DNA of 64,000 nt from Blastocatellia bacterium (lineage in GTDB: Bacteria; Acidobacteriota; Blastocatellia; Pyrinomonadales; Pyrinomonadaceae). The DNA lies in NCBI GenBank assembly GCA_033857635.1, contig JAWVDF010000022.1, positions 138,150 through 202,149 on the forward strand, given 5' to 3'. Shown piece after piece: positions 1-64,000 of this stretch. A model generated the notes under the pieces. That model ran no database searches and was not told the DNA's origin. It was given only the letters and a program-made list of their open reading frames with translations. The stretch's first letter is position 1. Every line of letters begins with the position of its first letter. Made by a program: the position numbers and the translations under genes.

Positions 1-1260
1 CGCGATGACGGAAAGACCTGGACGGACGTCACGCCAAGAGATCTTCCTTCCGGAGGCCGCGTTCAATATATCGAGGCGTCGCCGCATCGCAAGGGCTCAG
101 CTTACTTCGCCGTGTACCGTTGGCTGCTGGGCGACTATCAACCTTATATCTATCGTACCGATAATTATGGCCGGACGTGGACGAGACTGACGGATGGTAA
201 GAATGGAATCCCGGCGGACTGGCCCACGCGCGTGGTGCGCGAAGATCCAAACCGCGAGGGACTCCTGTACGCGGGCACGGAATTCGGCATGTTCATTTCA
301 TTCGACAACGGCGCCCACTGGCAACCGTTCCAGTTGAATCTGCCGAACGTTCCAGTCACCGACATCAAGGTTCATCAGCAGGATCTGGTGGTATCGACGC
401 AGGGACGTTCGTTCTGGATCCTGGATAACATCAGCTCGCTTTATCAGATCACGCCCCGGATAACTGCAACCGATTTGCACTTGTTCCATCCGCGCGACGG
501 CTATCGCACCAGGGTCAATCCGGCAGTGCTCGGCCCAACGATTGAATACTATCTTCCGACGGTGCCTGAGGGGCCGGTGACGATTGAGATTCTCGACGGC
601 AAGGGGGCTTTGATTAATTCATACAACAGCGATGCCCCGGCGGCCGGGCGCGGTGGACGAGCTGGCGGCGGCGGAATGCCAGGAGCGGGCTTAGTCAGTC
701 CGGATCAGGAAGATCCCGACGCACCAGCGGGGCGAAGGGCGCCGCCTCCACACGCAACCAAAGTCGCGGGACTCAATCGCTTCGTCTGGGACGTGCGCAA
801 CCAGGCAGGCGTTATCGTTCCGCCGGGACAGTATCAGGTCCGCGTGAAGATTGGCGCGGCTGCATTGACTGAAACCCTCAACCTGCTCATTGATCCTCGA
901 GTCGCGGCGGATGGCATTACTCTCGCCGACTTGCAGGAACAATTCGCGCACAACATGCGCATGCGCGACCTCGTGACCAGCGTCAACCAACTGGTCGCTC
1001 GAGTTCGCGAAGCCCAAACGAAGGCGAGAGCCGACGCCAACACAGCAGCCGCGCTCAAAGCGATCGCCGCGCGGCTCATGACTGAACCGGTGCGATACGG
1101 CAAGCCTGGACTGCAGGCCCACATAACTTACCTGGCCGGCATGACCGCCAATGTCGATCAAAAGATTGGGCGCGACGCGATTGAAAGGTATGAAGTCCTG
1201 CACAAGGAACTTGACGCCATTCGTGCTGAAGTTGAGCGTGTACTGGCACCGACGCAATAG
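1..1260 (+). CDS. BNR/Asp-box (sortilin/VPS10-like) repeat glycosyl-hydrolase-like protein, C-terminal part; 5' end outside the window
   Basis: Frame 1 is open from base 1 (RDDGKTWTDV...). It has Asp-box-like motifs DDGKTW, TDNYGRTW and FDNGAHW. The listed ORF 112..1260 is only the part after an internal Met. Confidence 0.7.
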   Translation, partial: RDDGKTWTDVTPRDLPSGGRVQYIEASPHRKGSAYFAVYRWLLGDYQPYIYRTDNYGRTWTRLTDGKNGIPADWPTRVVREDPNREGLLYAGTEFGMFISFDNGAHWQPFQLNLPNVPVTDIKVHQQDLVVSTQGRSFWILDNISSLYQITPRITATDLHLFHPRDGYRTRVNPAVLGPTIEYYLPTVPEGPVTIEILDGKGALINSYNSDAPAAGRGGRAGGGGMPGAGLVSPDQEDPDAPAGRRAPPPHATKVAGLNRFVWDVRNQAGVIVPPGQYQVRVKIGAAALTETLNLLIDPRVAADGITLADLQEQFAHNMRMRDLVTSVNQLVARVREAQTKARADANTAAALKAIAARLMTEPVRYGKPGLQAHITYLAGMTANVDQKIGRDAIERYEVLHKELDAIRAEVERVLAPTQ

Positions 1261-1371
1261 CCGAAGCGGGCGTCCTTAAGCCCCCGAACGCGTCGAGGCT
1301 TATTTCGTTCTATACAAAAGATCAGCTTTCCGGTTCTTGGCTGAGAGCCCTATTCGTGGGAACATGCTGAA

Positions 1372-1677
1372 GTGGCAAAGCGGTTCACATATGAGTTCGA
1401 ATGGGATCCCAAGAAGGCCCGTGAAAATCTCAGGAAACACCGGATCACCTTTGAGCGGGCCGCGACGATCTTTCTTGATCCGCAAGCCTTATCTGAGTTC
1501 GATGAAGAAGAGAGGGGCAAAGAGCATCGCTGGATTACGCTGGGATTGGATCGAACAGGTGTTCTGCTCGTGGTTTGCCATACCTATCGGGACGAAACTG
1601 AGACAAGCGCGCATATACGGTTGATTTCTGCGCGTAAGCCAACGAGGAATGAAGCGAGACATTATGAGAGGAAGTAG
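1372..1677 (+). CDS. brnT: BrnT-family (DUF497) toxin
   Basis: 101 aa. FEWDPKKARENLRKHRITFERAATIFLDP is the typical BrnT N-terminus. A small antitoxin gene follows 4 nt downstream. Confidence 0.85.
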   Translation: MAKRFTYEFEWDPKKARENLRKHRITFERAATIFLDPQALSEFDEEERGKEHRWITLGLDRTGVLLVVCHTYRDETETSAHIRLISARKPTRNEARHYERK

Positions 1678-1681
1678 CGCG

Positions 1682-1882
1682 ATGAAACGTGAATATGACT
1701 TTTCCAAAGGCGTGAGGGGCAAGTTTTACCGTAAGGGAGCAGAGCTGCGTTTTCCCATCTATCTTGAGGCCAAGCTGCAAGAGCAAGTCCAGCGCTTGGC
1801 GCAGAAGAACGGCAAGGACGTTGGCGAGATGGTCAATCAGCTTGTCCGAAAAGAGGTGGAGGTTATTGAGGAATTCACCTGA
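1682..1882 (+). CDS. brnA: BrnA-like antitoxin
   Basis: MKREYDFSKGVRGKFY start is typical of BrnA-type antitoxins. The ATG at 1682 lies 4 nt after the brnT stop. The ORF track starts it at 1649, which overlaps brnT. Confidence 0.7.
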   Translation: MKREYDFSKGVRGKFYRKGAELRFPIYLEAKLQEQVQRLAQKNGKDVGEMVNQLVRKEVEVIEEFT

Positions 1883-1930
1883 GAGGGTTGAGAAGTGAGT
1901 CCCGGCGTTCGCGAATTGATCTCGACAGCT

Positions 1931-2689
1931 TTATGGCCGCCCGTTCCCGTCGAAGAACTTCGCGATCGCGGGCCACATGTGTTCCGCCCATAACTCATAG
2001 CCCTTGTCAGACGGATGAAAGCCATCGCTCGAGAGGTATTCCGGATGCGCGGGAAGCTCTTGATGAGTGATTGTATAGATGTCAAATACGGGGACCGAAT
2101 GACGTAAGGCGATCTCGTCCAACCGTTGATTGAAATCCACGATGAGCTGGTGATATCGACGGCGAGCAACCTCAGGTATTCGGGGCGCGGTAGAAATATC
2201 AGGAATATTGGTGACTAAGATGGTCGCGCCAGTGTCGCGTTTCAGCCTGCTTAGGATTGCTTCATAGTTCATGCCAAACTCTTCAACGGTTAAGCCATGG
2301 CCGATATCGTTAATCCCAATTCCCAGAGTGATGAAGTCGGCCTTCGCGGCCAGCGCCTGGTCCAATTGACTTTCGAGCACTGCGACCGTCGTCGCACCGC
2401 TAACACAAAAGTTCGTCAGGCGTGATCCAGGCCGGCGCTCTGAAATGTGTTTGAATAATCGCCCCGGGTATCCGCCGTTCCGGGCCCCGACCCCAACTCC
2501 GGTTGAGTCACCGAGCGCCACGTAATGAATTGGACCAGGTTTGAAGTTAGCCACGGTTGGCTTAGGCATTGCAGATGCACCGTTGCCCGGAGTTGTTCTC
2601 TCCGGGCCTCGCCGGTTACAAGCGGCTGACAAAATCAGTAAAGCTATCAAGCCAGGAATAAGAGACGCTCGAACCATCGACATTCGCAC
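1931..2689 (-). CDS. SGNH/GDSL hydrolase family lipoprotein
   Basis: Signal peptide with lipobox-like LSAAC. GDS block (VALGDSTGVG), GINDIG block and a C-terminal DGFHPS block. Confidence 0.8.
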   Translation of the reverse strand: MRMSMVRASLIPGLIALLILSAACNRRGPERTTPGNGASAMPKPTVANFKPGPIHYVALGDSTGVGVGARNGGYPGRLFKHISERRPGSRLTNFCVSGATTVAVLESQLDQALAAKADFITLGIGINDIGHGLTVEEFGMNYEAILSRLKRDTGATILVTNIPDISTAPRIPEVARRRYHQLIVDFNQRLDEIALRHSVPVFDIYTITHQELPAHPEYLSSDGFHPSDKGYELWAEHMWPAIAKFFDGNGRP

Positions 2690-2829
2690 TTCTCCATCAG
2701 ATCAGCATCATAACGAACTGCGGGAATCAGGCAAAACGAGGCCGCGCCGGAATTGATTCGAATTCACCACCGGCGCGGATATTACTTTGGGCGAGTGTCA
2801 GTGATGACTGACCGATGTCGAAGGAGTTG

Positions 2830-3486
2830 CTATAGTTCGGCGCTCGCGCGCCCCGGCGCTGCATTCGCAATCAGACCAAATGTAACCTTGGCCTCGGCAG
2901 GTGTAAGGATCGGGTGGTAGGTTTTTCCATAGTTGGCGACAATCTTGTTTACGTAATTCTGAGTCTCGGTGTAAGGCGGCACGCCCTGGTACTTGTCCAC
3001 GGATCCTTCGCCGGCGTTGTAACCTGCCAGAGCCAGCTTCACATCGCCATTGAATCTCTTTAACAACCAGGCCAGGTACTTCGTTCCTGCTTCGACGTTG
3101 CAGGCTTCGTCGTTTACATCATCGCACTTGAATCTTTTCGCAGTCGCCGGCATCAGTTGCATCAGGCCGCGCGCGCCCACAGGCGAGGTCGCATCAGAAT
3201 GGTATTTCGACTCCTGCTGGATGACCGCATGAATGAATCGCGGATCGACGCCCTCGCGCTCGCCCGTGCGAAAGATGATCCAATCCAGATCACAATCGCC
3301 GGAGACAGGTATGTCCGTAGGAATAGTTTCGGTTTCTAATTCGATGGGGCTGGCGTTGACGACGACGGGGGCAAAGACTGGGCTGAAGAAGAATCCCGTA
3401 AAGTTGGTCAAAAAGAAAAGCGAGATAACGGCGAAGGGTGCGAACTTGGCAGACCGCAAGTGTAGTAGATTTCGGGGAAACTTCAT
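2830..3486 (-). CDS. Lytic transglycosylase (SLT domain) protein
   Basis: N-terminal TM/signal. Motifs VIQQESKY (catalytic Glu), GLMQLMPATA and AGYNAGEGSVDKY. Confidence 0.85.
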   Translation of the reverse strand: MKFPRNLLHLRSAKFAPFAVISLFFLTNFTGFFFSPVFAPVVVNASPIELETETIPTDIPVSGDCDLDWIIFRTGEREGVDPRFIHAVIQQESKYHSDATSPVGARGLMQLMPATAKRFKCDDVNDEACNVEAGTKYLAWLLKRFNGDVKLALAGYNAGEGSVDKYQGVPPYTETQNYVNKIVANYGKTYHPILTPAEAKVTFGLIANAAPGRASAEL

Positions 3487-3507
3487 TCAGTAGTTCTCCA
3501 TGTGAGC

Positions 3508-3524
3508 GGTGACCCAGGGTCACC
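3508..3524. promoter_or_regulatory. Perfect 17-bp palindrome GGTGACCC-A-GGGTCACC next to the RBS of the lytic transglycosylase gene
   Basis: Read directly. It lies 22 nt upstream of the start at 3486 (minus strand). Confidence 0.3.
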
Positions 3525-3859
3525 AAATTAATATTCCAACTCAGCTGCGCATGGCGGACCGATTTACAAAGAACATAATGAACTTGCAATCGAAGACCGA
3601 GACTAAGATGGAGATTCAATTGCGATAGTTGCTCTTTTTGTGTCGTTGCCGAGGGTCAATGTGATGTACGAATGCGAGGCGAAGTTCAGTGTGTTGTAGC
3701 GGAACAATAACTAATCAAAGTGACAGGCAACCCTACAGCCAAGGCTGATTGGGTAAGCCGCCGGCTTTACCGCTATGTGCCGCGGCGGAGCCGCCAAGAT
3801 CGAACTAAATTTTCCTTGGGCACTAACGCGCAACTGCGTTTCCGCCTTATCATCCGTCC

Positions 3860-4858
3860 ATGCAAAACAAAGAGATCCGCTTCGCCAGCAGGCCCGCCGG
3901 CACACCTACGCTCGACAACTTCAATCTCGTCGACACCGACATGCCGAAACCAGCAGACGGCCAAGTGCTGGTGCGCACGCTCTATATTTCGGTCGATCCA
4001 TATTTGCGTAGCCGCATGCGCGAAGGCCGTTCGTATGTCCCGCCATTTGAAGTCGGCCAAGTGATCGAAAGCGGCGCAGTGGGTGAAGTGATTGAATCCC
4101 GCTCTCCCAAATTTCAGCCGGGCGATATCGTGACCGGCATGTTCGGCTGGCGTCTCTACAACGTCGCCAACGCCGACAGTTTGATGAAGGTACCGGCGGG
4201 AGTCCCGGCGACGACCGCGTTAGGTGTTCTGGGCATACCGGGCCTGACTGCTTATTTTGGCCTGCTCGATATTGGTCAACCCAAAGCGGGTGAGACGGCC
4301 GTTGTTTCAGGCGCCGCCGGGGCCGTCGGGACGATTGTCTGCCAGATTGCAAAGATAGAAGGTTGTCGCGTAATCGGAGTGGCCGGCAGCGACGAAAAGA
4401 ACCGTTATCTGAAAGACGAATTGGGAGTCGACGCGACGATCAATTATAAGCAGGGCGACATTCGGGAAGCGTTGAAAGAGGCCTGCCCCGAAGGCATTGA
4501 TATCTATTTCGACAACGTGGGCGGTGAAGTCTCGGATGCAACTCTGCCTTTGCTTAACCAGGGCGCCCGCATCGTTCTCTGCGGGCAAATCTCGATCTAC
4601 AATCTAGACAAACCGGACATGGGTTTGCGACCACAGCCTTATCTGCTCGTCAACCGCGCGATGATGAAAGGGTTCATCATCACGGATTATGCCGCGAGGT
4701 TTTCTGAAGGAGTAAAGCAGTTGGCCCAGTGGCTTGGAGCAGGAAAACTGAAGTATGCCGAGAATATCGTGGAGGGATTTGAGAACACTCCCCGTGCATT
4801 CATCGGCCTGTTCAGCGGCGAGAACCTGGGAAAACAAATCGTTAAGGTTGCCGACTAG
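3860..4858 (+). CDS. NADP-dependent oxidoreductase, MDR superfamily (CurA/YncB/PTGR1-like)
   Basis: 332 aa. Rossmann motif VSGAAGAVGTIVCQIAK. Overall pattern matches alkenal/enone reductases. Confidence 0.85.
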   Translation: MQNKEIRFASRPAGTPTLDNFNLVDTDMPKPADGQVLVRTLYISVDPYLRSRMREGRSYVPPFEVGQVIESGAVGEVIESRSPKFQPGDIVTGMFGWRLYNVANADSLMKVPAGVPATTALGVLGIPGLTAYFGLLDIGQPKAGETAVVSGAAGAVGTIVCQIAKIEGCRVIGVAGSDEKNRYLKDELGVDATINYKQGDIREALKEACPEGIDIYFDNVGGEVSDATLPLLNQGARIVLCGQISIYNLDKPDMGLRPQPYLLVNRAMMKGFIITDYAARFSEGVKQLAQWLGAGKLKYAENIVEGFENTPRAFIGLFSGENLGKQIVKVAD

Positions 4859-4883
4859 AATTGTGTTGGGTGTGTTTGACGCC

Positions 4884-5115
4884 CAACCGCGAAGCGGTTA
4901 CTCCCCTCCAGCCCAGGGTTGCCGTTTCGGCTACCCTGGGAAAAGAGAACCACGATTGATTCTGCAACCGCAACGCGGTTGCGTCGGCCGTATCTTCTCC
5001 AGATGAAATTGCGCAACCGCGTGGCGGTTAACAATTATCGCTTACGCTTCCCAGGGTAGCCGAAGCGGCAACCCCGGTCTATACAGGCTGGAGGTTGCCA
5101 ACCGAGTTGCGGTTG
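4884..5115. repeat. REP cluster (RAYT-type short GC hairpins)
   Basis: Hairpins AACCGCGAAGCGGTT, CCCAGGGT...ACCCTGGG (twice, inverted), CAACCGCAACGCGGTTG and CAACCGAGTTGCGGTTG. Confidence 0.7.
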
Positions 5116-5163
5116 AAAAAGACAAGTCGCCGCACTGCACATTTAGATCTATCATTGACCACC

Positions 5164-6132
5164 ATGAAAGCCATTCAAGTATCCCAGACCGGTGGACCGG
5201 AAGTACTGGAACTCGTCGAGCTTCCCATTCCCGAACCCAAACCAAACGAAGCGTTGGTTCAGATCAAAGCCGCGGGCGTGAACTTCATCGACGTCTATTT
5301 CCGCGAAGGGCGTTACCCGGCGCCGCTGCCGTTTATCAGCGGACAGGAAGCTGCCGGGGTAGTCGCTTCGATCGGCCCGGATGTTAAGAATGTAAGAGTC
5401 GGCGACCGTGTCGCTTATACCGGCGCGCTCGGAAGTTATGCCGAGTACGCGGCCGTGCCCGCCGATCGTTTGGTCAAGATTCCGGGCGAACTCGACTACA
5501 CACAAGCCGCGGCCGCCATGCTCCAGGGAATGACGGCGCATTATCTTTGCCACAGCACTTATCCAATCAAGCGAGACGAGACCGCTTTGATCCATGCCGC
5601 CGCCGGAGGTGTCCGTTTGTTGCTGGTGCAGATGTGCAAACTTCTCGGCGCGCGCGTTATTGGCACCGCAGGTTCTGACGAGAAGGCCGTGCTCGCGCGT
5701 GATGCCGGCGCTGACGAAGTAATCAATTATTCGAGCCAGGACTTTGAGACGGAAACAAAACGATTGACCGAAGGCAAAGGCGTGCACGTGGTGTATGACG
5801 GCGTGGGCCAGGCCACGTTTGCGAAGGGATTGAATGTTTTGCGCCCGCGCGGATACATGGTTATTTTTGGCGGCGCGAGCGGCGCGGTGCCGCCGTTTGA
5901 TCTACTCGAACTTACCAGGCACGGCTCGCTGTACGTGACGCGGCCCAGCCTGCACAACTACATCGCCAGCCGTGAAGAATTAGACCAGCGTTCGGGTGAG
6001 GTGCTGGAAATGATTGCGGCGGGTGACTTGAAAATACGAATTCATAAAACGTACGCGCTGGCTGAGGCCGCGACGGCGCACCGCGATCTGGAAGGGCGAA
6101 AGACAACCGGCAAGCTTCTACTGATTCCCTAG
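5164..6132 (+). CDS. qor: NADPH:quinone oxidoreductase (zeta-crystallin-like MDR)
   Basis: MKAIQVSQTGGPEVLELVELP...AAGVNFIDVYFREGRYP and AAAGGV nucleotide motif. I use the Met at 5164; the longer ORF from 5095 runs into the upstream repeat cluster. Confidence 0.85.
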   Translation: MKAIQVSQTGGPEVLELVELPIPEPKPNEALVQIKAAGVNFIDVYFREGRYPAPLPFISGQEAAGVVASIGPDVKNVRVGDRVAYTGALGSYAEYAAVPADRLVKIPGELDYTQAAAAMLQGMTAHYLCHSTYPIKRDETALIHAAAGGVRLLLVQMCKLLGARVIGTAGSDEKAVLARDAGADEVINYSSQDFETETKRLTEGKGVHVVYDGVGQATFAKGLNVLRPRGYMVIFGGASGAVPPFDLLELTRHGSLYVTRPSLHNYIASREELDQRSGEVLEMIAAGDLKIRIHKTYALAEAATAHRDLEGRKTTGKLLLIP

Positions 6133-6137
6133 TGTCA

Positions 6138-6408
6138 GAAGCCCGACCGTGAGGGAGGGCCACGTTGAAAGCGTGTCCCTTGGCGATCCAGCACGCCAAC
6201 CGAGTTAGTCTACCCAAAGCGCCAACGGCGCGAGATGCAAAAGCCTGGGCCATCAGCCCAGGTTGCTGTTTTAAAAATTCAGTCAGCGCTGAAAGCGCGG
6301 GATTCGATGGCGATGTTTTATTTCGCCTTTTCAGGGCTCCAACATCTTTAGATTGGGGATCCAGGGGCGTTGCCCCTGGCTATTTTATTTCACGCTTTCA
6401 GCGTGAGG
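6138..6408. repeat. REP cluster including a GAAGCCCGACCGTGAGGGAGGGC copy and a GGATCCAGGGGCGTTGCCCCTGGCTAT hairpin
   Basis: The 6358..6384 hairpin is near-identical in design to the RAYT flank GATCCGTGGGCGTTGCCCACGGCTAT at 55736..55761. Confidence 0.7.
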
Positions 6409-6437
6409 CACATCACTGATACGTACGCTTCCATCCC

Positions 6438-7499
6438 ATGCCGGAACTTCCCGACATCGTCGTCTACATCGAAGCGCTCGAACAGCGAGTTCTCCATCAG
6501 AGGCTGGAACGCGTGCAGCTCGGATCACCGTTTCTGCTGCGCACCGCGGTCCCTCCAATCAGCAGCGTCGAGGGAAAGAAAGTCACTCAGCTGCGCCGCC
6601 TTGGGAAACGCCTCTGCATCGGCTTCGAAAATGATCTTTGGCTGGTCCTGCACCTGATGATCGCCGGACGGCTGCACTGGAAAGACGAAGTCAGTACCGC
6701 GCGCGTGACCGGACGGGTCCCACACAAATCTCGGAAGAAAGCGGAACTCGCCGTCTTCCAATTTGCTAACGGCACTCTCTCTTTAACTGAAGCCGGATCG
6801 CAGAGACGCGCTTCGCTTCACATGGTTGAAGGCGAAGCCGGTCTCAAGCTTCTCGATCCAGGCGGCCTGGAGATTCTTGAAACTGATCTACAGGGGTTTG
6901 CAACTGTCTTGACCTCAGCCAATCACACTTTGAAGCGAGCCTTAACCGATCCACGTCTATTCAGCGGCGTCGGCAATGCCTACTCCGATGAAATTCTGTG
7001 GGAGGCGCAACTGTCGCCGGTGAAGCTGACCCAGAAACTCACCACCGCAGAAATTGAACGCCTCTTCAAATCAACTCGCGCAACCCTGATCAAATGGACC
7101 GAAGCCCTGCGCCGCGATGTAGCGCAAGTTGTTAACTTGCGCTCTCCCTCTCCCAGCAACACCATCGGGAAAAAGTCGACCTCAGCTCGGGGCACTAGCC
7201 CGACCGTCAGTGTGGGCTCACGGGACAGGAGCGATCGCGACCAGGTCAACCATTCCATCCCCTTCCCCGAAAAAGTCACAGCCTTCCGCCCCGACATGGC
7301 CGTCCACGGCAAGTACGGTCAGCCCTGTCCACGTTGCGGCCAAAAGATCCAACGCATCCGTTACGCTGCAAACGAAACCAACTACTGCCCGAGTTGTCAG
7401 ACTGGCGGAAAGCTCCTGGCCGACCGCGCCCTCTCGAGATTGCTGGGCAAGGACTGGCCGAAGAGCCTGGAAGAATTGGAAGGGCTCACATCCCGTTGA
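6438..7499 (+). CDS. Fpg/Nei-family DNA glycosylase carrying a roughly 48-aa repeat-derived in-frame insertion
   Basis: MPELPD N-terminus (catalytic Pro2/Glu3), H2TH region ([14 protein letters not shown]) and C-terminal zinc finger CPRCG...YCPSCQ. Extra segment at about 7116..7262 contains copies of two intergenic repeat families. Confidence 0.8.
7119..7141. repeat. Hairpin repeat GTAGCGCAAGTT-GTT-AACTTGCG inside the fpg-like CDS
   Basis: Same 23-mer as the tandem copies at 11591..11683. Confidence 0.8.
7197..7218. repeat. AGCCCGACCGTCAG-family repeat fragment inside the fpg-like CDS
   Basis: Shares AGCCCGACCGTCAG with 6138, 12877, 52801 and 57984. Confidence 0.65.
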
Positions 7500-7552
7500 T
7501 GAGTACTTCAGTCCAGGGTAGCATTGCTGAATCTTTCCCGCATCGAGAAGAA

Positions 7553-7615
7553 CGATCCACGAAATCACACGAAGCTGAACGAACATAATTTCACTTTCGT
7601 GTGTTTCGTGGATCG
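7553..7615. repeat. Inverted doublet of CGATCCACGAAATCACACGAAGC
   Basis: Arms at 7553..7575 and about 7595..7615. Family also found at 44535, 49643 and 50226. Confidence 0.8.
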
Positions 7616-7724
7616 ATTTATGAGGACACCTCAAATTTCCAAAACAAGTTGCTCATCAAAAAAGGAAAGGACTGGCGCTGTTGAGGCGCCAGTCCTTTCG
7701 GCTTTTCGTGATTGTGAAGATTAA

Positions 7725-8666
7725 CTACATCTTCTTCATCTCAGGTTTCATTTCGGTCTGGGCCGCGGCCTTCGCTTGCGGAGTGCCGATGTGCAAAAGC
7801 GCCAACCATTTTCCGTTGCGGTTGACCCAGATAGTTGAATGCCGCTCCTCATCCAACTTGGCCGCCTTCGGCTTTACCAGATAAGTTACGAACGTCGCGT
7901 CGGCATCCAGCTTACCGGCCTTCCACTCGGTCAACTTAAAATCGTTCGCGTCAAACTCGGCCGCGGTTTTGACTGCTGCCGCCTTGTCGTACACACCGGT
8001 GGATTCGAGTTCGATAAACGCCGCATCGAGCAAAGCTCCAAAGGCGTCGTAGTTCCTGCTCTTGAAAGCGTCCCAAACAAGCTTCTCGTTCGCGATCGGA
8101 TCCGGCCCAGCCTCTGCCGGTTTGGCAGCCGGAGTTGCGGCCTTGTCCGATTTCGGGCTCGGCGAAGGCGAAGCAGGCGGCATTGGTTTGACCGGCGTCT
8201 GCTGATAGAAAAACGCCTGCCACTTGCCGTCGCGATTTACCCAGGCAGCAGCCGCGCGATATGGACCAGGAGGAACATCCTTGCCTTTATAGGTGGCCTT
8301 CTGAGTAACGCTGTAAGTTAGAATCGCTGCGTCGTTGTCTATTAGCGACATCTTCCAATCTGAAAACGTCACGTCGGCGAGAATGAAATCCTTGACGTCC
8401 GCGACGATGCCGGCCTTGTCCATGACGCCCTGGTCAGTGACTTCGACGTAATCGCTGGCCAACATATTTCCAAACGCGGCATAGTCCTTCTGCTTAATCG
8501 CATCCCAAGCCGCCTTTTCTTTGGCGATGATGTCGGCTTCGGACGGAGCAGCCGTTTTTGGCACAGCCGTATTCGCATTTGTCGGCGCATTGATGTTGGG
8601 CCCTGGCTGATTAGTGCACGCCGCGACGAACAGCAAGAGAGAGATGAGCACGAGAAGCTTCTTCAT
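7725..8666 (-). CDS. Lipoprotein with two tandem DUF4440/SnoaL-like (NTF2-fold) domains
   Basis: Lipobox LFVAAC. Two internally similar halves (EKAAWDAIKQKDYAAFGNML... and EKLVWDAFKSRNYDAFGALL...). Confidence 0.7.
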   Translation of the reverse strand: MKKLLVLISLLLFVAACTNQPGPNINAPTNANTAVPKTAAPSEADIIAKEKAAWDAIKQKDYAAFGNMLASDYVEVTDQGVMDKAGIVADVKDFILADVTFSDWKMSLIDNDAAILTYSVTQKATYKGKDVPPGPYRAAAAWVNRDGKWQAFFYQQTPVKPMPPASPSPSPKSDKAATPAAKPAEAGPDPIANEKLVWDAFKSRNYDAFGALLDAAFIELESTGVYDKAAAVKTAAEFDANDFKLTEWKAGKLDADATFVTYLVKPKAAKLDEERHSTIWVNRNGKWLALLHIGTPQAKAAAQTEMKPEMKKM

Positions 8667-8768
8667 ACATGGAACTCCTTTGATCGGGATTTCGGAAAAA
8701 CGTGTGGAGTGCTTCTATGTCAAAACGGGAGTGGAGTCAAGAGTCAGGGGAAGAATGACCGTCGCCCT

Positions 8769-9119
8769 TCAGAGAGGAAGGTCGACTATTAGATTAACCC
8801 ATTCCTCAGCGTCCGAGGCTGCCCAGACTAATAGCAGCTCTTCAATCGCTACGTTAATGCCGACTTTCTGGGCGACTATCACAACTCCAGAACTTCTGTG
8901 GTTTGATACAAAGTCCGCAAAATGGCGGGGCATCGTGCGACGATCGTGGGTAACTAGAATCCGATCCTCACTAGCAGCAAGAGCTAACACTTCGAGGTCG
9001 GACAAGTCACGCAAGTTGGCTTCGCTGGCGGTCTGAAAGTCGATCATCGGTTCACGACGAACGACTCCGGTTAAGATATTTTCGTTGAGATCGGAGTCTG
9101 CCTGAAAACGCACCTTCAT
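8769..9119 (-). CDS. DUF5615 (PIN-like, Mut7-C-related) putative toxin
   Basis: MKVRFQADSDLN...ILVTHDRRTMPRHF pattern. Its start overlaps the stop of the upstream DUF433 gene by 4 nt. Confidence 0.75.
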   Translation of the reverse strand: MKVRFQADSDLNENILTGVVRREPMIDFQTASEANLRDLSDLEVLALAASEDRILVTHDRRTMPRHFADFVSNHRSSGVVIVAQKVGINVAIEELLLVWAASDAEEWVNLIVDLPL

Positions 9120-9445
9120 CGGGGAGAGGTTTCGCGTTCATGGCGAGCCTTCTCAAGACGATCGAATAGGTCGGGGTTTGCCGCGCGGGCCTGAGCCTTC
9201 CGTGCCTCGGACTCGGCGTTGAATTGGGTTTCGCCTTGCGAGAGGTACGAATCAATCTCCCGCTCATGAGAAAGATAGAAAGTGATCGCGCCGTAGATTT
9301 CTTCGAGACTTAGGAGCGGGAAGGAACGTTTTATCGACTCGGGCGCCGCTCCACGCTTGAACGCATCGACAATGGAATCGAGCGAGATGCGAGTGTCCCT
9401 TATCCAGTAACCACCTTCACGCTGTTCGACGTAGGTCTTTTCCAT
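9116..9445 (-). CDS. DUF433 domain protein (putative antitoxin partner of DUF5615)
   Basis: GGYWIRDTRISLDSIVDAFKRGAAPESIKRSFPLLSLEEIYGAITFY is a typical DUF433 core. Translationally coupled to 8769..9119. Confidence 0.75.
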   Translation of the reverse strand: MEKTYVEQREGGYWIRDTRISLDSIVDAFKRGAAPESIKRSFPLLSLEEIYGAITFYLSHEREIDSYLSQGETQFNAESEARKAQARAANPDLFDRLEKARHERETSPR

Positions 9446-10712
9446 GATACTCGCGCTCCAACCGAAGGCTGCGGCTTAACGCTGAGAATTGTAACACCGC
9501 CGCGGATGCGGCCCCAACAAATTGCAAACTAATCGCCTTAACCGCCGCCAGTATTCTCTTGAATAATTCATCCGCGCTTTTGTCCTGGTGCCAACGCCAC
9601 ACGACCACCAGATCGTGCTCCGGATCGATCCAGATCGTGTTTGAACCATAGCCGAGCGCGGCAAAGCTGGTCGCGGGCGCGCTCGGGTATTGCTTGCGTT
9701 TTGTGTTCAGCCACCACAGATATCCATAGTCGGGGCCAACCGCTGCTGGTGTCGTGGCCTTGCGGATCCAGCTTTCAGAAACGATCTGGCGACCTTTCCA
9801 TTTACCTCGGCGCAGGATGAGATAACCAAATCTCGCTTCGTCGCGAGCGCTGATCCATAAGCCGCCGCCCCAGCGTGTGCCGCCGCTGACTGCATCCATC
9901 TGCTTGCCGTTGATGACGACGCGAGAGTTAAGGTAGCCGTGATACTGCCAGGTGCGGGAAGCACCGATGCGATCCATGATCTCATCCTGCAACACCCGCG
10001 GCAGAGGTTTCTGCCAAACTTCCATCAGCGTCAAAGACATGCGATTGATGCGCACGTCGTTGTACTCCCAGAAGGCGCCCGGCTCTTTTATCTCACGCGA
10101 TCGGCGCTGGCCTCGGCCGAATTCTTCGACGCCGAGGAAGTTGCTGTTCTTACCCCACATCGAACCTTCCCATTCGCTCACCTGCTGTAAATGATTTTCC
10201 CAGGTGACCTTCGCATTATGCGGAGAGTCGTAACCGCCGTCGGGCGTGTACAGCTTCATAGGATCCTGCACGGACCTGATCATTCCGCGATCGACAGCGA
10301 TGCCGACTAAGGTTGAAAGAAAACTTTTGGCGATGCTGTAAGTCGGATCGACCTGATTGGTGTCGCCCCACTCAGCGACGATGTAGCCATGCCGAATAAT
10401 GATCCCGTTGGTTGCGCCTCGTGTCTTCGGCAAAGGCCCGAGCACGCGGCCAAACGTTTCGACCTGCGTGGAAAAGTCCGCCGGGATCGTGCTGGCTTGC
10501 GTCTTTGCATACGATACGGCTTGTTCGAGCAGAGCGCTGTCCATGCCTGCGTCTTCAGGTTGACGACGCTGCCAACCATCGCCTGGAGCGGGGTAGTAGA
10601 AAGCCGGTTGTTTGTTCTGGGCTTGAACCGGCCGCGGACTGGGCAGAATTGCGCTGCCGACAAAGAAGGCGAGCAGGAGAAACGAAAAGCGAAGATGGCG
10701 TGTGATGTTCAT
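9417..10712 (-). CDS. Serine hydrolase, beta-lactamase/transpeptidase-like family, secreted
   Basis: SxxK motif (YSIAKSF). Signal peptide begins at MNITRHLRFSFLLLAFFVG. The longer ORF to 10883 crosses a repeat and overlaps efp, so the Met at 10712 is preferred. Confidence 0.8.
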   Translation of the reverse strand: MNITRHLRFSFLLLAFFVGSAILPSPRPVQAQNKQPAFYYPAPGDGWQRRQPEDAGMDSALLEQAVSYAKTQASTIPADFSTQVETFGRVLGPLPKTRGATNGIIIRHGYIVAEWGDTNQVDPTYSIAKSFLSTLVGIAVDRGMIRSVQDPMKLYTPDGGYDSPHNAKVTWENHLQQVSEWEGSMWGKNSNFLGVEEFGRGQRRSREIKEPGAFWEYNDVRINRMSLTLMEVWQKPLPRVLQDEIMDRIGASRTWQYHGYLNSRVVINGKQMDAVSGGTRWGGGLWISARDEARFGYLILRRGKWKGRQIVSESWIRKATTPAAVGPDYGYLWWLNTKRKQYPSAPATSFAALGYGSNTIWIDPEHDLVVVWRWHQDKSADELFKRILAAVKAISLQFVGAASAAVLQFSALSRSLRLEREYHGKDLRRTA

Positions 10713-10757
10713 GCGTTTTGTGCGGCAGGGACTCAACCATGAGGGCCCCTCCTCGCT

Positions 10758-10856
10758 GGGAGCACGGACGTCCCGTCCGCTCTTTGATTCAGCGGGCGTT
10801 TTCAACCACCGAGTGCGCGCGTTTTGGCGGGCTGCGGACGGGCCGTCCGCGCTCCC
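10758..10856. repeat. GCGGAC..GTCCGC inverted doublet (REPIN-like)
   Basis: GGGAGCACGGACGTCCCGTCCGC ... GCGGACGGGCCGTCCGCGCTCCC. Confidence 0.75.
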
Positions 10857-10860
10857 AGGC

Positions 10861-11433
10861 TCAAGCGCGCCCCGCCACTTCACCTGTCTGCGTATTCACG
10901 CGCACCACTTCGCCTTCTTTAATAAAAAGCGGCACACGCACAGCCAGTCCGGTCTCAAGCGTCGCCTGTTTGCTCGCGCCGCCGGCGGCCGTATCGCCGC
11001 GCATACCCAATTCCGTCGACGTGACGGCGAGTTCAACGTACTGCGGCAGTTGTAATGAAACCGGCGCGCCGTTGTACTTCAAGACCTGGAGCGACACACC
11101 CTCTTTCAAATAACCGCGGTCAGGCTCAACGTCTTCCTGGTTAAAGGTAAACTGCTCGTAACTCTTCTCGTCCATGAAATGAAAGCCGTGCGTGTCGCTG
11201 TAAAGAAACGAAGCGGGCACCAACTCGACGTCGGGCTCTTCAAACTTCTCCGTTGCCCGGAAACTCTTTTCCAGGACTGCGCTGGTCAGCAGGTGCCGCA
11301 GCTTTGTGCGCACCATGGTCGCCGCCCCACGCGCGGTCGGCGAAGCAAAGAAAACTTCCAGGACAACATAAGGTTGGCCATCAACCGAGATCAGTAACTT
11401 TCGTTTTAGTTCATTGGCCGTGATCAGCGCCAT
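10861..11433 (-). CDS. efp: Translation elongation factor P
   Basis: 190 aa. The pattern MALITANELKRKLLISVDGQPYVVLE...KPG-like...TLETG..V.VPLFI.EGE matches EF-P along its full length. Confidence 0.9.
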   Translation of the reverse strand: MALITANELKRKLLISVDGQPYVVLEVFFASPTARGAATMVRTKLRHLLTSAVLEKSFRATEKFEEPDVELVPASFLYSDTHGFHFMDEKSYEQFTFNQEDVEPDRGYLKEGVSLQVLKYNGAPVSLQLPQYVELAVTSTELGMRGDTAAGGASKQATLETGLAVRVPLFIKEGEVVRVNTQTGEVAGRA

Positions 11434-11511
11434 TAAGATTCATTCCTCCCTAAGCTCGGACAAGGATAAGCGAGATCGATCAAAGTCTGAAGCGGTGGCC
11501 CGTTGACTTCG

Positions 11512-11560
11512 GCGGTCTGCGGCTGTGCCCCCTGATGTGCGGAAAGGCTCTGCGTTTCCG
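11512..11560. repeat. CTGATGTGCGGAAAGGC-family repeat
   Basis: Related copies at 24686..24845 and 52133..52176. Confidence 0.6.
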
Positions 11561-11590
11561 TCGCCGATGATTAGAATCTTGTGCACGAGT

Positions 11591-11724
11591 GTAGCGCAAG
11601 TTGTTAACTTGCGATTCCGATGTAGCGCAAGTTGTTAACTTGCGATTCCGATGTAGCGCAAGTTGTTAACTTGCGATTCTTTTCGGTTTGGCCAGGAAGA
11701 ACGCAAGTTAACAACTTGCGCTAC
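11591..11724. repeat. Three perfect tandem 31-nt units (GTAGCGCAAGTTGTTAACTTGCGATTCCGAT) plus one inverted copy
   Basis: Units start at 11591, 11622 and 11653. The inverted copy CGCAAGTTAACAACTTGCGCTAC ends at 11724. Confidence 0.9.
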
Positions 11725-11726
11725 TT

Positions 11727-11936
11727 TTAATGCCCGAAATACCAGAAAAGAATTCCGGCCAGCGCCAGCAAGAACATTGCGACCATCGCCGCTATTCTAT
11801 ATCCGACGGATCCTTCACTGCGTTGAGCTTCATTGGATGGCGAACTCGCTGCATTCTGAAATTGTTCGTCATTTGAAACGGCGACATCCTGATCACCGTT
11901 GCTGACTTCATCTTTGGCGCCGATAGAGTTTTTCAT
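11727..11936 (-). CDS. Possible small membrane protein (hypothetical)
   Basis: 69-aa ORF with one C-terminal hydrophobic helix (IAAMVAMFLLALAGILFWYF). No recognisable family. Confidence 0.3.
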   Translation of the reverse strand: MKNSIGAKDEVSNGDQDVAVSNDEQFQNAASSPSNEAQRSEGSVGYRIAAMVAMFLLALAGILFWYFGH

Positions 11937-12074
11937 TTAATAGTCCTGCGCCGAAGAACGACGGCTCTGGTTGAATATCCTCGCGTCACAGGCTTTTCGG
12001 ATCAATCATCAGACGCCGCGCATTCTATCTGAGATGACGAGGCTGAGCCTAGAAAGATCAACGTATTGCTGGCA

Positions 12075-12159
12075 GCGCGGACGTCCCGTCCGCTCTGAGG
12101 CGCAGCAAAAATCAATCGGAGCGCTGTTGGCGCAATGCGGACGGGACGTCCTTGCTCCC
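12075..12159. repeat. GCGGAC..GTCCGC inverted doublet
   Basis: GCGCGGACGTCCCGTCCGCTCTGAGGCGCAGC ... GCGCAATGCGGACGGGACGTCC. Confidence 0.75.
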
Positions 12160-12452
12160 AACAGCATGAATCGATTTTCTTGCCCTGTCGTCTCCGCTGG
12201 GTGGATCTCCTTTCACCCTCCCGGGTGAACCGGAATCACAGACTGAAGTCTGTGCCACAAAAATCTCGCCCGCCAGAGCCTCAGCTGCGTCTAATGCGTT
12301 GGTAAGGGGTTCGCCGCGAAAGATGACTCGGGTTTCGACAACACGTTTCGAATCCGAAGTTCTCTCTCCTCCTGCCTCTTCGGAGGCGGACCTGGGGCTT
12401 GCAGAACACGCGCAAGCCAGGGCCGAAATCAAACTCAGGAGGAACCGAAACG

Positions 12453-12848
12453 ATGAAAAGTAAACTTTTTCACATTGCTTTAGTGTCTGTATCAATGCTG
12501 GCAGTCGTGGGAACGGCGACAGCGGAGAGGCCGAAACGAATCGACCGGGGCGAGCGCCGCGAGTTGCGCGCCGATCGCAGAGACCTCAGAGCAGACACAC
12601 ACGACATCCGTAGCGACCGCCATGAACTTCGCGCCGATGGTCGCGATCGCCGAGGCGATGTTCGTGAATATCGCCAGGACAAACGCGAGGGCGCCTCACG
12701 AGCCGAACTGCGAGCAGATCGACAGGAACTCCGAGTCGACACCCGCGATCTGCGGACCGACCACCGAGACCTTCGTGCGGATGTTCGCGATCGACGCGGC
12801 GACGCTCGTGACCTGCGGCGAGATCGCCGGGACGTGCGTCAGGACTAG
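12453..12848 (+). CDS. Secreted Arg/Asp-rich protein built from about 14 heptad repeats ([DE]LRADxR)
   Basis: AGGAGG 7 nt upstream of the ATG at 12453. Signal peptide MKSKLFHIALVSVSMLAVVGTATA. 21-nt periodic coding repeats over 12561..12845. A strong terminator lies downstream. Confidence 0.6.
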   Translation: MKSKLFHIALVSVSMLAVVGTATAERPKRIDRGERRELRADRRDLRADTHDIRSDRHELRADGRDRRGDVREYRQDKREGASRAELRADRQELRVDTRDLRTDHRDLRADVRDRRGDARDLRRDRRDVRQD

Positions 12849-12985
12849 TGCATTGACGGCTGCTGGATCGGGCAGCAGCCCGACCGTCACCGAGGGCGCA
12901 CAGCGCGTCGCCCTCCACAAAGATCAGCATGACGTTTCAACCCTCAGCGGTTGAAATCCGGATAACCTGCTTGGTCATGCTGCCG

Positions 12986-13022
12986 GGGACGAGTGTTGAG
13001 GCACACTCGTCCCTTTTCTTTT
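12986..13022 (+). terminator. Rho-independent terminator
   Basis: GGGACGAGTGT (12986..12996) pairs with ACACTCGTCCC (13003..13013), followed by TTTTCTTTT. Confidence 0.7.
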
Positions 13023-13070
13023 GGAGTGCGCCGGCACAAGCGCAGCAACCTCGGCGCTTTAAATTCAACT
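13019..13070. repeat. TTTGGAGTGCGCCGGCA-family repeat (single arm)
   Basis: Matches the arms of the doublet at 16932..17030. Confidence 0.6.
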
Positions 13071-13204
13071 CTCAACTCTCCGAAAGCTCCAGCAAATCAA
13101 AGCTGTGTCTCCCTATACATCGCGATTGCCGCCGCGCTCCACACCCTCGCTTCGCAACTTTTCGGCTCAACTGCTAAACTATTTTCACCGACGGAGGTAA
13201 TTCA

Positions 13205-13426
13205 GTGGCACTGGTTATTTACACTAAGCCTGGCTGTCCTTACTGCCAGCAAGCACGCGATTATTACAACTCAAAGGGCATGACCTTCATTGATCACGAC
13301 GCCCAAACCAATCGCGAGCTGCGCGCAGAGATGCTCAAGTTTTCAGGCGGTGATCCGACGGTTCCCTGCATCGTCAAAGACGCGAAGTACGTCCAGTCTG
13401 GTTGGGGCGATCCGCTCCGCGGTTGA
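13205..13426 (+). CDS. Glutaredoxin-family small redox protein
   Basis: GTG start. CPYC active site (YTKPGCPYCQQAR) and TVPCIV motif. Confidence 0.8.
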   Translation: MALVIYTKPGCPYCQQARDYYNSKGMTFIDHDAQTNRELRAEMLKFSGGDPTVPCIVKDAKYVQSGWGDPLRG

Positions 13427-13474
13427 ACTGTCCATGACTGACGGGCGGTGCGTTCGTCAACAAAAATATCTGTG

Positions 13475-13610
13475 TAGAGGCGGGCTACCGCCCGCCGTTA
13501 TGACTGTTTAGAAGCCGGGCTTGTCCGGCGCTGTGGGTGAGTGGCGGACAAGTCCGCCATCTAAAACTCTCCTAAAAGATCTTTTGGAAGACGGCGGGTA
13601 ACCCGCCGCT
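13475..13610. repeat. Cluster of GC hairpins (TAGAGGCGGGCTACCGCCCGCC type)
   Basis: Four hairpins. A related copy TAGAGGCGGGCTTACTGCCCGCC lies at 52633..52655. Confidence 0.65.
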
Positions 13611-13642
13611 AACAGACCCCTGATTTTACGTGGAGGCAGCTC

Positions 13643-15772
13643 ATGAAAAATCGCATCGCTCTTCTGTTCTTGATGCTTTCGATCTCGACCCTAACATTCA
13701 TTAAAGTCTCCGCCCAGGAGGGAAACTCATCGATGATGCTCCAGCCTCCGCCTACTGAAAAGAAACCCAAAATCACTGAGATCAACGGCGACCGTCTGGT
13801 CGATAACTACTTTTGGCTGCGCGAAAAAACGAACCCGGCGGTCGTAGCTCATCTGGAAGCAGAAAACGCTTACACGACGGCCGTGATGAAACCGACCGAG
13901 GCCCTGCAGGACAAGCTCTACACTGAAATTCTCAGCCACATCAAACAGACTGATACGAACGTGCCGTATCGCTGGGGCGGTTACTTCTATTACAGCCGCA
14001 CCGTCGAGGGAAAGCAGTACCCCATCTATTGCCGCAAGCAGGGTAGCCTTACGGCAGCGGAAGATATCCTGCTCGATCTGAACGAGCTGGCGAAGGGACA
14101 GAAGTTCATGTCCGTCGGCAGTTTCGTGCCAAGCGATGACGGCAAGCTGCTGGCCTACTCAACCGACAACACCGGTTATCGACAGTACACGCTGCAGATC
14201 AAGAACCTCGTCACCGGCGAGCTGCTGCCGGAAAAAATCGAGCGCGTTGACGACCTGGCCTGGGCCACCGACAACAAAACGCTTTTCTATGTCACCGAAG
14301 ACGCGGTCACCAAGCGCAACGACAAAATGTTTCGCCACGTGCTGGGCTCTGATAAGTATGAACTGATCTATGACGAGAAGGACGAGCTGTTCGACATCAG
14401 CGTGCAGCGGTCGAGAGATAAGGCTGTAATCATGCTGGGCGCTTTCAGTAAGACGTCCAGCGAGTTTCGGTACATTCCCGCCAGCGATCCGAATGCGGCG
14501 TGGAAAGTAGTCCTGACGCGTCAGGCAGATCATGAATACGACGTCGAGCATCGCGGCGATCTTTTCTACATTCGCACCAATAAAGGAGCGAAGAACTTTC
14601 GCGTAGTCACGGCGCCCGTGTCCAATCCTGCGGAGAAGAATTGGAAAGAGTTTGTGGCCCACCGGCCGCTCGTCAAGATTGACGGCGTTGATCTATTCAA
14701 GGATCACGCGGTCCTATCGGAATGGGAAAACGGCCTGCAGCAAATCGAGATCGTCGATTTCAAAACGAACAAACGCCAACGCATAAAGTTTCCCGAGCCT
14801 GTCTATGCCGCCGGACTGAGCACGAATCGCGAATTCGATACGACCGTGCTGCGTTACAACTATCAGTCGCTGGTTACGCCGAGTTCGGTCTTTGACTACG
14901 ACATGAATACGAGCCAGGCGACTTTGATGAAACAGACCGAAGTGCCGGGCGGGTTTGATAAAGCAAACTACAAATCCGAACGCGTGTTTGCCACCGCCAG
15001 TGACGGGACGCAAATTCCCATGTCGGTGGTTTACAAGCGGGACGTGAAGCTCGACGGCACGGCGCCGATGCTGCTCTACGCATATGGCTCGTACGGGATT
15101 CCCATGTCGCCGACTTTTTCCGCCGGCCGTTTGGCTTTGCTGGATCGCGGCGTCATCTTTGTCATCGCGCACATTCGCGGCGGCGGCGAACTGGGCGAGC
15201 CCTGGCGCGAAGCCGGCCGCATGATGAAAAAGATGAATACCTTTACGGATTTCATCGCCTGCGCCGAGCACATGGTCAAACAAAAATACACCTCGAGCGA
15301 TCGGCTGGTGATTCAGGGCGGCAGCGCGGGAGGTTTGCTAATGGGCGCCGTCAGCAATATGCGACCAGATCTTTTCAAAGCCGTCGTGGCCCAGGTGCCG
15401 TTCGTCGACGTGCTCAACACAATGCTCGACGCGTCTCTGCCTTTGACCACCAGTGAATACATTGAGTGGGGCAATCCGAACGAGAAGCCGGCTTACGAAT
15501 ACATGAAGAAGTATTCGCCCTATGACAACGTTCGCGCGGTCAACTATCCAGCGATGCTGGTCAAGGTTTCGCTCAACGATAGTCAGGTGCCTTACTGGGA
15601 AGGCGCGAAACTTGTTGCCAAGATCCGCGAGCTTAAGACTGATCACAATCCCCTGCTGCTCAAGACGAACATGGGCGCGGGGCACGGCGGCGCCTCAGGA
15701 CGCTATGACGCGATTCATGAGACAGCTTTCGATTACGCGTTCATGCTTTGGCAGATGGGCTTGGCGAAGTAG
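13643..15772 (+). CDS. ptrB: S9A prolyl oligopeptidase family protein, oligopeptidase B-like, secreted
   Basis: 709 aa. N-terminal signal peptide, beta-propeller region, GGSAGGLLMG nucleophile elbow, C-terminal GHGG. Confidence 0.9.
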   Translation: MKNRIALLFLMLSISTLTFIKVSAQEGNSSMMLQPPPTEKKPKITEINGDRLVDNYFWLREKTNPAVVAHLEAENAYTTAVMKPTEALQDKLYTEILSHIKQTDTNVPYRWGGYFYYSRTVEGKQYPIYCRKQGSLTAAEDILLDLNELAKGQKFMSVGSFVPSDDGKLLAYSTDNTGYRQYTLQIKNLVTGELLPEKIERVDDLAWATDNKTLFYVTEDAVTKRNDKMFRHVLGSDKYELIYDEKDELFDISVQRSRDKAVIMLGAFSKTSSEFRYIPASDPNAAWKVVLTRQADHEYDVEHRGDLFYIRTNKGAKNFRVVTAPVSNPAEKNWKEFVAHRPLVKIDGVDLFKDHAVLSEWENGLQQIEIVDFKTNKRQRIKFPEPVYAAGLSTNREFDTTVLRYNYQSLVTPSSVFDYDMNTSQATLMKQTEVPGGFDKANYKSERVFATASDGTQIPMSVVYKRDVKLDGTAPMLLYAYGSYGIPMSPTFSAGRLALLDRGVIFVIAHIRGGGELGEPWREAGRMMKKMNTFTDFIACAEHMVKQKYTSSDRLVIQGGSAGGLLMGAVSNMRPDLFKAVVAQVPFVDVLNTMLDASLPLTTSEYIEWGNPNEKPAYEYMKKYSPYDNVRAVNYPAMLVKVSLNDSQVPYWEGAKLVAKIRELKTDHNPLLLKTNMGAGHGGASGRYDAIHETAFDYAFMLWQMGLAK

Positions 15773-15786
15773 CTCCCTAAGCATTT

Positions 15787-15865
15787 GACAGGATTTACAA
15801 GATCCACAGGATTAGTGAGGCAAATTTCGTTTCTGACCCATCTTGTAAATCGTGTGAATCCTGTC
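15787..15865. repeat. Imperfect inverted repeat GACAGGATTTACAAGAT ... ATCTTGTAAAT..GAATCCTGTC
   Basis: Read directly. Lies between ptrB and the cupin gene. Confidence 0.6.
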
Positions 15866-15875
15866 CAGGTTTTCT

Positions 15876-16247
15876 ATGGAAAAGATCAATCTCGCACATA
15901 AGCTCTCACTCATTTCGGACCACTGGAATCCGCGCATTGCCGGCGAGCTCAACGGGCAACTGGTGAAGCTCGTCAAATTCCAGGGCCCGTTCACCTGGCA
16001 TCATCATGAAAACGAAGACGAGCTCTTCCTGGTAGTGAAGGGCCGGTTCCGCATGGACTATCGCGAAGACGGCCGCGAACGCGCAGAATGGATCGAAGCC
16101 GGCGAACTGGTAATCGTGCCCCGCGGAGTTGAGCATCGCCCCTTCGCCGAAGAAGAAGCTGAAGTGCTTCTGTTCGAACCCGCGTCGACGCTTAATACCG
16201 GCAATGTCGAGGATAGCTTTACTCATAAAGAACTGCGACACATTTAG
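15876..16247 (+). CDS. Cupin domain protein
   Basis: HHHENEDELFLVVKG and IVPRGVEHRP are the two cupin motifs. Confidence 0.8.
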   Translation: MEKINLAHKLSLISDHWNPRIAGELNGQLVKLVKFQGPFTWHHHENEDELFLVVKGRFRMDYREDGRERAEWIEAGELVIVPRGVEHRPFAEEEAEVLLFEPASTLNTGNVEDSFTHKELRHI

Positions 16248-16248
16248 C

Positions 16249-16351
16249 ATGAGGTCAGTACCGGGAGCGGTAGCGACCGGGTCATCGTTCCCCAAGTTCA
16301 ACCGTCGGATCAGTTCAACCCGGTCGCTGCCGCTCCCGGTACTGACCTCAT
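16249..16351. repeat. GGTCAGTACCGGGAGCGGTAGCGACCGGGT inverted doublet (34-nt arms)
   Basis: Arms at 16249..16282 and 16318..16351, nearly perfectly complementary. Confidence 0.85.
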
Positions 16352-16479
16352 CACTCAACGCTCACGTCTCATCAATCACACCCTTCACATCAGACTTATC
16401 CATGCACTATCGGGCCGAGGTTGTGCTTCACCCGCGCCGAGTGTAATTTATCGTCATCAAAAAGTTTGAGGAGAACGTC

Positions 16480-16923
16480 TTGGCTGACACAAAAAACGGT
16501 GCGACCGTAGCCGACCTCTTTCGTCGCGCCCAGGCGATTCGAGCTGAAAACCCGAATACTTCGTACAAGGAAGTCGCGGCGCAATTAGTAGGCGAATTTT
16601 CAGGCGGACCGTTTCCGCCAACTTACAATTTGACGATCCCGGAACAGGATGCGCGCGCGCCGGAAGAGGATTGGACCGCGGGCCTGCCGTTGGTCCTGCG
16701 CGGCATTCAGCAGAAGGATTGGGAGGACGTAGCGCGGGGCATCGTTCTGTCTCTGGAGCAAACCGAAAACTATGAGCGCGAGCGCGGCGGCGAAGGCACG
16801 CGCGACAATTGGCACGATCGTTCGAAAGGCGTCGCCGGGGCAACCGCCAAAAGTATAGGCAAGTGGATGCCCGACGAGTTGCTGAAACTCGCCGAGCGTT
16901 CCGTGCGTAATCGCGACAAGTAA
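16480..16923 (+). CDS. Hypothetical protein
   Basis: 147-aa ORF (TTG start) with protein-like composition. The antisense ORF 16457..16963 is Arg/Cys/Pro-rich junk, so the + strand is preferred. Confidence 0.45.
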   Translation: MADTKNGATVADLFRRAQAIRAENPNTSYKEVAAQLVGEFSGGPFPPTYNLTIPEQDARAPEEDWTAGLPLVLRGIQQKDWEDVARGIVLSLEQTENYERERGGEGTRDNWHDRSKGVAGATAKSIGKWMPDELLKLAERSVRNRDK

Positions 16924-16931
16924 ATCTACTA

Positions 16932-17030
16932 TTTGGAGTGCGGTGGCAAGCGCAGCGCGACACCGCTTTGGATCATTTGGAGCTTAACCCAAAGCGCCGT
17001 CGCCGCTTCGCTCTGCCGGCGCACTCCAAA
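16932..17030. repeat. TTTGGAGTGCGGTGGCAAGCGCAGC ... GCCGGCGCACTCCAAAG inverted doublet
   Basis: Read directly. Confidence 0.75.
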
Positions 17031-17041
17031 GAGAAAACCCT

Positions 17042-17512
17042 ATGAACGAAAACTACGCTGAACTAATCACTACCTTCCCCCTGTTCAAAGGCTTCACCCG
17101 GAACGGCACCAAGCGTCTGCTTGACGCAGGTGTCGTCAAAGATCACACAGCCGGCCAGGTGCTTTTGAGAGAACGAGACTCTTCGGATTTCGTGCTGCTG
17201 GTCCTGTCCGGCAAACTCGAGGTCTTCGTCGAGCGCGGAGGCAAGGACCTGGTTTTGACTGAAGCAAATCCCGGCACGATTCTGGGAGAGCTTGCCATGC
17301 TCTGCGGCATTCCCCGTTCAGCATCGGTGCGGGCTAAAGCAGATTCCGCCGTGTTGGAGTGGCCCGATGAAGCCTTCCGGACGCTGCTGCTTCGCGACCC
17401 TTCGCTGTCGCAAAGAATCTTTGGCCAGGCCCTGCGGACTCTGGTCGAGAAAGAGAAGTCGCTGATTGAATCGCTGGTTAAGGAACAAGCCGCGGCCGAA
17501 TCTCCAAAGTAA
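17042..17512 (+). CDS. Cyclic-nucleotide-binding (cNMP) domain protein
   Basis: GTILGELAMLCGIPRSASVRA is the phosphate-binding cassette pattern. 156 aa with no DNA-binding domain. Confidence 0.8.
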   Translation: MNENYAELITTFPLFKGFTRNGTKRLLDAGVVKDHTAGQVLLRERDSSDFVLLVLSGKLEVFVERGGKDLVLTEANPGTILGELAMLCGIPRSASVRAKADSAVLEWPDEAFRTLLLRDPSLSQRIFGQALRTLVEKEKSLIESLVKEQAAAESPK

Positions 17513-17525
17513 TCTTCCAAGTCTT

Positions 17526-18209
17526 ATGAGCTTTCTTGACGGCCTAATCAAAGACCCCAAATATCAGAACGCTGATCCGCGCCCACCGGACGAAGTCTCC
17601 GATCCCGAGATCATCATCAGTCCGGACACGCGACGCGAGCATCGGATTCCACCCGGACAGACCCGGACTAAGAAGTGGCCCGTGCTGGACGCTCACGGCA
17701 CGCCACCGGTTGACCTGGCGACTTGGAAGTTCGAAGTCGACGGCCTGGTTGAGAATCCCCTTGCCTTCTCTCTTGACGAGTTCATGCAGCTGCCGGTCGT
17801 GAAAGTTTATTCGGACTTTCATTGCGTCACGCGCTGGTCGCGATTAGACAATGTCTGGACCGGCGTTCCGACAAGCGAGATAGCGAAACTCGCCGGCGTA
17901 AAGCCCGAGGCAAAGTTTGTTCTGGCTTTGGCGTACGACTACGGCTGGACCACGAACGTGCCCATCGAATACTTTCTGCAGGAAGATTCGCTGTTCGCGT
18001 TCCTGCATGACGGCGCGCCCATACCCGCGGATCATGGCGGACCGGTGCGTCTGATCATTCCGCAACTGTACGCCTGGAAGTCCGCGAAGTGGGTTAAAGG
18101 CGTGCGCTTCCTGGCCGAAGATCAGGCGGGCTTCTGGGAAGAAGGCGGCTATCATATGCGCGGAAATCCCTGGACGAGTAATGATGGTGAAAGATTTCGC
18201 TGGTCATGA
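17526..18209 (+). CDS. Sulfite-oxidase-like molybdopterin oxidoreductase (YedY/MsrP superfamily)
   Basis: DFHCVTRWS, HGGPVRLIIPQLYAWKSAKWV and FWEEGGYH motifs. ATG at 17526. Confidence 0.85.
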   Translation: MSFLDGLIKDPKYQNADPRPPDEVSDPEIIISPDTRREHRIPPGQTRTKKWPVLDAHGTPPVDLATWKFEVDGLVENPLAFSLDEFMQLPVVKVYSDFHCVTRWSRLDNVWTGVPTSEIAKLAGVKPEAKFVLALAYDYGWTTNVPIEYFLQEDSLFAFLHDGAPIPADHGGPVRLIIPQLYAWKSAKWVKGVRFLAEDQAGFWEEGGYHMRGNPWTSNDGERFRWS

Positions 18210-18225
18210 ACGGCGTGTCTGAGTA

Positions 18226-18546
18226 ATGAGTCAAACGCTGAAACGAGTGCAGGAACTTATCCGGCAAGGGCAAGTCCTCGTTTCGGAACACGGTTACGAT
18301 GAATTGGCAAACGACAACCTTTTCGTTCAAGATATCCTGGATGGAATTGCCCGTGCAGTGGTCGTGGAAGATTATCCGGATTATCGCAAGGGCCCGTGTG
18401 TATTGGTCTTACAACATGATGTTAAAGGATCGCTTCACGTCCTCTGGGGAATTCCCAAGAATGAGTCTGCTCCGGCCGTGCTGGTAACTGCCTATCGGCC
18501 GGATCCGACACGGTGGAGTCTGGATTCATTGAGGAGAAAGTCATGA
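18226..18546 (+). CDS. DUF4258 domain protein (putative toxin)
   Basis: [13 protein letters not shown]...[17 protein letters not shown]...HVLWG pattern of DUF4258. Its stop overlaps the next start (ATGA). Confidence 0.7.
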
Positions 18547-18770
18547 CTAGACGATCGCTGACTAAGCTGATTCACGAGGGCCACTATGCGGCTGAAGTTG
18601 ACGTGCAACTGATCGACGCGGAGGACGCGTGGTCGCCTTATCTTTCTCTGGAAGACGCGAAAAAGTTGGACGAAGTTAGGCAAGCTTTACGTCGCGAAGA
18701 TCTCAGTCGGGCTACGGAGTTGGCCCGCGTGTTTGAGCTTACTCCGGTTCACCCCCTGGTCCGTCTCTAG
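18543..18770 (+). CDS. Small partner protein of DUF4258 (putative antitoxin)
   Basis: 75 aa, acidic. ATGA overlap with 18226..18546. Family not recognised. Confidence 0.5.
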
Positions 18771-18795
18771 CGAGAAATTGTCTCGCTAATCCGCT

Positions 18796-20334
18796 GTGAC
18801 AACTCCTGCGCCAACCCCAAAAGACGCCGCCGCCGTTATCCTCATTCGGCCTGACACCGACCCAACCAACCCCGAAGTCTACTGGGTAAAGCGCAGCACA
18901 AAGCTCGCCTTTCTCGGCGGCTTTTATGCCTTTCCCGGCGGCCAGCGCGAAACCAGCGATGCTGAAGTCATGGTCGAGAACTGCGACGATCCAGAGACCG
19001 CTGCGATGATCAGCTGCGCCGCGCGAGAGTTGTTCGAAGAGACCGGGGTCCTGCTCGCGCGCGGCGCGCAAACACTTACCATCGGCCAGCGCGCTTCGCT
19101 GTGGGACGATCTCGAATCAAAGCGCACGAGTTGGCCGGAGCTGCTCAACCTTTACGGGCTGCATTTTGACGCCAGCAATTTCACTTTTGCCGGCCGCTGG
19201 GTAACGCCGCCGTTTGCGCCTCGCCGTTTTGACACGTGGTTTTTTCTGGTGACTTGTCCGGCTAAGCAACAACCGAAAGTTACGGAAGATTCTGAACTGG
19301 AAAGCGGCGAATGGATCCGCGCGCGCGACGCTTATGGCAAATGGGAACGTAGCGAAATCATCGTAGTGCCGCCCGTGCTCCATATACTTAAAACACTGGC
19401 GGGTGGCTTGACCGATGATCTCGTTACGCGATTTCTATCGGTGCCCCAGGCCCGTCGCGAGCCTACGCGCCGGATCGAGTTTCATCCCAACTACATTTGT
19501 TTTCCTCTGCACACGCCGACAAAGCCGCCGGCAACTCATACCAACTGCTACCTGATTTACAACTCAAGTGAGATTTTCGTGATCGATCCCGGCTCGCCTT
19601 ATGAAGACGAGCAGATTGCCCTGGCATCCTGTGTCGACGATCTGCTCTCCGCGGGCAGAACAGTGCGCGAGATCATTCTCACGCATGTTCATCCGGACCA
19701 CGTGGCCGGAGTCAATGCCTTAAACGATCATCTTGAGCAGAAGCAAAGCGCGCGTGTTCCCATTGCCGCGCATCGTCTCACCGCCGAATCCTTAAAAGGC
19801 CAGATCAATGTCGATCGCAACATTGAAGATGAGGATTTGCTGGAGTTGAAAGGCGAGCCCTCCATCAAGTTGCGCGCCCTTTACACCCCGGGGCATGCGC
19901 GCGGGCATCTGTGCTTCTACGATGCGCGCACCGGCGCTTTGATTTCGGGTGACAACATCGTCGGGTATGGATCAGTCCTGATTGATCCGCCGGAAGGTAA
20001 CATGCGCGAGTATTTCGCATCACTTCGCCGAATGCGAGCGCTGCCGAAGCTGTCGGTGCTGTTTGGTGGACACGGGCCGGCGATTGCGAACCCGTACGAG
20101 AAGATCGATGAATACATTACTCACCGCCTGCAGCGAGAAGAACTGATTCTCGCAGCCGTGCGCGAAGGCGCGTCCACTCCAACAGAAATTGTCGCGCGGG
20201 CCTACACAGATGTCCCTCCTAAAGCTCACGCGATGGCCGAGCGCGCGGTGTTGGCGCATCTGGAAAAGCTGGAGGCGGATGGGCTAATAGTCCAAACATC
20301 CAACGGCACCTATCAAGCACGCGCAAAGGCTTAA
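18796..20334 (+). CDS. NUDIX hydrolase - MBL-fold metallo-hydrolase fusion protein
   Basis: N-terminal Nudix box (GGQRE...ARELFEETGV). C-terminal THVHPDHVAG metallo-beta-lactamase motif plus a winged-helix-like tail. Confidence 0.8.
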   Translation: MTTPAPTPKDAAAVILIRPDTDPTNPEVYWVKRSTKLAFLGGFYAFPGGQRETSDAEVMVENCDDPETAAMISCAARELFEETGVLLARGAQTLTIGQRASLWDDLESKRTSWPELLNLYGLHFDASNFTFAGRWVTPPFAPRRFDTWFFLVTCPAKQQPKVTEDSELESGEWIRARDAYGKWERSEIIVVPPVLHILKTLAGGLTDDLVTRFLSVPQARREPTRRIEFHPNYICFPLHTPTKPPATHTNCYLIYNSSEIFVIDPGSPYEDEQIALASCVDDLLSAGRTVREIILTHVHPDHVAGVNALNDHLEQKQSARVPIAAHRLTAESLKGQINVDRNIEDEDLLELKGEPSIKLRALYTPGHARGHLCFYDARTGALISGDNIVGYGSVLIDPPEGNMREYFASLRRMRALPKLSVLFGGHGPAIANPYEKIDEYITHRLQREELILAAVREGASTPTEIVARAYTDVPPKAHAMAERAVLAHLEKLEADGLIVQTSNGTYQARAKA

Positions 20335-20364
20335 ACCCAAAGCCGCACAGATGCCAGGAACGAT

Positions 20365-20630
20365 CAGCCGCGGAGCGGCAAAAGATCTGTAGCCCATGGC
20401 GTGAGCCATGGGATCACAACGCCAACGCAACCCAGCCCCGGCAGGGGCGAAACAGCCGTTGTTTCATTTCGAGTTTCGTCGCTCTGCGACTGTCTGGCGA
20501 TCCTAACCGATCCCCACGGCTCACGCCGTGGGCTACAGATCTTTTGCCGCTCCGCGGCTGTCCTCGTGGGCTCCAACCCATAACCTCGGCTGACGTCGTG
20601 GGGTACAGGATCTTTTGCGGCTCTGCGGCT
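20365..20630. repeat. Long inverted repeat (about 48-nt arms, CAGCCGCGGAGCGGCAAAAGATCTGTAGCCCATGGCGTGAGCCATGGG) plus a third partial arm
   Basis: Arms at 20365..20412 and 20513..20560. Partial arm at 20597..20630. Abuts the AAA+ gene start. Confidence 0.8.
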
Positions 20631-20696
20631 TGCTTGATGCTTCTAAAAAACCCTTTGCGTTTAGCCTTTGCGTCCTTTGCGGTTAGAATCCAGTCC

Positions 20697-22166
20697 ATGG
20701 AACGAGCAAGGACCTTAGGCGAACTGAAAGAGACTGGTTACAAAGCGGTCTCGGTAAAAGACGAACTGCGCGCGAACCTGATTCGCAAACTGCAATCGCG
20801 CGAAAAGCTTTTTCCGGGCGTCGTCGGCTACGACGAAACCGTTATCCCGCAACTTATCAATGCGGTTCTGGCGCGGCATAACTTGATTCTGCTGGGGCTG
20901 CGCGGTCAGGCGAAGAGCCGCATTATTCGCCAACTCACGAACCTGCTGGACGACGAGATTCCGGTTCTTGCGGGTTCGGAAGTCAACGACAATCCCTTTC
21001 AACCCATTAGCGCTTACGGTCGACAGATGATCGAATTGCATGGTGACTCAGCCCAGGTTGCCTGGGTCTCGCGCGACTCGCGCTTTGTCGAAAAACTCGC
21101 CACGCCCGACGTGACGATCGCCGACATCATCGGCGACGTCGATCCGATCAAGGCGGCCAAGGGCGGACATCTCTTAAGCGACGAGCTGACGATTCACTAC
21201 GGCCTCTTGCCGCGAGCCAATCGGGGAATTTTCGCGATCAATGAACTACCCGATCTGGCCGGCAAGATTCAGGTCGGGCTCTTTAATATCATGCAGGAAG
21301 GCGACGTGCAGATTAAGGGTTACCCGGTCCGTTTGCTCCTGGATGTGATGTTGGTGTTCTCGGCAAACCCGGAAGACTACACAGCGCGAGGCAAGATCAT
21401 CTCTCCTTTGAAGGATCGCATCGGCGCCGAAATCCTGACCCACTATCCGAAAGAAATCGATCTGGGCGTTCAGATCACTCGACAGGAAGCATGGACCGAG
21501 CGCGATGGCTTCAAAGATCGGCTGGTGATCGCTGATTTCATTCGCGAGGTGATTGAACAGATAGCTTTTGAAGCGCGAGACGATCAGAGGATCGACAAGC
21601 ACTCGGGAGTTTCGCAGCGGCTGCCGATCAGCGTCATGGAGTCTGCCGTCTCGAATGCTGAACGCCGCGCGCTGGTAACCGGTGAAGAAGAGATCGCCCC
21701 GCGCATCGCCGACATCTACGCCGCTATTCCTTCAATGACCGGCAAGATGGAGCTGGAATACGAAGGCGAGCAGATAGGCGCCAACCGCATTGCGAAAGAT
21801 CTAATCAAGCGCGCCGCCGGCGAACTCTTCGAAGGCTATTTCGTCGGCATCGACTTTGCCGGCACGATTCGCTGGTTCGACGAGGGCAACAATCTCCGTC
21901 TGGCCGATACCGCTTCGGCTGAAGAATGCATCGGCTTGCTCGAATCAGTACCCGACCTGCTGGACACGGCGGTGATTCCCTTCGACTTCAATCGCAAAGA
22001 CGAAGCCCAAACCGTGGCTGCATGCGAATTCGCTCTAGAAGGCCTGTACGCCGCGAACAAGATCAGTCGCAACGAAGAAGGCGGTTACACAGCGGTGACG
22101 AAAGCGAAGAAGGATCGGCGTGGGATGATCTATGATGACCTGACTGAGAGCGGAAAATACAGCTAG
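20697..22166 (+). CDS. AAA+ ATPase, Mg-chelatase ChlI/BchI-like (a family often auto-annotated as sigma-54-interacting)
   Basis: Walker A LLGLRGQAKSRI, Walker B IFAINELPD, sensor region SANPEDY. Met at 20697; the upstream part of ORF 20544 is repeat sequence. Confidence 0.8.
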   Translation: MERARTLGELKETGYKAVSVKDELRANLIRKLQSREKLFPGVVGYDETVIPQLINAVLARHNLILLGLRGQAKSRIIRQLTNLLDDEIPVLAGSEVNDNPFQPISAYGRQMIELHGDSAQVAWVSRDSRFVEKLATPDVTIADIIGDVDPIKAAKGGHLLSDELTIHYGLLPRANRGIFAINELPDLAGKIQVGLFNIMQEGDVQIKGYPVRLLLDVMLVFSANPEDYTARGKIISPLKDRIGAEILTHYPKEIDLGVQITRQEAWTERDGFKDRLVIADFIREVIEQIAFEARDDQRIDKHSGVSQRLPISVMESAVSNAERRALVTGEEEIAPRIADIYAAIPSMTGKMELEYEGEQIGANRIAKDLIKRAAGELFEGYFVGIDFAGTIRWFDEGNNLRLADTASAEECIGLLESVPDLLDTAVIPFDFNRKDEAQTVAACEFALEGLYAANKISRNEEGGYTAVTKAKKDRRGMIYDDLTESGKYS

Positions 22167-22195
22167 CAATATGCGCCCGGTTGCGCTTTAGTAGA

Positions 22196-22837
22196 ATGAT
22201 CTCATCTAAAGAAAACCGTCAACTCTTAATTCTATACATCCTCATGTTGGGGATCCCATCAATTCTGGGCGCCGGCCTTTACTTAACTTTCTTTACGATC
22301 AACTGGACTAACATTAAGACCGCCTTTGAGACTGTTCAAAGTCTCGCAACCATCCTGGCGATAATCTTCGGTGGCATTTGGACCTACTACAATTTCATCA
22401 AAGGTAAGATTTATCAGCCCCGCCTTGAACCCAAAATTTCCGGGAGAATCATAAACAAGGGAGGCGTTGACTATTTAGTTGTTATCGCCCAGCTCAAGAA
22501 TGTTGGCATTACCTCAGTCGATCTTGACTCTGGTTGCGCGATTACTGTCTTTTCTTACCAACCTGCCCCGGCTGCACCGTCATCGGTGAATGATGCTTTT
22601 ATTAAGAAACTAGCTGTGCTCCCTGTTTTCACGGGTGATACTTCCATAGTAGTCGGCGCGACGAATGAGGACCAGAGATTGCTCGAGCTTCCCGCAAAGG
22701 GAGATGTAGCTTTCCGAATTCAACTTCGCGTCGTCTACAATGGGATGGAGTCAAATACGGGAACCGTGATCGAGTATCCGGCAAAGACAGAGAGTCCAGA
22801 ATTGACAGTTCATGTGAAAGGTGTGAAGAAGTCATGA
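22196..22837 (+). CDS. Two-TM membrane protein with a C-terminal beta-sandwich-like domain (hypothetical), AT-rich
   Basis: Helices LLILYILMLGIPSILGAGLYLTFF and LATILAIIFGGIWTYYNF. It sits between the AAA+ and vWA genes and is visibly AT-richer. An alternative TTG start lies at 22181. Confidence 0.55.
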   Translation: MISSKENRQLLILYILMLGIPSILGAGLYLTFFTINWTNIKTAFETVQSLATILAIIFGGIWTYYNFIKGKIYQPRLEPKISGRIINKGGVDYLVVIAQLKNVGITSVDLDSGCAITVFSYQPAPAAPSSVNDAFIKKLAVLPVFTGDTSIVVGATNEDQRLLELPAKGDVAFRIQLRVVYNGMESNTGTVIEYPAKTESPELTVHVKGVKKS

Positions 22838-23007
22838 GCGAAACAGCCGACAGAAGCCTGCCGAGTGATTCCAGATATTGGGAAAAGGTCGACGCGGACA
22901 AGAAAGAAGACAAAAAGAGGACTGAAGAGATCGAGCGCGAGAAGCAAGCATATGAAGAGCGGCAACGCCGGCGAAGGGATGAGAGAAATCAACGGAGTCT
23001 GACTTAG
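22834..23007 (+). CDS. Small (57 aa) highly charged Lys/Glu/Arg-rich protein (hypothetical)
   Basis: Too short for the ORF track. The ATG overlaps the stop of 22196..22837 (ATGA). Sequence MSETADRSLPSDSRYWEKVDADKKEDKKRTEEIEREKQAYEERQRRRRDERNQRSLT. Confidence 0.4.
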   Translation: MSETADRSLPSDSRYWEKVDADKKEDKKRTEEIEREKQAYEERQRRRRDERNQRSLT

Positions 23008-23182
23008 TGCAAACTATCCTTTACCGGCACCCGAGAACACCTTCACGTGCTCCGCTGGTAAGAAATATCAGTTCTCGGTAAGCACGTCAGCTAAGGCCCG
23101 GCGGTCCGGCATTGGTTGGGTATTGTCCGTGACCCATTGGTTGCGATCCATTCGTTAGAGTCCCTTCGGTGTTGTTCCCAAC

Positions 23183-24532
23183 ATGAAATTCACGCGCTAC
23201 GGAAAATTCAATGGCCTCGATGTCTGGTCGCTTAATCTGGGCGACCTAATGGAAGGCCTGTCTGATTCCCTGCTCTCTTCCGGCTTCGACGACGATTACT
23301 ATTGGACGCGCCAGCGCACGCCGCAGGACACGTCGCTCGACGCGCTGCGGCACGCTCTGCTGCAAGCATTGGTCGATCAGGGCATGCTCAGTGAACACCA
23401 GATCAAGCAGATGCTGGACGAGAACGAAGGCAAGTATGAAGGGTCACAACTTCAGGAGATGCTCAATCAACTGATCGAGCGGCTGGTGGAAGAGGGCTAT
23501 CTGACTCTGCATGAAGAACCGTCGTCGGAACAACGGCGGGAGATGGGACGCGGGCAGGGCCAGGGCCAGATCGATGAACCACTGCCGCGCAATATCAAGT
23601 TCGAAGTCACCGAAAAGGGTTTGGACTTTCTGGGCTACAAGACGCTGCGTGGTTTGCTCGGGAGCATGGGCAAGAGTTCACTGGGCCGTCACGACACTAT
23701 GCACCTGGCCACTGGCGTCGAAGCCGAATCTGCCAGCAAGCCATACGAGTTCGGCGATACGATCAATCTCGACGTAAACGCGACCCTGCTCTCTGCAATT
23801 CAACGCGAGGGGCTAACCGTTCCGCTTAATCTCGAATATAAGGATCTACACGTGCATCAGTGCGATTATCAATCGTCATGCGCCACGGTGGTGATGCTTG
23901 ATTGTTCGCACTCGATGATTCTTTACGGCGAGGATCGCTTTACTCCGGCCAAGAAAGTTGCCCTGGCGCTCGGGCATTTGATCAGAACGCAATATCCGGG
24001 AGATTCGCTGAAGATTGTCTTGTTCCATGACAGCGCGGAAGAATTGCCTCTGGCGAAACTGGCTACCACGCAGGTCGGGCCGTATCACACGAACACCGCT
24101 GAAGGTCTGCGATTGGCGCGCCGCATCCTGCAAGCCCAACGCAAAGACATGAAGCAGATCGTAATGGTGACCGACGGTAAACCGACGGCCTGTTTTATTG
24201 AAGGAGCGCCGACATCCCTGTCGGCGGTTCGCCGCCATCCTGGCGGGCTTAAACCGCCCGCTACCGCAGGCGGTTCTGACAGGAGACTCTACAAGAACTC
24301 AATGGGCGGCGATCCGTACGTGATGGAGGCGACGTTTCGCGAGGTCCAGGCCTGTCGCAAGGCCGGCATCATGATTAATACCTTCATGCTGGCCAGCGAC
24401 TACTACCTGGTCGAATTCGTCAAACAGATGTCCGCAATGACCAACGGCAAAGCTTACTTTGCCAACCCCTCGAACCTCTCACAATTTGTCCTGATTGATT
24501 TTTTGAAGAGACGCAAAAGCCGGGTGAAGTAG
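23183..24532 (+). CDS. von Willebrand factor A (vWA) domain protein, partner of the ChlI-like ATPase
   Basis: MIDAS motif DCSHSM, followed by the TNTAEGL and VTDGKPT blocks. Confidence 0.8.
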
Positions 24533-24544
24533 CGAGCCGTGCCT

Positions 24545-24629
24545 AGGTCAGTACCACCTGCGTGAGCGGGTGGATCCAAGGACGAGCCCGCGCGGTGAGT
24601 GTCTGGCCCACCCGCTCACGCAGGTGGGA
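24545..24629. repeat. Variant GGTCAGTACC... inverted doublet
   Basis: AGGTCAGTACCACCTGCGTGAGCGGGTGG ... CCACCCGCTCACGCAGGTGGGACTGACCT. Confidence 0.75.
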
Positions 24630-24685
24630 CTGACCTCATCGCGGGCACAAGCTAAAGCTTGAACTCTTGAACTCTAAGCTGACCC

Positions 24686-24845
24686 AGCGGCTCTGCCGCC
24701 TGATGTGCGGTAAGGCTCTGCCTTACCGTTTAGCTTAGAAGATCGCGAGGCTACGCCTCGCTAATGAGGCAGAGCCTGAGGAATTAATGCGATGGCCTTG
24801 ACGGAAAGCCGAAGGCTTTCCGCACATCAAGCGGCAGAGCCGCAA
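24686..24845. repeat. CTGATGTGCGG-family inverted doublet
   Basis: GCGGCTCTGCCGCCTGATGTGCGGTAAGGC ... GCTTTCCGCACATCAAGCGGCAGAGCCGC. Confidence 0.7.
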
Positions 24846-24879
24846 GGCGATTGGTCTTGTTTCGATGTTAAGCGGCAAT

Positions 24880-25776
24880 CTACTGCACTCGGAAGTAATA
24901 AGATCGAGCGCCTTCGGTTGCTCCGACCTTATCCCGTGTCAGCTTAATCTGATAGTTTCCAGCCTTTAGCAAAGCAGCCGGAACATCGAAATCGACGGGT
25001 GCTCCGGGAGTATCCGGCGCCTTGATCGATTCAGCAGTGAAGACTGTCTGTCCTTCGGCGGTTGACAGTTCTGCTCGATAAGGCCCGCGCTGATCGGACC
25101 GCGCCGCAAGTTGAAAACGCACAACATCCCCAACGCCTTTGGGTGGATTGACGGATGGCACTTCACCGGTCTCAGGAGCGGGCGCCAGCGCAACGCTGAC
25201 CGTCGACGAAGAACTCTGATCGTGGACCGGCATTGGCGAGGGAGTGACCTGATGTTCAGGAATAGACTCGTTAGTCGGATGGTTAGCTTCCTGCGGCGCG
25301 CTCCGCGGAGCCGGGCGCCTGGGTATGATCTTCTCAGTGATTCGTTGCGTCAGCCGCGGTTCCTTAATCACCAGCAAGGCCGTCCCAAAGAGTATCAGCA
25401 ACAGCACAACGCCAAATGCCAATCGCCAGGCCGGTCGAGTGACGGTGAACAAAGACCACACCCTAACTTTTGGTTTCGCGGCTGCAACCGGCGCGAAGCG
25501 TTCGCGCAAACCGTTTGAGACTTCAAGCTTACGGCGGCGCTCCGCGCTAACCAAAAATCTCCTTTCGAACAGATCGCGCTCGGCTGCAGCCAGGCGGCCG
25601 TAAGCGTAATCATCCGCCAGCTGAAGTTCGGCGCGGCGCACCCGGCCCTCCAGACCGTTGTCAGAAAATAGTCCCTGCTCGAACGCCGGCTGCTCCGACG
25701 AGCCCAAATCGCCCAGCAGGAAACGCCGGACCATCTCGTCAGGGAACTCAATCGGAGTTTTATTTTCTTCAGACAT
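24880..25776 (-). CDS. Single-pass anti-sigma-like protein (paralog of 38561..39526)
   Basis: Lies directly downstream of the sigma gene. N-terminal helical segment (RRFLLGDLGSSEQPAFEQGLF), one TM (LAFGVVLLLILFGTALLVI) and a C-terminal beta domain ending YYFRVQ. Confidence 0.6.
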   Translation of the reverse strand: MSEENKTPIEFPDEMVRRFLLGDLGSSEQPAFEQGLFSDNGLEGRVRRAELQLADDYAYGRLAAAERDLFERRFLVSAERRRKLEVSNGLRERFAPVAAAKPKVRVWSLFTVTRPAWRLAFGVVLLLILFGTALLVIKEPRLTQRITEKIIPRRPAPRSAPQEANHPTNESIPEHQVTPSPMPVHDQSSSSTVSVALAPAPETGEVPSVNPPKGVGDVVRFQLAARSDQRGPYRAELSTAEGQTVFTAESIKAPDTPGAPVDFDVPAALLKAGNYQIKLTRDKVGATEGARSYYFRVQ

Positions 25777-25798
25777 TGTTTTCAGCCCTCGCTTACGG

Positions 25799-26356
25799 TC
25801 AGGCCTCTGACAGACACTGTTCGATGCAGGTCTGTAACTTATCTCGAACACGCAACGCGCGCAGCCTCAAAGTACTGAGTCTGATTCCGAGTTCGGCTGC
25901 GATCCGTTTGCGCAGGTCGATTTTCGCTCGTTTGTTCTCAGCATAGTATTGCTCGATCATTCGCCGGGAATTAGGCGTCAGCTTGTCCAGACATTTGTCC
26001 AGACAACGATGGATCGTTTCTTTCGACTCGATATCATTGTCAGGCTCGGGGAGGCGAGGCATGGGCGGCTGTTTGAGATACTCGTGATGCACGTTATTCA
26101 TCACGCCCAAAAAATAAATCGCTTTATCGCCTACGTACGATGCCTGGATGTCGACTACTCTGCGCGCGACGCGGTCGATGGTCTCGTCCGCCAGTTCTTC
26201 GGGCCGGTCACAACCGCGGGCAGCCAGAATCGCCACCAGGCGCCAACGGATCTTTTCATAAGCCAGACCCGCGCGGTCAGGATCCGGATCAAGCCATCCC
26301 AGCAATTGATCGAAGTCATCCTGCCTGAGTATGCGAAGCGTTTTAGCCGGCGACAT
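25799..26356 (-). CDS. ECF-type RNA polymerase sigma factor (divergent; paralog of 37927..38532)
   Basis: Region-4-like HTH (RRMIEQYYAENKRAKIDLRKRIAAELGIRLSTLRLRALRVRDKL). Met at 26356. Confidence 0.75.
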   Translation of the reverse strand: MSPAKTLRILRQDDFDQLLGWLDPDPDRAGLAYEKIRWRLVAILAARGCDRPEELADETIDRVARRVVDIQASYVGDKAIYFLGVMNNVHHEYLKQPPMPRLPEPDNDIESKETIHRCLDKCLDKLTPNSRRMIEQYYAENKRAKIDLRKRIAAELGIRLSTLRLRALRVRDKLQTCIEQCLSEA

Positions 26357-26397
26357 GTTCTTTGGGTCAAGGGTACAACAGAACCTCGAATTACTGA

Positions 26398-26533
26398 GCG
26401 CGGACACGGCCGGGGCCGCCCGCTGGTGTGCCCGTCCTGTCCGCCAGCACGCGCAGCGCGCTTAACCGTTCGTGATTGAACCGAACGAATTGTTCGCGCT
26501 TCGCGCTCAGGCGGACAGGATGTCCGCGATCCG
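26398..26533. repeat. GCGGAC..GTCCGC / GCGCGCAGCGCGC inverted doublet
   Basis: Same family as 29762, 44570 and 61772. Confidence 0.75.
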
Positions 26534-26538
26534 GCCCG

Positions 26539-26856
26539 TTACTCCTTCGTTACATCCGCGAGGGCCACAGTCTTCTCTTCCTTCTGACCCTGGACCTTGA
26601 CCGTTACCTTGCCCGCTTTCTCGTCCACGCTGACGACGGTAGCATCAGTCGCAGTTCCATTGATCGTAATCTTGACCTTGTCGCCTGCCTTGACCAGTGG
26701 CTTAAGCGAAGCGCTCGGTTCGGGCGAAGGCGTTACCGGCGCCGGTGTTGACGCAGCCGGAGTGTTTGGCTTCGCGTTGGAATTTTCTGTGCCGGCTGGC
26801 TCGCACGCCGCGAGTGTCAGCGACAGAAGTACTATCGCAAAAAGTTTCTTCGTCAT
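26539..26856 (-). CDS. Small lipoprotein with an SH3/Tudor-like C-terminal domain (hypothetical)
   Basis: GGAGGA RBS. Lipobox LTLAAC and a Pro/Thr/Ser linker. Confidence 0.6.
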   Translation of the reverse strand: MTKKLFAIVLLSLTLAACEPAGTENSNAKPNTPAASTPAPVTPSPEPSASLKPLVKAGDKVKITINGTATDATVVSVDEKAGKVTVKVQGQKEEKTVALADVTKE

Positions 26857-27077
26857 GATTGTCCTCCATTTGTCCTGGCCTCCTGTAAAAAGGAGTGCCG
26901 CTTCCCTTCTTCGGTGGGTGAATGGGAATAAGAGGCAAAACATTTCACGCCTGTAGGAATTTCTTTGCAGGCAGGTAGCGTTCAGAGTTCAACCTTTAGA
27001 TTGCAGTCTGCGAGCAAGGTTTGTCGTAGTGACTTGGCGCAGCAGGGTTTTACCGATGTCGCGCTGCATTCGGCGAG

Positions 27078-27174
27078 TGATGACGTCAGTACGGCAGCGA
27101 CCGGGTCTCAATTCACGCAACGGTCTTGTTGTCCAGAGAGAACCCGGTCGCTACCGCTCCCGGTACTGACCTCA
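27078..27174. repeat. GGTCAGTACCGG...-family inverted doublet
   Basis: The right arm ACCCGGTCGCTACCGCTCCCGGTACTGACCTCAT ends 1 nt before the stop codon of 27175..27918. Confidence 0.8.
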
Positions 27175-27918
27175 TTATTTTCGCTCGGCGCTGAAATCAT
27201 AAGTGAGGTAAAGCTTCAGAGCGCCCTCCTGGACTTCAGCATGCACGTCTTTGACGAGGGCCTTGACCGCTCCGCCGCTGGCCTGCACTTTGAGCGAGAG
27301 GGTGAGCTGCGAAACCGGCAGGACCTCGAAAGGGTTTAGTTGATCGGCGATCGTCTTGCGCACAAAAGCGGTGACCAAACTGCTGACAATCGGCGGCACG
27401 TCATCAAGCGTTATTTCCTCGACGTTTAGCTGGCCAAAAACTGTCTGCTTGCTTTGTTCGAACGACAGATCCACGGTCGCTTTGCCGGTGCCTTTGAACT
27501 GCACACATCGCGAGAGGACGCTGTAACTGCCGCTGAACGCAAGCGGCGCGGTAATCTTGCCGCCGGTAAATTTCACCCCGGTCTTAACGTTGTTGGCTTG
27601 CTGATTCAGTACGAGTACATCGCTGCAGGAGCTCTGAAACGCAGCCGGTTGCAGCGGCAACTGATCGTTGTTTTGATTTCTAATTTGAGAAAGCTTCAGT
27701 TGCGGCGGTCCGAGCTGAGTAAAGATCGTGCCCAGTAACGAATCGAAAAACTTTTCATCGACCGTTACTGAGACTGTTCCAGTAGTGTTGCCATTCGGAT
27801 CAGGCGGCCCTACCGGAGTTCCCGGCAAACCCTTTCCCTTGGGCGCGCCCAGAAAATATGCGGTCGCTACCGCGCCCAGCAGCAACCCGGCAATCAGTAT
27901 CAGAATGTTTCTAGTCAT
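27175..27918 (-). CDS. Membrane-anchored hypothetical protein
   Basis: N-terminal TM NILILIAGLLLGAVATAYFL. No recognised family. Starts 5 nt after the upstream lipoprotein gene ends. Confidence 0.55.
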   Translation of the reverse strand: MTRNILILIAGLLLGAVATAYFLGAPKGKGLPGTPVGPPDPNGNTTGTVSVTVDEKFFDSLLGTIFTQLGPPQLKLSQIRNQNNDQLPLQPAAFQSSCSDVLVLNQQANNVKTGVKFTGGKITAPLAFSGSYSVLSRCVQFKGTGKATVDLSFEQSKQTVFGQLNVEEITLDDVPPIVSSLVTAFVRKTIADQLNPFEVLPVSQLTLSLKVQASGGAVKALVKDVHAEVQEGALKLYLTYDFSAERK

Positions 27919-27922
27919 TGGT

Positions 27923-28828
27923 TTATGGTTTGGCAGTCGCCGTGGGCGATGGCGAAGTGCTGACGGCGCTGGCCATCATGGCCTTCAGAATGGCAGCTAC
28001 CGCGCCGGTCAAGGCATCGATTTGTTGCCGCACCTTTTCCGGCGCTACCTGCTCGAACCCGGTCGGCAGTTCGAAAAGCGTTGGAGAGATGTCGGTTTTG
28101 ATGTCGCGCATCTCGGCCACGACCCGCGCGGCTTTCACTCCCTTAACATCTCCAGAGCTTTCCGCCAACATTTCGGCGCGCAGTGGCAGCCCGGTTTCTT
28201 TGTCGACATAGACAAATGCTTCTGCTTTCACTTCGCCGGCCTTAGTGTTGGTATTGGTCGTGGTGCTGTAGCGATATTTTTCCGCAGCGCGTCCGGCCAT
28301 GGGTCCTTCACCGGCGCGTTCGACGCCCTTAATCTTCTTCAAGTCTTCAACCAATTGACCGGGGGTGATCAATTTGTGAATCTGGATTCCCGTCGCTTCC
28401 TGCGTCAGTTCCGCATACTGTTTTCGGTTGGGAAGGATCACGTAATGCTTGTTGTTGTGATCCAAATAGACCAGCGGAGAGCCGTCGGGCAACTTAAACT
28501 CAACGCGGCGATCATCTCCATTCCGGGCCACTTGCACTGCCAGTGACGGAATCCCAATCGCCTTGTCGCCGCCTTCAGTCTCCATGCTGAAAGCTAACGT
28601 CGCGCTGTATTTCTCGGGCTCGCGCGCGTTGATGACCGGGCCGCTTTTATCGCTTTCGGAATTCGTGTTGCTATTAGCGTTGACGATTTGCGAATTCGAG
28701 TTGGCATTTGAATTAGCGTTCGCGTTTGCGTTCGAATTCGGCATCGGTTGGCAGGCGCTGATGGAAACCAGGAGCATCACTCCCAGCGCCAGCGAGCAAG
28801 TGTTTTGAAAGCCGCGGATTGTGAACAT
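27923..28828 (-). CDS. Lipoprotein with an Asn/Ser/Ala low-complexity linker, LolA-like fold suspected
   Basis: Lipobox VSISAC. NSNANANANSNANSNS linker. Confidence 0.6.
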   Translation of the reverse strand: MFTIRGFQNTCSLALGVMLLVSISACQPMPNSNANANANSNANSNSQIVNANSNTNSESDKSGPVINAREPEKYSATLAFSMETEGGDKAIGIPSLAVQVARNGDDRRVEFKLPDGSPLVYLDHNNKHYVILPNRKQYAELTQEATGIQIHKLITPGQLVEDLKKIKGVERAGEGPMAGRAAEKYRYSTTTNTNTKAGEVKAEAFVYVDKETGLPLRAEMLAESSGDVKGVKAARVVAEMRDIKTDISPTLFELPTGFEQVAPEKVRQQIDALTGAVAAILKAMMASAVSTSPSPTATAKP

Positions 28829-28974
28829 AGAAGTAGGCCTCTGTCATCCTGGCCCTCGTCGGGCCGTTAAGCATTCGATAATCTAAGGGGGGTTCGGAAA
28901 CCAGCATACCACGCGTGAGACTTGAGAGGAAAAGAGTGGAGTGATTGAACGCGCCGAACGGCGAGTTAAGAAGG

Positions 28975-29013
28975 TAGCCAGGGGCAAGCGCGAAACGCGC
29001 AGCCCCTGGATCC
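28975..29013. repeat. TAGCCAGGGGC...GCCCCTGGATCC hairpin (RAYT-flank type, reverse orientation)
   Basis: Reverse complement of the design seen at 6358..6384. Confidence 0.6.
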
Positions 29014-29116
29014 AGTCAACGGGGCGGTTGCGATCTCCGACCCAAATCATTTGACACCTTCCGCTGGTTAGCGTAAAAGGCCTTTGCCTTTCCGACTTCA
29101 ACCTAATGGTGACCTG

Positions 29117-29743
29117 ATGAAAAATGTTCTCCTGTTAGTTGCGCTCGTCCTGGTCGTTGCAGCCTGTAACCTGACCGACAAGTTTAAGAAGAGCGATACT
29201 TCGAATTCAAATTCTTCGTCGTCATCGGGAAACCCGTCGAAGATCGGAGACGATCCCGTAGAACAGCCCAACCCGACCGCAGCGCAGACGGCGGCCCTGG
29301 CCAATGGCCAGTCGGTGAAGTGGGATCAGCAGGGCATAACCTGGACGTTGCCCGCGAACTGGAAGAAACAGACTGTCACGAACGACTCGTTCAATTATGG
29401 TGCGGACGGCGCGTTCTTGATCGTCAGCATCTCGCCGATGGCGCCTGACTTCCCGACTGACATCAGCCTGAAGGCCTTTCATGAAGGGGCCAAGGTACGT
29501 TCGAAGAACGGTCAGGTAGATGAAGTGAAATGGCTCGAGCTGGACGGAGTGCGCGGTGTCGAGTTTCGCGAATCAAAGCCGCAGATGGCCGACGACATTC
29601 GCCGCCTGCAGTGGATGACCTATCGAAAGTATGCCGGTCAGACGCAGTTGGTAAATTTCATTCTGTCGGGAAGCGGCGACAATTTTGCCAAGCACCAGGA
29701 CGAGCTGTACGCGATCCTCTTCTCAACCAAACTTGTTCATTAA
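29117..29743 (+). CDS. Lipoprotein (hypothetical)
   Basis: MKNVLLLVALVLVVAAC lipobox followed by a Ser/Asn-rich linker. Confidence 0.6.
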   Translation: MKNVLLLVALVLVVAACNLTDKFKKSDTSNSNSSSSSGNPSKIGDDPVEQPNPTAAQTAALANGQSVKWDQQGITWTLPANWKKQTVTNDSFNYGADGAFLIVSISPMAPDFPTDISLKAFHEGAKVRSKNGQVDEVKWLELDGVRGVEFRESKPQMADDIRRLQWMTYRKYAGQTQLVNFILSGSGDNFAKHQDELYAILFSTKLVH

Positions 29744-29761
29744 GCCGGGAGCGCCGAAACG

Positions 29762-29893
29762 GAGCGCGGACATCCTGTCCGCCAGCGCGCGCAGCGCGCT
29801 CATACCCCTCGGTAAAAGCATGAGGAGCGAAGCACAATACTTCGCTCCTCATTTTTTCATCCTCAAATGCGGACAAGCTGTCCGCGCTCCCGG
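29762..29893. repeat. GCGGACATCCTGTCCGCCAGCGCGCGCAGCGCGC inverted doublet
   Basis: Read directly. Confidence 0.8.
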
Positions 29894-29896
29894 CGG

Positions 29897-30943
29897 CTAG
29901 TTCTTCCTAATGTAATTCCGATGCACCCAGGTATCTGGCTTCGCGCGGTCGCGAGTTTCGAAGAACACGTTGTCTTTTGATTCGCGAGTCACCATTTGCA
30001 CCCGCGATGAAACGTCTTTCTCCTTTTGATCAGCTCCTTTGGGCGAATCATCAAGAAAGCCCCTGACCGCGGCGGGCGCCGGGGCTTCAAATTTCTCGCC
30101 GCGTTTCAATTCTGCAACCGCCTCGATCGCGCTTGCTTGTAACAGCTTGGGCCAAAGCTTTTTGAACAGCGCACTGGAAGCATAAACATCTGCGCTGTTA
30201 ATCTTGCCGTTGATAGCAAACACATAACCAATGACGTCGGTCCGTCCATTAACGATACCGCCCAGTGCTTTGACATAGCTGTCGGCGCTCGCCTGCACCT
30301 GCTTATTTTCCAGAGCCAACTGGAAGCTGGTCGGTGAGGCGGCGCCGTTCACGCGCGTGCCGGTATTCGCGCTGAGTTTGTCCTGGGCCACGGCCACCTG
30401 CCGCCAAACTTCGCCCTGCGATTCGGCGGTCTTCGCCGCCAGCTTCAGCTCGCGTCCGGCGATGACGTTCGCGGAAGAATTGAAGACGGTTACTTCCTCT
30501 GTGCCGCGTTTACTCCAGCGGCCGTTCTCGACGCAGAAGGCCGAAATCGGAATCTTGCCCGAACGCGGCGGTAGAATCAGATCGACGGCCATCATGCGAT
30601 CCTGCTGGCCACCCTTCACGATGTCGCCTGACTGCACATAGACTTCTTCGCTTGAAATGTTTTCGATTGAAAGTTCGTTGACCGATCGCGTTTCGCGCAC
30701 GATCACTTTTCGCTGCACCAGGGCCTCCTGCAAAGTTATGAACGTCTGACCCTTGATCCTCTCTTTGCCGTGAATCAGAAACACTGTGAGGTTGCCCTGC
30801 GTAAACGGTCCCTCGAGGCCGTACTCATCCTTGCCTTGCGGGGTCTGCTCCGGATGAACACCCCAGGCGCCTGCGACCAGACTGAGCGGCGCGCCTATCA
30901 ACAACACCAGTCCTGCTACGAAACTAATCAAATTCGTCTTCAT
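29897..30943 (-). CDS. Secreted ARPP-1/DUF6569-like domain protein
   Basis: Signal peptide. GNLTVFLI...TLQEALVQRKVIVRE...ENISSEEVYVQSGDIVKGGQQDRM...FCVENGRW matches my recollection of the DUF6569 consensus. Confidence 0.5.
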   Translation of the reverse strand: MKTNLISFVAGLVLLIGAPLSLVAGAWGVHPEQTPQGKDEYGLEGPFTQGNLTVFLIHGKERIKGQTFITLQEALVQRKVIVRETRSVNELSIENISSEEVYVQSGDIVKGGQQDRMMAVDLILPPRSGKIPISAFCVENGRWSKRGTEEVTVFNSSANVIAGRELKLAAKTAESQGEVWRQVAVAQDKLSANTGTRVNGAASPTSFQLALENKQVQASADSYVKALGGIVNGRTDVIGYVFAINGKINSADVYASSALFKKLWPKLLQASAIEAVAELKRGEKFEAPAPAAVRGFLDDSPKGADQKEKDVSSRVQMVTRESKDNVFFETRDRAKPDTWVHRNYIRKN

Positions 30944-31234
30944 GATTTTTCTCCTTCACGTTAGTTCTTTGGAAACCGTGCCGTGCGCCAGCCCGGGGAG
31001 ATATCTCCACACAGTGTGAGCCGGAAACTTCGCCTCCGCGAGTAGAGCTGCGGATGCGCTTTGTGTGGTTAGAACGTGGGTCGGGATGGTTCTTGCACGG
31101 TCGGACTGGGAAAGGAGAATGGCCGTTGACAAAGGAAGGGAGTAAAGCCTGGGGTTCTCCGATTCTCGGTGAAATACTTTCTGGTCGGAAACCACTTTAA
31201 GGTGGGAGTGGCTTTGGTAGTCAGTTATTTTGTG

Positions 31235-31262
31235 TTGACATTGACGTCCTCGGGACTATAAT
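31235..31262 (+). promoter_or_regulatory. Consensus sigma-70-type promoter TTGACA-N16-TATAAT heading the island
   Basis: TTGACA at 31235..31240 and TATAAT at 31257..31262. About 220 nt upstream of the ATG at 31486. Confidence 0.5.
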
Positions 31263-31485
31263 CCGCGATCTCTCGTAAGGCCTGTTCACGAGTGGGCACT
31301 CAACCTGCTCCCGTCAGTCGGCAGCTTGAGTCCGCAACTAACTAACCATCGCGGAAACGATAGCCGGATAGATTCAAGTCAAATCTTCCAGACCATAGGC
31401 TCCCGAACTCCGGTGGGTCGTTCGCCCGCGGATCTGGTATGAGCGGTTTGTCGGCGACCTTTTCAGTGAATACAGGATCCATTTC

Positions 31486-33420
31486 ATGGACGTAATACTA
31501 GAGGCAATCAACTTTAGTCACGACTCGAACCCGGCGACAATGGGGACGACTGATGGGTTCAGTATTCGAATGAATGAAACCCAAACTATAACGATCCCGG
31601 AATGGCAACGGAATAGCGGAATCCTACGAGGCTCGCCCGCGGCTTATGCGCGAGACACGATCGGTAATAACAAGGTCACCATTAAGGCTAGGTTCTGTTG
31701 CACGAATAAGGCGCTCGGAAAAATATTCGTGCAGGCGGTCGATGGGCACTCGGATCATTCTTCGGGGAGCGGCGCCGCCACTAACGTATTGGGCAGAGTT
31801 GAGGTAACGGAAGTTCCTCTGGTAAACGGTCGATCGAATTGGGTGCAAATGATCCTCGATGATGTCAGATTCAGCGCCGGCGTCGGTGCCAGCGATATCA
31901 TTTGGTGCTGGCAGTTCTCAGTCGACGCCAAGCGTTGGACGGGCTTTGCCACCACAACGCATAGAATCTACATCGTTTTGTGCTTACCAACCGAGCCGTG
32001 GGAACCGAAATCTATTCAACTCACAAATGTTCAGATCCCATGGGCTGAGGTTCTGGAACATGCATGCTTTTGGGCAGCCGGAGCCCAGGACATAGACGCC
32101 GCCGCGGGTAAAATCACGAAAGAAGTAAACGCCCTGGGATTCAGTAAGGTAACGTACTTCCAGAAGCCTCTCTATATCCAGGAAGGCACGGAAAACTTTT
32201 GCTGTACTGAGTTTCTCGACCTTCTCGGCGGGGGACCCGGCAAGGGAAATACAATGAACTGCTCTGATTGCGCGACTGTGGTTTCGACTTTCGCAAACAT
32301 CCTCGGTGCTTCACTCGCACAGTCGAGCATGGGCTATGACTTTTACATAAACCATGTTCTGAAAATCGGACAACGACATGACGATGGGGGCAGCTTTCAG
32401 GTGCATGAAGTAGCCTGGAAAGGCGACTGCACCAAAGACGATTCTCTGTTCGATGCCTGTCTTCATCTTGACGGGGACCCGGATCCGGCGAACGATCCAT
32501 TTGTTCCGCTGCTTCCGATTAACATTCCTTTTCTGGATCAGACGGGGGGATACCACTGTCACATCAAGAGAAAAAACGTCGGTAACCCCTGCGAGCCGGA
32601 CCCCTGTTCAAAGCAGCACCGGATGATAGGTACCTCACAGTTAAGAATCCGGAAAACCAGTCCAAACCACCTTCGGGCGCTAATAGATCTTTATCACTAC
32701 CCCTCCTGGAAGAGGGTTCGCTTGTCGAAGGAGCATCTCTTTTTCTGGCGTTCGTTCATCTCGGGCAAAGAAGCACCAGGTTGGCAGCTACAGCGAGTTC
32801 AGTCCTTCGATACCATCGGTGATATGCCGCCGACCAACGAATCTTTGTGGATGTTGCGCGACAGAAAGGAAACTCTGCTACGCATAAACACTTTTGAGTG
32901 CCGTTCCTTTGTTGCGGCCCACTCGTTCCTGCTGTCGCTCCTGGGCGAGTGCGATATCGCTTACATGAAGCGTGAAGCCGCGACCGAACGGAAGGCGTTT
33001 GGCGATGTCGCGTTCATGGATTTAGAGAGTACTTCGATCCTTCTTGCCAGAGGTAATATGATCGTGTCTGCCAGAAGCGCCGGCCCTGTCGCGGCTAATC
33101 TCGGCGAGTTCCTTCATCAATTTGACGTCGGACTAAAGTCCCCGCCGGATGTCGACCAGGAGATCGAGTACATGGATCGCTTTCGCTTTCCAGCGGACAA
33201 GTTTCATGTTGGCCAGGATGTGCCGCTGGCATTTCTCGGGGAATTTGACAATCAGGTTCAATACAGGTTTTTCGCAGAATCTGGCGAAGTGTTGCTGAAA
33301 GGTCAGCAGCTTTTTTACCGTCCGCAAGTTGCCGGTCTGCAGGAAGTCAACGCGTTTGGGATCGAAGCGGAACGAAAACCAAGAAAGCAAAAGCTAAGGA
33401 TATTAATCGGACACAGATGA
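31486..33420 (+). CDS. Transglutaminase-fold (papain-like Cys-His-Asp) protein, cytoplasmic, function unknown
   Basis: 644 aa. NCSDCATVVSTFANILG (Cys259/Cys262), FQVHEVAW (His307) and SLFDACL (Asp323) are spaced as in transglutaminase-like cores. No signal peptide. Confidence 0.6.
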   Translation: MDVILEAINFSHDSNPATMGTTDGFSIRMNETQTITIPEWQRNSGILRGSPAAYARDTIGNNKVTIKARFCCTNKALGKIFVQAVDGHSDHSSGSGAATNVLGRVEVTEVPLVNGRSNWVQMILDDVRFSAGVGASDIIWCWQFSVDAKRWTGFATTTHRIYIVLCLPTEPWEPKSIQLTNVQIPWAEVLEHACFWAAGAQDIDAAAGKITKEVNALGFSKVTYFQKPLYIQEGTENFCCTEFLDLLGGGPGKGNTMNCSDCATVVSTFANILGASLAQSSMGYDFYINHVLKIGQRHDDGGSFQVHEVAWKGDCTKDDSLFDACLHLDGDPDPANDPFVPLLPINIPFLDQTGGYHCHIKRKNVGNPCEPDPCSKQHRMIGTSQLRIRKTSPNHLRALIDLYHYPSWKRVRLSKEHLFFWRSFISGKEAPGWQLQRVQSFDTIGDMPPTNESLWMLRDRKETLLRINTFECRSFVAAHSFLLSLLGECDIAYMKREAATERKAFGDVAFMDLESTSILLARGNMIVSARSAGPVAANLGEFLHQFDVGLKSPPDVDQEIEYMDRFRFPADKFHVGQDVPLAFLGEFDNQVQYRFFAESGEVLLKGQQLFYRPQVAGLQEVNAFGIEAERKPRKQKLRILIGHR

Positions 33421-33526
33421 GGAAGTCTTCGGCGAACATCGTTTCGGCGAAGATGGATCCAGACAAACGACTGGTTAAAGATCGCTTGCAAGTCCTAACC
33501 AAAATTCGATAGGAGGAATAACAATT

Positions 33527-33970
33527 ATGCCACCACAATCGCTACAAGGAAATTGGCGTTGTCTAATCTTCACGAGCTCCGCGGCCAACCCGAAGTTGCC
33601 ACCATCACCCGATGGCATCTTCAGACTGGTAACAATCGGCAGCAACGGCAACGTAACGGACGGATATCACGACCTTGATGTGCCGTTAGGCGCACCACCA
33701 GTGTCCATAAAGATGACCGGGCAGGTGACTCCCCTCGGCATTGGATACTCAATTGTACTGGAGCACTTTGACTACGGAAGCACGACAACGAAGCGCCGGT
33801 ACGAAGGACTACTGGTATTTGATAGCCCAATTGAAACCAGACTTGTAATTACGGGTTTCAAGACGACTATACACCTGCCCTTAAAACGAACGGCGAAGAG
33901 CACCAAGGTCAAAACCATGGCGCTCGCTTTGGTCCAGGACGACGGCACGGTAGTCATAACCAGGCCTTAA
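33527..33970 (+). CDS. Small beta-rich hypothetical protein
   Basis: 147 aa. AGGAGGA RBS 8 nt upstream. No family recognised. Confidence 0.5.
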   Translation: MPPQSLQGNWRCLIFTSSAANPKLPPSPDGIFRLVTIGSNGNVTDGYHDLDVPLGAPPVSIKMTGQVTPLGIGYSIVLEHFDYGSTTTKRRYEGLLVFDSPIETRLVITGFKTTIHLPLKRTAKSTKVKTMALALVQDDGTVVITRP

Positions 33971-34130
33971 TGCGGATCCTCGAAGATATCTTTCTTGATT
34001 TCGCGCGAACCTCGATCTAATGTCGTCATCGATCATCGAGAGAAGCCCGAAGCCTTGATGACCCTCAAGCTGTCCGGCAACACCCGTCGTGGATCTGCCG
34101 GTTGGCCCCGGTCAGAGTTATGCGCCGAGG

Positions 34131-37100
34131 ATGATAACGTCTCGCTTAAGCCAGCGGATTTCAACCCTGTTTGCCCGGCGGCAAGCCGAGGCGCTGGTGC
34201 GCCTGAATAGCCGAATCCTACGAGGCCTTTTCAGAATGCTGTCGACCCTTGGCTGCGCGCTTAGCGTTTTCTTCGTCCTCAGCTCATGGCCGATGACTTC
34301 GCAGTCAAGGTTGGCCGCAAAGACCTTCGATCAACTTCCCTTACCAACAGTTGCACGATCGGGCTCGTCCCATCTGGACAATGTAAGTTCCAGCATTCCT
34401 CAAGACGGGATCAATTTATTAACCCGAGATCCAATCAAGCGGGAGATAACAGGAGGCTCTCTTCGGTCTTTCAGGGTTAGTGTCAGAGCGGGCGAGTATG
34501 TCCGTTTGCTCATAGAACAACAGGGAATCATCCTCCAAGCGACTCTCTTTAATGCTAGCGGCAGTCGCATTGCCGAAATGGATAGTCCGAGCGACGGTCA
34601 TGGGCCGATATATCTGTCAGCCATCGCGGCTGAATACGAGAACTACCGGCTTGAGGTTCGTTCCACGGAGTCCTGGGCGAATCCCGCCCGGTTCGAAGTA
34701 ATGATCGAGGAACAGCGTGAGGCGACGCCGGGAGACAGAGACCGGATCGCCGCGGAAATGAGTTTCGCTGAAGGACGGCGACTGGAGAAAAAAGTAACTG
34801 AGGAATCGCGACGGGCCGCGCTAAGCCAATACCAAAAGTCCCTTGAGATTTGGAACCGGCTGGGCGATTTTCATTGGCGTGCGATCACACTCTACTCTAT
34901 TGGATCCATCCACCGACGGTTGGGTGAGCTTGAGAACGCAAGAAAACTATTAGGACAGAGCCTAGACCCGGACCTGAGCAGCAGACTGAAGACCGATGAT
35001 TGGCGGTTAGTCGCGTCCGCTTGGAACGATCTCGGCCTTACGGCGGCAGATTTGGGTGATGAAAAGAGCGCCTTCGAATCACTCGATAAGGCACTGAGGC
35101 TTTACCGGGATCACGGTGACAGGCGAGGAGAGGCCAGTGCCCTCAATAACATTGGTTACACCTACAAGGCGCTCGGCCGATTAAGCGAAGCAGTGGAATA
35201 CTTTGAAAAGGCCCTGCCCCTCAGGCGGGCCGAAAACGATCAGCTTCGTGAATATAATGTCGTCAACAATATTGGTGCCACGTACGACGCACTGGGAGAG
35301 CCGCAGAAGGCACTGGACTCGTTAGCCCAAACCCTACAGGTCTGGAGAGAACTTTATAAACAAGACAAACTAGGTGATCCGGATCGATTGGCCAGCGCGC
35401 TGAACAACACAGCCGCAGCTTACGACCGAGTAGGGGAATCGCAGAAGGCGCTGGACTCCTATAAAGAGGCGTTGGCAATATCCCGCAAGAGCGGGAACAT
35501 GCAACGGCAGGCTTCCACGCTGAATAACATGGGCAACTTTTATGACAACCTGGGCGATCCGGCTCTGGCCCTTGAATACTACAATCAGGCTTTGGCTCTA
35601 ATAAGAAACAACGTGAAGGACCCGAAAGCCGAGGCGAATATCTTAACTCAAATTGGCCAACTTCAGATCGCTGAAGGAAACCTGACTCGAGCTTTGGAGT
35701 ATTTCAAACGGGCGAGCGCCATTCCGCAAATCAGTCAGCGGGAAGCTGAAACTCTAAACAACCTGGGCATGGTGTATTCCCTGGAAGGAAACCCTGGTGC
35801 GGCGCTTGAGCTTCACAACGACGCGCTGGCAAAGGTTACACGCAGGCCAAACAATGACCTCAGGGGCGAGGCGGCGACTCTGAATAAGCGGTCGGAAGCA
35901 TACCGACTGCTGGGTAACCAGTCGCTGGCGCTGGCGGACCTGACGACCGCCGTTTCGTTGTGGAGAACCCTTAAGGATCAACGCGGCGAAGCGATAGCTT
36001 TGCAAGCCATCGCCGTGGTCGAGCGCGACCGGAGCAATCTAAGAGAGGCGCTGAAATTCATTGCGGAGGCAACGAACATTGTCGAATCGATGCGCACACG
36101 GATCTCCAGCCACCAACTGCGCGCCACTTACTTTGCAACCCAGGAAAACTACTACCAGCTAAACATCGATCTCAATATGAAGCTTTATCAGGACGAACGA
36201 TCTCCTGAGCGCCTGGCTGCCGCGCTCGAGGCCAGTGAGAGATCGCGCGCCCGCAGCCTGATGGATACACTTGTCGAAGCTCATGCCAATATTACCGAAG
36301 GGGCTGACCCCGCCTTGCTCCGTCAGGAGCGTGAAATTGAACAGAAGCTCCGGGCCAAGTCAGAAGCACAAATTCGGTTGCTGAATATCAAACACGATGA
36401 GCAGGAAGTTAAGTCAATCGCCAGGGATATCAGTAATCTCATCATCGAATCTGAACAGGTCCGGGACAAGATCAGAATAAGCAGCCCAAAATACGCGCAT
36501 CTAACCCAACCCCCGACGCTCACGCTAGCAGAAATCCAGCAATCCCTCGATCCCGACACGCTCATGCTGGAATATTCACTTGGTGACAAGCGGAGCTACG
36601 TCTGGGCCGTCACCCCCAGTTCGCTCAATGGGTTTGAATTGCCGGAGAGAGCGTTGATTGAAAAAACCGCGCAGCGGGTAACCACGGCCCTCGTGGAACG
36701 CGGCCGTAAAGTAAAAGGTGAGACTGAACAACAATGGCGGTATCGTCTCGGTCGGGCTGAGACTGAATACGTTGAAGCATCTGCCACGCTCGGCAAAATG
36801 GTCCTCGAGCCAGTGGCGGCGCTGCTCGGGAACAAGCGACTCGTCATCGTCGCTGACGGAGCTTTGCAGCTACTGTCGTTCGGGGCTTTGCCGGCGACGG
36901 ATGATCAGCGCCCGCTGATCGAAGACCACGAGATTGTCTACCAGGCTTCGGCTTCGGTGTTAGCCCTGCAACGAAGCGAGTTGAAGAACCGCAGACCTGC
37001 CCGCCATGCTGTGGTAGTGCTCGCCAATCCTGTGTTTGACAAAGAGGACGAACGGGTTAAGTCGGCGACCTCGGGAAGAGGCCGCAACCGAATACCAGCC

Positions 37101-37784
37101 GCACCGCTGAAGAAGGACACCGGCGCCGAGGGAGATTCAGCTGGAGCAACTAGTACCCGGAGAACCGATGTGAGCCGCGCTCTCGATGACATTGGACTCA
37201 ACCGATTTCCCTCGTTACCTTTATCACGCATGGAAGCAGATGCCATCGTCAAGCTCGTGCCAAAAGGAGAGGGCATGGCCGCGCTCGGCTTTAATGCCAG
37301 TCGTGCGACCGCGACCAGTCCGGAACTGTCGAACTATCGCATAGTTCATTTTGCCACCCACGGCGTCGTAGATTTCACCAACCCTGAGCTGTCTGGCATC
37401 GTGCTTTCAATGGTTGATGATAAGGGCCAGCTCCAGGATGGGTACCTCCGGCTCCACGACATCTACAACCTCAATCTACCGGCAGATCTAGTCGTGCTCA
37501 GCGCTTGCCAGACCGGCGTTGGTAAACAGATCAGGGGCGAAGGTCTGATCGCGTTGACGCGTGGTTTTATGTATGCGGGCGCCAAAAGCGTCGTAGCCAG
37601 CTTGTGGAAGGTCGATGATGCGGCGACGGCGGCATTGATGGCTGAGTTCTACAAACAGATGTTCACCAATGGACTCAAACCAGCGGCGGCGCTCCGTACC
37701 GCCCAGCTCAACCTATCGCAGCAGAAACGCTGGCGCTTACCTTATTACTGGGCCAGCTTTGTGCTTCAGGGCGAATGGAAGTAA
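34131..37784 (+). CDS. TPR-repeat CHAT-domain (caspase-fold) protein with an N-terminal signal anchor
   Basis: Hydrophobic segment LSTLGCALSVFFVLSSW. At least 10 TPR-like units (LNNIGYTYKALGRLSEAVEYFEKAL and similar). C-terminal CHAT domain with HFATHG (His codon 37359..37361) and LSACQTG (Cys codon 37506..37508). Start is ambiguous among 34089 GTG, 34131 ATG and 34236 ATG. Confidence 0.85.
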   Translation: MITSRLSQRISTLFARRQAEALVRLNSRILRGLFRMLSTLGCALSVFFVLSSWPMTSQSRLAAKTFDQLPLPTVARSGSSHLDNVSSSIPQDGINLLTRDPIKREITGGSLRSFRVSVRAGEYVRLLIEQQGIILQATLFNASGSRIAEMDSPSDGHGPIYLSAIAAEYENYRLEVRSTESWANPARFEVMIEEQREATPGDRDRIAAEMSFAEGRRLEKKVTEESRRAALSQYQKSLEIWNRLGDFHWRAITLYSIGSIHRRLGELENARKLLGQSLDPDLSSRLKTDDWRLVASAWNDLGLTAADLGDEKSAFESLDKALRLYRDHGDRRGEASALNNIGYTYKALGRLSEAVEYFEKALPLRRAENDQLREYNVVNNIGATYDALGEPQKALDSLAQTLQVWRELYKQDKLGDPDRLASALNNTAAAYDRVGESQKALDSYKEALAISRKSGNMQRQASTLNNMGNFYDNLGDPALALEYYNQALALIRNNVKDPKAEANILTQIGQLQIAEGNLTRALEYFKRASAIPQISQREAETLNNLGMVYSLEGNPGAALELHNDALAKVTRRPNNDLRGEAATLNKRSEAYRLLGNQSLALADLTTAVSLWRTLKDQRGEAIALQAIAVVERDRSNLREALKFIAEATNIVESMRTRISSHQLRATYFATQENYYQLNIDLNMKLYQDERSPERLAAALEASERSRARSLMDTLVEAHANITEGADPALLRQEREIEQKLRAKSEAQIRLLNIKHDEQEVKSIARDISNLIIESEQVRDKIRISSPKYAHLTQPPTLTLAEIQQSLDPDTLMLEYSLGDKRSYVWAVTPSSLNGFELPERALIEKTAQRVTTALVERGRKVKGETEQQWRYRLGRAETEYVEASATLGKMVLEPVAALLGNKRLVIVADGALQLLSFGALPATDDQRPLIEDHEIVYQASASVLALQRSELKNRRPARHAVVVLANPVFDKEDERVKSATSGRGRNRIPAAPLKKDTGAEGDSAGATSTRRTDVSRALDDIGLNRFPSLPLSRMEADAIVKLVPKGEGMAALGFNASRATATSPELSNYRIVHFATHGVVDFTNPELSGIVLSMVDDKGQLQDGYLRLHDIYNLNLPADLVVLSACQTGVGKQIRGEGLIALTRGFMYAGAKSVVASLWKVDDAATAALMAEFYKQMFTNGLKPAAALRTAQLNLSQQKRWRLPYYWASFVLQGEWK

Positions 37785-37788
37785 TTCT

Positions 37789-37819
37789 TCGACACTAAAC
37801 ATCTTATCTGGACTATAAT
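37789..37819 (+). promoter_or_regulatory. Possible promoter (TCGACA-N19-TATAAT) upstream of the island sigma gene
   Basis: TATAAT at 37814..37819 sits inside the same 14-nt string GGACTATAATCCGC found at the island head. The -35 element and spacing are suboptimal. Confidence 0.3.
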
Positions 37820-37926
37820 CCGCACTTGTTGAGTGCCCTGGATGTCTAACGAAGTCAAAGTGCCACCTCATGACAGCTGCGGAATCAAAATCCCCGTACC
37901 GCGACTGAGATAACCCGGATCCGCTA

Positions 37927-38532
37927 ATGTCGAAGACGCTCCACGCCCAATGGACCTTAACGCACCAGGCTTTGGAGAAGCTGCTTGCCTGCTTATCGCC
38001 AGATCGCGACGAGGCGGGTAAGCAATACGAGGCCATCAGAATCAAACTCGTTCGATACTTCGAACGTCGTGAGATTGACTCTGTCGAGGATCGCGCAGAC
38101 GACGTTATTAACCGCGTCGCCCGGAGAATTGATGAGGGCCAACACATCGACAATGTAATTGCCTATGCGTATAGGGTTGCGTACCTGGTGTTTTTGGAAG
38201 CGCTAAAGGAACCTGAGCAGGCTGAGCTTGATTGGGATACTGCTCCGGCACCTACACCGGAACCACCTTTGGAGGAAACCGAGCAGGATATCCGCCAGCG
38301 CTGTTTTGATGATTGTCTCGCGAAATTGACAGACGAGAGTCGCAACCTGATTCTGATGTACTACCAGGAGGATGGGCGTGCCAAGATTGACCTCCGAAAG
38401 CGATTGGCCAACAAGCTGACCATACAATTAAATGCCCTGCGGATCCGGGCCCATAGAATCCGAGTAGGTCTTGAAGAGTGCATCGAAGAGTGTCGTGCCC
38501 GACATGCCCTGGTGCGAAATGTAACCGGCTGA
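37927..38532 (+). CDS. ECF-type RNA polymerase sigma factor (divergent)
   Basis: DRADDVINRVARRI (region-2-like) and SRNLILMYYQEDGRAKIDLRKRLANKLTIQLNALRIRAHRIRVGL (region 4 HTH). Paralog of 25799..26356. Confidence 0.75.
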   Translation: MSKTLHAQWTLTHQALEKLLACLSPDRDEAGKQYEAIRIKLVRYFERREIDSVEDRADDVINRVARRIDEGQHIDNVIAYAYRVAYLVFLEALKEPEQAELDWDTAPAPTPEPPLEETEQDIRQRCFDDCLAKLTDESRNLILMYYQEDGRAKIDLRKRLANKLTIQLNALRIRAHRIRVGLEECIEECRARHALVRNVTG

Positions 38533-38560
38533 ACGTCACTTCTGTTTAGGGGTAGTTTAA

Positions 38561-39526
38561 TTGACAGTACCGACCAACAGAGAAGCGAATGAGATAAATC
38601 ACCTCCCTGCTGACGATCGTGAGTTTGAGGAACTTGAGATCGCCGAAGAGGAACTGATCGATGCCTACCTTCGCGACGAGCTCTCCGACGACGAGCGTAA
38701 ACTCGTCGAAAAGGGATTGAGGAGTTCTTCCCGGTTGGTCGAACGATTCCACTTCGCCAAGATGCTGGCGCAGGCTGCCTCATCTGTTCCCCAGAACCAA
38801 ACTTCTGGGTCTGCCGCAGAATTCGAAGCGTCCCTTGCTCAACATGACCCAAAGCGGGTTAAGCCTCCGTGGTGGAAGGCGTTCTTAGGTTTCTCGTTCG
38901 TGCAGCTACCAGCGTTCCGCATAGCGCTCGGCGCTTGTGTCCTCCTTGTCTTGATCGGAAGTGCGGCCTTGTTTGCCGGATGGATGAAGTTGCGCAGCGA
39001 AACGCAGCGACTTGACTCCGAACGAGTCGCGCTGGACAAGCAAAGGCAAGAGTTAGAAAAAACATCTGCAGAGCAACAATCAAAGTCGGAACAACTCTCT
39101 GCCGAACTGCAAAAGGAAAGGCAGCGAGAGCAGGATCAAAAGCTGATCGAGGCACTCAAGCGGTCGCAAAAGCAAAACGACCAGTCTAATTCGCCGGCGC
39201 CAATAGTGGCGTCGTTGCTTCTGCTTCCAGGCTCGACGCGAGACAGCAGCGGAGGCAACGAACTAATCGTCCCGTCCGGCGCATCTACGGTTAGACTCAA
39301 ACTTGGCCTCGAAGCTAACGATTACTCGAGCTATGGTGCCGTTATCAAAAACGCCCAGGGCGTCAAAGTTTTTCAGCGGAACCGATTAAAGGCACGCTCC
39401 GGCAAGCTGACAGTCCAAGTTCCCGCCCAGCGATTGCCGCCCGGCGATTACACCGTCCACGTAAGCGGGGTCACCTCAGCCCGAGTTGTTGAGAGCGTTC
39501 ACGATTACGCGTTTCGAGTGCGGTAA
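38561..39526 (+). CDS. Single-pass anti-sigma-like protein with extracytoplasmic coiled coil and beta domain
   Basis: TTG start 29 nt after the sigma stop. N-terminal EELIDAYLRDELSDDERKLVE, TM IALGACVLLVLIGSAALFAGW, a Gln/Glu/Lys coiled coil and a C-terminal beta domain ending YAFRVR. Confidence 0.6.
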   Translation: MTVPTNREANEINHLPADDREFEELEIAEEELIDAYLRDELSDDERKLVEKGLRSSSRLVERFHFAKMLAQAASSVPQNQTSGSAAEFEASLAQHDPKRVKPPWWKAFLGFSFVQLPAFRIALGACVLLVLIGSAALFAGWMKLRSETQRLDSERVALDKQRQELEKTSAEQQSKSEQLSAELQKERQREQDQKLIEALKRSQKQNDQSNSPAPIVASLLLLPGSTRDSSGGNELIVPSGASTVRLKLGLEANDYSSYGAVIKNAQGVKVFQRNRLKARSGKLTVQVPAQRLPPGDYTVHVSGVTSARVVESVHDYAFRVR

Positions 39527-39744
39527 AGCCTAACCTCCTGTTTCCGACCTTGCCCTGACAAAGAATCCTTCAACTCACCTGTCTGTTCCTGAGCCCAGAG
39601 TTATAGCTCCCGCTTCCTTCTTTCACCTTACCTGTTGCTTTCGGCGGCAAATCAATCCGTGAAATGTTTTTACTGTTCTCCCCACTAAGAAACGAAGTGA
39701 AAGTTTCGCTTATGTTTTTGATGAACCGTTTTCGGGAGGAAATT

Positions 39745-41817
39745 ATGAAAACCTTTGGCGTGTTGTTTCTGAGTCTATTAATGCTGCTCTATGGGATGCC
39801 AGTAACCGCTACTGCCCAGGGATCCCGAGAAGTATTTGCTCTTCCGGATGGAACAACTGGCGAGGCTTATCGCGTCAACATCGAAGCGATCCTGCGCGAA
39901 AGATATCAGCTGAAATTAGAGACTGACGCCCGCGCGTCTGTGTTTCGCTGGGCTCTCGCCCAGGGAGAAGTCCCTCCCGGTCTTTTCGTCCGCGCCAACG
40001 GAACAATTGTCGGCTCGCCTCGCGTGTCGCGCGCTGAACCATACCGCTTCCAGCTCAAGGTACTGGATCTCTCCCAATCAAAGGCCGATGCCCTGACGAT
40101 TGATTTCACAATAGTCGTTTCCTCGTCACAAGTTCGGCTGGCCCACATCAGAGTGCCGAGGCTGGTGTTGATTGAGGGGTCGAACTTGGAATCAAGAATC
40201 CAAACAGGAAGACAAATCGCCGATAAGACGGCCGGCAATGCTTTTCCGCGTGAGAACGTTGTTGAATCAACTGTCGCGGCTGCAATGCCTTCACCAGGCA
40301 AACGGTGGACTGCCGGAAGCGTCTATGACTCGATGTTGCGGCGCAATGGTGATACGGAGTCGCCAATGGTCTCTGTCGCAAATTCTCCCCGTCCACTTGC
40401 CGCGGTTCCGCCAACAGTAAACTGCGCGCAGGAATGTGACCCAACTCCGCCTCCAGATCCAAATAAGGATTTCATTATCGACGCGGTCACCGGCGCGACG
40501 AGGGGCAAGACCAAATTCGATCGCGGAGAGCGCACACGCATTATCATCAAGAACAAGAATCCTTTTCTGTATGAGTATCGCTTATCGATAGAGGAAGAGG
40601 CTGTGGCTGAGCCGGCGTTAGTGGGTTTTCTGGATCTTCTACCGGTGGGAAAAGGGACGTTTGAAACCGCCAAAACCATCGATACGGCTGCGGCCGTTAG
40701 CGCCATGATGGTTGAAAACCAGATCAAGGCAGCAAAGCAGGCGCCTGCTTGTCCTTTGCTGGACGCCCTTCTGGCGGCTGAGAATGTTTTGGCTCAAAGT
40801 GAAACTGCGTTGAAAGCCCAGGTGGACGGACAAACCGATGCCTTCAATGGCACCCAGACACAATACAAACAATTAAAGGCCGCGCTCACAAATCCGGGAG
40901 CCCAATGTCCCGGCCTCTGCAGTGACGCTGACACTTTGTCGGACGCTCTTCGGGGCTATCTCAACGGCAGCAAGGCTTCCTTTGAGCAATTCACAAAGGA
41001 CGTAGCGAAGTTTGAGGAGCGCGCTAATGCATTTAGCACCAACGTTGCCGATCTCAAAGACAATACCCCAGCATGTGCTCAGAAAATCGACGATGCGAGA
41101 CTTGCGCAGTTGGCAGGCCACTATGTTGAAGTCGCGAATACTCTGAAGGAGAGTCTGAGCAAGTTGCAAGAGGGACGAAAGGGATTCGACACTGCCGCCA
41201 AATCAATTGAGAAGGTTTTCGCAACGGCGGGCGCCTTTTACGAGGTCCGTGAGACTGGCGACTTTGACCTACCAACCAACGTCAAGATCAAGCTGGAGCG
41301 TAGAGAGATTTCTCAGGAGAAAGCTGAGTTTGCTAAGTGGGTTGACACTAAAGTGAACTTTGGCGGCGGGCCGCGATTCGCCTTAGCCGGCGGGCTTGTG
41401 GCGTCATTGCTCGAAAGGCCGGAGTACGAACGGGTATCCACCGTCCTCAACGGACAACCTGTCAACATAGTTGGCTTAAAGCGAACGTCCAGCACTCGCC
41501 TCCTACCGCTGTTAATGCTTCATGCCAGAATCTACGACACCAAATCGAGTTTCATCGACGGCATTCACTTTTCGGTGGGCCTTACCGCTAAGCCGAACAG
41601 TGAGGGTACCAGCGCGGAGTTCCTATTAGGCCCTTCCATCAGCCTCATCGAAGGGCGCATGTTTTTCACCGCTGGAGGCTATCTTGGAAGGAAGCAGGAA
41701 CTCCAGGGCAACTTGACGCCCGGATCCCAAATTCCGAAAGACTTCGGGGATGCGCTGCCAATTAGCGAGCACTACGTATGGAAACCTGGCTTCGCGATAA
41801 CTTACAAGATCAAGTGA
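39745..41817 (+). CDS. Large secreted protein: N-terminal Ig-like (He_PIG-type) domain, Cys-containing helical middle, beta-rich C-terminus
   Basis: GGGAGGA RBS. Signal peptide MKTFGVLFLSLLMLLYGMPVTATAQG. Ig-like motif GEVPPGLFVRANGTIVGSP. The last ~170 aa show an alternating-hydrophobic pattern. Confidence 0.6.
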   Translation: MKTFGVLFLSLLMLLYGMPVTATAQGSREVFALPDGTTGEAYRVNIEAILRERYQLKLETDARASVFRWALAQGEVPPGLFVRANGTIVGSPRVSRAEPYRFQLKVLDLSQSKADALTIDFTIVVSSSQVRLAHIRVPRLVLIEGSNLESRIQTGRQIADKTAGNAFPRENVVESTVAAAMPSPGKRWTAGSVYDSMLRRNGDTESPMVSVANSPRPLAAVPPTVNCAQECDPTPPPDPNKDFIIDAVTGATRGKTKFDRGERTRIIIKNKNPFLYEYRLSIEEEAVAEPALVGFLDLLPVGKGTFETAKTIDTAAAVSAMMVENQIKAAKQAPACPLLDALLAAENVLAQSETALKAQVDGQTDAFNGTQTQYKQLKAALTNPGAQCPGLCSDADTLSDALRGYLNGSKASFEQFTKDVAKFEERANAFSTNVADLKDNTPACAQKIDDARLAQLAGHYVEVANTLKESLSKLQEGRKGFDTAAKSIEKVFATAGAFYEVRETGDFDLPTNVKIKLERREISQEKAEFAKWVDTKVNFGGGPRFALAGGLVASLLERPEYERVSTVLNGQPVNIVGLKRTSSTRLLPLLMLHARIYDTKSSFIDGIHFSVGLTAKPNSEGTSAEFLLGPSISLIEGRMFFTAGGYLGRKQELQGNLTPGSQIPKDFGDALPISEHYVWKPGFAITYKIK

Positions 41818-41950
41818 AGTCTTGGAAGAGTGGCTTGCGAACTCGGACTTTCCTCTGGGAATTTCCATCATGAGACGGAGGAGGTGAGTCTCCGAGTTCG
41901 CGAGTCATCAGTGACAAACGCAAGTCTCAAATCTCAAAGGAGCAACTATC

Positions 41951-42271
41951 GTGTCTCTGACTAACGCAGGTCTTACAACTTTCCAGATCTATTTGTGGTG
42001 TGTGTTGGGTATTGTGGTGAGCATCGCGCTGCCTATCTTGCGCGGGTTGCTTCCCAAACCACCGCCGCTGCCGGGTGCTGCGGCCTTGCCGGCAGGCTTC
42101 CTGGCCGCTCTGTGGATCCACGCCAGGCCTTATCTGGTCGTCGGTCTCTTTTCTCTGCTGACCGGAATCCTGATCGTGGCCTTTACCTATGGATCTCTGG
42201 CGGACTGGAGAGCTGCCCTTCTCGCCGGTTACGCCTGGGATTCCACATTGCAGAAGCTAACCAAACCTTAA
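41951..42271 (+). CDS. Small three-TM membrane protein (hypothetical)
   Basis: GTG start preceded by AAGGAG. Three hydrophobic segments. Confidence 0.45.
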   Translation: MSLTNAGLTTFQIYLWCVLGIVVSIALPILRGLLPKPPPLPGAAALPAGFLAALWIHARPYLVVGLFSLLTGILIVAFTYGSLADWRAALLAGYAWDSTLQKLTKP

Positions 42272-42352
42272 ACGCCGCCGCTTAAGTAAACCTTACTTTC
42301 GACGGCTCCAGCCCTGCGGGAAAACCGGCCCTATTGAGAAGGAGAAAATGAA

Positions 42353-43426
42353 ATGCCACTTTCAAATGATGTGATCGAAGCTAAGCGAACCTTGAGTTCA
42401 CGGTTACTAAGCATAGGAGCAGAGCGTGGTGTAGTAGGCAGGTTTCCCGTATTGAATGTCATGGCTGCCGCAGAGTCCGCCGGACAAAATGTGCATTCTG
42501 TCGGTGTCGGATTCAAAATAGTGGAAGGTAAGCTGACTGAGGAGCCCTGCGTTCGTCTTTACGTAGTTCAGAAACTGGCAGCATCGCTCCTGTCGCCAAA
42601 CGATCTCTTGCCAAGCGAAGTCGACGGTATCACCACAGATGTCATCGAGTCGCCGCCGGCATTCTTCCTCCCAAACGGCGGTCAGGCGGCCGGTCCTCCG
42701 GCTGCGGCTTCAGAGGCCTGTACTAATGAACGACGAAAACGCCAGCGACCTGTTATGGCGGGTATTAGCTCTGCCCATTTTCAGGTGACCGCCGGAACAA
42801 TCGCATGCTTTTGTCGTTCGACGGCGGAGGAAGACGAGCCGGGTGCAGTATTCGTTCTGAGTAATAATCATGTGTTCGCCGACGTTAACAGAGCGCAAAT
42901 TGGTGACGACTTGTATCAGCCCGGTCCAGCAGACGGCGGTACCAATAGCGACAGGTTCGCAGTGCTTCATCGATTTGTTCCCATCCAGCTTGGCGGCCAC
43001 ACACCCAATCGGGTTGATGCGGCCATTGGCAAACTCTTGCCCGGAGTACAAACGGACCCTGAGATTTGCACGATCGGCCACATTACGGGAATTGGCGTAG
43101 CCGAGGAAACCACGCCAGTATGCAAGCATGGCAGGACTACGGGATACACCGAGGGCTCTGTATTTGATCCTTCCATAGATTCGCTTGTGGGAATGGATCA
43201 CAGTAATTCCAGTATTGTGGCCCTTTTCCAAAACCAGCTTCGCATTGACGTCAAACCACCTTTTTCGGCTTTTGGGTTGGGTGGCGATAGCGGTTCACTT
43301 GTGGTCAACCAGGAAACTCGCGAGGCGGTTGGGCTTTACAACGCCGGGCCCTCCGGGGGAGAGTATGGCCTTGCCAATCGAATTCAAGATGTCCTGGCCG
43401 AGATGCAAATAGAACTCCTGACCTAA
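42353..43426 (+). CDS. Chymotrypsin-fold (S1-like) serine protease with an N-terminal pro-domain-like module, no signal peptide
   Basis: Candidate triad LSNNHVFA (His), RVDAAIG (Asp), GLGGDSGSLV (Ser). AGGAGAA RBS. Confidence 0.7.
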   Translation: MPLSNDVIEAKRTLSSRLLSIGAERGVVGRFPVLNVMAAAESAGQNVHSVGVGFKIVEGKLTEEPCVRLYVVQKLAASLLSPNDLLPSEVDGITTDVIESPPAFFLPNGGQAAGPPAAASEACTNERRKRQRPVMAGISSAHFQVTAGTIACFCRSTAEEDEPGAVFVLSNNHVFADVNRAQIGDDLYQPGPADGGTNSDRFAVLHRFVPIQLGGHTPNRVDAAIGKLLPGVQTDPEICTIGHITGIGVAEETTPVCKHGRTTGYTEGSVFDPSIDSLVGMDHSNSSIVALFQNQLRIDVKPPFSAFGLGGDSGSLVVNQETREAVGLYNAGPSGGEYGLANRIQDVLAEMQIELLT

Positions 43427-43451
43427 TCGGGTCGGTTGTTGAGGTGTTGAC

Positions 43452-43673
43452 ATGGGCAGAACGCTGGACGAGGTTAGGGAACTGCTATCAACCAAGTACC
43501 TTGGAAAGGCAGGGATTCATTCAGTTGGGATCAGCCGGGCAGAGAATGCCGTGCGGGTGTATGTTCAGCCGGAAGCCGAAGATGAACTGAAGGGCGTCTT
43601 GAAAGAGATTGAACGGGAGGCCGCCCCGTACAAGGTTGTCCCCGTCAAGTCGGATCGTTCTTCAATCACCTAA
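43452..43673 (+). CDS. Small protein resembling the N-terminal module of the adjacent S1 protease
   Basis: GIHSVGISRAENAVRVYVQPE aligns by eye with NVHSVGVGFKIVEGKLTEEPCVRLYVVQK of 42353..43426. GAGGTG RBS. Confidence 0.45.
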   Translation: MGRTLDEVRELLSTKYLGKAGIHSVGISRAENAVRVYVQPEAEDELKGVLKEIEREAAPYKVVPVKSDRSSIT

Positions 43674-43766
43674 CTCTCCAACCGACGGACGTTTTTCGAG
43701 CTTGACCCAAATCCTATTTCAAAACCGACCCGCATCGCAACCGAGTCCGTTACGCAATCAGCCAGT

Positions 43767-44423
43767 CTAATCCGCATGAACCGTCGGTGCGTCCGCGTGT
43801 GGGACGAAGCACTGGCGGCATCTCGCTTCGTACATGCCGGTGGCGCCGACGGCGACGCGCTCTTCCGATTCAAAGATGCGTTGTGAGTAGTTGGCGGGCT
43901 GGCCGCATTTGACGCAGATGGCGTGCGTCTTGGTGATGTATTCGGCCACGGCGAGGAGTTGCGGCATGGGCTCCCAGGGCTTGCCGGTGTAGTCCTGATC
44001 CAGACCGGCCACGATTACGCGCATACCCTGTTCGGCCAGTTCGTTGACGACTTTGATCAGCTCGTTGTCGAAAAACTGTGCTTCGTCAATGCCTACAACT
44101 TCGGTATCGGGTTCGATGTTGGCGCGCACATCCGCGGCCGTGCGTACGTTGGCGGACTCATGCTTCATCTCTGAATGCGAGACGATGTGGTCCTTGGAAA
44201 AGCGTTCGTCGATCTCGGGCTTGAATACCTGCACCTTCTGTCGCGCAATTTTGGCGCGACGCAGTCGGCGAATCAGTTCTTCGGACTTGCCCGAGAACAT
44301 CGAGCCGGCGATTACTTCGATCCAACCGGCGCTGCGCCGCGCCCACCCCGGATGCTCGCTGCGGTTGTGGACGTCGATGTCTTCGGGCTCATTGCTTCGG
44401 GTCATCGTGGCTGAACTATTCAT
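43767..44423 (-). CDS. tdk: Thymidine kinase
   Basis: P-loop [20 protein letters not shown] and C-terminal zinc motifs CVKCG...CRQC. Confidence 0.9.
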
Positions 44424-44534
44424 TTGGGTGGTTTATTCATTATCTCAAGGTTAGCTGCGCGGATCGTCGATGCAGTCTAATTCAAAGGTCTTCATTTCCC
44501 AAAATGGCGGCGGTCTTTCCGCTTCAGACAAGCA

Positions 44535-44726
44535 CGATCCACGAAACCACACTAAGCCGGGAACAATCGGATCGCGGACATCGTTGTCCGCCTGAGCGCG
44601 AAGCGCGAACAGCCTCTGCGGTGGTCACAAACCAAGAGGGTGAGCGTCCTTGCGGACGCTGGCGGACAAGGATGTCCGCGATCCGACTCCGATCCGGGAT
44701 TTCCATTCGTGTGATTTCGTGGATCG
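44535..44726. repeat. Nested repeats: a CGATCCACGAAA... doublet enclosing a GCGGACATC..GTCCGC doublet (44570..44684)
   Basis: Outer arms at 44535..44557 and 44706..44726. Inner arms GATCGCGGACATCGTTGTCCGCCTGAGCGCG and GGCGGACAAGGATGTCCGCGATCC. Confidence 0.8.
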
Positions 44727-44737
44727 TCTTTCTGCTG

Positions 44738-46375
<1,638 letters not shown>

Positions 46376-46394
46376 AGTTTCACAGGAATAATAA

Positions 46395-46560
46395 ATGCTC
46401 AAGAGGCCAAAAGCCCAAGGGCAATGTGCCAAAGCCAAGTTCAAGTTGCCAAGCTCAAGGTCCACTTGCCAAAGCTCAGATTCAAGTTGCCAAAGCCCAA
46501 GGTCAAGTTCCAAGCTCAAGGTTAAGTTGCCAGGCTCAAGTTCAAGTTGCCAAAGCTCAA
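46395..46560. repeat. Degenerate tandem array, about 8 units of about 20-21 nt (GCCAAAGCTCAAGGTCAAGTT-like)
   Basis: Lies in the hyuA-hyuB spacer. Produces the LELWQLELE...-type pseudo-translation in the ORF track. Confidence 0.8.
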
Positions 46561-46564
46561 GGTT

Positions 46565-46656
46565 GGGAAGGGGGCTTGCCCCCGCCGCTTTGTGGTCGAC
46601 CACCCAGATTCCTGGCTCAATTAAGAGCGGGGGCAAGCCCCCTTCCTGACCTTGAG
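46565..46656. repeat. GGGAAGGGGGCTTGCCCCCGC ... GCGGGGGCAAGCCCCCTTCC inverted doublet
   Basis: A related copy lies at 60518..60600. Confidence 0.75.
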
Positions 46657-46671
46657 GTTCCGCGCGTCGGC

Positions 46672-48798
46672 CTACTGCCCCGTAATCCCAACTTCAATAA
46701 TCATATTTCCCAGCGAATCAATTCGCGCTTTGCAGCCCTCAGGGATCACAGTCGTCGCCGAATATTCGGTCACTACGCAAGGCACACGCAAACGAGAGCC
46801 TGCAGCGACCTCTTCTCTGCGATACACGCCCCCACGCACTTCTTTCCTGTCAAAGAACGTCTCGACCAAATCGTGTGGTTTGGTAAGGCCTTTCGCATCG
46901 ACTTGTTTCAGTCGAGTCTCTTTCAACTTATCCACCACGCCGATTGATCGCACGCGTGCACTCACGATCTCAACGACACTGTTTTCCCGCGCATAACCAT
47001 AGCGCGTTCGATGAGCGCGATGACACGCAGCAGCGATATTCCCGCTCGTCTGTTTTATCTGCAGCTCGAATGACTGCCCCTGGTAACGCACCGCCAAAGA
47101 CCTTTCGTGACGTTGTTTGTTTTCCGCAAAACCCTCGCGACGCAAATCAAGCCGGGCCCGTTTCTCAATCTCACTGAACACTCGCGCCAGTTTTGGCCCC
47201 ACGTCGCGAGTCGCCGCCAGCATCACCGTTCGGCTTTGATCTTTCACCACGTCAGCCGTCAAGACTCCCTTCGCTGAAAGTGCTCCCGGTGAAGGCTGCA
47301 CAATAATTCGCGGGATGCGCAAAGCGCGCGCGAGGGCCACCGCGTGCAGACCGCCCGCGCCGCCGAAAGGGACCAGGTTAAACTCACGCGGGTCGTTGCC
47401 ACGCTCGACTGAGACGTGGCGCAGGGCGCGTTCCATGTTCGTGTTGACCACATCAAGCACTCCGTGCGCGGCTTCAAAGATGGTCACACGTCCTCCCGCG
47501 GCCGAGGTCAGCTCGCCGGCTAACTGGCTGAGCGCTTCGCGCGCCCGCGCTGCATCAAGTTTGAAATCACCGCCAAGTAGTCCTGCCCCCGGGAAATGAC
47601 CGAGCACCACGTGCGCATCCGTCACGGTCGGCAAAAACGATCGCCCGTAACACGCCGGGCCGGGATCGGCGCCCGCCGACTCTGGCCCAACTCTCAGGGA
47701 ACCGCCTTCGTCGACGTAGGCAATCGATCCGCCGCCGGCGCCAACCGTGTGAATGTCCATCATCGGCACGGCCACCGGTAATCCCGCGACGATGGCTTCA
47801 CTAGTCAAACGCATCCCGTCGCGATCGCACAGCGCCACATCAGTCGAGGTGCCGCCCATATCAAACGTAATAATGTTTTCAAAGCCGGCTGCCTTGCACG
47901 CGCGCAGTGCGCCGACCACGCCGCCAGCGGGCCCGGAAAGAATAGTGCGCACTGGTTCGACGGCGGCGGCGGTGGCTGAGATACTGCCACCCGACGACTG
48001 CATCACGCGCAGATTGAAAGCCTGATTGTTGCTTCCGCTGACGCTTTCACTCAAACGCTCAAGATAGCGGCCCATCAATGGTTGCAGGTAAGCGTTGACG
48101 GTAACAGTCGAGGTGCGCTCGTATTCACGATACTCCGGCAGAATTCGGTGCGAGATTGAGAGGGGCAGACCCAGGGCCTCGAGCGTCTGCGCGATTGTCT
48201 CTTCGTGCTTTGAATTAGCAAACGAGAACAGCAGCGACACGGCGATCGACTCACAACCTGACTGTTTGATGCTTTGGTAGAGCTCTCTTAGTTCGCTCTC
48301 GCGAAGGGGTTCAATCACCTCGCCCGAAGCCGCGATCCTTTCATGAACGCCAAACCTTAAGTCACTGGCAACCAAAGTTGGAGGCTTAACTGCATTCAGA
48401 TTGTAGAGCTCAGGTCGTGCCTGACGTCCAATCTCGATCACATCTTCAAACCCCGCAGTGGTCACCAAAGCGACGCGGGCGCCACGACGTTGCAGCAGAG
48501 CGTTGGTCCCGACGGTTGTGCCGTGCACCACCTCGACGTCAATTAGGGACACACCGGTTTCGGCGGCGATGCGACGCAGGCCCGCAGTGATAGCGCGCGA
48601 AGGTTCGTCCGGTGTCGAAGGCAACTTGAAAATCCGCAGCTTGCCCGCGACCGCGAAAACAAAATCGGTGAAGGTGCCGCCGGTGTCGACACCCGCGCGC
48701 ACGTTTCGAGAACGCCGGTCTTTGCTGCTGTTGGTTTTCAATCCTTTAGCCGGACAGTTTGTCTTTCTGTTTACTGGATAGGCGCGCAATGTTGCCAC
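46672..48798 (-). CDS. hyuA: Hydantoinase/oxoprolinase family protein (HyuA-type)
   Basis: GVDTGGTFTDFV N-terminal motif and FDMGGTSTDV. A shorter GTG start at 48702 is equally plausible. Confidence 0.85.
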   Translation of the reverse strand: MATLRAYPVNRKTNCPAKGLKTNSSKDRRSRNVRAGVDTGGTFTDFVFAVAGKLRIFKLPSTPDEPSRAITAGLRRIAAETGVSLIDVEVVHGTTVGTNALLQRRGARVALVTTAGFEDVIEIGRQARPELYNLNAVKPPTLVASDLRFGVHERIAASGEVIEPLRESELRELYQSIKQSGCESIAVSLLFSFANSKHEETIAQTLEALGLPLSISHRILPEYREYERTSTVTVNAYLQPLMGRYLERLSESVSGSNNQAFNLRVMQSSGGSISATAAAVEPVRTILSGPAGGVVGALRACKAAGFENIITFDMGGTSTDVALCDRDGMRLTSEAIVAGLPVAVPMMDIHTVGAGGGSIAYVDEGGSLRVGPESAGADPGPACYGRSFLPTVTDAHVVLGHFPGAGLLGGDFKLDAARAREALSQLAGELTSAAGGRVTIFEAAHGVLDVVNTNMERALRHVSVERGNDPREFNLVPFGGAGGLHAVALARALRIPRIIVQPSPGALSAKGVLTADVVKDQSRTVMLAATRDVGPKLARVFSEIEKRARLDLRREGFAENKQRHERSLAVRYQGQSFELQIKQTSGNIAAACHRAHRTRYGYARENSVVEIVSARVRSIGVVDKLKETRLKQVDAKGLTKPHDLVETFFDRKEVRGGVYRREEVAAGSRLRVPCVVTEYSATTVIPEGCKARIDSLGNMIIEVGITGQ

Positions 48799-48848
48799 TG
48801 AGTAAACAGATCGCGCAAGTGCGGTTTGTGGCAGAAGCCCGACGGATT

Positions 48849-48944
48849 GAGTCAGTACCGGGAGCGGTAGCGACCGGGTCGGCGTCCCGCCGACTCGACC
48901 GTCTAGAAGGCTGGACCCGGTCGCTACCGAGTCTGTGTCAAAAC
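48849..48944. repeat. GAGTCAGTACCGGGAGCGGTAGCGACCGGGT doublet with a GAGTCTGTGTCAAAAC end
   Basis: Same design as 51689..51779. Confidence 0.8.
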
Positions 48945-48974
48945 TTCGGACGTGCGCCTAAGGTAACCATTTTC

Positions 48975-49070
48975 TTAAACGCAGAGGGCGCAGAGGTTTT
49001 CGCAGAGGTACGCAAAGTAAGGCAGTTCTCTGCGCGCCTCTGCGAAAACCTCTGCGTCCTCTGCGTTAAG
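48975..49070. repeat. Palindromic CGCAGAGG-rich element
   Basis: TTAAACGCAGAGGGCGCAGAGGTTTTCGCAGAGG ... CCTCTGCGAAAACCTCTGCGTCCTCTGCGTTAAG. Confidence 0.8.
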
Positions 49071-49096
49071 ATCCTCTTTGACATCGCACATCCTGA

Positions 49097-49136
49097 GTTT
49101 TGACACAACCTCTACCGCTCTCGGTACTGACCTCAT
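49097..49136. repeat. Solo arm GTTTTGACACAACCTCTACCGCTCTCGGTACTGACCTCAT
   Basis: Inverted with respect to the left end of 48849..48944. Confidence 0.65.
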
Positions 49137-49222
49137 CGCAATGAAGAGATCGGAATGATGCCCGCTGCATTGACGCGAACTCACATTTCACTTATTGTTT
49201 TGCTCCTCGACAGATAGAGCCT

Positions 49223-49552
49223 ATGGACTTTCTACTCGCATTCAATGACCGCGCCGCTCTGGTCGGCGACATGGAGGGCAAGGTCCACACCGTGACCCGG
49301 GCAGCCCAGGTGCCGGTGCCGGAGTGGGAAAGCCAGCTACGCTCTGCTTATCTCGAACCCGAGCATGGGTACAATGAAGAGGGCGCTGCGTTTACGAACA
49401 TGACTGGAGATTTTCGTTTCGTAAACGGCGAGGTACAAGTGGTCCGGTTGGATGGAGTGAAGCCTTATCAAACTTATGCCGACGATGCCGCCGGCCTCTC
49501 AGTCCGCGCAGTTTTTCTCTCGCACCTCAATCAGTGGACTGTGGCTGATTGA
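49223..49552 (+). CDS. Hypothetical protein
   Basis: 109-aa ORF with protein-like composition. No family recognised. Confidence 0.4.
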   Translation: MDFLLAFNDRAALVGDMEGKVHTVTRAAQVPVPEWESQLRSAYLEPEHGYNEEGAAFTNMTGDFRFVNGEVQVVRLDGVKPYQTYADDAAGLSVRAVFLSHLNQWTVAD

Positions 49553-49642
49553 GTGTGGCACGTTGATCAGGGGGCGAAACGGTTTCGATCCGCGTGCGCT
49601 TGATTGTGGGCAGGGCTGAGTGTTGATGCCCTCATGACAAAG

Positions 49643-49710
49643 CGATCCACGAAATCACACGAAGCGAAAAATGGTTTTGCTGGTTTGGTTTCGTGTGAGT
49701 TCGTGGATCG
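49643..49710. repeat. CGATCCACGAAATCACACGAAGC inverted doublet
   Basis: Read directly. Confidence 0.8.
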
Positions 49711-49761
49711 TTCTGTCGCGCGGGCAAAGGCCCGGAACCTAACTAACCTATTATGCCGAAC

Positions 49762-50262
49762 TCATTCAGTTGATTTCTTCGACGTCTCTTCACTCACCGA
49801 TTCAGCATCCTGATCCGGTTCCGGATCCTGATAAGCAAAAACCGCATCCTCTTCAAATGACGGAGTCAGGTGGGCAGCCAGACGGTCGATGAAGGAACGC
49901 AATCGCCCAGGGCCCTCTTCAGCAGTCGCTTCACTTTCAGAATCAACTCGAGATTCAAGCCGAACCAATTGGGCCGTCATGTAGCGGCACGAAGCACACT
50001 GCACCAGGTGAGAGATTAGAGACGACGACTCAGCTTCCTCCAGCCGGCCTTCGACAAAAGCGCTGATCGCGTCCTCGTCGAGATGGTCGTCAAAGCGGAC
50101 CACTACAGCCTCAGCCGCCAGACGAGTCTTGAGACGCCGGTCGATCAGCTGGCGAATCCCCTCTGTCTCTGCATTTGGTTTTGGTTCCGTCACGATTCTC
50201 GTCTCGAGGCTGCTAAAAGCTAATACGAACCCACACGAAAAAGCACGAAGCAGACCCTTCAC
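49762..50262 (-). CDS. Anti-sigma factor (zf-HC2 type)
   Basis: AFVEGRLEEAESSSLISHLVQCASCR is the HxxxCxxC anti-sigma motif. The N-terminal ~50 aa of the ORF are repeat-derived, so a GTG start at 50103 (MVRFDDHLDED...) is likely. Confidence 0.55.
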   Translation of the reverse strand: MKGLLRAFSCGFVLAFSSLETRIVTEPKPNAETEGIRQLIDRRLKTRLAAEAVVVRFDDHLDEDAISAFVEGRLEEAESSSLISHLVQCASCRYMTAQLVRLESRVDSESEATAEEGPGRLRSFIDRLAAHLTPSFEEDAVFAYQDPEPDQDAESVSEETSKKSTE

Positions 50263-50292
50263 TTCGCTTGCTTCGTGTGATTTCGTGGATCG
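50226..50292. repeat. CGATCCACGAAA...-family doublet (degenerate left arm) overlapping the 5' end of ORF 49762..50262
   Basis: Right arm GCTTCGTGTGATTTCGTGGATCG. Confidence 0.7.
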
Positions 50293-50335
50293 TTTTCACT
50301 CGGTCTCTTCCTGGCTCAACGTGTTATTAACAGCT

Positions 50336-51457
50336 CTACGCCTCTTCCGTGTTGAAGCTTTCCGTGCCTCTGTCCATGGTCGTGGGGCGCGCATTAAGTC
50401 GCAATCCTCCGGCAGGATCTTCGGCGGCGATCGTTTTACAAATTTCGATCTCCGCCGGATTCAATCCATGTTTGTTCGCCAGTTCAGCATGGAAGTGGAC
50501 CGAAACTTTTTGGTAAACCTTCTCCAGCCATCGCATCACGGTCGATTCGTGGACACGAGGCGGCTGGCCGCCTTCAAGTCGTTTTGACTGTCGCTGAAAC
50601 CAGCGCCGAATGGGCGATTGCGGCTGCTCGACGATGCGAGCTATCTCGCGCAGCTTGAGGCCGTCGACGTGATAGTAAAGCAATAGCAGCGTTTCATGAT
50701 CGTCGAGCGCCGCCAGCGATTCATCCAACGCGGCAGCAGTCGCCGATTCATAACGTTCGCGCACTACACTCAACAGCAGTAACTCCTCGCCTCCGCCCGT
50801 CGAAAGCGACGCCGGCCGGCCGGCAGTTTCATCGCCGCTCTCTGTCCAATCCTCCAGCGACACTTCGTCTTTTCTACTACGATACAAATCCACGACCGTA
50901 TGCAACATCACCGTTCGCAGCCAGCCGCGCAAAGTGCCTCGGCCCCTGTAGCTCACGAACTTCGATTGCCGAGCGCCGTTGATAACCCTGGTCCCAAAGA
51001 GGTCCGCATAGACCGAATCGATTACTTCATCGGCATCGGCGCCGTTGCGAATCAAATGGCGCGCCCATCGTTCGATGAACGAACGGTACTCGCGATCGAA
51101 CTCCCACCAGGCCTGTTCGTTGCCATGGGCACAGGCCAGCGCGAGGTAAAGGTCTCGACTCTGCAGCCCGGCAACGAAGCGACGGATTTGATCGGCCGAC
51201 GGGACCGTGCCCGGCTCTGCAAAACCGATCAGATACTTTCTGACAGCCGCGATCAACGCCGCTCGGAAGTCTGACGAGGGGACTTGAAAACTCGAGTACG
51301 CTTTCGCGCAATCAGCATGGATGGCGTCAATTTCAGACGCGCAGGCGGTCAGGTGATCGTGAAACTCTGCTTCTGACTGCTCGGGCCCGAGAGTGCGAAG
51401 GTCGGTCAAAGTCCGCACATTATATTGACAAAGAGCAATGCGAACAACCGAATTCAA
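50336..51457 (-). CDS. Sigma-70 family (ECF-like) sigma factor with an N-terminal extension and an insertion in region 4
   Basis: Region 2 (VYADLFG...RGTLRGWLRTVMLHTVVDLYR). Region 4 (LLLYYHVDGLKLREIARIV ... HESTVMRWLEKV) is interrupted by about 22 aa. Confidence 0.7.
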   Translation of the reverse strand: MNSVVRIALCQYNVRTLTDLRTLGPEQSEAEFHDHLTACASEIDAIHADCAKAYSSFQVPSSDFRAALIAAVRKYLIGFAEPGTVPSADQIRRFVAGLQSRDLYLALACAHGNEQAWWEFDREYRSFIERWARHLIRNGADADEVIDSVYADLFGTRVINGARQSKFVSYRGRGTLRGWLRTVMLHTVVDLYRSRKDEVSLEDWTESGDETAGRPASLSTGGGEELLLLSVVRERYESATAAALDESLAALDDHETLLLLYYHVDGLKLREIARIVEQPQSPIRRWFQRQSKRLEGGQPPRVHESTVMRWLEKVYQKVSVHFHAELANKHGLNPAEIEICKTIAAEDPAGGLRLNARPTTMDRGTESFNTEEA

Positions 51458-51688
51458 AGAGCTGGAGTAGATTGCTTTGCGCCTTGGGTTCCTCTTTGCG
51501 CCCTTGCGATCACTTTAGTTAGTTGCGGTTTCACGCAAATGCGCAAAGGAAAACTGAAGCCGCAAAGAAGAACACACCGCGATGGAGTTTAATAGAGTCA
51601 TCGGCCTTGCTCCGTCGTCGTCTTCAATTAATGGACGCGTTGAGAGTAGAGTTTTTGCCTTGGAATTAGTGAGAACCCGGTGTCGATT

Positions 51689-51779
51689 GAGTCAGTAGCG
51701 GGAGCGATAGCGACCGGATGATCGTCCAGGCAACTTCCAGTCGACAGATACGCGGTCGCTATCGAGTCTGTGTCAAAAG
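51689..51779. repeat. GAGTCAGTAGCGGGAGCGATAGCGACCGG doublet with a GAGTCTGTGTCAAAAG end
   Basis: Read directly. Confidence 0.8.
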
Positions 51780-51789
51780 TCGATTTCTT

Positions 51790-52075
51790 AACGCCGAAGG
51801 CGTTTCATAACTCAGCCCAGGGTAACACCCTGGGACTTGGCCGAGCATTTGAGCCTACGCTGAAGGCGTTGAATAATGACCGGATGCATGACCCGCAAGT
51901 GAATGAATTCTTAAACCCTATACAAGGCCGGGGGAAAGGGGAACGAAGTATTCACGTCGCGTAGCGACGTCTGAAACTAGTTCGAATTCAGTTGTCGCTA
52001 TGCGACAAGACTCGCTAACCGCCTAATCCCGGCGTTGAAACGCCGGGCTAAACTCATACCGACGCTACGCGTCGA
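51790..52075. repeat. REP cluster of short GC hairpins (AACGCCGAAGGCGTT, CCCAGGGTAACACCCTGGG, ACGTCGCGTAGCGACGT, CCCGGCGTTGAAACGCCGGG, CGACGCTACGCGTCG)
   Basis: Read directly. Same hairpin style as the RAYT flanks. Confidence 0.7.
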
Positions 52076-52182
52076 AGCCACTTGTTCAGAAGTTCCTGAA
52101 GTTGTCGTACAGCCTCTAGACATCTAAGCCTGGGCCGAAAAGGCGAGGCCTTTCCGCACATCGGGCTGCACAGCCTCAGCAC

Positions 52183-52584
52183 CTACTTATGTAACTGACA
52201 TGCCCCGCTGGCATCGCATGGCGGCGGCACGCCAAACAGGGTATAGCGCCGCGCGGCGAGCCAGCGATAAAACGTCGCTCCAATTTTGGTGAACGGCCAA
52301 ACAGAGAGAATGGGAGCCAACCATTTCCATCGCGGCAAGACACGAATGACTTCAATCCAGGCGCCGTAGCCTTTGGCCCAGCGACCGCCCGAGGTGCGCG
52401 TGTGCATCTCGTCTGCCATCTCGTCATGCGTATGCGGCGCGGCGCGTTGCAGAATCTCAGGATCGTTGTAGTCCAGCCACTCGATGCGTCGGTCGCGATC
52501 TAACGGGTCAACCCGCGCGCGGATCCAGCGACAGAGATTGCAATGACCGTCGGTGTAGACTTCGATTTTGTCAGTCTGTTTCAT
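52183..52584 (-). CDS. DCC-family thiol-disulfide oxidoreductase (DUF393)
   Basis: VYTDGHCNLCRW is the DGxCxLC motif. Confidence 0.8.
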   Translation of the reverse strand: MKQTDKIEVYTDGHCNLCRWIRARVDPLDRDRRIEWLDYNDPEILQRAAPHTHDEMADEMHTRTSGGRWAKGYGAWIEVIRVLPRWKWLAPILSVWPFTKIGATFYRWLAARRYTLFGVPPPCDASGACQLHK

Positions 52585-52800
52585 CTGTTTGGCGGCGGCG
52601 AAGAGTGGTTAATTCTCAACTCTGAAAATGTTTAGAGGCGGGCTTACTGCCCGCCGAGTTAATAAGTCAGCACCATACAATAGCGGACTGCGGCGAGCAA
52701 CAGGTTGGTGTTTGAGAAGGACGCACGGCCCGCATGTCGGTACAGATTGAAGGGATTCAGCCAGTAGCGTCCGAATAAAGTGTTCCTACGGCGGGGCACA

Positions 52801-52862
52801 AGCCCGACCGTCAGGGAGGGCTCGGAAAGGTCCGTCACAGAGCCCTCCCTGACGGTCGGGCT
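52801..52862. repeat. Perfect 23-nt-arm palindrome AGCCCGACCGTCAGGGAGGGCTC / GAGCCCTCCCTGACGGTCGGGCT
   Basis: Arms at 52801..52823 and 52840..52862. Confidence 0.9.
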
Positions 52863-53044
52863 AATACCCCGCTCTGAGGCTCGACTTAGCAACACAATGT
52901 CAGGACACTAGCTTACTTGCCATTCCCCTTCCCGCTCGGCTAAATTATCGCTCAACCCGCAGTCACATCCCGGCTTTGCATTCGCACGAACCCCGAGGGA
53001 TGTCTGTCGCTGGAACTCGCTTTTGAAAGGACTCATCTGCGTTT

Positions 53045-55138
53045 ATGAAAGTCTACGCCACCGAAGCAATTCGCAACCTTGCGGTCATTGGACACGGCGA
53101 CGCAGGGAAGACGCAACTGGTCAGTTCTCTTCTCTACGTCGCAGGCGCCACGCCCCGCTGGGGCAAAGTCGATGAGGGCACGACCACGACCGATCACGAA
53201 GAAGATTCCATTGCCCGCAAGATCACCCTCAATCTCGGCATCGCCCACGCGGAACACCGCGAAACCAAAATCAATCTTATCGACGCGCCGGGTTACGCCG
53301 CATTCGTTTCGCATGCGCGGCCGGCGGTGCGCGTGGCCGACTGCGGCATCGTCGTCGTCGACGGCGTCAAAGGCGTCGAGGTGCAAACGGAAAAGACCTG
53401 GACCTTCGCCAATGAGTTCATGCTGCCGCGCATCATGGTGGTGACGAAGTTAGATAAAGAGCATTCGGATCTCGGGATTGCCCTCGACAGCGCACACAAA
53501 GTTTTCAGCCGCGCGATTATTCCTTTCACGCTGCCCATCGGGAAAGAACACGACTTTCGCGGTGTCGTCGACGTGGTGCACATGAAGGCTTACAGCTTTG
53601 ACGAAAGCGGCAAAGCGAAAGAGATCGACATCCCCACGGAAGGCCGCGACGTAGTCGACAAGACCCGGGAACGTCTGATTGAACTGGTGGCTGAATCCGA
53701 CGACGCCTTGATGGAAAAATATTTCGAGCAGGGCACGCTCGACGACGCTGATGTGATCCCGAACATTGGCAAGGCGATCGCCGCCAGCAAACTCTGTCCG
53801 GTCTACTCAGTTTCAACCACTACCCTGGTCGGCCTTTCGACCTTGCTCGATCACCTTATTGAATTTGCCCCCGACCCCGCCCACCACGAAGCCGAGCACG
53901 GCAAGGACGAGAAGGGCGAGCCGGCGTCACGAAAGTATTCGACCAGCGAGCCCTTCTCAGCGTATGTCTTCCGCACCATCGCCGATCCTTTTGCCGGCCG
54001 CATCAATGTGATGAAGGTCATCAGCGGCCACGTCGGAACGGACGCTACCGTGTACAACTCAACGCGCGGCACAACGGAACGGCTGGGCGCGCTGCATTCT
54101 ATTCAAGGCAAACAGCTCGACAAATTACCGGAGGCAAATGCGGGCGACATCATCGCCTGCGTGAAGTTAAAAGAGACCCAGACGGGCGACACCCTGTCCG
54201 ACAAAGCCAAAGCAATCATTTACGATCCGGTGCAATATCCGGAAGCGGCGATTGCTTTCGCGATTGAACCAAAGTCGCGTCAGGACGAAGAAAAGATCAG
54301 CGTCGCAATTCATAAGATTCTGGAAGAAGATCCCGCGCTTAGTTTTACTCGCGACGCGCAGACGAAAGAGTTCCTGCTGGCCGGCTCAGGCCAGGTGCAC
54401 GTCGAAACTATCGTCGATAAATTGAAGAAGCGCTACAACGTCGAGGTGATGCTGCACCCGCCTAAGGTCCCTTACAAAGAAACGATCACGCAGCGCGCCG
54501 AAGTGCAGGGCCGCCACAAAAAGCAGACCGGCGGCCGGGGACAGTTTGGCGATTGCAAAGTCGTTTTTGAGCCGATGCCGCGGGGCGGCGGCTTTATTTT
54601 CGAAGACAAAATCTTCGGCGGTTCGGTGCCGCAGCAATTTCGCCCGGCGATTGAAAAAGGCATCATCGAAGCCGCGGGCCACGGTGCAATAGCAGGTTAT
54701 CCGCTGGTCGATTTCAAGGTGCAACTGATCGACGGCTCGTATCACAACGTCGACTCAGACGAACACAGTTTCCGCGCCGCCGGCCGCAAGGCATTTCGCA
54801 ACGCGATGGAAAAAGTGAAGCCGGCCTTGCTGGAACCAATCATGGATGTCGAGATCGATGCGCCGCAGGAATGCAGCGGCGACATCATGGGCGATCTCAA
54901 CTCGCGCCGCGGACGAGTGCAGGGCATGGACACGCGCGGCAAGCAGCAAGTGGTCAAGGCGCAGGTGCCAATGTCTGAGATGCTCAACTATCAATCAACC
55001 CTCAACTCAATCACCGCCGCGCGCGGTACTTTCCACATGCAGTTCTCGCATTACGATCCCGTCCCCAGCCAGATTGCGCAGAAGATTATTCAGCAGGCGA
55101 AGGATGAAGGACGGATTCGAGTGGCGGAAGAAGATTAG
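53045..55138 (+). CDS. Elongation factor G paralog (EF-G2-like)
   Basis: 697 aa. G1 GHGDAGKT, G3 DAPGY, G4 TKLD, and full EF-G domain order through GRGQFGD and the domain V motifs. Not located in an str operon. Confidence 0.9.
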   Translation: MKVYATEAIRNLAVIGHGDAGKTQLVSSLLYVAGATPRWGKVDEGTTTTDHEEDSIARKITLNLGIAHAEHRETKINLIDAPGYAAFVSHARPAVRVADCGIVVVDGVKGVEVQTEKTWTFANEFMLPRIMVVTKLDKEHSDLGIALDSAHKVFSRAIIPFTLPIGKEHDFRGVVDVVHMKAYSFDESGKAKEIDIPTEGRDVVDKTRERLIELVAESDDALMEKYFEQGTLDDADVIPNIGKAIAASKLCPVYSVSTTTLVGLSTLLDHLIEFAPDPAHHEAEHGKDEKGEPASRKYSTSEPFSAYVFRTIADPFAGRINVMKVISGHVGTDATVYNSTRGTTERLGALHSIQGKQLDKLPEANAGDIIACVKLKETQTGDTLSDKAKAIIYDPVQYPEAAIAFAIEPKSRQDEEKISVAIHKILEEDPALSFTRDAQTKEFLLAGSGQVHVETIVDKLKKRYNVEVMLHPPKVPYKETITQRAEVQGRHKKQTGGRGQFGDCKVVFEPMPRGGGFIFEDKIFGGSVPQQFRPAIEKGIIEAAGHGAIAGYPLVDFKVQLIDGSYHNVDSDEHSFRAAGRKAFRNAMEKVKPALLEPIMDVEIDAPQECSGDIMGDLNSRRGRVQGMDTRGKQQVVKAQVPMSEMLNYQSTLNSITAARGTFHMQFSHYDPVPSQIAQKIIQQAKDEGRIRVAEED

Positions 55139-55146
55139 GATTGTAG

Positions 55147-55784
55147 CGTCCACGAAGTGGACGAACTTAATAGCCGTGGGCAACGCCCACGGTTCGATCC
55201 AACCTTCAATGGCGACCCTGAAAGGGTCGGAGAGGAACTCCCATGGCTCAAACTCTCGTCAGCCTTTTGGTGCACGTGATTTTCTCCACAAAGAACCGTG
55301 AACCGCTAATAACTCCCAACATCGAACCCGAACTATTCGCATACATCGGTGGGATTTTGAAGAACAATGAATCACGGTTGCTCGATGCGGGCGGGACCTT
55401 TGATCACGTACACCTACTGATTTCACAATCCAAGAACATCGCCCTCAGTTCCTTAATGAAGGATGTGAAGAAAGATAGCTCTTCATGGGTAAAGACGAAA
55501 GGAAGCGAGTTCAGAAACTTTCATTGGCAAGATGGATATGCCGGCTTTTCTGTTGGAAGGCCAACGGTCCCTGGCTTGAAACAATATCTTGCCAACCAGA
55601 AAGAACATCATCGAAAGCGAACGTTTCAAGAAGAGCTGATGCAATTCCTGGACGAATACGGAGTCGAATATGACGCGCGATACCTTTGGAATTGATCTGT
55701 TCGACCCTTGCAGGGTCGCTGTCGTTTGCATCATCGATCCGTGGGCGTTGCCCACGGCTATGTAATCCGTCCGCTTCGCGGACG
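55147..55784. mobile_element. RAYT/IS200-like unit: Y1 transposase gene framed by mirrored triplets of hairpins
   Basis: Left side: CGTCCACGAAGTGGACG (55147..55163), AGCCGTGGGCAACGCCCACGG (from about 55170), CGACCCTGAAAGGGTCG (55213..55229). Right side, mirrored: CGACCCTTGCAGGGTCG (55702..55718), CCGTGGGCGTTGCCCACGGCT (55739..55759), CGTCCGCTTCGCGGACG (55768..55784). Confidence 0.7.
55243..55695 (+). CDS. IS200/IS605-family Y1 (HUH) transposase, REP-associated (RAYT-like)
   Basis: 150 aa. HUH motif FDHVHLLIS. C-terminal WQDGYAGFSV Tyr region. Confidence 0.8.
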   Translation: MAQTLVSLLVHVIFSTKNREPLITPNIEPELFAYIGGILKNNESRLLDAGGTFDHVHLLISQSKNIALSSLMKDVKKDSSSWVKTKGSEFRNFHWQDGYAGFSVGRPTVPGLKQYLANQKEHHRKRTFQEELMQFLDEYGVEYDARYLWN

Positions 55785-55837
55785 AAACGCCAGGGACGGC
55801 TTGACGGATGCATTCTAAAAACCATCAGCCGCGCAGA

Positions 55838-57244
55838 TCATCTAATCGGAAGCCTCATCTCTACAATCAGCCCGCCATCATTAGCATTCTCGGCCTTAAT
55901 AGTTCCCTGATGCAGCCGCACCGCGCGCGCGGCGATCGAGAGGCCGAGGCCGGTTCCTCCGGTTTTGCGATCGCGATCGTCTTCAACTCGATAGAAGGGC
56001 CGGAAGATTTCTTTGATGGATTCCTCGGGCACGCCCTTGCCGTGATCGCGGACGCGGATTACTGCGAAGAGATCTCGATCCACTCCTTCGGAAGTCAGTG
56101 CGATCTCAACCTGAGTACCTGCTTCCGTGTATCGCACGGCGTTGCGCACCACGTTTTCCAGCGCGCTTCTAATAAGTTCGAAGACTCCTCTTGTCTTTAA
56201 CGCTTCATTCCGCGCGATCAGCACGGAACGATCGCGGCCCCGCGCTTCAAAGTCGGCGTCTTCGGCAACTTCCCGAACCAGGGCCGCCAGATCGATCTCT
56301 TCACTATCAGGACGTTCAGCCCCACTCTCGACTCTTGAAAGCGCCAGCAACTGTCCAATCATTTCGTTAAGCCGGCCCGCCTCTCGCTCGATGCGATCCA
56401 ACGCCGGCGTCGCTTGTGATCCAGCGTTGCGCCGCGCCAGACCGAGCGCGACACCCTGTCGGGCCAAAGGCGATCGCAATTCGTGTGAGATGTCGGCCAG
56501 CAAACGCCGTTGGGCTTCCATCAGGGACTCGAGCCGGCCGGCCATAACATTGAAGTCGCGACCGAGGTAGCCCAGCTCGTCGCGTCGTTTGAGCAGTTTC
56601 TGATCGACACGCGCCCCGAGGTTGCCGGCGGACAACTGCTGCGTCGCGCTGCGCAGTTCGACAATGGGCTTCGATAAATATCTCGCCAGCAAATAACAAA
56701 ACAATCCGCCCACCAGCACCACCGGCAAAAAACTTCTGGCGATCATCCTCAGTCCGAAGGCGAACGATCCGGGTTCTCCCAGTCGCGGCGGCGGCCCGAG
56801 AAAGCCCGGCGCCGGCAGTTCACCTGCTAAAACGTATTCGTCGCCGTTGGGCCCACGGACATACTGTGCGGCGATTGGCCGCTCCTGTTGCGGCAAAAAG
56901 TAATAGACGTACGGCGACGCTTCGCTAACCCGGCTGATCGCACTCGCGGCCCCGGCCGGCGCGGGCCGGCCCGACACTTCATTCCCGAGATTATCGAACA
57001 GCACGGCGTGGATCTTCGAAACATGCTCGACGCGCTCGAGATAAGCAGTCAGGCCTGGTTTGCCGTCTCGCTCAAAAACATCGACCGCCGATTGCGCGTA
57101 GACGCTGAACATCTGGGCCATCGGACTCTGTCGAAAGAACTGCGATCGACGTTCAATGAAAATGCCGGTCACAAACGACGCGATGTTCGCAAAGACCATC
57201 ACCAGCCCGAACCAGAGAAAGATTTTTAGAAAGAGACTGCGCAT
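55838..57244 (-). CDS. Sensor histidine kinase (2 TM, HAMP, HisKA, HATPase_c), CpxA/BaeS-like
   Basis: H-box ISHELRSPLAR, N-box VRNAVRYT, G2 GTGLGLSIA. Confidence 0.85.
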   Translation of the reverse strand: MRSLFLKIFLWFGLVMVFANIASFVTGIFIERRSQFFRQSPMAQMFSVYAQSAVDVFERDGKPGLTAYLERVEHVSKIHAVLFDNLGNEVSGRPAPAGAASAISRVSEASPYVYYFLPQQERPIAAQYVRGPNGDEYVLAGELPAPGFLGPPPRLGEPGSFAFGLRMIARSFLPVVLVGGLFCYLLARYLSKPIVELRSATQQLSAGNLGARVDQKLLKRRDELGYLGRDFNVMAGRLESLMEAQRRLLADISHELRSPLARQGVALGLARRNAGSQATPALDRIEREAGRLNEMIGQLLALSRVESGAERPDSEEIDLAALVREVAEDADFEARGRDRSVLIARNEALKTRGVFELIRSALENVVRNAVRYTEAGTQVEIALTSEGVDRDLFAVIRVRDHGKGVPEESIKEIFRPFYRVEDDRDRKTGGTGLGLSIAARAVRLHQGTIKAENANDGGLIVEMRLPIR

Positions 57245-57250
57245 CGTGGA

Positions 57251-57967
57251 TTACTCAGGCTCCCTCTTTTCCGGTGCCGCGTAAATGTAGCCGACGCTTC
57301 GCACCGTCTTGATTCGTTCGGCGCCGTTTACCTGGTGCCCCAGCTTCTTACGCAAGTTACTGACATGCGTATCAATGCTTCGATCAAATGGGGAAAGCTC
57401 GCGATGCAGCACGGCTTTGACCAGTTCTTCCCTTTCCAAAATGCGGCCGGGCGCCGCGAGCAGTTTCTCGAGCAGCGCATACTCAACCGCCGTCAGATCG
57501 ATTGGTTCGCCGTTGCGCCGGACCGTATGCGTCCGGTTATCCATTTCCACATCGCCCACAACTACTATTTCAACCGCCGGCTTCAGCCCGGGCGCTGATT
57601 GCGCGCGGCGCAAAACGGCATTGATTCGGGCCACCAGTTCCAGCGGATTGAAAGGCTTCGGCAGATAGTCGTCAGCGCCAATCTGCAGACCGATGATTCG
57701 ATTCATGTCGTCGCCCCGGGCCGTCAACATTACAATCGGCATTTGTGACGTGGCCCTGATCTGTCGCAAAACTTCAAAGCCGTTCAGTCCCGGTAACATG
57801 TAATCGAGAACAACCAACACGTGCTCTCCGGAAAGCGCACGCGAAACACCGGCCGGCCCTTCATGCACAGCTTCTACTTTGTAGCCTTCAGGACCCAGAT
57901 ACTCCGCGACCAGTTCACAGAGTTCGACGTCGTCGTCGATAACCAGAATTTCCTGCATTGGTTTCAT
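57251..57967 (-). CDS. OmpR/PhoB-family response regulator, CpxR-like
   Basis: Receiver domain (VIDDD...VVLDYMLPGLNG...KPF) plus winged-helix output (RSVGYIY). Confidence 0.9.
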   Translation of the reverse strand: MKPMQEILVIDDDVELCELVAEYLGPEGYKVEAVHEGPAGVSRALSGEHVLVVLDYMLPGLNGFEVLRQIRATSQMPIVMLTARGDDMNRIIGLQIGADDYLPKPFNPLELVARINAVLRRAQSAPGLKPAVEIVVVGDVEMDNRTHTVRRNGEPIDLTAVEYALLEKLLAAPGRILEREELVKAVLHRELSPFDRSIDTHVSNLRKKLGHQVNGAERIKTVRSVGYIYAAPEKREPE

Positions 57968-57983
57968 AAGAAAAGGGTGTCAG

Positions 57984-58095
57984 AAGCCCGACCGTCAGCG
58001 AGGGCCACTTACCCGAGACTTACTCACGAGAAGACCACATCTCCAGTCTGGACTCGAGACGAAGATAGCGCTTGCTGACGCGCGGGCTTCCGACA
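57984..58095. repeat. GAAGCCCGACCGTCAGCGAGGGCC with a degenerate inverted partner
   Basis: The partner GCTGACGCGCGGGCTTC lies near 58075..58093. The element sits in the divergent promoter region of the Cpx-like locus. Confidence 0.6.
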
Positions 58096-58292
58096 CAGCC
58101 CTATCTTAGTAGCCGAGCCAGTTTTGTAAAGCATGCCCGTCAACGAATAAGCCCACTTTGCAAAAGTTTGCAGACACTTGACGAAGTCTTCACATCCGCC
58201 TGCTTCAACTCGCGTCTAAGATGCGTAACAAGACTGCGCCGTTACTAAGCGGTGGATGGATTGAAGAGGAATCGTTCAAGAGGAGAAACAAC

Positions 58293-58793
58293 ATGAAATT
58301 CAATTTAAAGAAGACGAGCGTGATCGTGGCTGTTGCCGCCGCGCTCTTATTGGTGGCGGCCGCGGTGGCCTTCTCGCATGGCCACATGGGAAGACATCAA
58401 GGCCCGCGTGAGGGTGGCTTTCGTGGTGGACCGGGACCGCGCGATGGGCTGGGACCGATCCTGCATGACCTTAACCTGACTGAAGATCAAAAGGCCCAGG
58501 TCAAGAAAATCGCGGACAGCTTCCGAGAGAGCAACAAAGCCCTTCTAGATCAGCTGCGGGCATCGCAGTCCAACGAACCCGATCCGATAAACGGGACGTT
58601 CGACGAAGCGGCGGTGCGTGCAGCCGCGGAAGCGCGAGCCAGGATCCAGATCGAACTAGAAGTTTCGCGCGCCAAAATGATGTCCCAAATCGCCGGCGTG
58701 CTGACGGCCGAGCAGAAGGCCCAACTCGCCGCGAAGCGTCAGCAGTTCGGGCGCCAGGGGCCGCCGCCGCTACCGCCTGGTGAACAGGAATAA
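58293..58793 (+). CDS. Periplasmic Spy/CpxP-family (LTxxQ) protein
   Basis: AGGAG RBS, signal peptide, LNLTEDQKAQV and LTAEQKAQL motifs. Divergent from the two-component genes. Confidence 0.7.
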   Translation: MKFNLKKTSVIVAVAAALLLVAAAVAFSHGHMGRHQGPREGGFRGGPGPRDGLGPILHDLNLTEDQKAQVKKIADSFRESNKALLDQLRASQSNEPDPINGTFDEAAVRAAAEARARIQIELEVSRAKMMSQIAGVLTAEQKAQLAAKRQQFGRQGPPPLPPGEQE

Positions 58794-58800
58794 CTTTGTA

Positions 58801-58823
58801 CGCAAGTTAACAACTTGCGCTAC
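58801..58823. repeat. Hairpin repeat CGCAAGTTAACAACTTGCGCTAC (inverted orientation)
   Basis: Starts 8 nt after the Spy-like gene stop. Confidence 0.8.
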
Positions 58824-58826
58824 AGG

Positions 58827-58888
58827 GACCGGCTTCAACGGAGGGTGCAATGCTGTGGGGTGCATTCCTTTCGTGAAGCCGGTCTTTT
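58827..58888 (+). terminator. Stem-loop plus T-run after the Spy-like gene
   Basis: GACCGGCTTCA (58827..58837) pairs with TGAAGCCGGTC (58874..58884), followed by TTTT. The loop is long (36 nt). Confidence 0.45.
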
Positions 58889-58910
58889 CATGTCCACAGG
58901 CAAAATGACC

Positions 58911-58927
58911 CTTCACAAAACTTCACA
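58911..58927 (+). promoter_or_regulatory. Direct repeat CTTCACA-N3-CTTCACA (10-nt phasing), candidate response-regulator box
   Basis: Lies about 185 nt upstream of the OMP gene. A third CTTCACA at 58188..58194 lies about 100 nt upstream of the Spy-like gene. Confidence 0.3.
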
Positions 58928-59110
58928 TTCGGTTGACTCACTCTTTGCGTCACGCCTTGAACCGTCAGCGTCTTAGACATCAATTCGGAAACACGAGTTC
59001 ATTCGCCCGACGCGGTGCTTTGCCGGGCGACTGAAGCGAGCGACCTTGCCAAGTTCTATAACAAGGTCGCCGCAGTTTCGAAGCTGAAGACAAATTCACG
59101 GAGGTTTCTT

Positions 59111-59743
59111 ATGAAAAGACTTACTCTTCTAACCATCGCCCTTTTTGCCAGCTTTACGATCGCGTCAGCTCAAACCGACAAGAAGCCGGAGTTCTTTGCC
59201 GGCTATTCATTCGAGAGTGTCGATACTGGAATCAAAAGCTCGGACTTTACTACCGCTACGACTACGAGCCTGGATAAGAAATTCAAGCTCAATGGCCTTA
59301 ACCTTTCCGCCACCGGATATCTGAGCAAGCGCCTGGGCATCACCGGCGATTTCTCGGCTAACTTTGCAACTCGCGCCGACGCCTTTGGCACCGACACGAG
59401 TAACTCGAAAGTTTCGCTTTACAACTTCACGGCTGGACCGCAGTTGAGATTTCCTTCGACCAGCAGATTCACGCCGTACGTCCATGTTCTGGCGGGTGTC
59501 GCGCGACGCAAGCTGACGAAGACCTTCACCACCGGGATCAATAATTTCACCGACACCAGCACGAGCTTTGCCATGAACTTTGGCGGAGGCGTTGACTATC
59601 GGCTGAATCAACACTTCGCCTGGCGCCTGATCCAGTTTGATTACAACCCCATTCTCCTGCGTGGCCGGACAATAAATACCGTGGTTTTTCCGGATCGTAC
59701 GTTGAATGGTTTCCGTTTCTCGACCGGAATCGTCATCAAGTAA
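59111..59743 (+). CDS. Outer-membrane beta-barrel protein (OmpA-like barrel / OMP_b-brl family)
   Basis: Signal peptide MKRLTLLTIALFASFTIASAQ. Alternating beta pattern, with FRFSTGIVIK near the C-terminus. Confidence 0.7.
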   Translation: MKRLTLLTIALFASFTIASAQTDKKPEFFAGYSFESVDTGIKSSDFTTATTTSLDKKFKLNGLNLSATGYLSKRLGITGDFSANFATRADAFGTDTSNSKVSLYNFTAGPQLRFPSTSRFTPYVHVLAGVARRKLTKTFTTGINNFTDTSTSFAMNFGGGVDYRLNQHFAWRLIQFDYNPILLRGRTINTVVFPDRTLNGFRFSTGIVIK

Positions 59744-59811
59744 CCCTCGTCGTCGCCGAGACCTGCCCACGTGAGCAGGTCCCGGTGTTTGCATCGAATA
59801 GGAGGTCTAAG

Positions 59812-60312
59812 ATGAGAATATTAAAGACGCTGGTTCTGGCCGCAACCATCATTCTTACCGGTGCGGCTGTCAGTTCTGCACAAGCGATCGTCACACCGCA
59901 AAGAAATCCTGAGCAGCAAAGCGGCACTCGAAACAGCGAGCAGGATTACGCCGCTCTGGTAGAGGAAGTTTTCGCACCCATAACGAACCAATTGAACCTG
60001 ACCAACGGACAGAAGTTCCGAGTCGTCTCGATCGTCACGGGGGCAATCTTCAAGTCCGATCCGCTGATGACTCAACTGGACGAGTTGGACGATCAGATCG
60101 AGGAAGTAACCCTGGCTTATCCGGTTGATGAAAATCGGATACGCCAACTCTCAGGACAGGAAGCTGAAGTGATGGGACAAATCATTGCCATAAAGGCACG
60201 CGCCAAGGCCAATATGTATCAGGTATTGACGCCGCAACAAAGAGCCATGGTCGTTGATCAGTGGCGGGGCAAGGTCCCGGCCGAAGGGCGCCTCGGGTCC
60301 ATCAGTAATTAG
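59812..60312 (+). CDS. Second periplasmic LTxxQ (Spy/CpxP-like) protein
   Basis: AGGAGG RBS, signal peptide, LNLTNGQKFRV and LTPQQRAMV motifs. Confidence 0.55.
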   Translation: MRILKTLVLAATIILTGAAVSSAQAIVTPQRNPEQQSGTRNSEQDYAALVEEVFAPITNQLNLTNGQKFRVVSIVTGAIFKSDPLMTQLDELDDQIEEVTLAYPVDENRIRQLSGQEAEVMGQIIAIKARAKANMYQVLTPQQRAMVVDQWRGKVPAEGRLGSISN

Positions 60313-60336
60313 AATTTGTCGAGCCAAAGGAGTGAG

Positions 60337-60450
60337 ATGACCGACTGGATCGTTTGGACGCCGGTGTTGTGGCGGTTGCTGACGATGTTGTGGAGCGTCT
60401 TGCAGTATGCGTCGGCGCACGCATACGAATTCTGGTCGATGATTAACTAA
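60337..60450 (+). CDS. Possible 37-aa Trp-rich membrane peptide
   Basis: Not in the ORF track. AAGGAG RBS 7 nt upstream. Sequence MTDWIVWTPVLWRLLTMLWSVLQYASAHAYEFWSMIN. Confidence 0.3.
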   Translation: MTDWIVWTPVLWRLLTMLWSVLQYASAHAYEFWSMIN

Positions 60451-60517
60451 GAACGCAGTCTGCCGAGCAAGGTCTGACTGGTCCCAAAGGAGATTGCATA
60501 GGTCTCAGCCGATATCA

Positions 60518-60600
60518 CCTCAAGGTCCGAAAGCGGGGCCTGCCCCCGCCGTCTTGTTCCGTTCAATGATCGGCGGGGGCAAGCCTTCCTGGCCTTGAGG
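60518..60600. repeat. CCTCAAGG..GCGGGGCCTGCCCCCGCC ... GGCGGGGGCAAGCCTTCCTGGCCTTGAGG doublet
   Basis: Related to 46565..46656. Confidence 0.7.
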
Positions 60601-60723
60601 TTTCCTACTGGGTCTCTAAAGGGTTAAGCCGAGAACGCTGCGCGGGCCCGCGTTCTCAGACATGAGTTTCTGTTATCATGACGCACGCTCTAAATCAAAA
60701 TTGGATTCCGGCAAACGCGACTG

Positions 60724-61758
60724 ATGTTCTTAGCACCCAGGAAAGTTCTTTGCTTAACGCTCGTACTGCTGTTCCTCTTGTCCTGTAAGTCATCACAATC
60801 GAGCCAACACAAACTCCTCATCTACACGCCCCACGGCCAGGACATGCTGCGCGATTTTGTGGCGCGCTACAAACAGGTCCACCCGGAAGTCGAAGTGCAA
60901 TTTCTGGATATGGGATCGCGCGAAGTGCTCGAGCGTCTCCGCGCTGAACGCAATCGCCCGCAAGCGGATCTGTGGTGGGGCGCAGCGCACACGACATTTC
61001 AAACCGCGGCTGACGAAAATCTGCTGGCGCCTTATCGACCTTCATGGGCTGATAAGGTTCCCGACTATGCGCGAGACAAACAGGATCGCTGGTACGGGAC
61101 TTATGAAACTCCGGAAGTGATCGTTTATAACAGCGCGGCGGTGACTGCCGCGGACGCGCCCAGGGATTGGGATGATGTGCTCGATCCGAAATGGAAAGAC
61201 AAAGTCTTGATCCGGAATCCGAACCCGTCCGATTCCATGCGGGCGATCTTTGGCGCGATGATCTGGCGATTTTATAAAGGCACGAACTCACCTGAAAAAG
61301 GTTACGAGTGGCTAAGAAAACTGGATGCCAACGTGCACGAGTACACTGCCGACGGCACTCTGTTGATGCAGAAGATGGCTCGCCAGGAGGGCTTGATCAG
61401 TCTTTGGGACCTGCCCGATGTTCGTTTGTATCAGGAGCAGAAGAAACTTCCGGTCGCCTACAACATTCCCGCCAGCGGCACGCCCGTCGTGATCGACGGC
61501 ATCGCTCTGGTTCGCGGCGGGCCGAACGAGGCCGAAGCAAAACGCTTTTATGAATTTGTCACTACGCCGGAGAGTTTGATTCACTCAGGCCGCAACTATT
61601 ACCGCCTGCCCGTGCGCACCGACATCGATCGCAAACAACTTCCTGACTGGATGAATGCACCCTTCACGCGCATGCCGCTCGACTGGGAGCTGTTGCGCAA
61701 AGAGGGCAATGAATGGCTGCGTTACTGGGACACTGAAATTCGCGGGCGTGGGAAATAG
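60724..61758 (+). CDS. ABC transporter periplasmic substrate-binding lipoprotein (family 1, iron(III)/polyamine-type)
   Basis: Lipobox LLSC. The pattern LIYTPHGQD...ADLWWGAAHTTF matches Fe3+/thiamine-type binding proteins. No permease or ATPase gene lies adjacent. Confidence 0.75.
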   Translation: MFLAPRKVLCLTLVLLFLLSCKSSQSSQHKLLIYTPHGQDMLRDFVARYKQVHPEVEVQFLDMGSREVLERLRAERNRPQADLWWGAAHTTFQTAADENLLAPYRPSWADKVPDYARDKQDRWYGTYETPEVIVYNSAAVTAADAPRDWDDVLDPKWKDKVLIRNPNPSDSMRAIFGAMIWRFYKGTNSPEKGYEWLRKLDANVHEYTADGTLLMQKMARQEGLISLWDLPDVRLYQEQKKLPVAYNIPASGTPVVIDGIALVRGGPNEAEAKRFYEFVTTPESLIHSGRNYYRLPVRTDIDRKQLPDWMNAPFTRMPLDWELLRKEGNEWLRYWDTEIRGRGK

Positions 61759-61771
61759 AGATTGCCATAAC

Positions 61772-61888
61772 GGATCGCGGACATCCTGTCCGCCTGAGCG
61801 CGCAGCGCCAACCAACCTCAAGACAAATTCCTCCTGTAAGAATATGAGCGGGCTTCGCCCGCTGGCGGACAGGATGTCCGCGCTCCGT
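61772..61888. repeat. GATCGCGGACATCCTGTCCGCCTGAGCGCGCAGCGC ... GGCGGACAGGATGTCCGCGCTCC doublet
   Basis: Read directly. Confidence 0.8.
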
Positions 61889-61931
61889 CTGGATAGATTG
61901 GCGCGGGGAGCATAGCTATGAGGACAAGTGA

Positions 61932-62213
61932 TTAAGCCGTGGTCAGATCAGATTCCGTGGGTAAGGACGCATCGGCTTCATCAATCGCGACACCTTCGAT
62001 ATAAAGAGTCTCGGGGGCGATGTCTTGTTCGTTGGGCCACTGCACGGTGCCGAACGCAACTCTGACTTGCGTGAAATAGTCGAGGCTCTTCAGTTCCGTG
62101 AAAATGCCGCGATCCAAGTACGGCTTAACATCAAAGCGCTTCAGGGATCCATCGCTGAACTTCACATCAAGAGAGAAATTCGGATTGGCGATTACTGCAA
62201 TAACCTTGTTCAT
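61932..62213 (-). CDS. DUF2442 domain protein
   Basis: FSLDVKFSDGSLKRFDVKPYL...FTQVRV...GTVQWPNEQDIAPETLY pattern. Paired with DUF4160. Confidence 0.75.
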   Translation of the reverse strand: MNKVIAVIANPNFSLDVKFSDGSLKRFDVKPYLDRGIFTELKSLDYFTQVRVAFGTVQWPNEQDIAPETLYIEGVAIDEADASLPTESDLTTA

Positions 62214-62220
62214 CTGACTC

Positions 62221-62490
62221 CTACTTCAAGGGCTCGATCTTAAACACCGACTGACCGCTGATTGCGAGTCTCCAGTCCGCCATCAAATCGTCGCGATGTA
62301 TTTCTACCCAAGCCTGAACCAACCGGAGCTTAGCCGTTCTCAGCGAACCTTCTATCACGGTACCGTCAGGAATTGAAACAACCGCTTCTTCGTCGCCACA
62401 CTCCACATGGATATGCGGCTGATGATGCCGTCTATCATCGAAATAATACATCATGATGATTATCCCGTAGAACATCGAAATGACCGGCAT
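62221..62490 (-). CDS. DUF4160 domain protein
   Basis: MPVISMFYGIIIMMYYFDDRRHHQPHIHVECGDEEAVVSI is the canonical DUF4160 N-terminus. Confidence 0.75.
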   Translation of the reverse strand: MPVISMFYGIIIMMYYFDDRRHHQPHIHVECGDEEAVVSIPDGTVIEGSLRTAKLRLVQAWVEIHRDDLMADWRLAISGQSVFKIEPLK

Positions 62491-62662
62491 ATCTCACCTC
62501 TTACTCACGAGTGAAAGATCAAAGATAGTCCGCTTGGGTCGACATCGGCAATTCTTGCTCCCGGCTGCTCCGCGTATGTAACCAAAATCAGACCACCTGC
62601 GTCTTAACTACCAAGGCAGAACAACGCCGACTTTTGCTCAAGAAAGCCAAGGAATCATCTGA

Positions 62663-64000
62663 ATGTTACGTTTGTTATTGATTGTCGTGTTTTGTGCCGG
62701 CGTCGTGCCAGGCCAGCAGGGTACGGGCTCACTGAAGGGTCAGATCTCGGACGAATTCGGCGGCGTTATTGTCGGCGCCACAGTTGTTGCCGTGAATGCC
62801 AATGGCGTTGAGAAGACTGCCACCACAAATGGTGACGGCAATTTTGTAATCAACGGACTCGCTCCCGGAAAATATACAATCAAAGTCACGGCGCCGGGCT
62901 TCGCAAACCACGAGACCGCGGATGTCGAAGCCATCGCCGGTCGCTCCGCACAGCTAAACGTCACACTCAAAGTTACTATCGAACAGCAGAAAGTCACCGT
63001 GGCGTCCGACACTACGGGTGTAAATACCGAGCCTGAAAATAATGTCGGCGCCATCGTCCTCAAAGGCGCAGACCTCGAATCATTGCCCGACGATCCCGAC
63101 GATCTCGCGGCCGCGCTGCAAGCGTTGGCGGGCCCCGGCGCGGGACCAAACGGCGGACAGATTTACATCGATGGATTCAGCGGCGGACGTTTGCCCCCGC
63201 TCTCGACCATTCGCGAAATTCGGATTAACTCGAATCCCTACTCGGCCGAGTATGACCGGCCCGGCTTTGGCCGAACTGAAATTCTGACCAAGCCCGGCAC
63301 CGATCGATTTCGTGGCGAAGGTTTTTTCACCTTCAACAATCAAGCGCTGAATTCGCGCAATCCGTTTCAGACTGCGCGCGCGCCTTACCTGTCGCGACGG
63401 TATGGCGGCCAACTCAGCGGACCTATCTCGCGTAAGAAGGCTTCATTCTTCGTCGACATCGAACGGCGCGACATCAATGACGAAGGGGTGGTTACCGCAA
63501 CCATTCTCGATCCCAGCTTCAACATCGTGTCGTTCAGCGAGTCAGTGCCGCTGCCTAACCGGCGTACTGAGTTCAGTCCGCGCCTCGATTACCAAATCAA
63601 CGCCAGCAACACTCTGGTAGCTCGCTATGAATACGAGCATGCGACCAACACTACCGGCGTGGGAGGCTTCTCGCTCAGCTCGCGAAAGTACAGCAACTTC
63701 AGTACTCAACAAACGGTGCGCCTGACGGAAACCGCAATCCTGAATAAGACGACAGTGAACGAAACGCGCTTTCAGTTCAGTCATCAGACATCTGGAGATA
63801 CTGCGAACAACTCGATACCGACGATTCAGGTGCAGGACGCTTTTACCGGCGGCGGGTCGCAGATCGGACTTTCTTCCAACCAAACGAATCGTTGGGAGTT
63901 GACCAACAACACTTCGCTCGCGAAGGGACTGCATACGATTAGATTCGGGGCCCGCCTTCGCGACACACACATCACCAGTATTTCGCCGCAGAACTTTGGC
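62663..64000 (+). CDS. TonB-dependent-receptor-like outer-membrane protein with an N-terminal CarboxypepD_reg domain; 3' end outside the window
   Basis: Not in the ORF track because there is no stop. I translated frame 2 from the ATG at 62663 to 64000 without a stop. Signal peptide, then GSLKGQISDEFGGVIVGATVVAVNANG...TTNGDGNFVINGLAPGKYTIKVTAPGF. Confidence 0.8.
   Translation, partial: MLRLLLIVVFCAGVVPGQQGTGSLKGQISDEFGGVIVGATVVAVNANGVEKTATTNGDGNFVINGLAPGKYTIKVTAPGFANHETADVEAIAGRSAQLNVTLKVTIEQQKVTVASDTTGVNTEPENNVGAIVLKGADLESLPDDPDDLAAALQALAGPGAGPNGGQIYIDGFSGGRLPPLSTIREIRINSNPYSAEYDRPGFGRTEILTKPGTDRFRGEGFFTFNNQALNSRNPFQTARAPYLSRRYGGQLSGPISRKKASFFVDIERRDINDEGVVTATILDPSFNIVSFSESVPLPNRRTEFSPRLDYQINASNTLVARYEYEHATNTTGVGGFSLSSRKYSNFSTQQTVRLTETAILNKTTVNETRFQFSHQTSGDTANNSIPTIQVQDAFTGGGSQIGLSSNQTNRWELTNNTSLAKGLHTIRFGARLRDTHITSISPQNFG

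Follow-up and report, generated by a model that had tools for sequence, protein, structure and literature searches.

The locus lies in a 64,000-nt stretch of bacterial DNA (hereafter the window) and carries nine co-directional open reading frames, at the positions where a first-pass annotation of the same DNA had placed them. These are g1, g2, the CHAT gene, the sigma gene, the anti-sigma gene and g6 to g9; they are given here together with two promoter-like elements and a second gene pair elsewhere in the window.

31235..31262, + strand: promoter-like TTGACA-16-TATAAT, 12/12 to the sigma-70 consensus, ~220 nt upstream of g1
31486..33420, + strand: g1, 644-aa multidomain transglutaminase-fold protein (AF2 and Foldseek)
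33527..33970, + strand: g2, 147 aa, no TM helix, no signal peptide
34089..37784, + strand: signal-anchored TPR-CHAT protease (Pfam CHAT 3.5e-72, TPR_12 1.3e-55)
37810..37823, + strand: GGACTATAATCCGC, a -10-like element just past the CHAT stop, 104 nt before the sigma start
37927..38532, + strand: divergent ECF-type sigma factor, 201 aa (TIGR02989, AF2 and Foldseek)
38561..39526, + strand: single-pass anti-sigma factor, 321 aa (weak zf-HC2, E 0.012; NF052375 anti-sigma match)
39664..41817, + strand: g6, secreted protein with an N-terminal hydrophobic segment (He_PIG E 1.5e-4, below cutoff)
41951..42271, + strand: g7, lineage-specific membrane peptide (106 aa, 2-3 TM helices)
42353..43426, + strand: g8, NAL1-like S1-fold serine protease (NAL1_N 31.5 bits vs cutoff 27)
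43452..43673, + strand: g9, 73-aa partner of g8; the g8-g9 pair recurs
24880..26407, - strand: second, paralogous sigma/anti-sigma pair; both proteins belong to the same families as above, and no CHAT gene adjoins it

The TPR-CHAT identity proposed earlier is borne out by a Pfam CHAT score of 243.7 bits and many TPR matches. The protein, for which an ATG at 34131 is an alternative start, consists of a TM helix (aa 46-64), a beta-rich region, TPR repeats (~aa 240-700) and the CHAT domain (aa 897-1229). By translation, the catalytic codons are His 37359-37361 and Cys 37506-37508 (His1091/Cys1140), so that the dyad is intact and its Cys sits at the very codon that the first-pass annotation had named. 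An alignment of 66 CHAT domains shows no variation at His216 or His220 and at least 90% conservation at Cys269; because the dyad is conserved across these sequences, we argue that catalysis is retained. The hydrophobic N-terminal anchor is preceded by 8 K/R. A similar segment is found in 45 of 57 full-length CHAT relatives, the other 12 falling under the hydrophobicity threshold, and the family has a moderate positive-inside bias (30 cases favor the N-side and 12 the C-side).

The sigma factor reaches no Pfam threshold, its NCBIfam matches fall under the model cutoffs (TIGR02989, E 7e-12; TIGR02937, 32.5 bits vs 42.9), and its family profile gives no match at E<=1 against the PDB. The ECF-type assignment made in the first pass holds through the TIGR02989 match and an AF2 model (pLDDT 84.9) whose Foldseek matches are the ECF sigmas SigL, SigH, AlgU and sigmaE. 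Two CxxxC motifs, C126/C130 and C185/C189, flank sigma-4 and are present in 80/81 members of the family, which numbers 1,532 clusters (50% identity, E<=1e-30). Its neighbor is, as had been suggested, a single-pass anti-sigma factor: a cytoplasmic N-terminal domain without conserved Cys/His (Pfam zf-HC2 matches 46/72 family members), one TM helix at aa 121-139, a coiled-coil linker, and, at the C-terminus, a beta domain that begins with a conserved motif, L221-x-P-G-x-x-R227, whose Arg227 is kept in 97% of sequences.

Relatives of the sigma gene occupy 171 places in GTDB species genomes; we fetched 80 and added loci L001 and L002, giving 82 loci, almost all from Acidobacteriota and for the most part from Blastocatellia/Pyrinomonadaceae. 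The host of the module described here is a soil acidobacterium. By tblastn on these first 82 loci, sigma is present in 82, CHAT in 77 and anti-sigma in 68, while g1 is found in 6, g6 in 3, and g2, g7, g8 and g9 in none. Of the nine genes, then, the conserved unit is the TPR-CHAT, the divergent ECF-type sigma and the single-pass anti-sigma only: the gene-order conservation anticipated in the first-pass annotation stands for this trio, which 70 or more related genomes retain, some in fused form, and fails for the nine-gene set. The usual order is CHAT, sigma, anti-sigma, with tens of bases between genes. At most loci the CHAT gene adjoins the sigma gene on its upstream side, and the anti-sigma gene is immediately 3' of the sigma gene at 62-68 loci. 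Among the architectures are 54 split, 7 fused and 6 convergent; about 10 sigma/anti-sigma pairs have no neighboring CHAT.

Could this adjacency be no more than inherited synteny, with CHAT functionally uncoupled in a single Blastocatellia slot running from ARPP-1 to thymidine kinase (TK)? ARPP-1 and TK do flank the module in many loci and one class supplies most of the loci, yet CHAT adjacency persists in the convergent layout and amid differing flanks, genomes carry several paralogous copies, and both the fusion proteins and an independent precedent in Myxococcota (below) disfavor uncoupling. We consider this explanation very improbable. The kept gene order and the fusions instead support CHAT, sigma and anti-sigma as a functional module.

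The fusions deserve a closer description. At seven loci (L048, L055, L065, L067, L072, L078 and L081) the sigma gene is followed by a single ORF of 1188-1211 aa: its N-terminus matches zf-HC2 weakly, a TM helix follows at ~aa 108-144, and after this come TPR repeats and CHAT. The N-termini of these proteins align with the split anti-sigma family at an hhalign probability of 100% (E 9.3e-40), and the sigmas beside them belong to the same family as those of split loci, with which they are intermixed in a rough NJ tree. The fusions thus tie CHAT to the anti-sigma and put it outside the cytoplasm, across the membrane from the sigma-binding domain. Together with the predicted N-terminal anchor, the fused layout supports placing the CHAT domain and the anti-sigma ectodomain in one compartment, as the first reading had required.

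The same layout is published for Myxococcus DdvA, in which an anti-sigma and a periplasmic TPR-CHAT form one polypeptide. DdvA belongs to the recently described DdvA/DdvS switch, and the window module looks like its two-protein (split) counterpart. Since DdvA/DdvS is a direct precedent, the module is not 'a new system', as had been proposed; by analogy it looks like DdvA/DdvS divided over two proteins, and not like a nine-gene system of a new kind. The first-pass annotation had drawn its parallel with Craspase instead. Csx29 is the more distant analogue: it is cytoplasmic and CRISPR-bound, unlike the membrane-anchored window CHAT, and the NCBIfam comparison with Csx29 gives 16 bits against a cutoff of 300. 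Against PDB sequences, the CHAT profile finds DdvA best (8rot_B, E 0.0024), with Csx29 at about 0.4.

We give roughly an even chance to the reading that the three genes form an extracytoplasmic signaling module of the split DdvA/DdvS type in which CHAT cuts the anti-sigma and so releases the sigma. In this scheme, the cytoplasmic N-terminal domain of the anti-sigma would keep the ECF-type sigma at the inner membrane, and the TPR-CHAT protein would be anchored in the same membrane by its N-terminal helix, with the TPR and caspase-like domains in the periplasm. An extracytoplasmic cue would probably be sensed by the TPR or the N-terminal beta region of the CHAT protein, upon which His1091/Cys1140 would cut the anti-sigma ectodomain or juxtamembrane linker as the site-1 step; Arg227 of the L-x-P-G-x-x-R motif is a candidate P1 residue. 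An RseP-type site-2 protease and cytoplasmic proteases would then clear the remainder of the anti-sigma and free the sigma. CHAT self-cleavage has been proposed as the site-1 step for DdvA, whose proteolysis is unproven.

An unlikely but serious alternative is that the trio is a functional module in which CHAT does not itself cut the anti-sigma. The periplasmic TPR-CHAT could serve as a sensor or scaffold: bound to the anti-sigma ectodomain, it would control by steric hindrance whether another site-1 protease or RseP gains access. Alternatively, CHAT could cleave other envelope proteins, with the sigma/anti-sigma pair monitoring or feeding back on that cleavage. In DdvA the bulky TPR-CHAT blocks RseP until it is removed, and the CHAT site is incomplete, with three helices missing. 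The anti-sigma ectodomain is, moreover, a conserved folded beta domain and a possible binding partner. Pairs without an adjacent CHAT, including one in the window (sigma 25799-26407, 42% identical and carrying both CxxxC motifs; anti-sigma 24880-25851), imply that CHAT is not always required in cis. Against this alternative stand the His/Cys dyad kept across 66 sequences and the fusions, in which the polypeptide that needs removal itself carries the protease. The second pair in the window had gone unremarked in the first-pass annotation.

Upstream of the CHAT gene, g1 is predicted to be a cytoplasmic transglutaminase-fold protein. It has no Pfam match and no signal peptide; its AF2 model (pLDDT 93.1, pTM 0.93) best matches protein 4.2, TG3, factor XIII and TG2 in Foldseek (E 3e-10 to 1e-6), and its triad Cys259-His307-Asp323 is invariant in 63 homologs, in agreement with the Cys-His-Asp enzyme first suggested. 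Searches of Pfam and NCBIfam gave no family for g2, which travels with g1: ORFs of 112-148 aa hold the same position in g1-bearing loci. Of the first 82 loci, just 6-7 have g1, and in about 29 Peptidase_C11 takes its place; g1-g2 is thus a partner that varies among loci, sits upstream of the CHAT gene and lies outside the conserved module.

The promoter-like site before g1 and its ensuing leader are conserved with locus L001. The 14-mer of 37810..37823 is repeated in this promoter at 31253-31266, and ACTATAATCCGC has exactly two occurrences in the window. Upstream of the sigma gene, TATAAT/TACAAT followed by [CG][CG] is seen in 18 cases; a sigma-specific promoter was sought and none was found. 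Housekeeping-type promoters (TTGACA/TATAAT) precede both the g1-CHAT operon and sigma here, and likewise C11 genes elsewhere; they would fit constitutive synthesis of the sensor parts better than induction of CHAT as an output.

On the other side of the trio, g6 likely starts at ATG 39745, which gives the signal peptide MKTFGVLFLSLLMLLYGMPVTATAQG, and continues with a weak Ig-like domain, a long helical region and a beta-rich C-terminus. It is lineage-specific, with one homolog in L083 beyond the 3 loci already counted; L083 also holds the sole homolog found for g7. The S1-like protease reported for g8 is upheld by its NAL1_N match and invariant H173, D222 and S313, the last within GDSGS. Its family is large and highly conserved (>3,173 homologs at 55-86% identity). 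Homologs of g9 follow those of g8 in L083, L084 (Pelagibius litoralis), L085 and L086; g9 had been taken for a copy of the g8 N-terminal module, a similarity that is not significant (BLASTP E 0.23), and is better described as the partner of g8. In L084 no CHAT or sigma gene is called within 8 kb on either side. The g8-g9 pair is thus a separate conserved two-gene module, also found without CHAT/sigma.

These genes bear on a broader claim, that all nine form one defense or conflict system in which the freed sigma activates g6-g9 as effectors and g1 is a further enzyme. Three other contigs with different flanks do carry CHAT, sigma, anti-sigma, ~700-aa, ~100-aa, g8 and g9 genes in this order; L085 has g8-g9 beside a C11-CHAT-sigma-anti-sigma block; and a 12-nt block, AACGAAGTGAAA, upstream of g6 is conserved between the window and L083. 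However, L085 has the TK-hyuB-hyuA flank too, so inherited synteny may account for the adjacency there, and the gene upstream in L083 and L086 is other than g1. TK lies immediately 3' of the anti-sigma gene in at least 12 loci, g2, g7, g8 and g9 are missing and g6 is rare among the first 82, and g8-g9 is widespread outside the module. PADLOC gave no significant match, and g8 is not predicted to be secreted because it lacks a signal peptide. We therefore regard a nine-gene system as rather improbable. Reading g6-g9 as regulon or effectors finds no support; these four genes are cargo, limited to a small number of close relatives and lying between anti-sigma and TK.

Several general features of the region were correctly noted at first reading. 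Pfam searches gave no NTPase, nuclease or integrase match for the nine proteins, the region contains no repeat array, and the window's repeat families, which fill many intergenic gaps, have no real copy in 31.2-43.7 kb. The reported lower GC is real, and no other 12.4-kb stretch of the window has a lower value, but the dip is just ~2 points (0.536 vs 0.557 outside).

We begin with the gene content of the region under study (31235-43673), in which all nine co-directional open reading frames are present where the first-pass annotation had placed them. Only the TPR-CHAT protein and g8 are directly confirmed by Pfam; the other proteins of the region have no Pfam hit.

31486-33420, + strand, g1, transglutaminase-fold gene
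33527-33970, + strand, g2, small ORF
34089-37784, + strand, TPR-CHAT protease
37927-38532, + strand, sigma factor
38561-39526, + strand, anti-sigma
39664-41817, + strand, g6, secreted protein
41951-42271, + strand, g7, membrane peptide
42353-43426, + strand, g8, serine protease
43452-43673, + strand, g9

We scanned an alignment of the sigma factor against one genome per GTDB species, which gave 171 relatives, and fetched the loci of 80 of these, nearly all from Acidobacteriota and chiefly from Pyrinomonadaceae and Blastocatellia. How often each gene of the region recurs is listed below.

tblastn matches in the first 82 loci (the 80 fetched loci plus L001 and L002)
sigma: 82/82
CHAT: 77/82
anti-sigma: 68/82
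g1: 6/82
g6: 3/82
g2, g7, g8 and g9: 0/82 each

Where the genes are separate, the gap from the end of CHAT to the start of sigma is typically 12-330 bp and that from sigma to anti-sigma usually 3-130 bp, with slight overlap in a few loci. Because of these counts, the variability of the genes upstream and downstream, and the occurrence of g8-g9 alone, we take the robust unit, as judged from gene content, to be the trio of CHAT, sigma and anti-sigma, and the nine-gene island to be a lineage-specific elaboration of it. Thus the trio is kept together in gene neighbourhoods, but the nine-gene set is not a general unit, and the proposal that the whole block forms one new system is not supported, with g6 in 3 of the 82 loci and g2, g7, g8 and g9 in none.

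The proposal that g6-g9 are the output of the system fares no better. In at least 12 loci a thymidine kinase gene directly follows the anti-sigma gene, so that g6-g9 in the window fills a position, after the trio and ahead of thymidine kinase, that is empty in those loci, and g8-g9 occurs elsewhere on its own. The order CHAT, sigma, anti-sigma, a protein of ~700 aa, one of ~100 aa, g8 and g9 does recur in three metagenomic contigs of closer relatives, with different flanks. The description of g8 as an S1-like serine protease holds: it matches NAL1_N at 31.5 bits (cutoff 27), and its triad H173/D222/S313 is invariant and in S1 order, with the serine within GDSGS. Trypsin-type matches to it are weak (Trypsin_2, E 0.15). 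With its 73-aa partner g9 this NAL1-like protease forms a two-gene module (42353-43673) that is widespread and highly conserved, g8 having more than 3,173 homologs at 55-86% identity. The alphaproteobacterium Pelagibius litoralis carries the pair (L084, 8001-9339) with a small partner 38% identical to g9, and no CHAT or sigma gene was called there within 8 kb on either side. The suggestion that g9 is a stand-alone copy of the N-terminal module of g8 was rejected, the similarity being insignificant (BLASTP E 0.23).

A Blastocatellia (Acidobacteriota) MAG encodes a protein 100% identical to the sigma factor. The sigma factor falls below the thresholds of the curated models: NCBIfam TIGR02989 matches at E 7e-12, under the model cutoff, TIGR02937 gives 32.5 bits against a cutoff of 42.9, and the Pfam Sigma70_r2/r4 models are not passed (Sigma70_r4_2, E 0.02). 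A PDB sequence search with the family profile returned no chain at E<=1. The AlphaFold (AF2) model, made with 100 homologs in the alignment (pLDDT 84.9), has two helical domains and matches the ECF sigmas SigL, SigH, AlgU and sigmaE in Foldseek (E 6.5e-4 to 1e-2), and sigma-4 alone matches isolated sigma-4 domains (TM ~0.7); the predicted fold is thus the sigma-2/sigma-4 two-domain fold of ECF (group IV) factors. Given the sub-cutoff NCBIfam matches and this predicted fold, the claim of an ECF-type sigma is borne out, and we regard the protein as a real, though divergent, member of that type. Its family has four invariant cysteines (80/81 members), arranged as two CxxxC motifs ~59 residues apart on helices flanking sigma-4, which suggests a metal or redox site within the promoter-binding domain. 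This large and overlooked sigma family in Acidobacteria counts 1,532 clusters at 50% identity (E<=1e-30), and its member in the window is missed by standard Pfam models.

The window holds a second sigma/anti-sigma pair of the same families (24880-26407), ~5 kb upstream of g1 on the opposite strand, with no CHAT gene in it.

25799-26407, - strand, second sigma, 42% identical to the main sigma, both CxxxC motifs present
24880-25851, - strand, second anti-sigma, same family as the anti-sigma of the trio

The single CHAT protein may serve this pair in trans, or the pair may be CHAT-independent.

For the protease, the TPR-CHAT identity is secure, with Pfam CHAT (PF12770, clan CD peptidases) at 243.7 bits over a gathering cutoff of 24 and TPR_12 at 1.3e-55. 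The catalytic dyad H1091/C1140 lies at window codons 37359-37361 (His) and 37506-37508 (Cys), and an alignment of 66 sequences shows it to be conserved, His being invariant and Cys kept in at least 90%. The window protein has a hydrophobic segment at aa 46-64 with 8 K/R ahead of it; among 57 full-length relatives, 45 have such an N-terminal segment, and the positive-inside bias is moderate. PDB sequence searches gave only TPR proteins for the whole CHAT protein or one fused protein and no match for the CHAT domain alone, while for a profile of the 66 CHAT sequences the best match was DdvA (8rot/8rw5, E 0.0024), with separase and Csx29 at E 0.3-0.5.

As the first-pass annotation had described, the anti-sigma is a single-pass protein: it has one TM helix (aa 121-139), and the anti-sigma model zf-HC2 matches 46 of 72 family members. 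In the window protein the N-terminal domain is free of Cys, and across the alignment of 72 family members neither Cys nor His is conserved in it; it is not of the CHCC zinc-binding type. The ectodomain opens with a motif L-x-P-G-x-x-R, whose Arg227 is kept in 97% of the 72 sequences. Several clan-CD proteases cleave after Arg. For these two reasons we consider R227 a candidate P1 residue.

A link between protease and anti-sigma comes from seven loci (L048, L055, L065, L067, L072, L078 and L081) in which a sigma of the same family is directly followed by one protein of 1188-1211 aa. In order from its N-terminus, this protein is made up of an anti-sigma-like part, a TM helix (~aa 108-144), TPR repeats and, at the C-terminus, CHAT. 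When profiles of the split anti-sigma family and of the fused N-termini are compared, they match with a probability of 100% (E 9.3e-40) along the sigma-binding domain and the TM helix, and a rough NJ tree built from the sigmas shows the fused forms scattered among the split ones. The fusions tie CHAT and anti-sigma together functionally, and, because of their layout, CHAT is expected across the membrane from the sigma-binding domain, i.e. in the periplasm. N-terminal anchor, positive-inside bias and fused forms together predict an extracytoplasmic TPR-CHAT, on the same side as the C-terminus of the anti-sigma. The claim that CHAT is coupled to the sigma/anti-sigma pair stands on the conserved gene order and the seven fusions, and its coupling in the same compartment is, on these predictions, well supported.

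How would such a module most likely work? The sigma would be sequestered at the membrane by the anti-sigma, and a cue would be sensed by the co-anchored periplasmic TPR-CHAT. In a site-1 step CHAT would cut the anti-sigma ectodomain or linker, and an RseP-type protease and cytoplasmic proteases would complete its removal, leaving free sigma. Cleavage of the anti-sigma by CHAT is what we infer, and it is unproven.

The closest known system is DdvA of Myxococcus xanthus, a transmembrane anti-sigma with a ~900-residue periplasmic TPR-CHAT (PMC11506125, PMC6061681; PDB 8rot/8rw5). The intact TPR-CHAT domain of DdvA blocks RseP, and its authors proposed, and could not test, that signal-induced CHAT self-cleavage takes the place of a site-1 protease; the DdvA-like proteins that they found were confined to Myxococcota and a single Comamonas (PMC11506125, PMC6061681). 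The module shares with DdvA/DdvS an ECF-type sigma, a single-pass anti-sigma and a predicted extracytoplasmic TPR-CHAT with a His-Cys dyad in one locus, the cognate sigma being adjacent in the window and the fused architecture itself occurring in the seven acidobacterial loci; the proposed logic, CHAT as site-1 protease ahead of RseP, is also the same. However, protease and anti-sigma in the window are two membrane proteins from two genes (34089-37784 and 38561-39526) where DdvA is one chain, the anti-sigma carries an ectodomain of its own, built of a coiled coil and a beta domain, and conserved zinc ligands, which DdvA has as a CHCC site, are missing from its anti-sigma domain. Furthermore, the sigma is of a separate family in which two invariant CxxxC motifs flank sigma-4, the system lies in Acidobacteriota, and Pfam and PADLOC find no CBASS or CRISPR genes near the locus, while the DdvA/DdvS regulon is a CBASS/CRISPR defence island. 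By this comparison the module resembles the DdvA/DdvS switch in split form.

Craspase, the analogy first offered, had been described correctly: Csx29 cleaves Csx30, an inhibitor of an ECF-like sigma (CASP-sigma) (PMC10028731). Here too the gene of a TPR-CHAT protease is linked to those of an ECF-like sigma and of an inhibitor that binds the sigma, in a protease-to-sigma logic. However, Craspase works in the cytoplasm, is switched on by RNA-guided Cas7-11 and has the soluble substrate Csx30, whereas the window CHAT is membrane-anchored and predicted to be periplasmic, with no Cas7-11 or CRISPR array. The NCBIfam models for Csx29 (NF041237; 16 bits, cutoff 300) and for the III-E sigma (NF041236; 14.9 bits, cutoff 100) are far from matched, Cas7-11 and other Cas families are absent from the Pfam matches of proteins spanning 24.9-48.8 kb, and the window contains no CRISPR repeat array.

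Classical regulated intramembrane proteolysis of an anti-sigma is known from DegS/RseP-RseA-sigmaE and PrsW/RasP-RsiW. The likeness is a single-pass anti-sigma with cytoplasmic sigma-binding and extracytoplasmic domains, and a dedicated site-1 protease acting first, here a candidate. The classical site-1 protease is a serine protease or metalloprotease encoded elsewhere; the candidate in the window, in contrast, comes from the same locus and is a caspase-like cysteine protease of clan CD that carries a TPR sensor. ECF54 sigmas, too, have CHAT proteins conserved in their gene neighbourhood, alongside carboxypeptidase and subtilase; proteolytic control has been proposed for them, and they are described as having no anti-sigma (PMC8999054), whereas a cognate anti-sigma is nearly always present here. 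A literature search on CHAT with ECF, anti-sigma or Acidobacteria gave only the DdvA, Craspase and SAVED-CHAT papers and the ECF54 remark, with no account of a stand-alone CHAT protein with a separate anti-sigma or of the acidobacterial family. Apparently, then, this is an undescribed, split form of a known kind of switch.

Because protease and anti-sigma are separate proteins here, active-site mutants allow an in-trans test of cleavage. The main value of the module is that the hypothesis of CHAT as site-1 protease becomes testable in this way, and that attention is drawn to the large, overlooked sigma family. TPR-CHAT-linked sigma control, seen before in a few Myxococcota, is also widened to a large family of Acidobacteria, which are abundant and poorly studied soil bacteria. 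The module is one more case in favour of caspase-like proteases of bacteria transducing envelope signals outside CRISPR.

The same-strand gene upstream of CHAT varies: g1 with the small ORF in 6-7 loci, a C11 peptidase (clostripain family, Pfam E 4e-25) in ~29, and other proteins elsewhere. The C11 protein is cytoplasmic and lies directly upstream of CHAT, for example in L005, L009, L041, L044 and L059, and at 11887-13623 of L022. For g1, no Pfam model matched, Transglut_core included. Its triad C259/H307/D323 is nonetheless invariant among 63 homologs, and the AF2 model (pLDDT 93, pTM 0.93) has as its best Foldseek matches protein 4.2, TG3, factor XIII and TG2, multidomain transglutaminases of the animal type (E 3e-10 to 1e-6, probability 1.0), so a Cys-His-Asp triad on a transglutaminase core fold, as originally claimed, is confirmed. 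Two different cysteine-protease-type folds therefore fill one slot, g1 in the window and C11 elsewhere. The model of g1 predicts the full four-domain layout of an animal transglutaminase (beta-sandwich, core, two beta-barrels). Its homologs are all unannotated, with shorter forms of ~400 aa in MAGs labelled Promineifilaceae and Acidimicrobiales.

A more far-reaching reading is that the stand-alone, membrane-anchored, periplasmic caspase-like protease may serve in trans as the dedicated site-1 protease for an anti-sigma encoded apart from it, and so control a large, unclassified ECF-like family that has its centre in Acidobacteriota (at least 1,500 clusters at 50% identity, four Cys in sigma-4), with a variable cytoplasmic partner of cysteine-protease fold (transglutaminase-like or C11) perhaps finishing anti-sigma removal; taken as a whole we find this conceivable and on balance rather doubtful. 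If true, it would be a new class of regulated-proteolysis signalling and would offer a natural two-component form in which to test the unproven DdvA hypothesis.

Upstream of g1 lies a 12/12 match to the sigma-70 consensus (TTGACA-16-TATAAT), and the 14-mer GGACTATAATCCGC of this promoter is repeated just after the CHAT stop codon, before the sigma gene, a spot at which TATAAT or TACAAT is found in 18 cases. C11 genes likewise have TTGACA-type, housekeeping-like promoters ahead of them. Housekeeping-type promoters for the g1-CHAT operon and the sigma gene fit constitutively made sensor components. No sigma regulon motif emerged from dyad enrichment, shared 14-mers or the C11 upstream promoters: the dyad signal was dominated by conserved CHAT C-terminal coding sequence and was rejected as a sigma-specific promoter, and 14-mers common to sigma-upstream and other intergenic regions were found only in the window and L001 (one 14-mer, at the g1 and sigma promoters). 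The string AACGAAGT[C/G]AAAGT occurs ahead of both sigma (~37848) and g6 (39712-39725); it was set aside as a sigma motif, an estimated ~0.5 such matches being expected by chance in the window. A block AACGAAGTGAAA is kept ahead of the g6 homolog in L083 (~7470), a further locus with g8-g9 homologs. Between the consensus promoter and g1 there is a leader of ~220 nt (promoter and leader together, 31235-31485), conserved in L001 (3830-4073), which has no Rfam match and could be a structured leader or regulatory RNA. Rfam over 24-46 kb gave nothing credible.

The observations of the first-pass annotation are largely real, and this extends to composition. GC is 0.536 inside the region and 0.557 outside, with GC3 also below the flanks; the AT-rich dip is therefore real, this being the lowest 12.4-kb stretch of the window, but amounts to only ~2 points. 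No real copy of the REP-like families occurs in 31.2-43.7 kb, as claimed, while many other gaps of the window are filled by them. We rejected a horizontally acquired island, the dip being this small and the flanking housekeeping genes (ARPP-1 upstream, thymidine kinase and then hydantoinase B/A downstream) recurring in related genomes. PADLOC gave no credible defence match, and Pfam none in locus or flanks; the PADLOC matches to JukA (E 1e-4, anti-sigma) and ZorA (E 2e-4, g6) are weak and partial.

The ARPP-1 gene and three unannotated genes (27175-30943) stand beside the CHAT module in 8-18 related loci.

29897-30943, - strand, ARPP-1 domain gene
29084-29743, + strand, unannotated gene
27923-28828, - strand, unannotated gene
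27175-27918, - strand, unannotated gene

Their recurrence could reflect either conserved synteny or a neighbouring system. The short palindromic REP-like families outside the region lie at 16254-16351, 24251-24844, 26415-26533, 27133-27175, 29753-29801, 44514-44730, 48851-49136, 49622-50296, 61764-61887 and other places. A tandem repeat with a ~20-nt unit (46415-46559) falls within the hydantoinase B ORF, in its 5' extension and ahead of the Pfam-matching part, and the true start codon of that gene is probably downstream of it.
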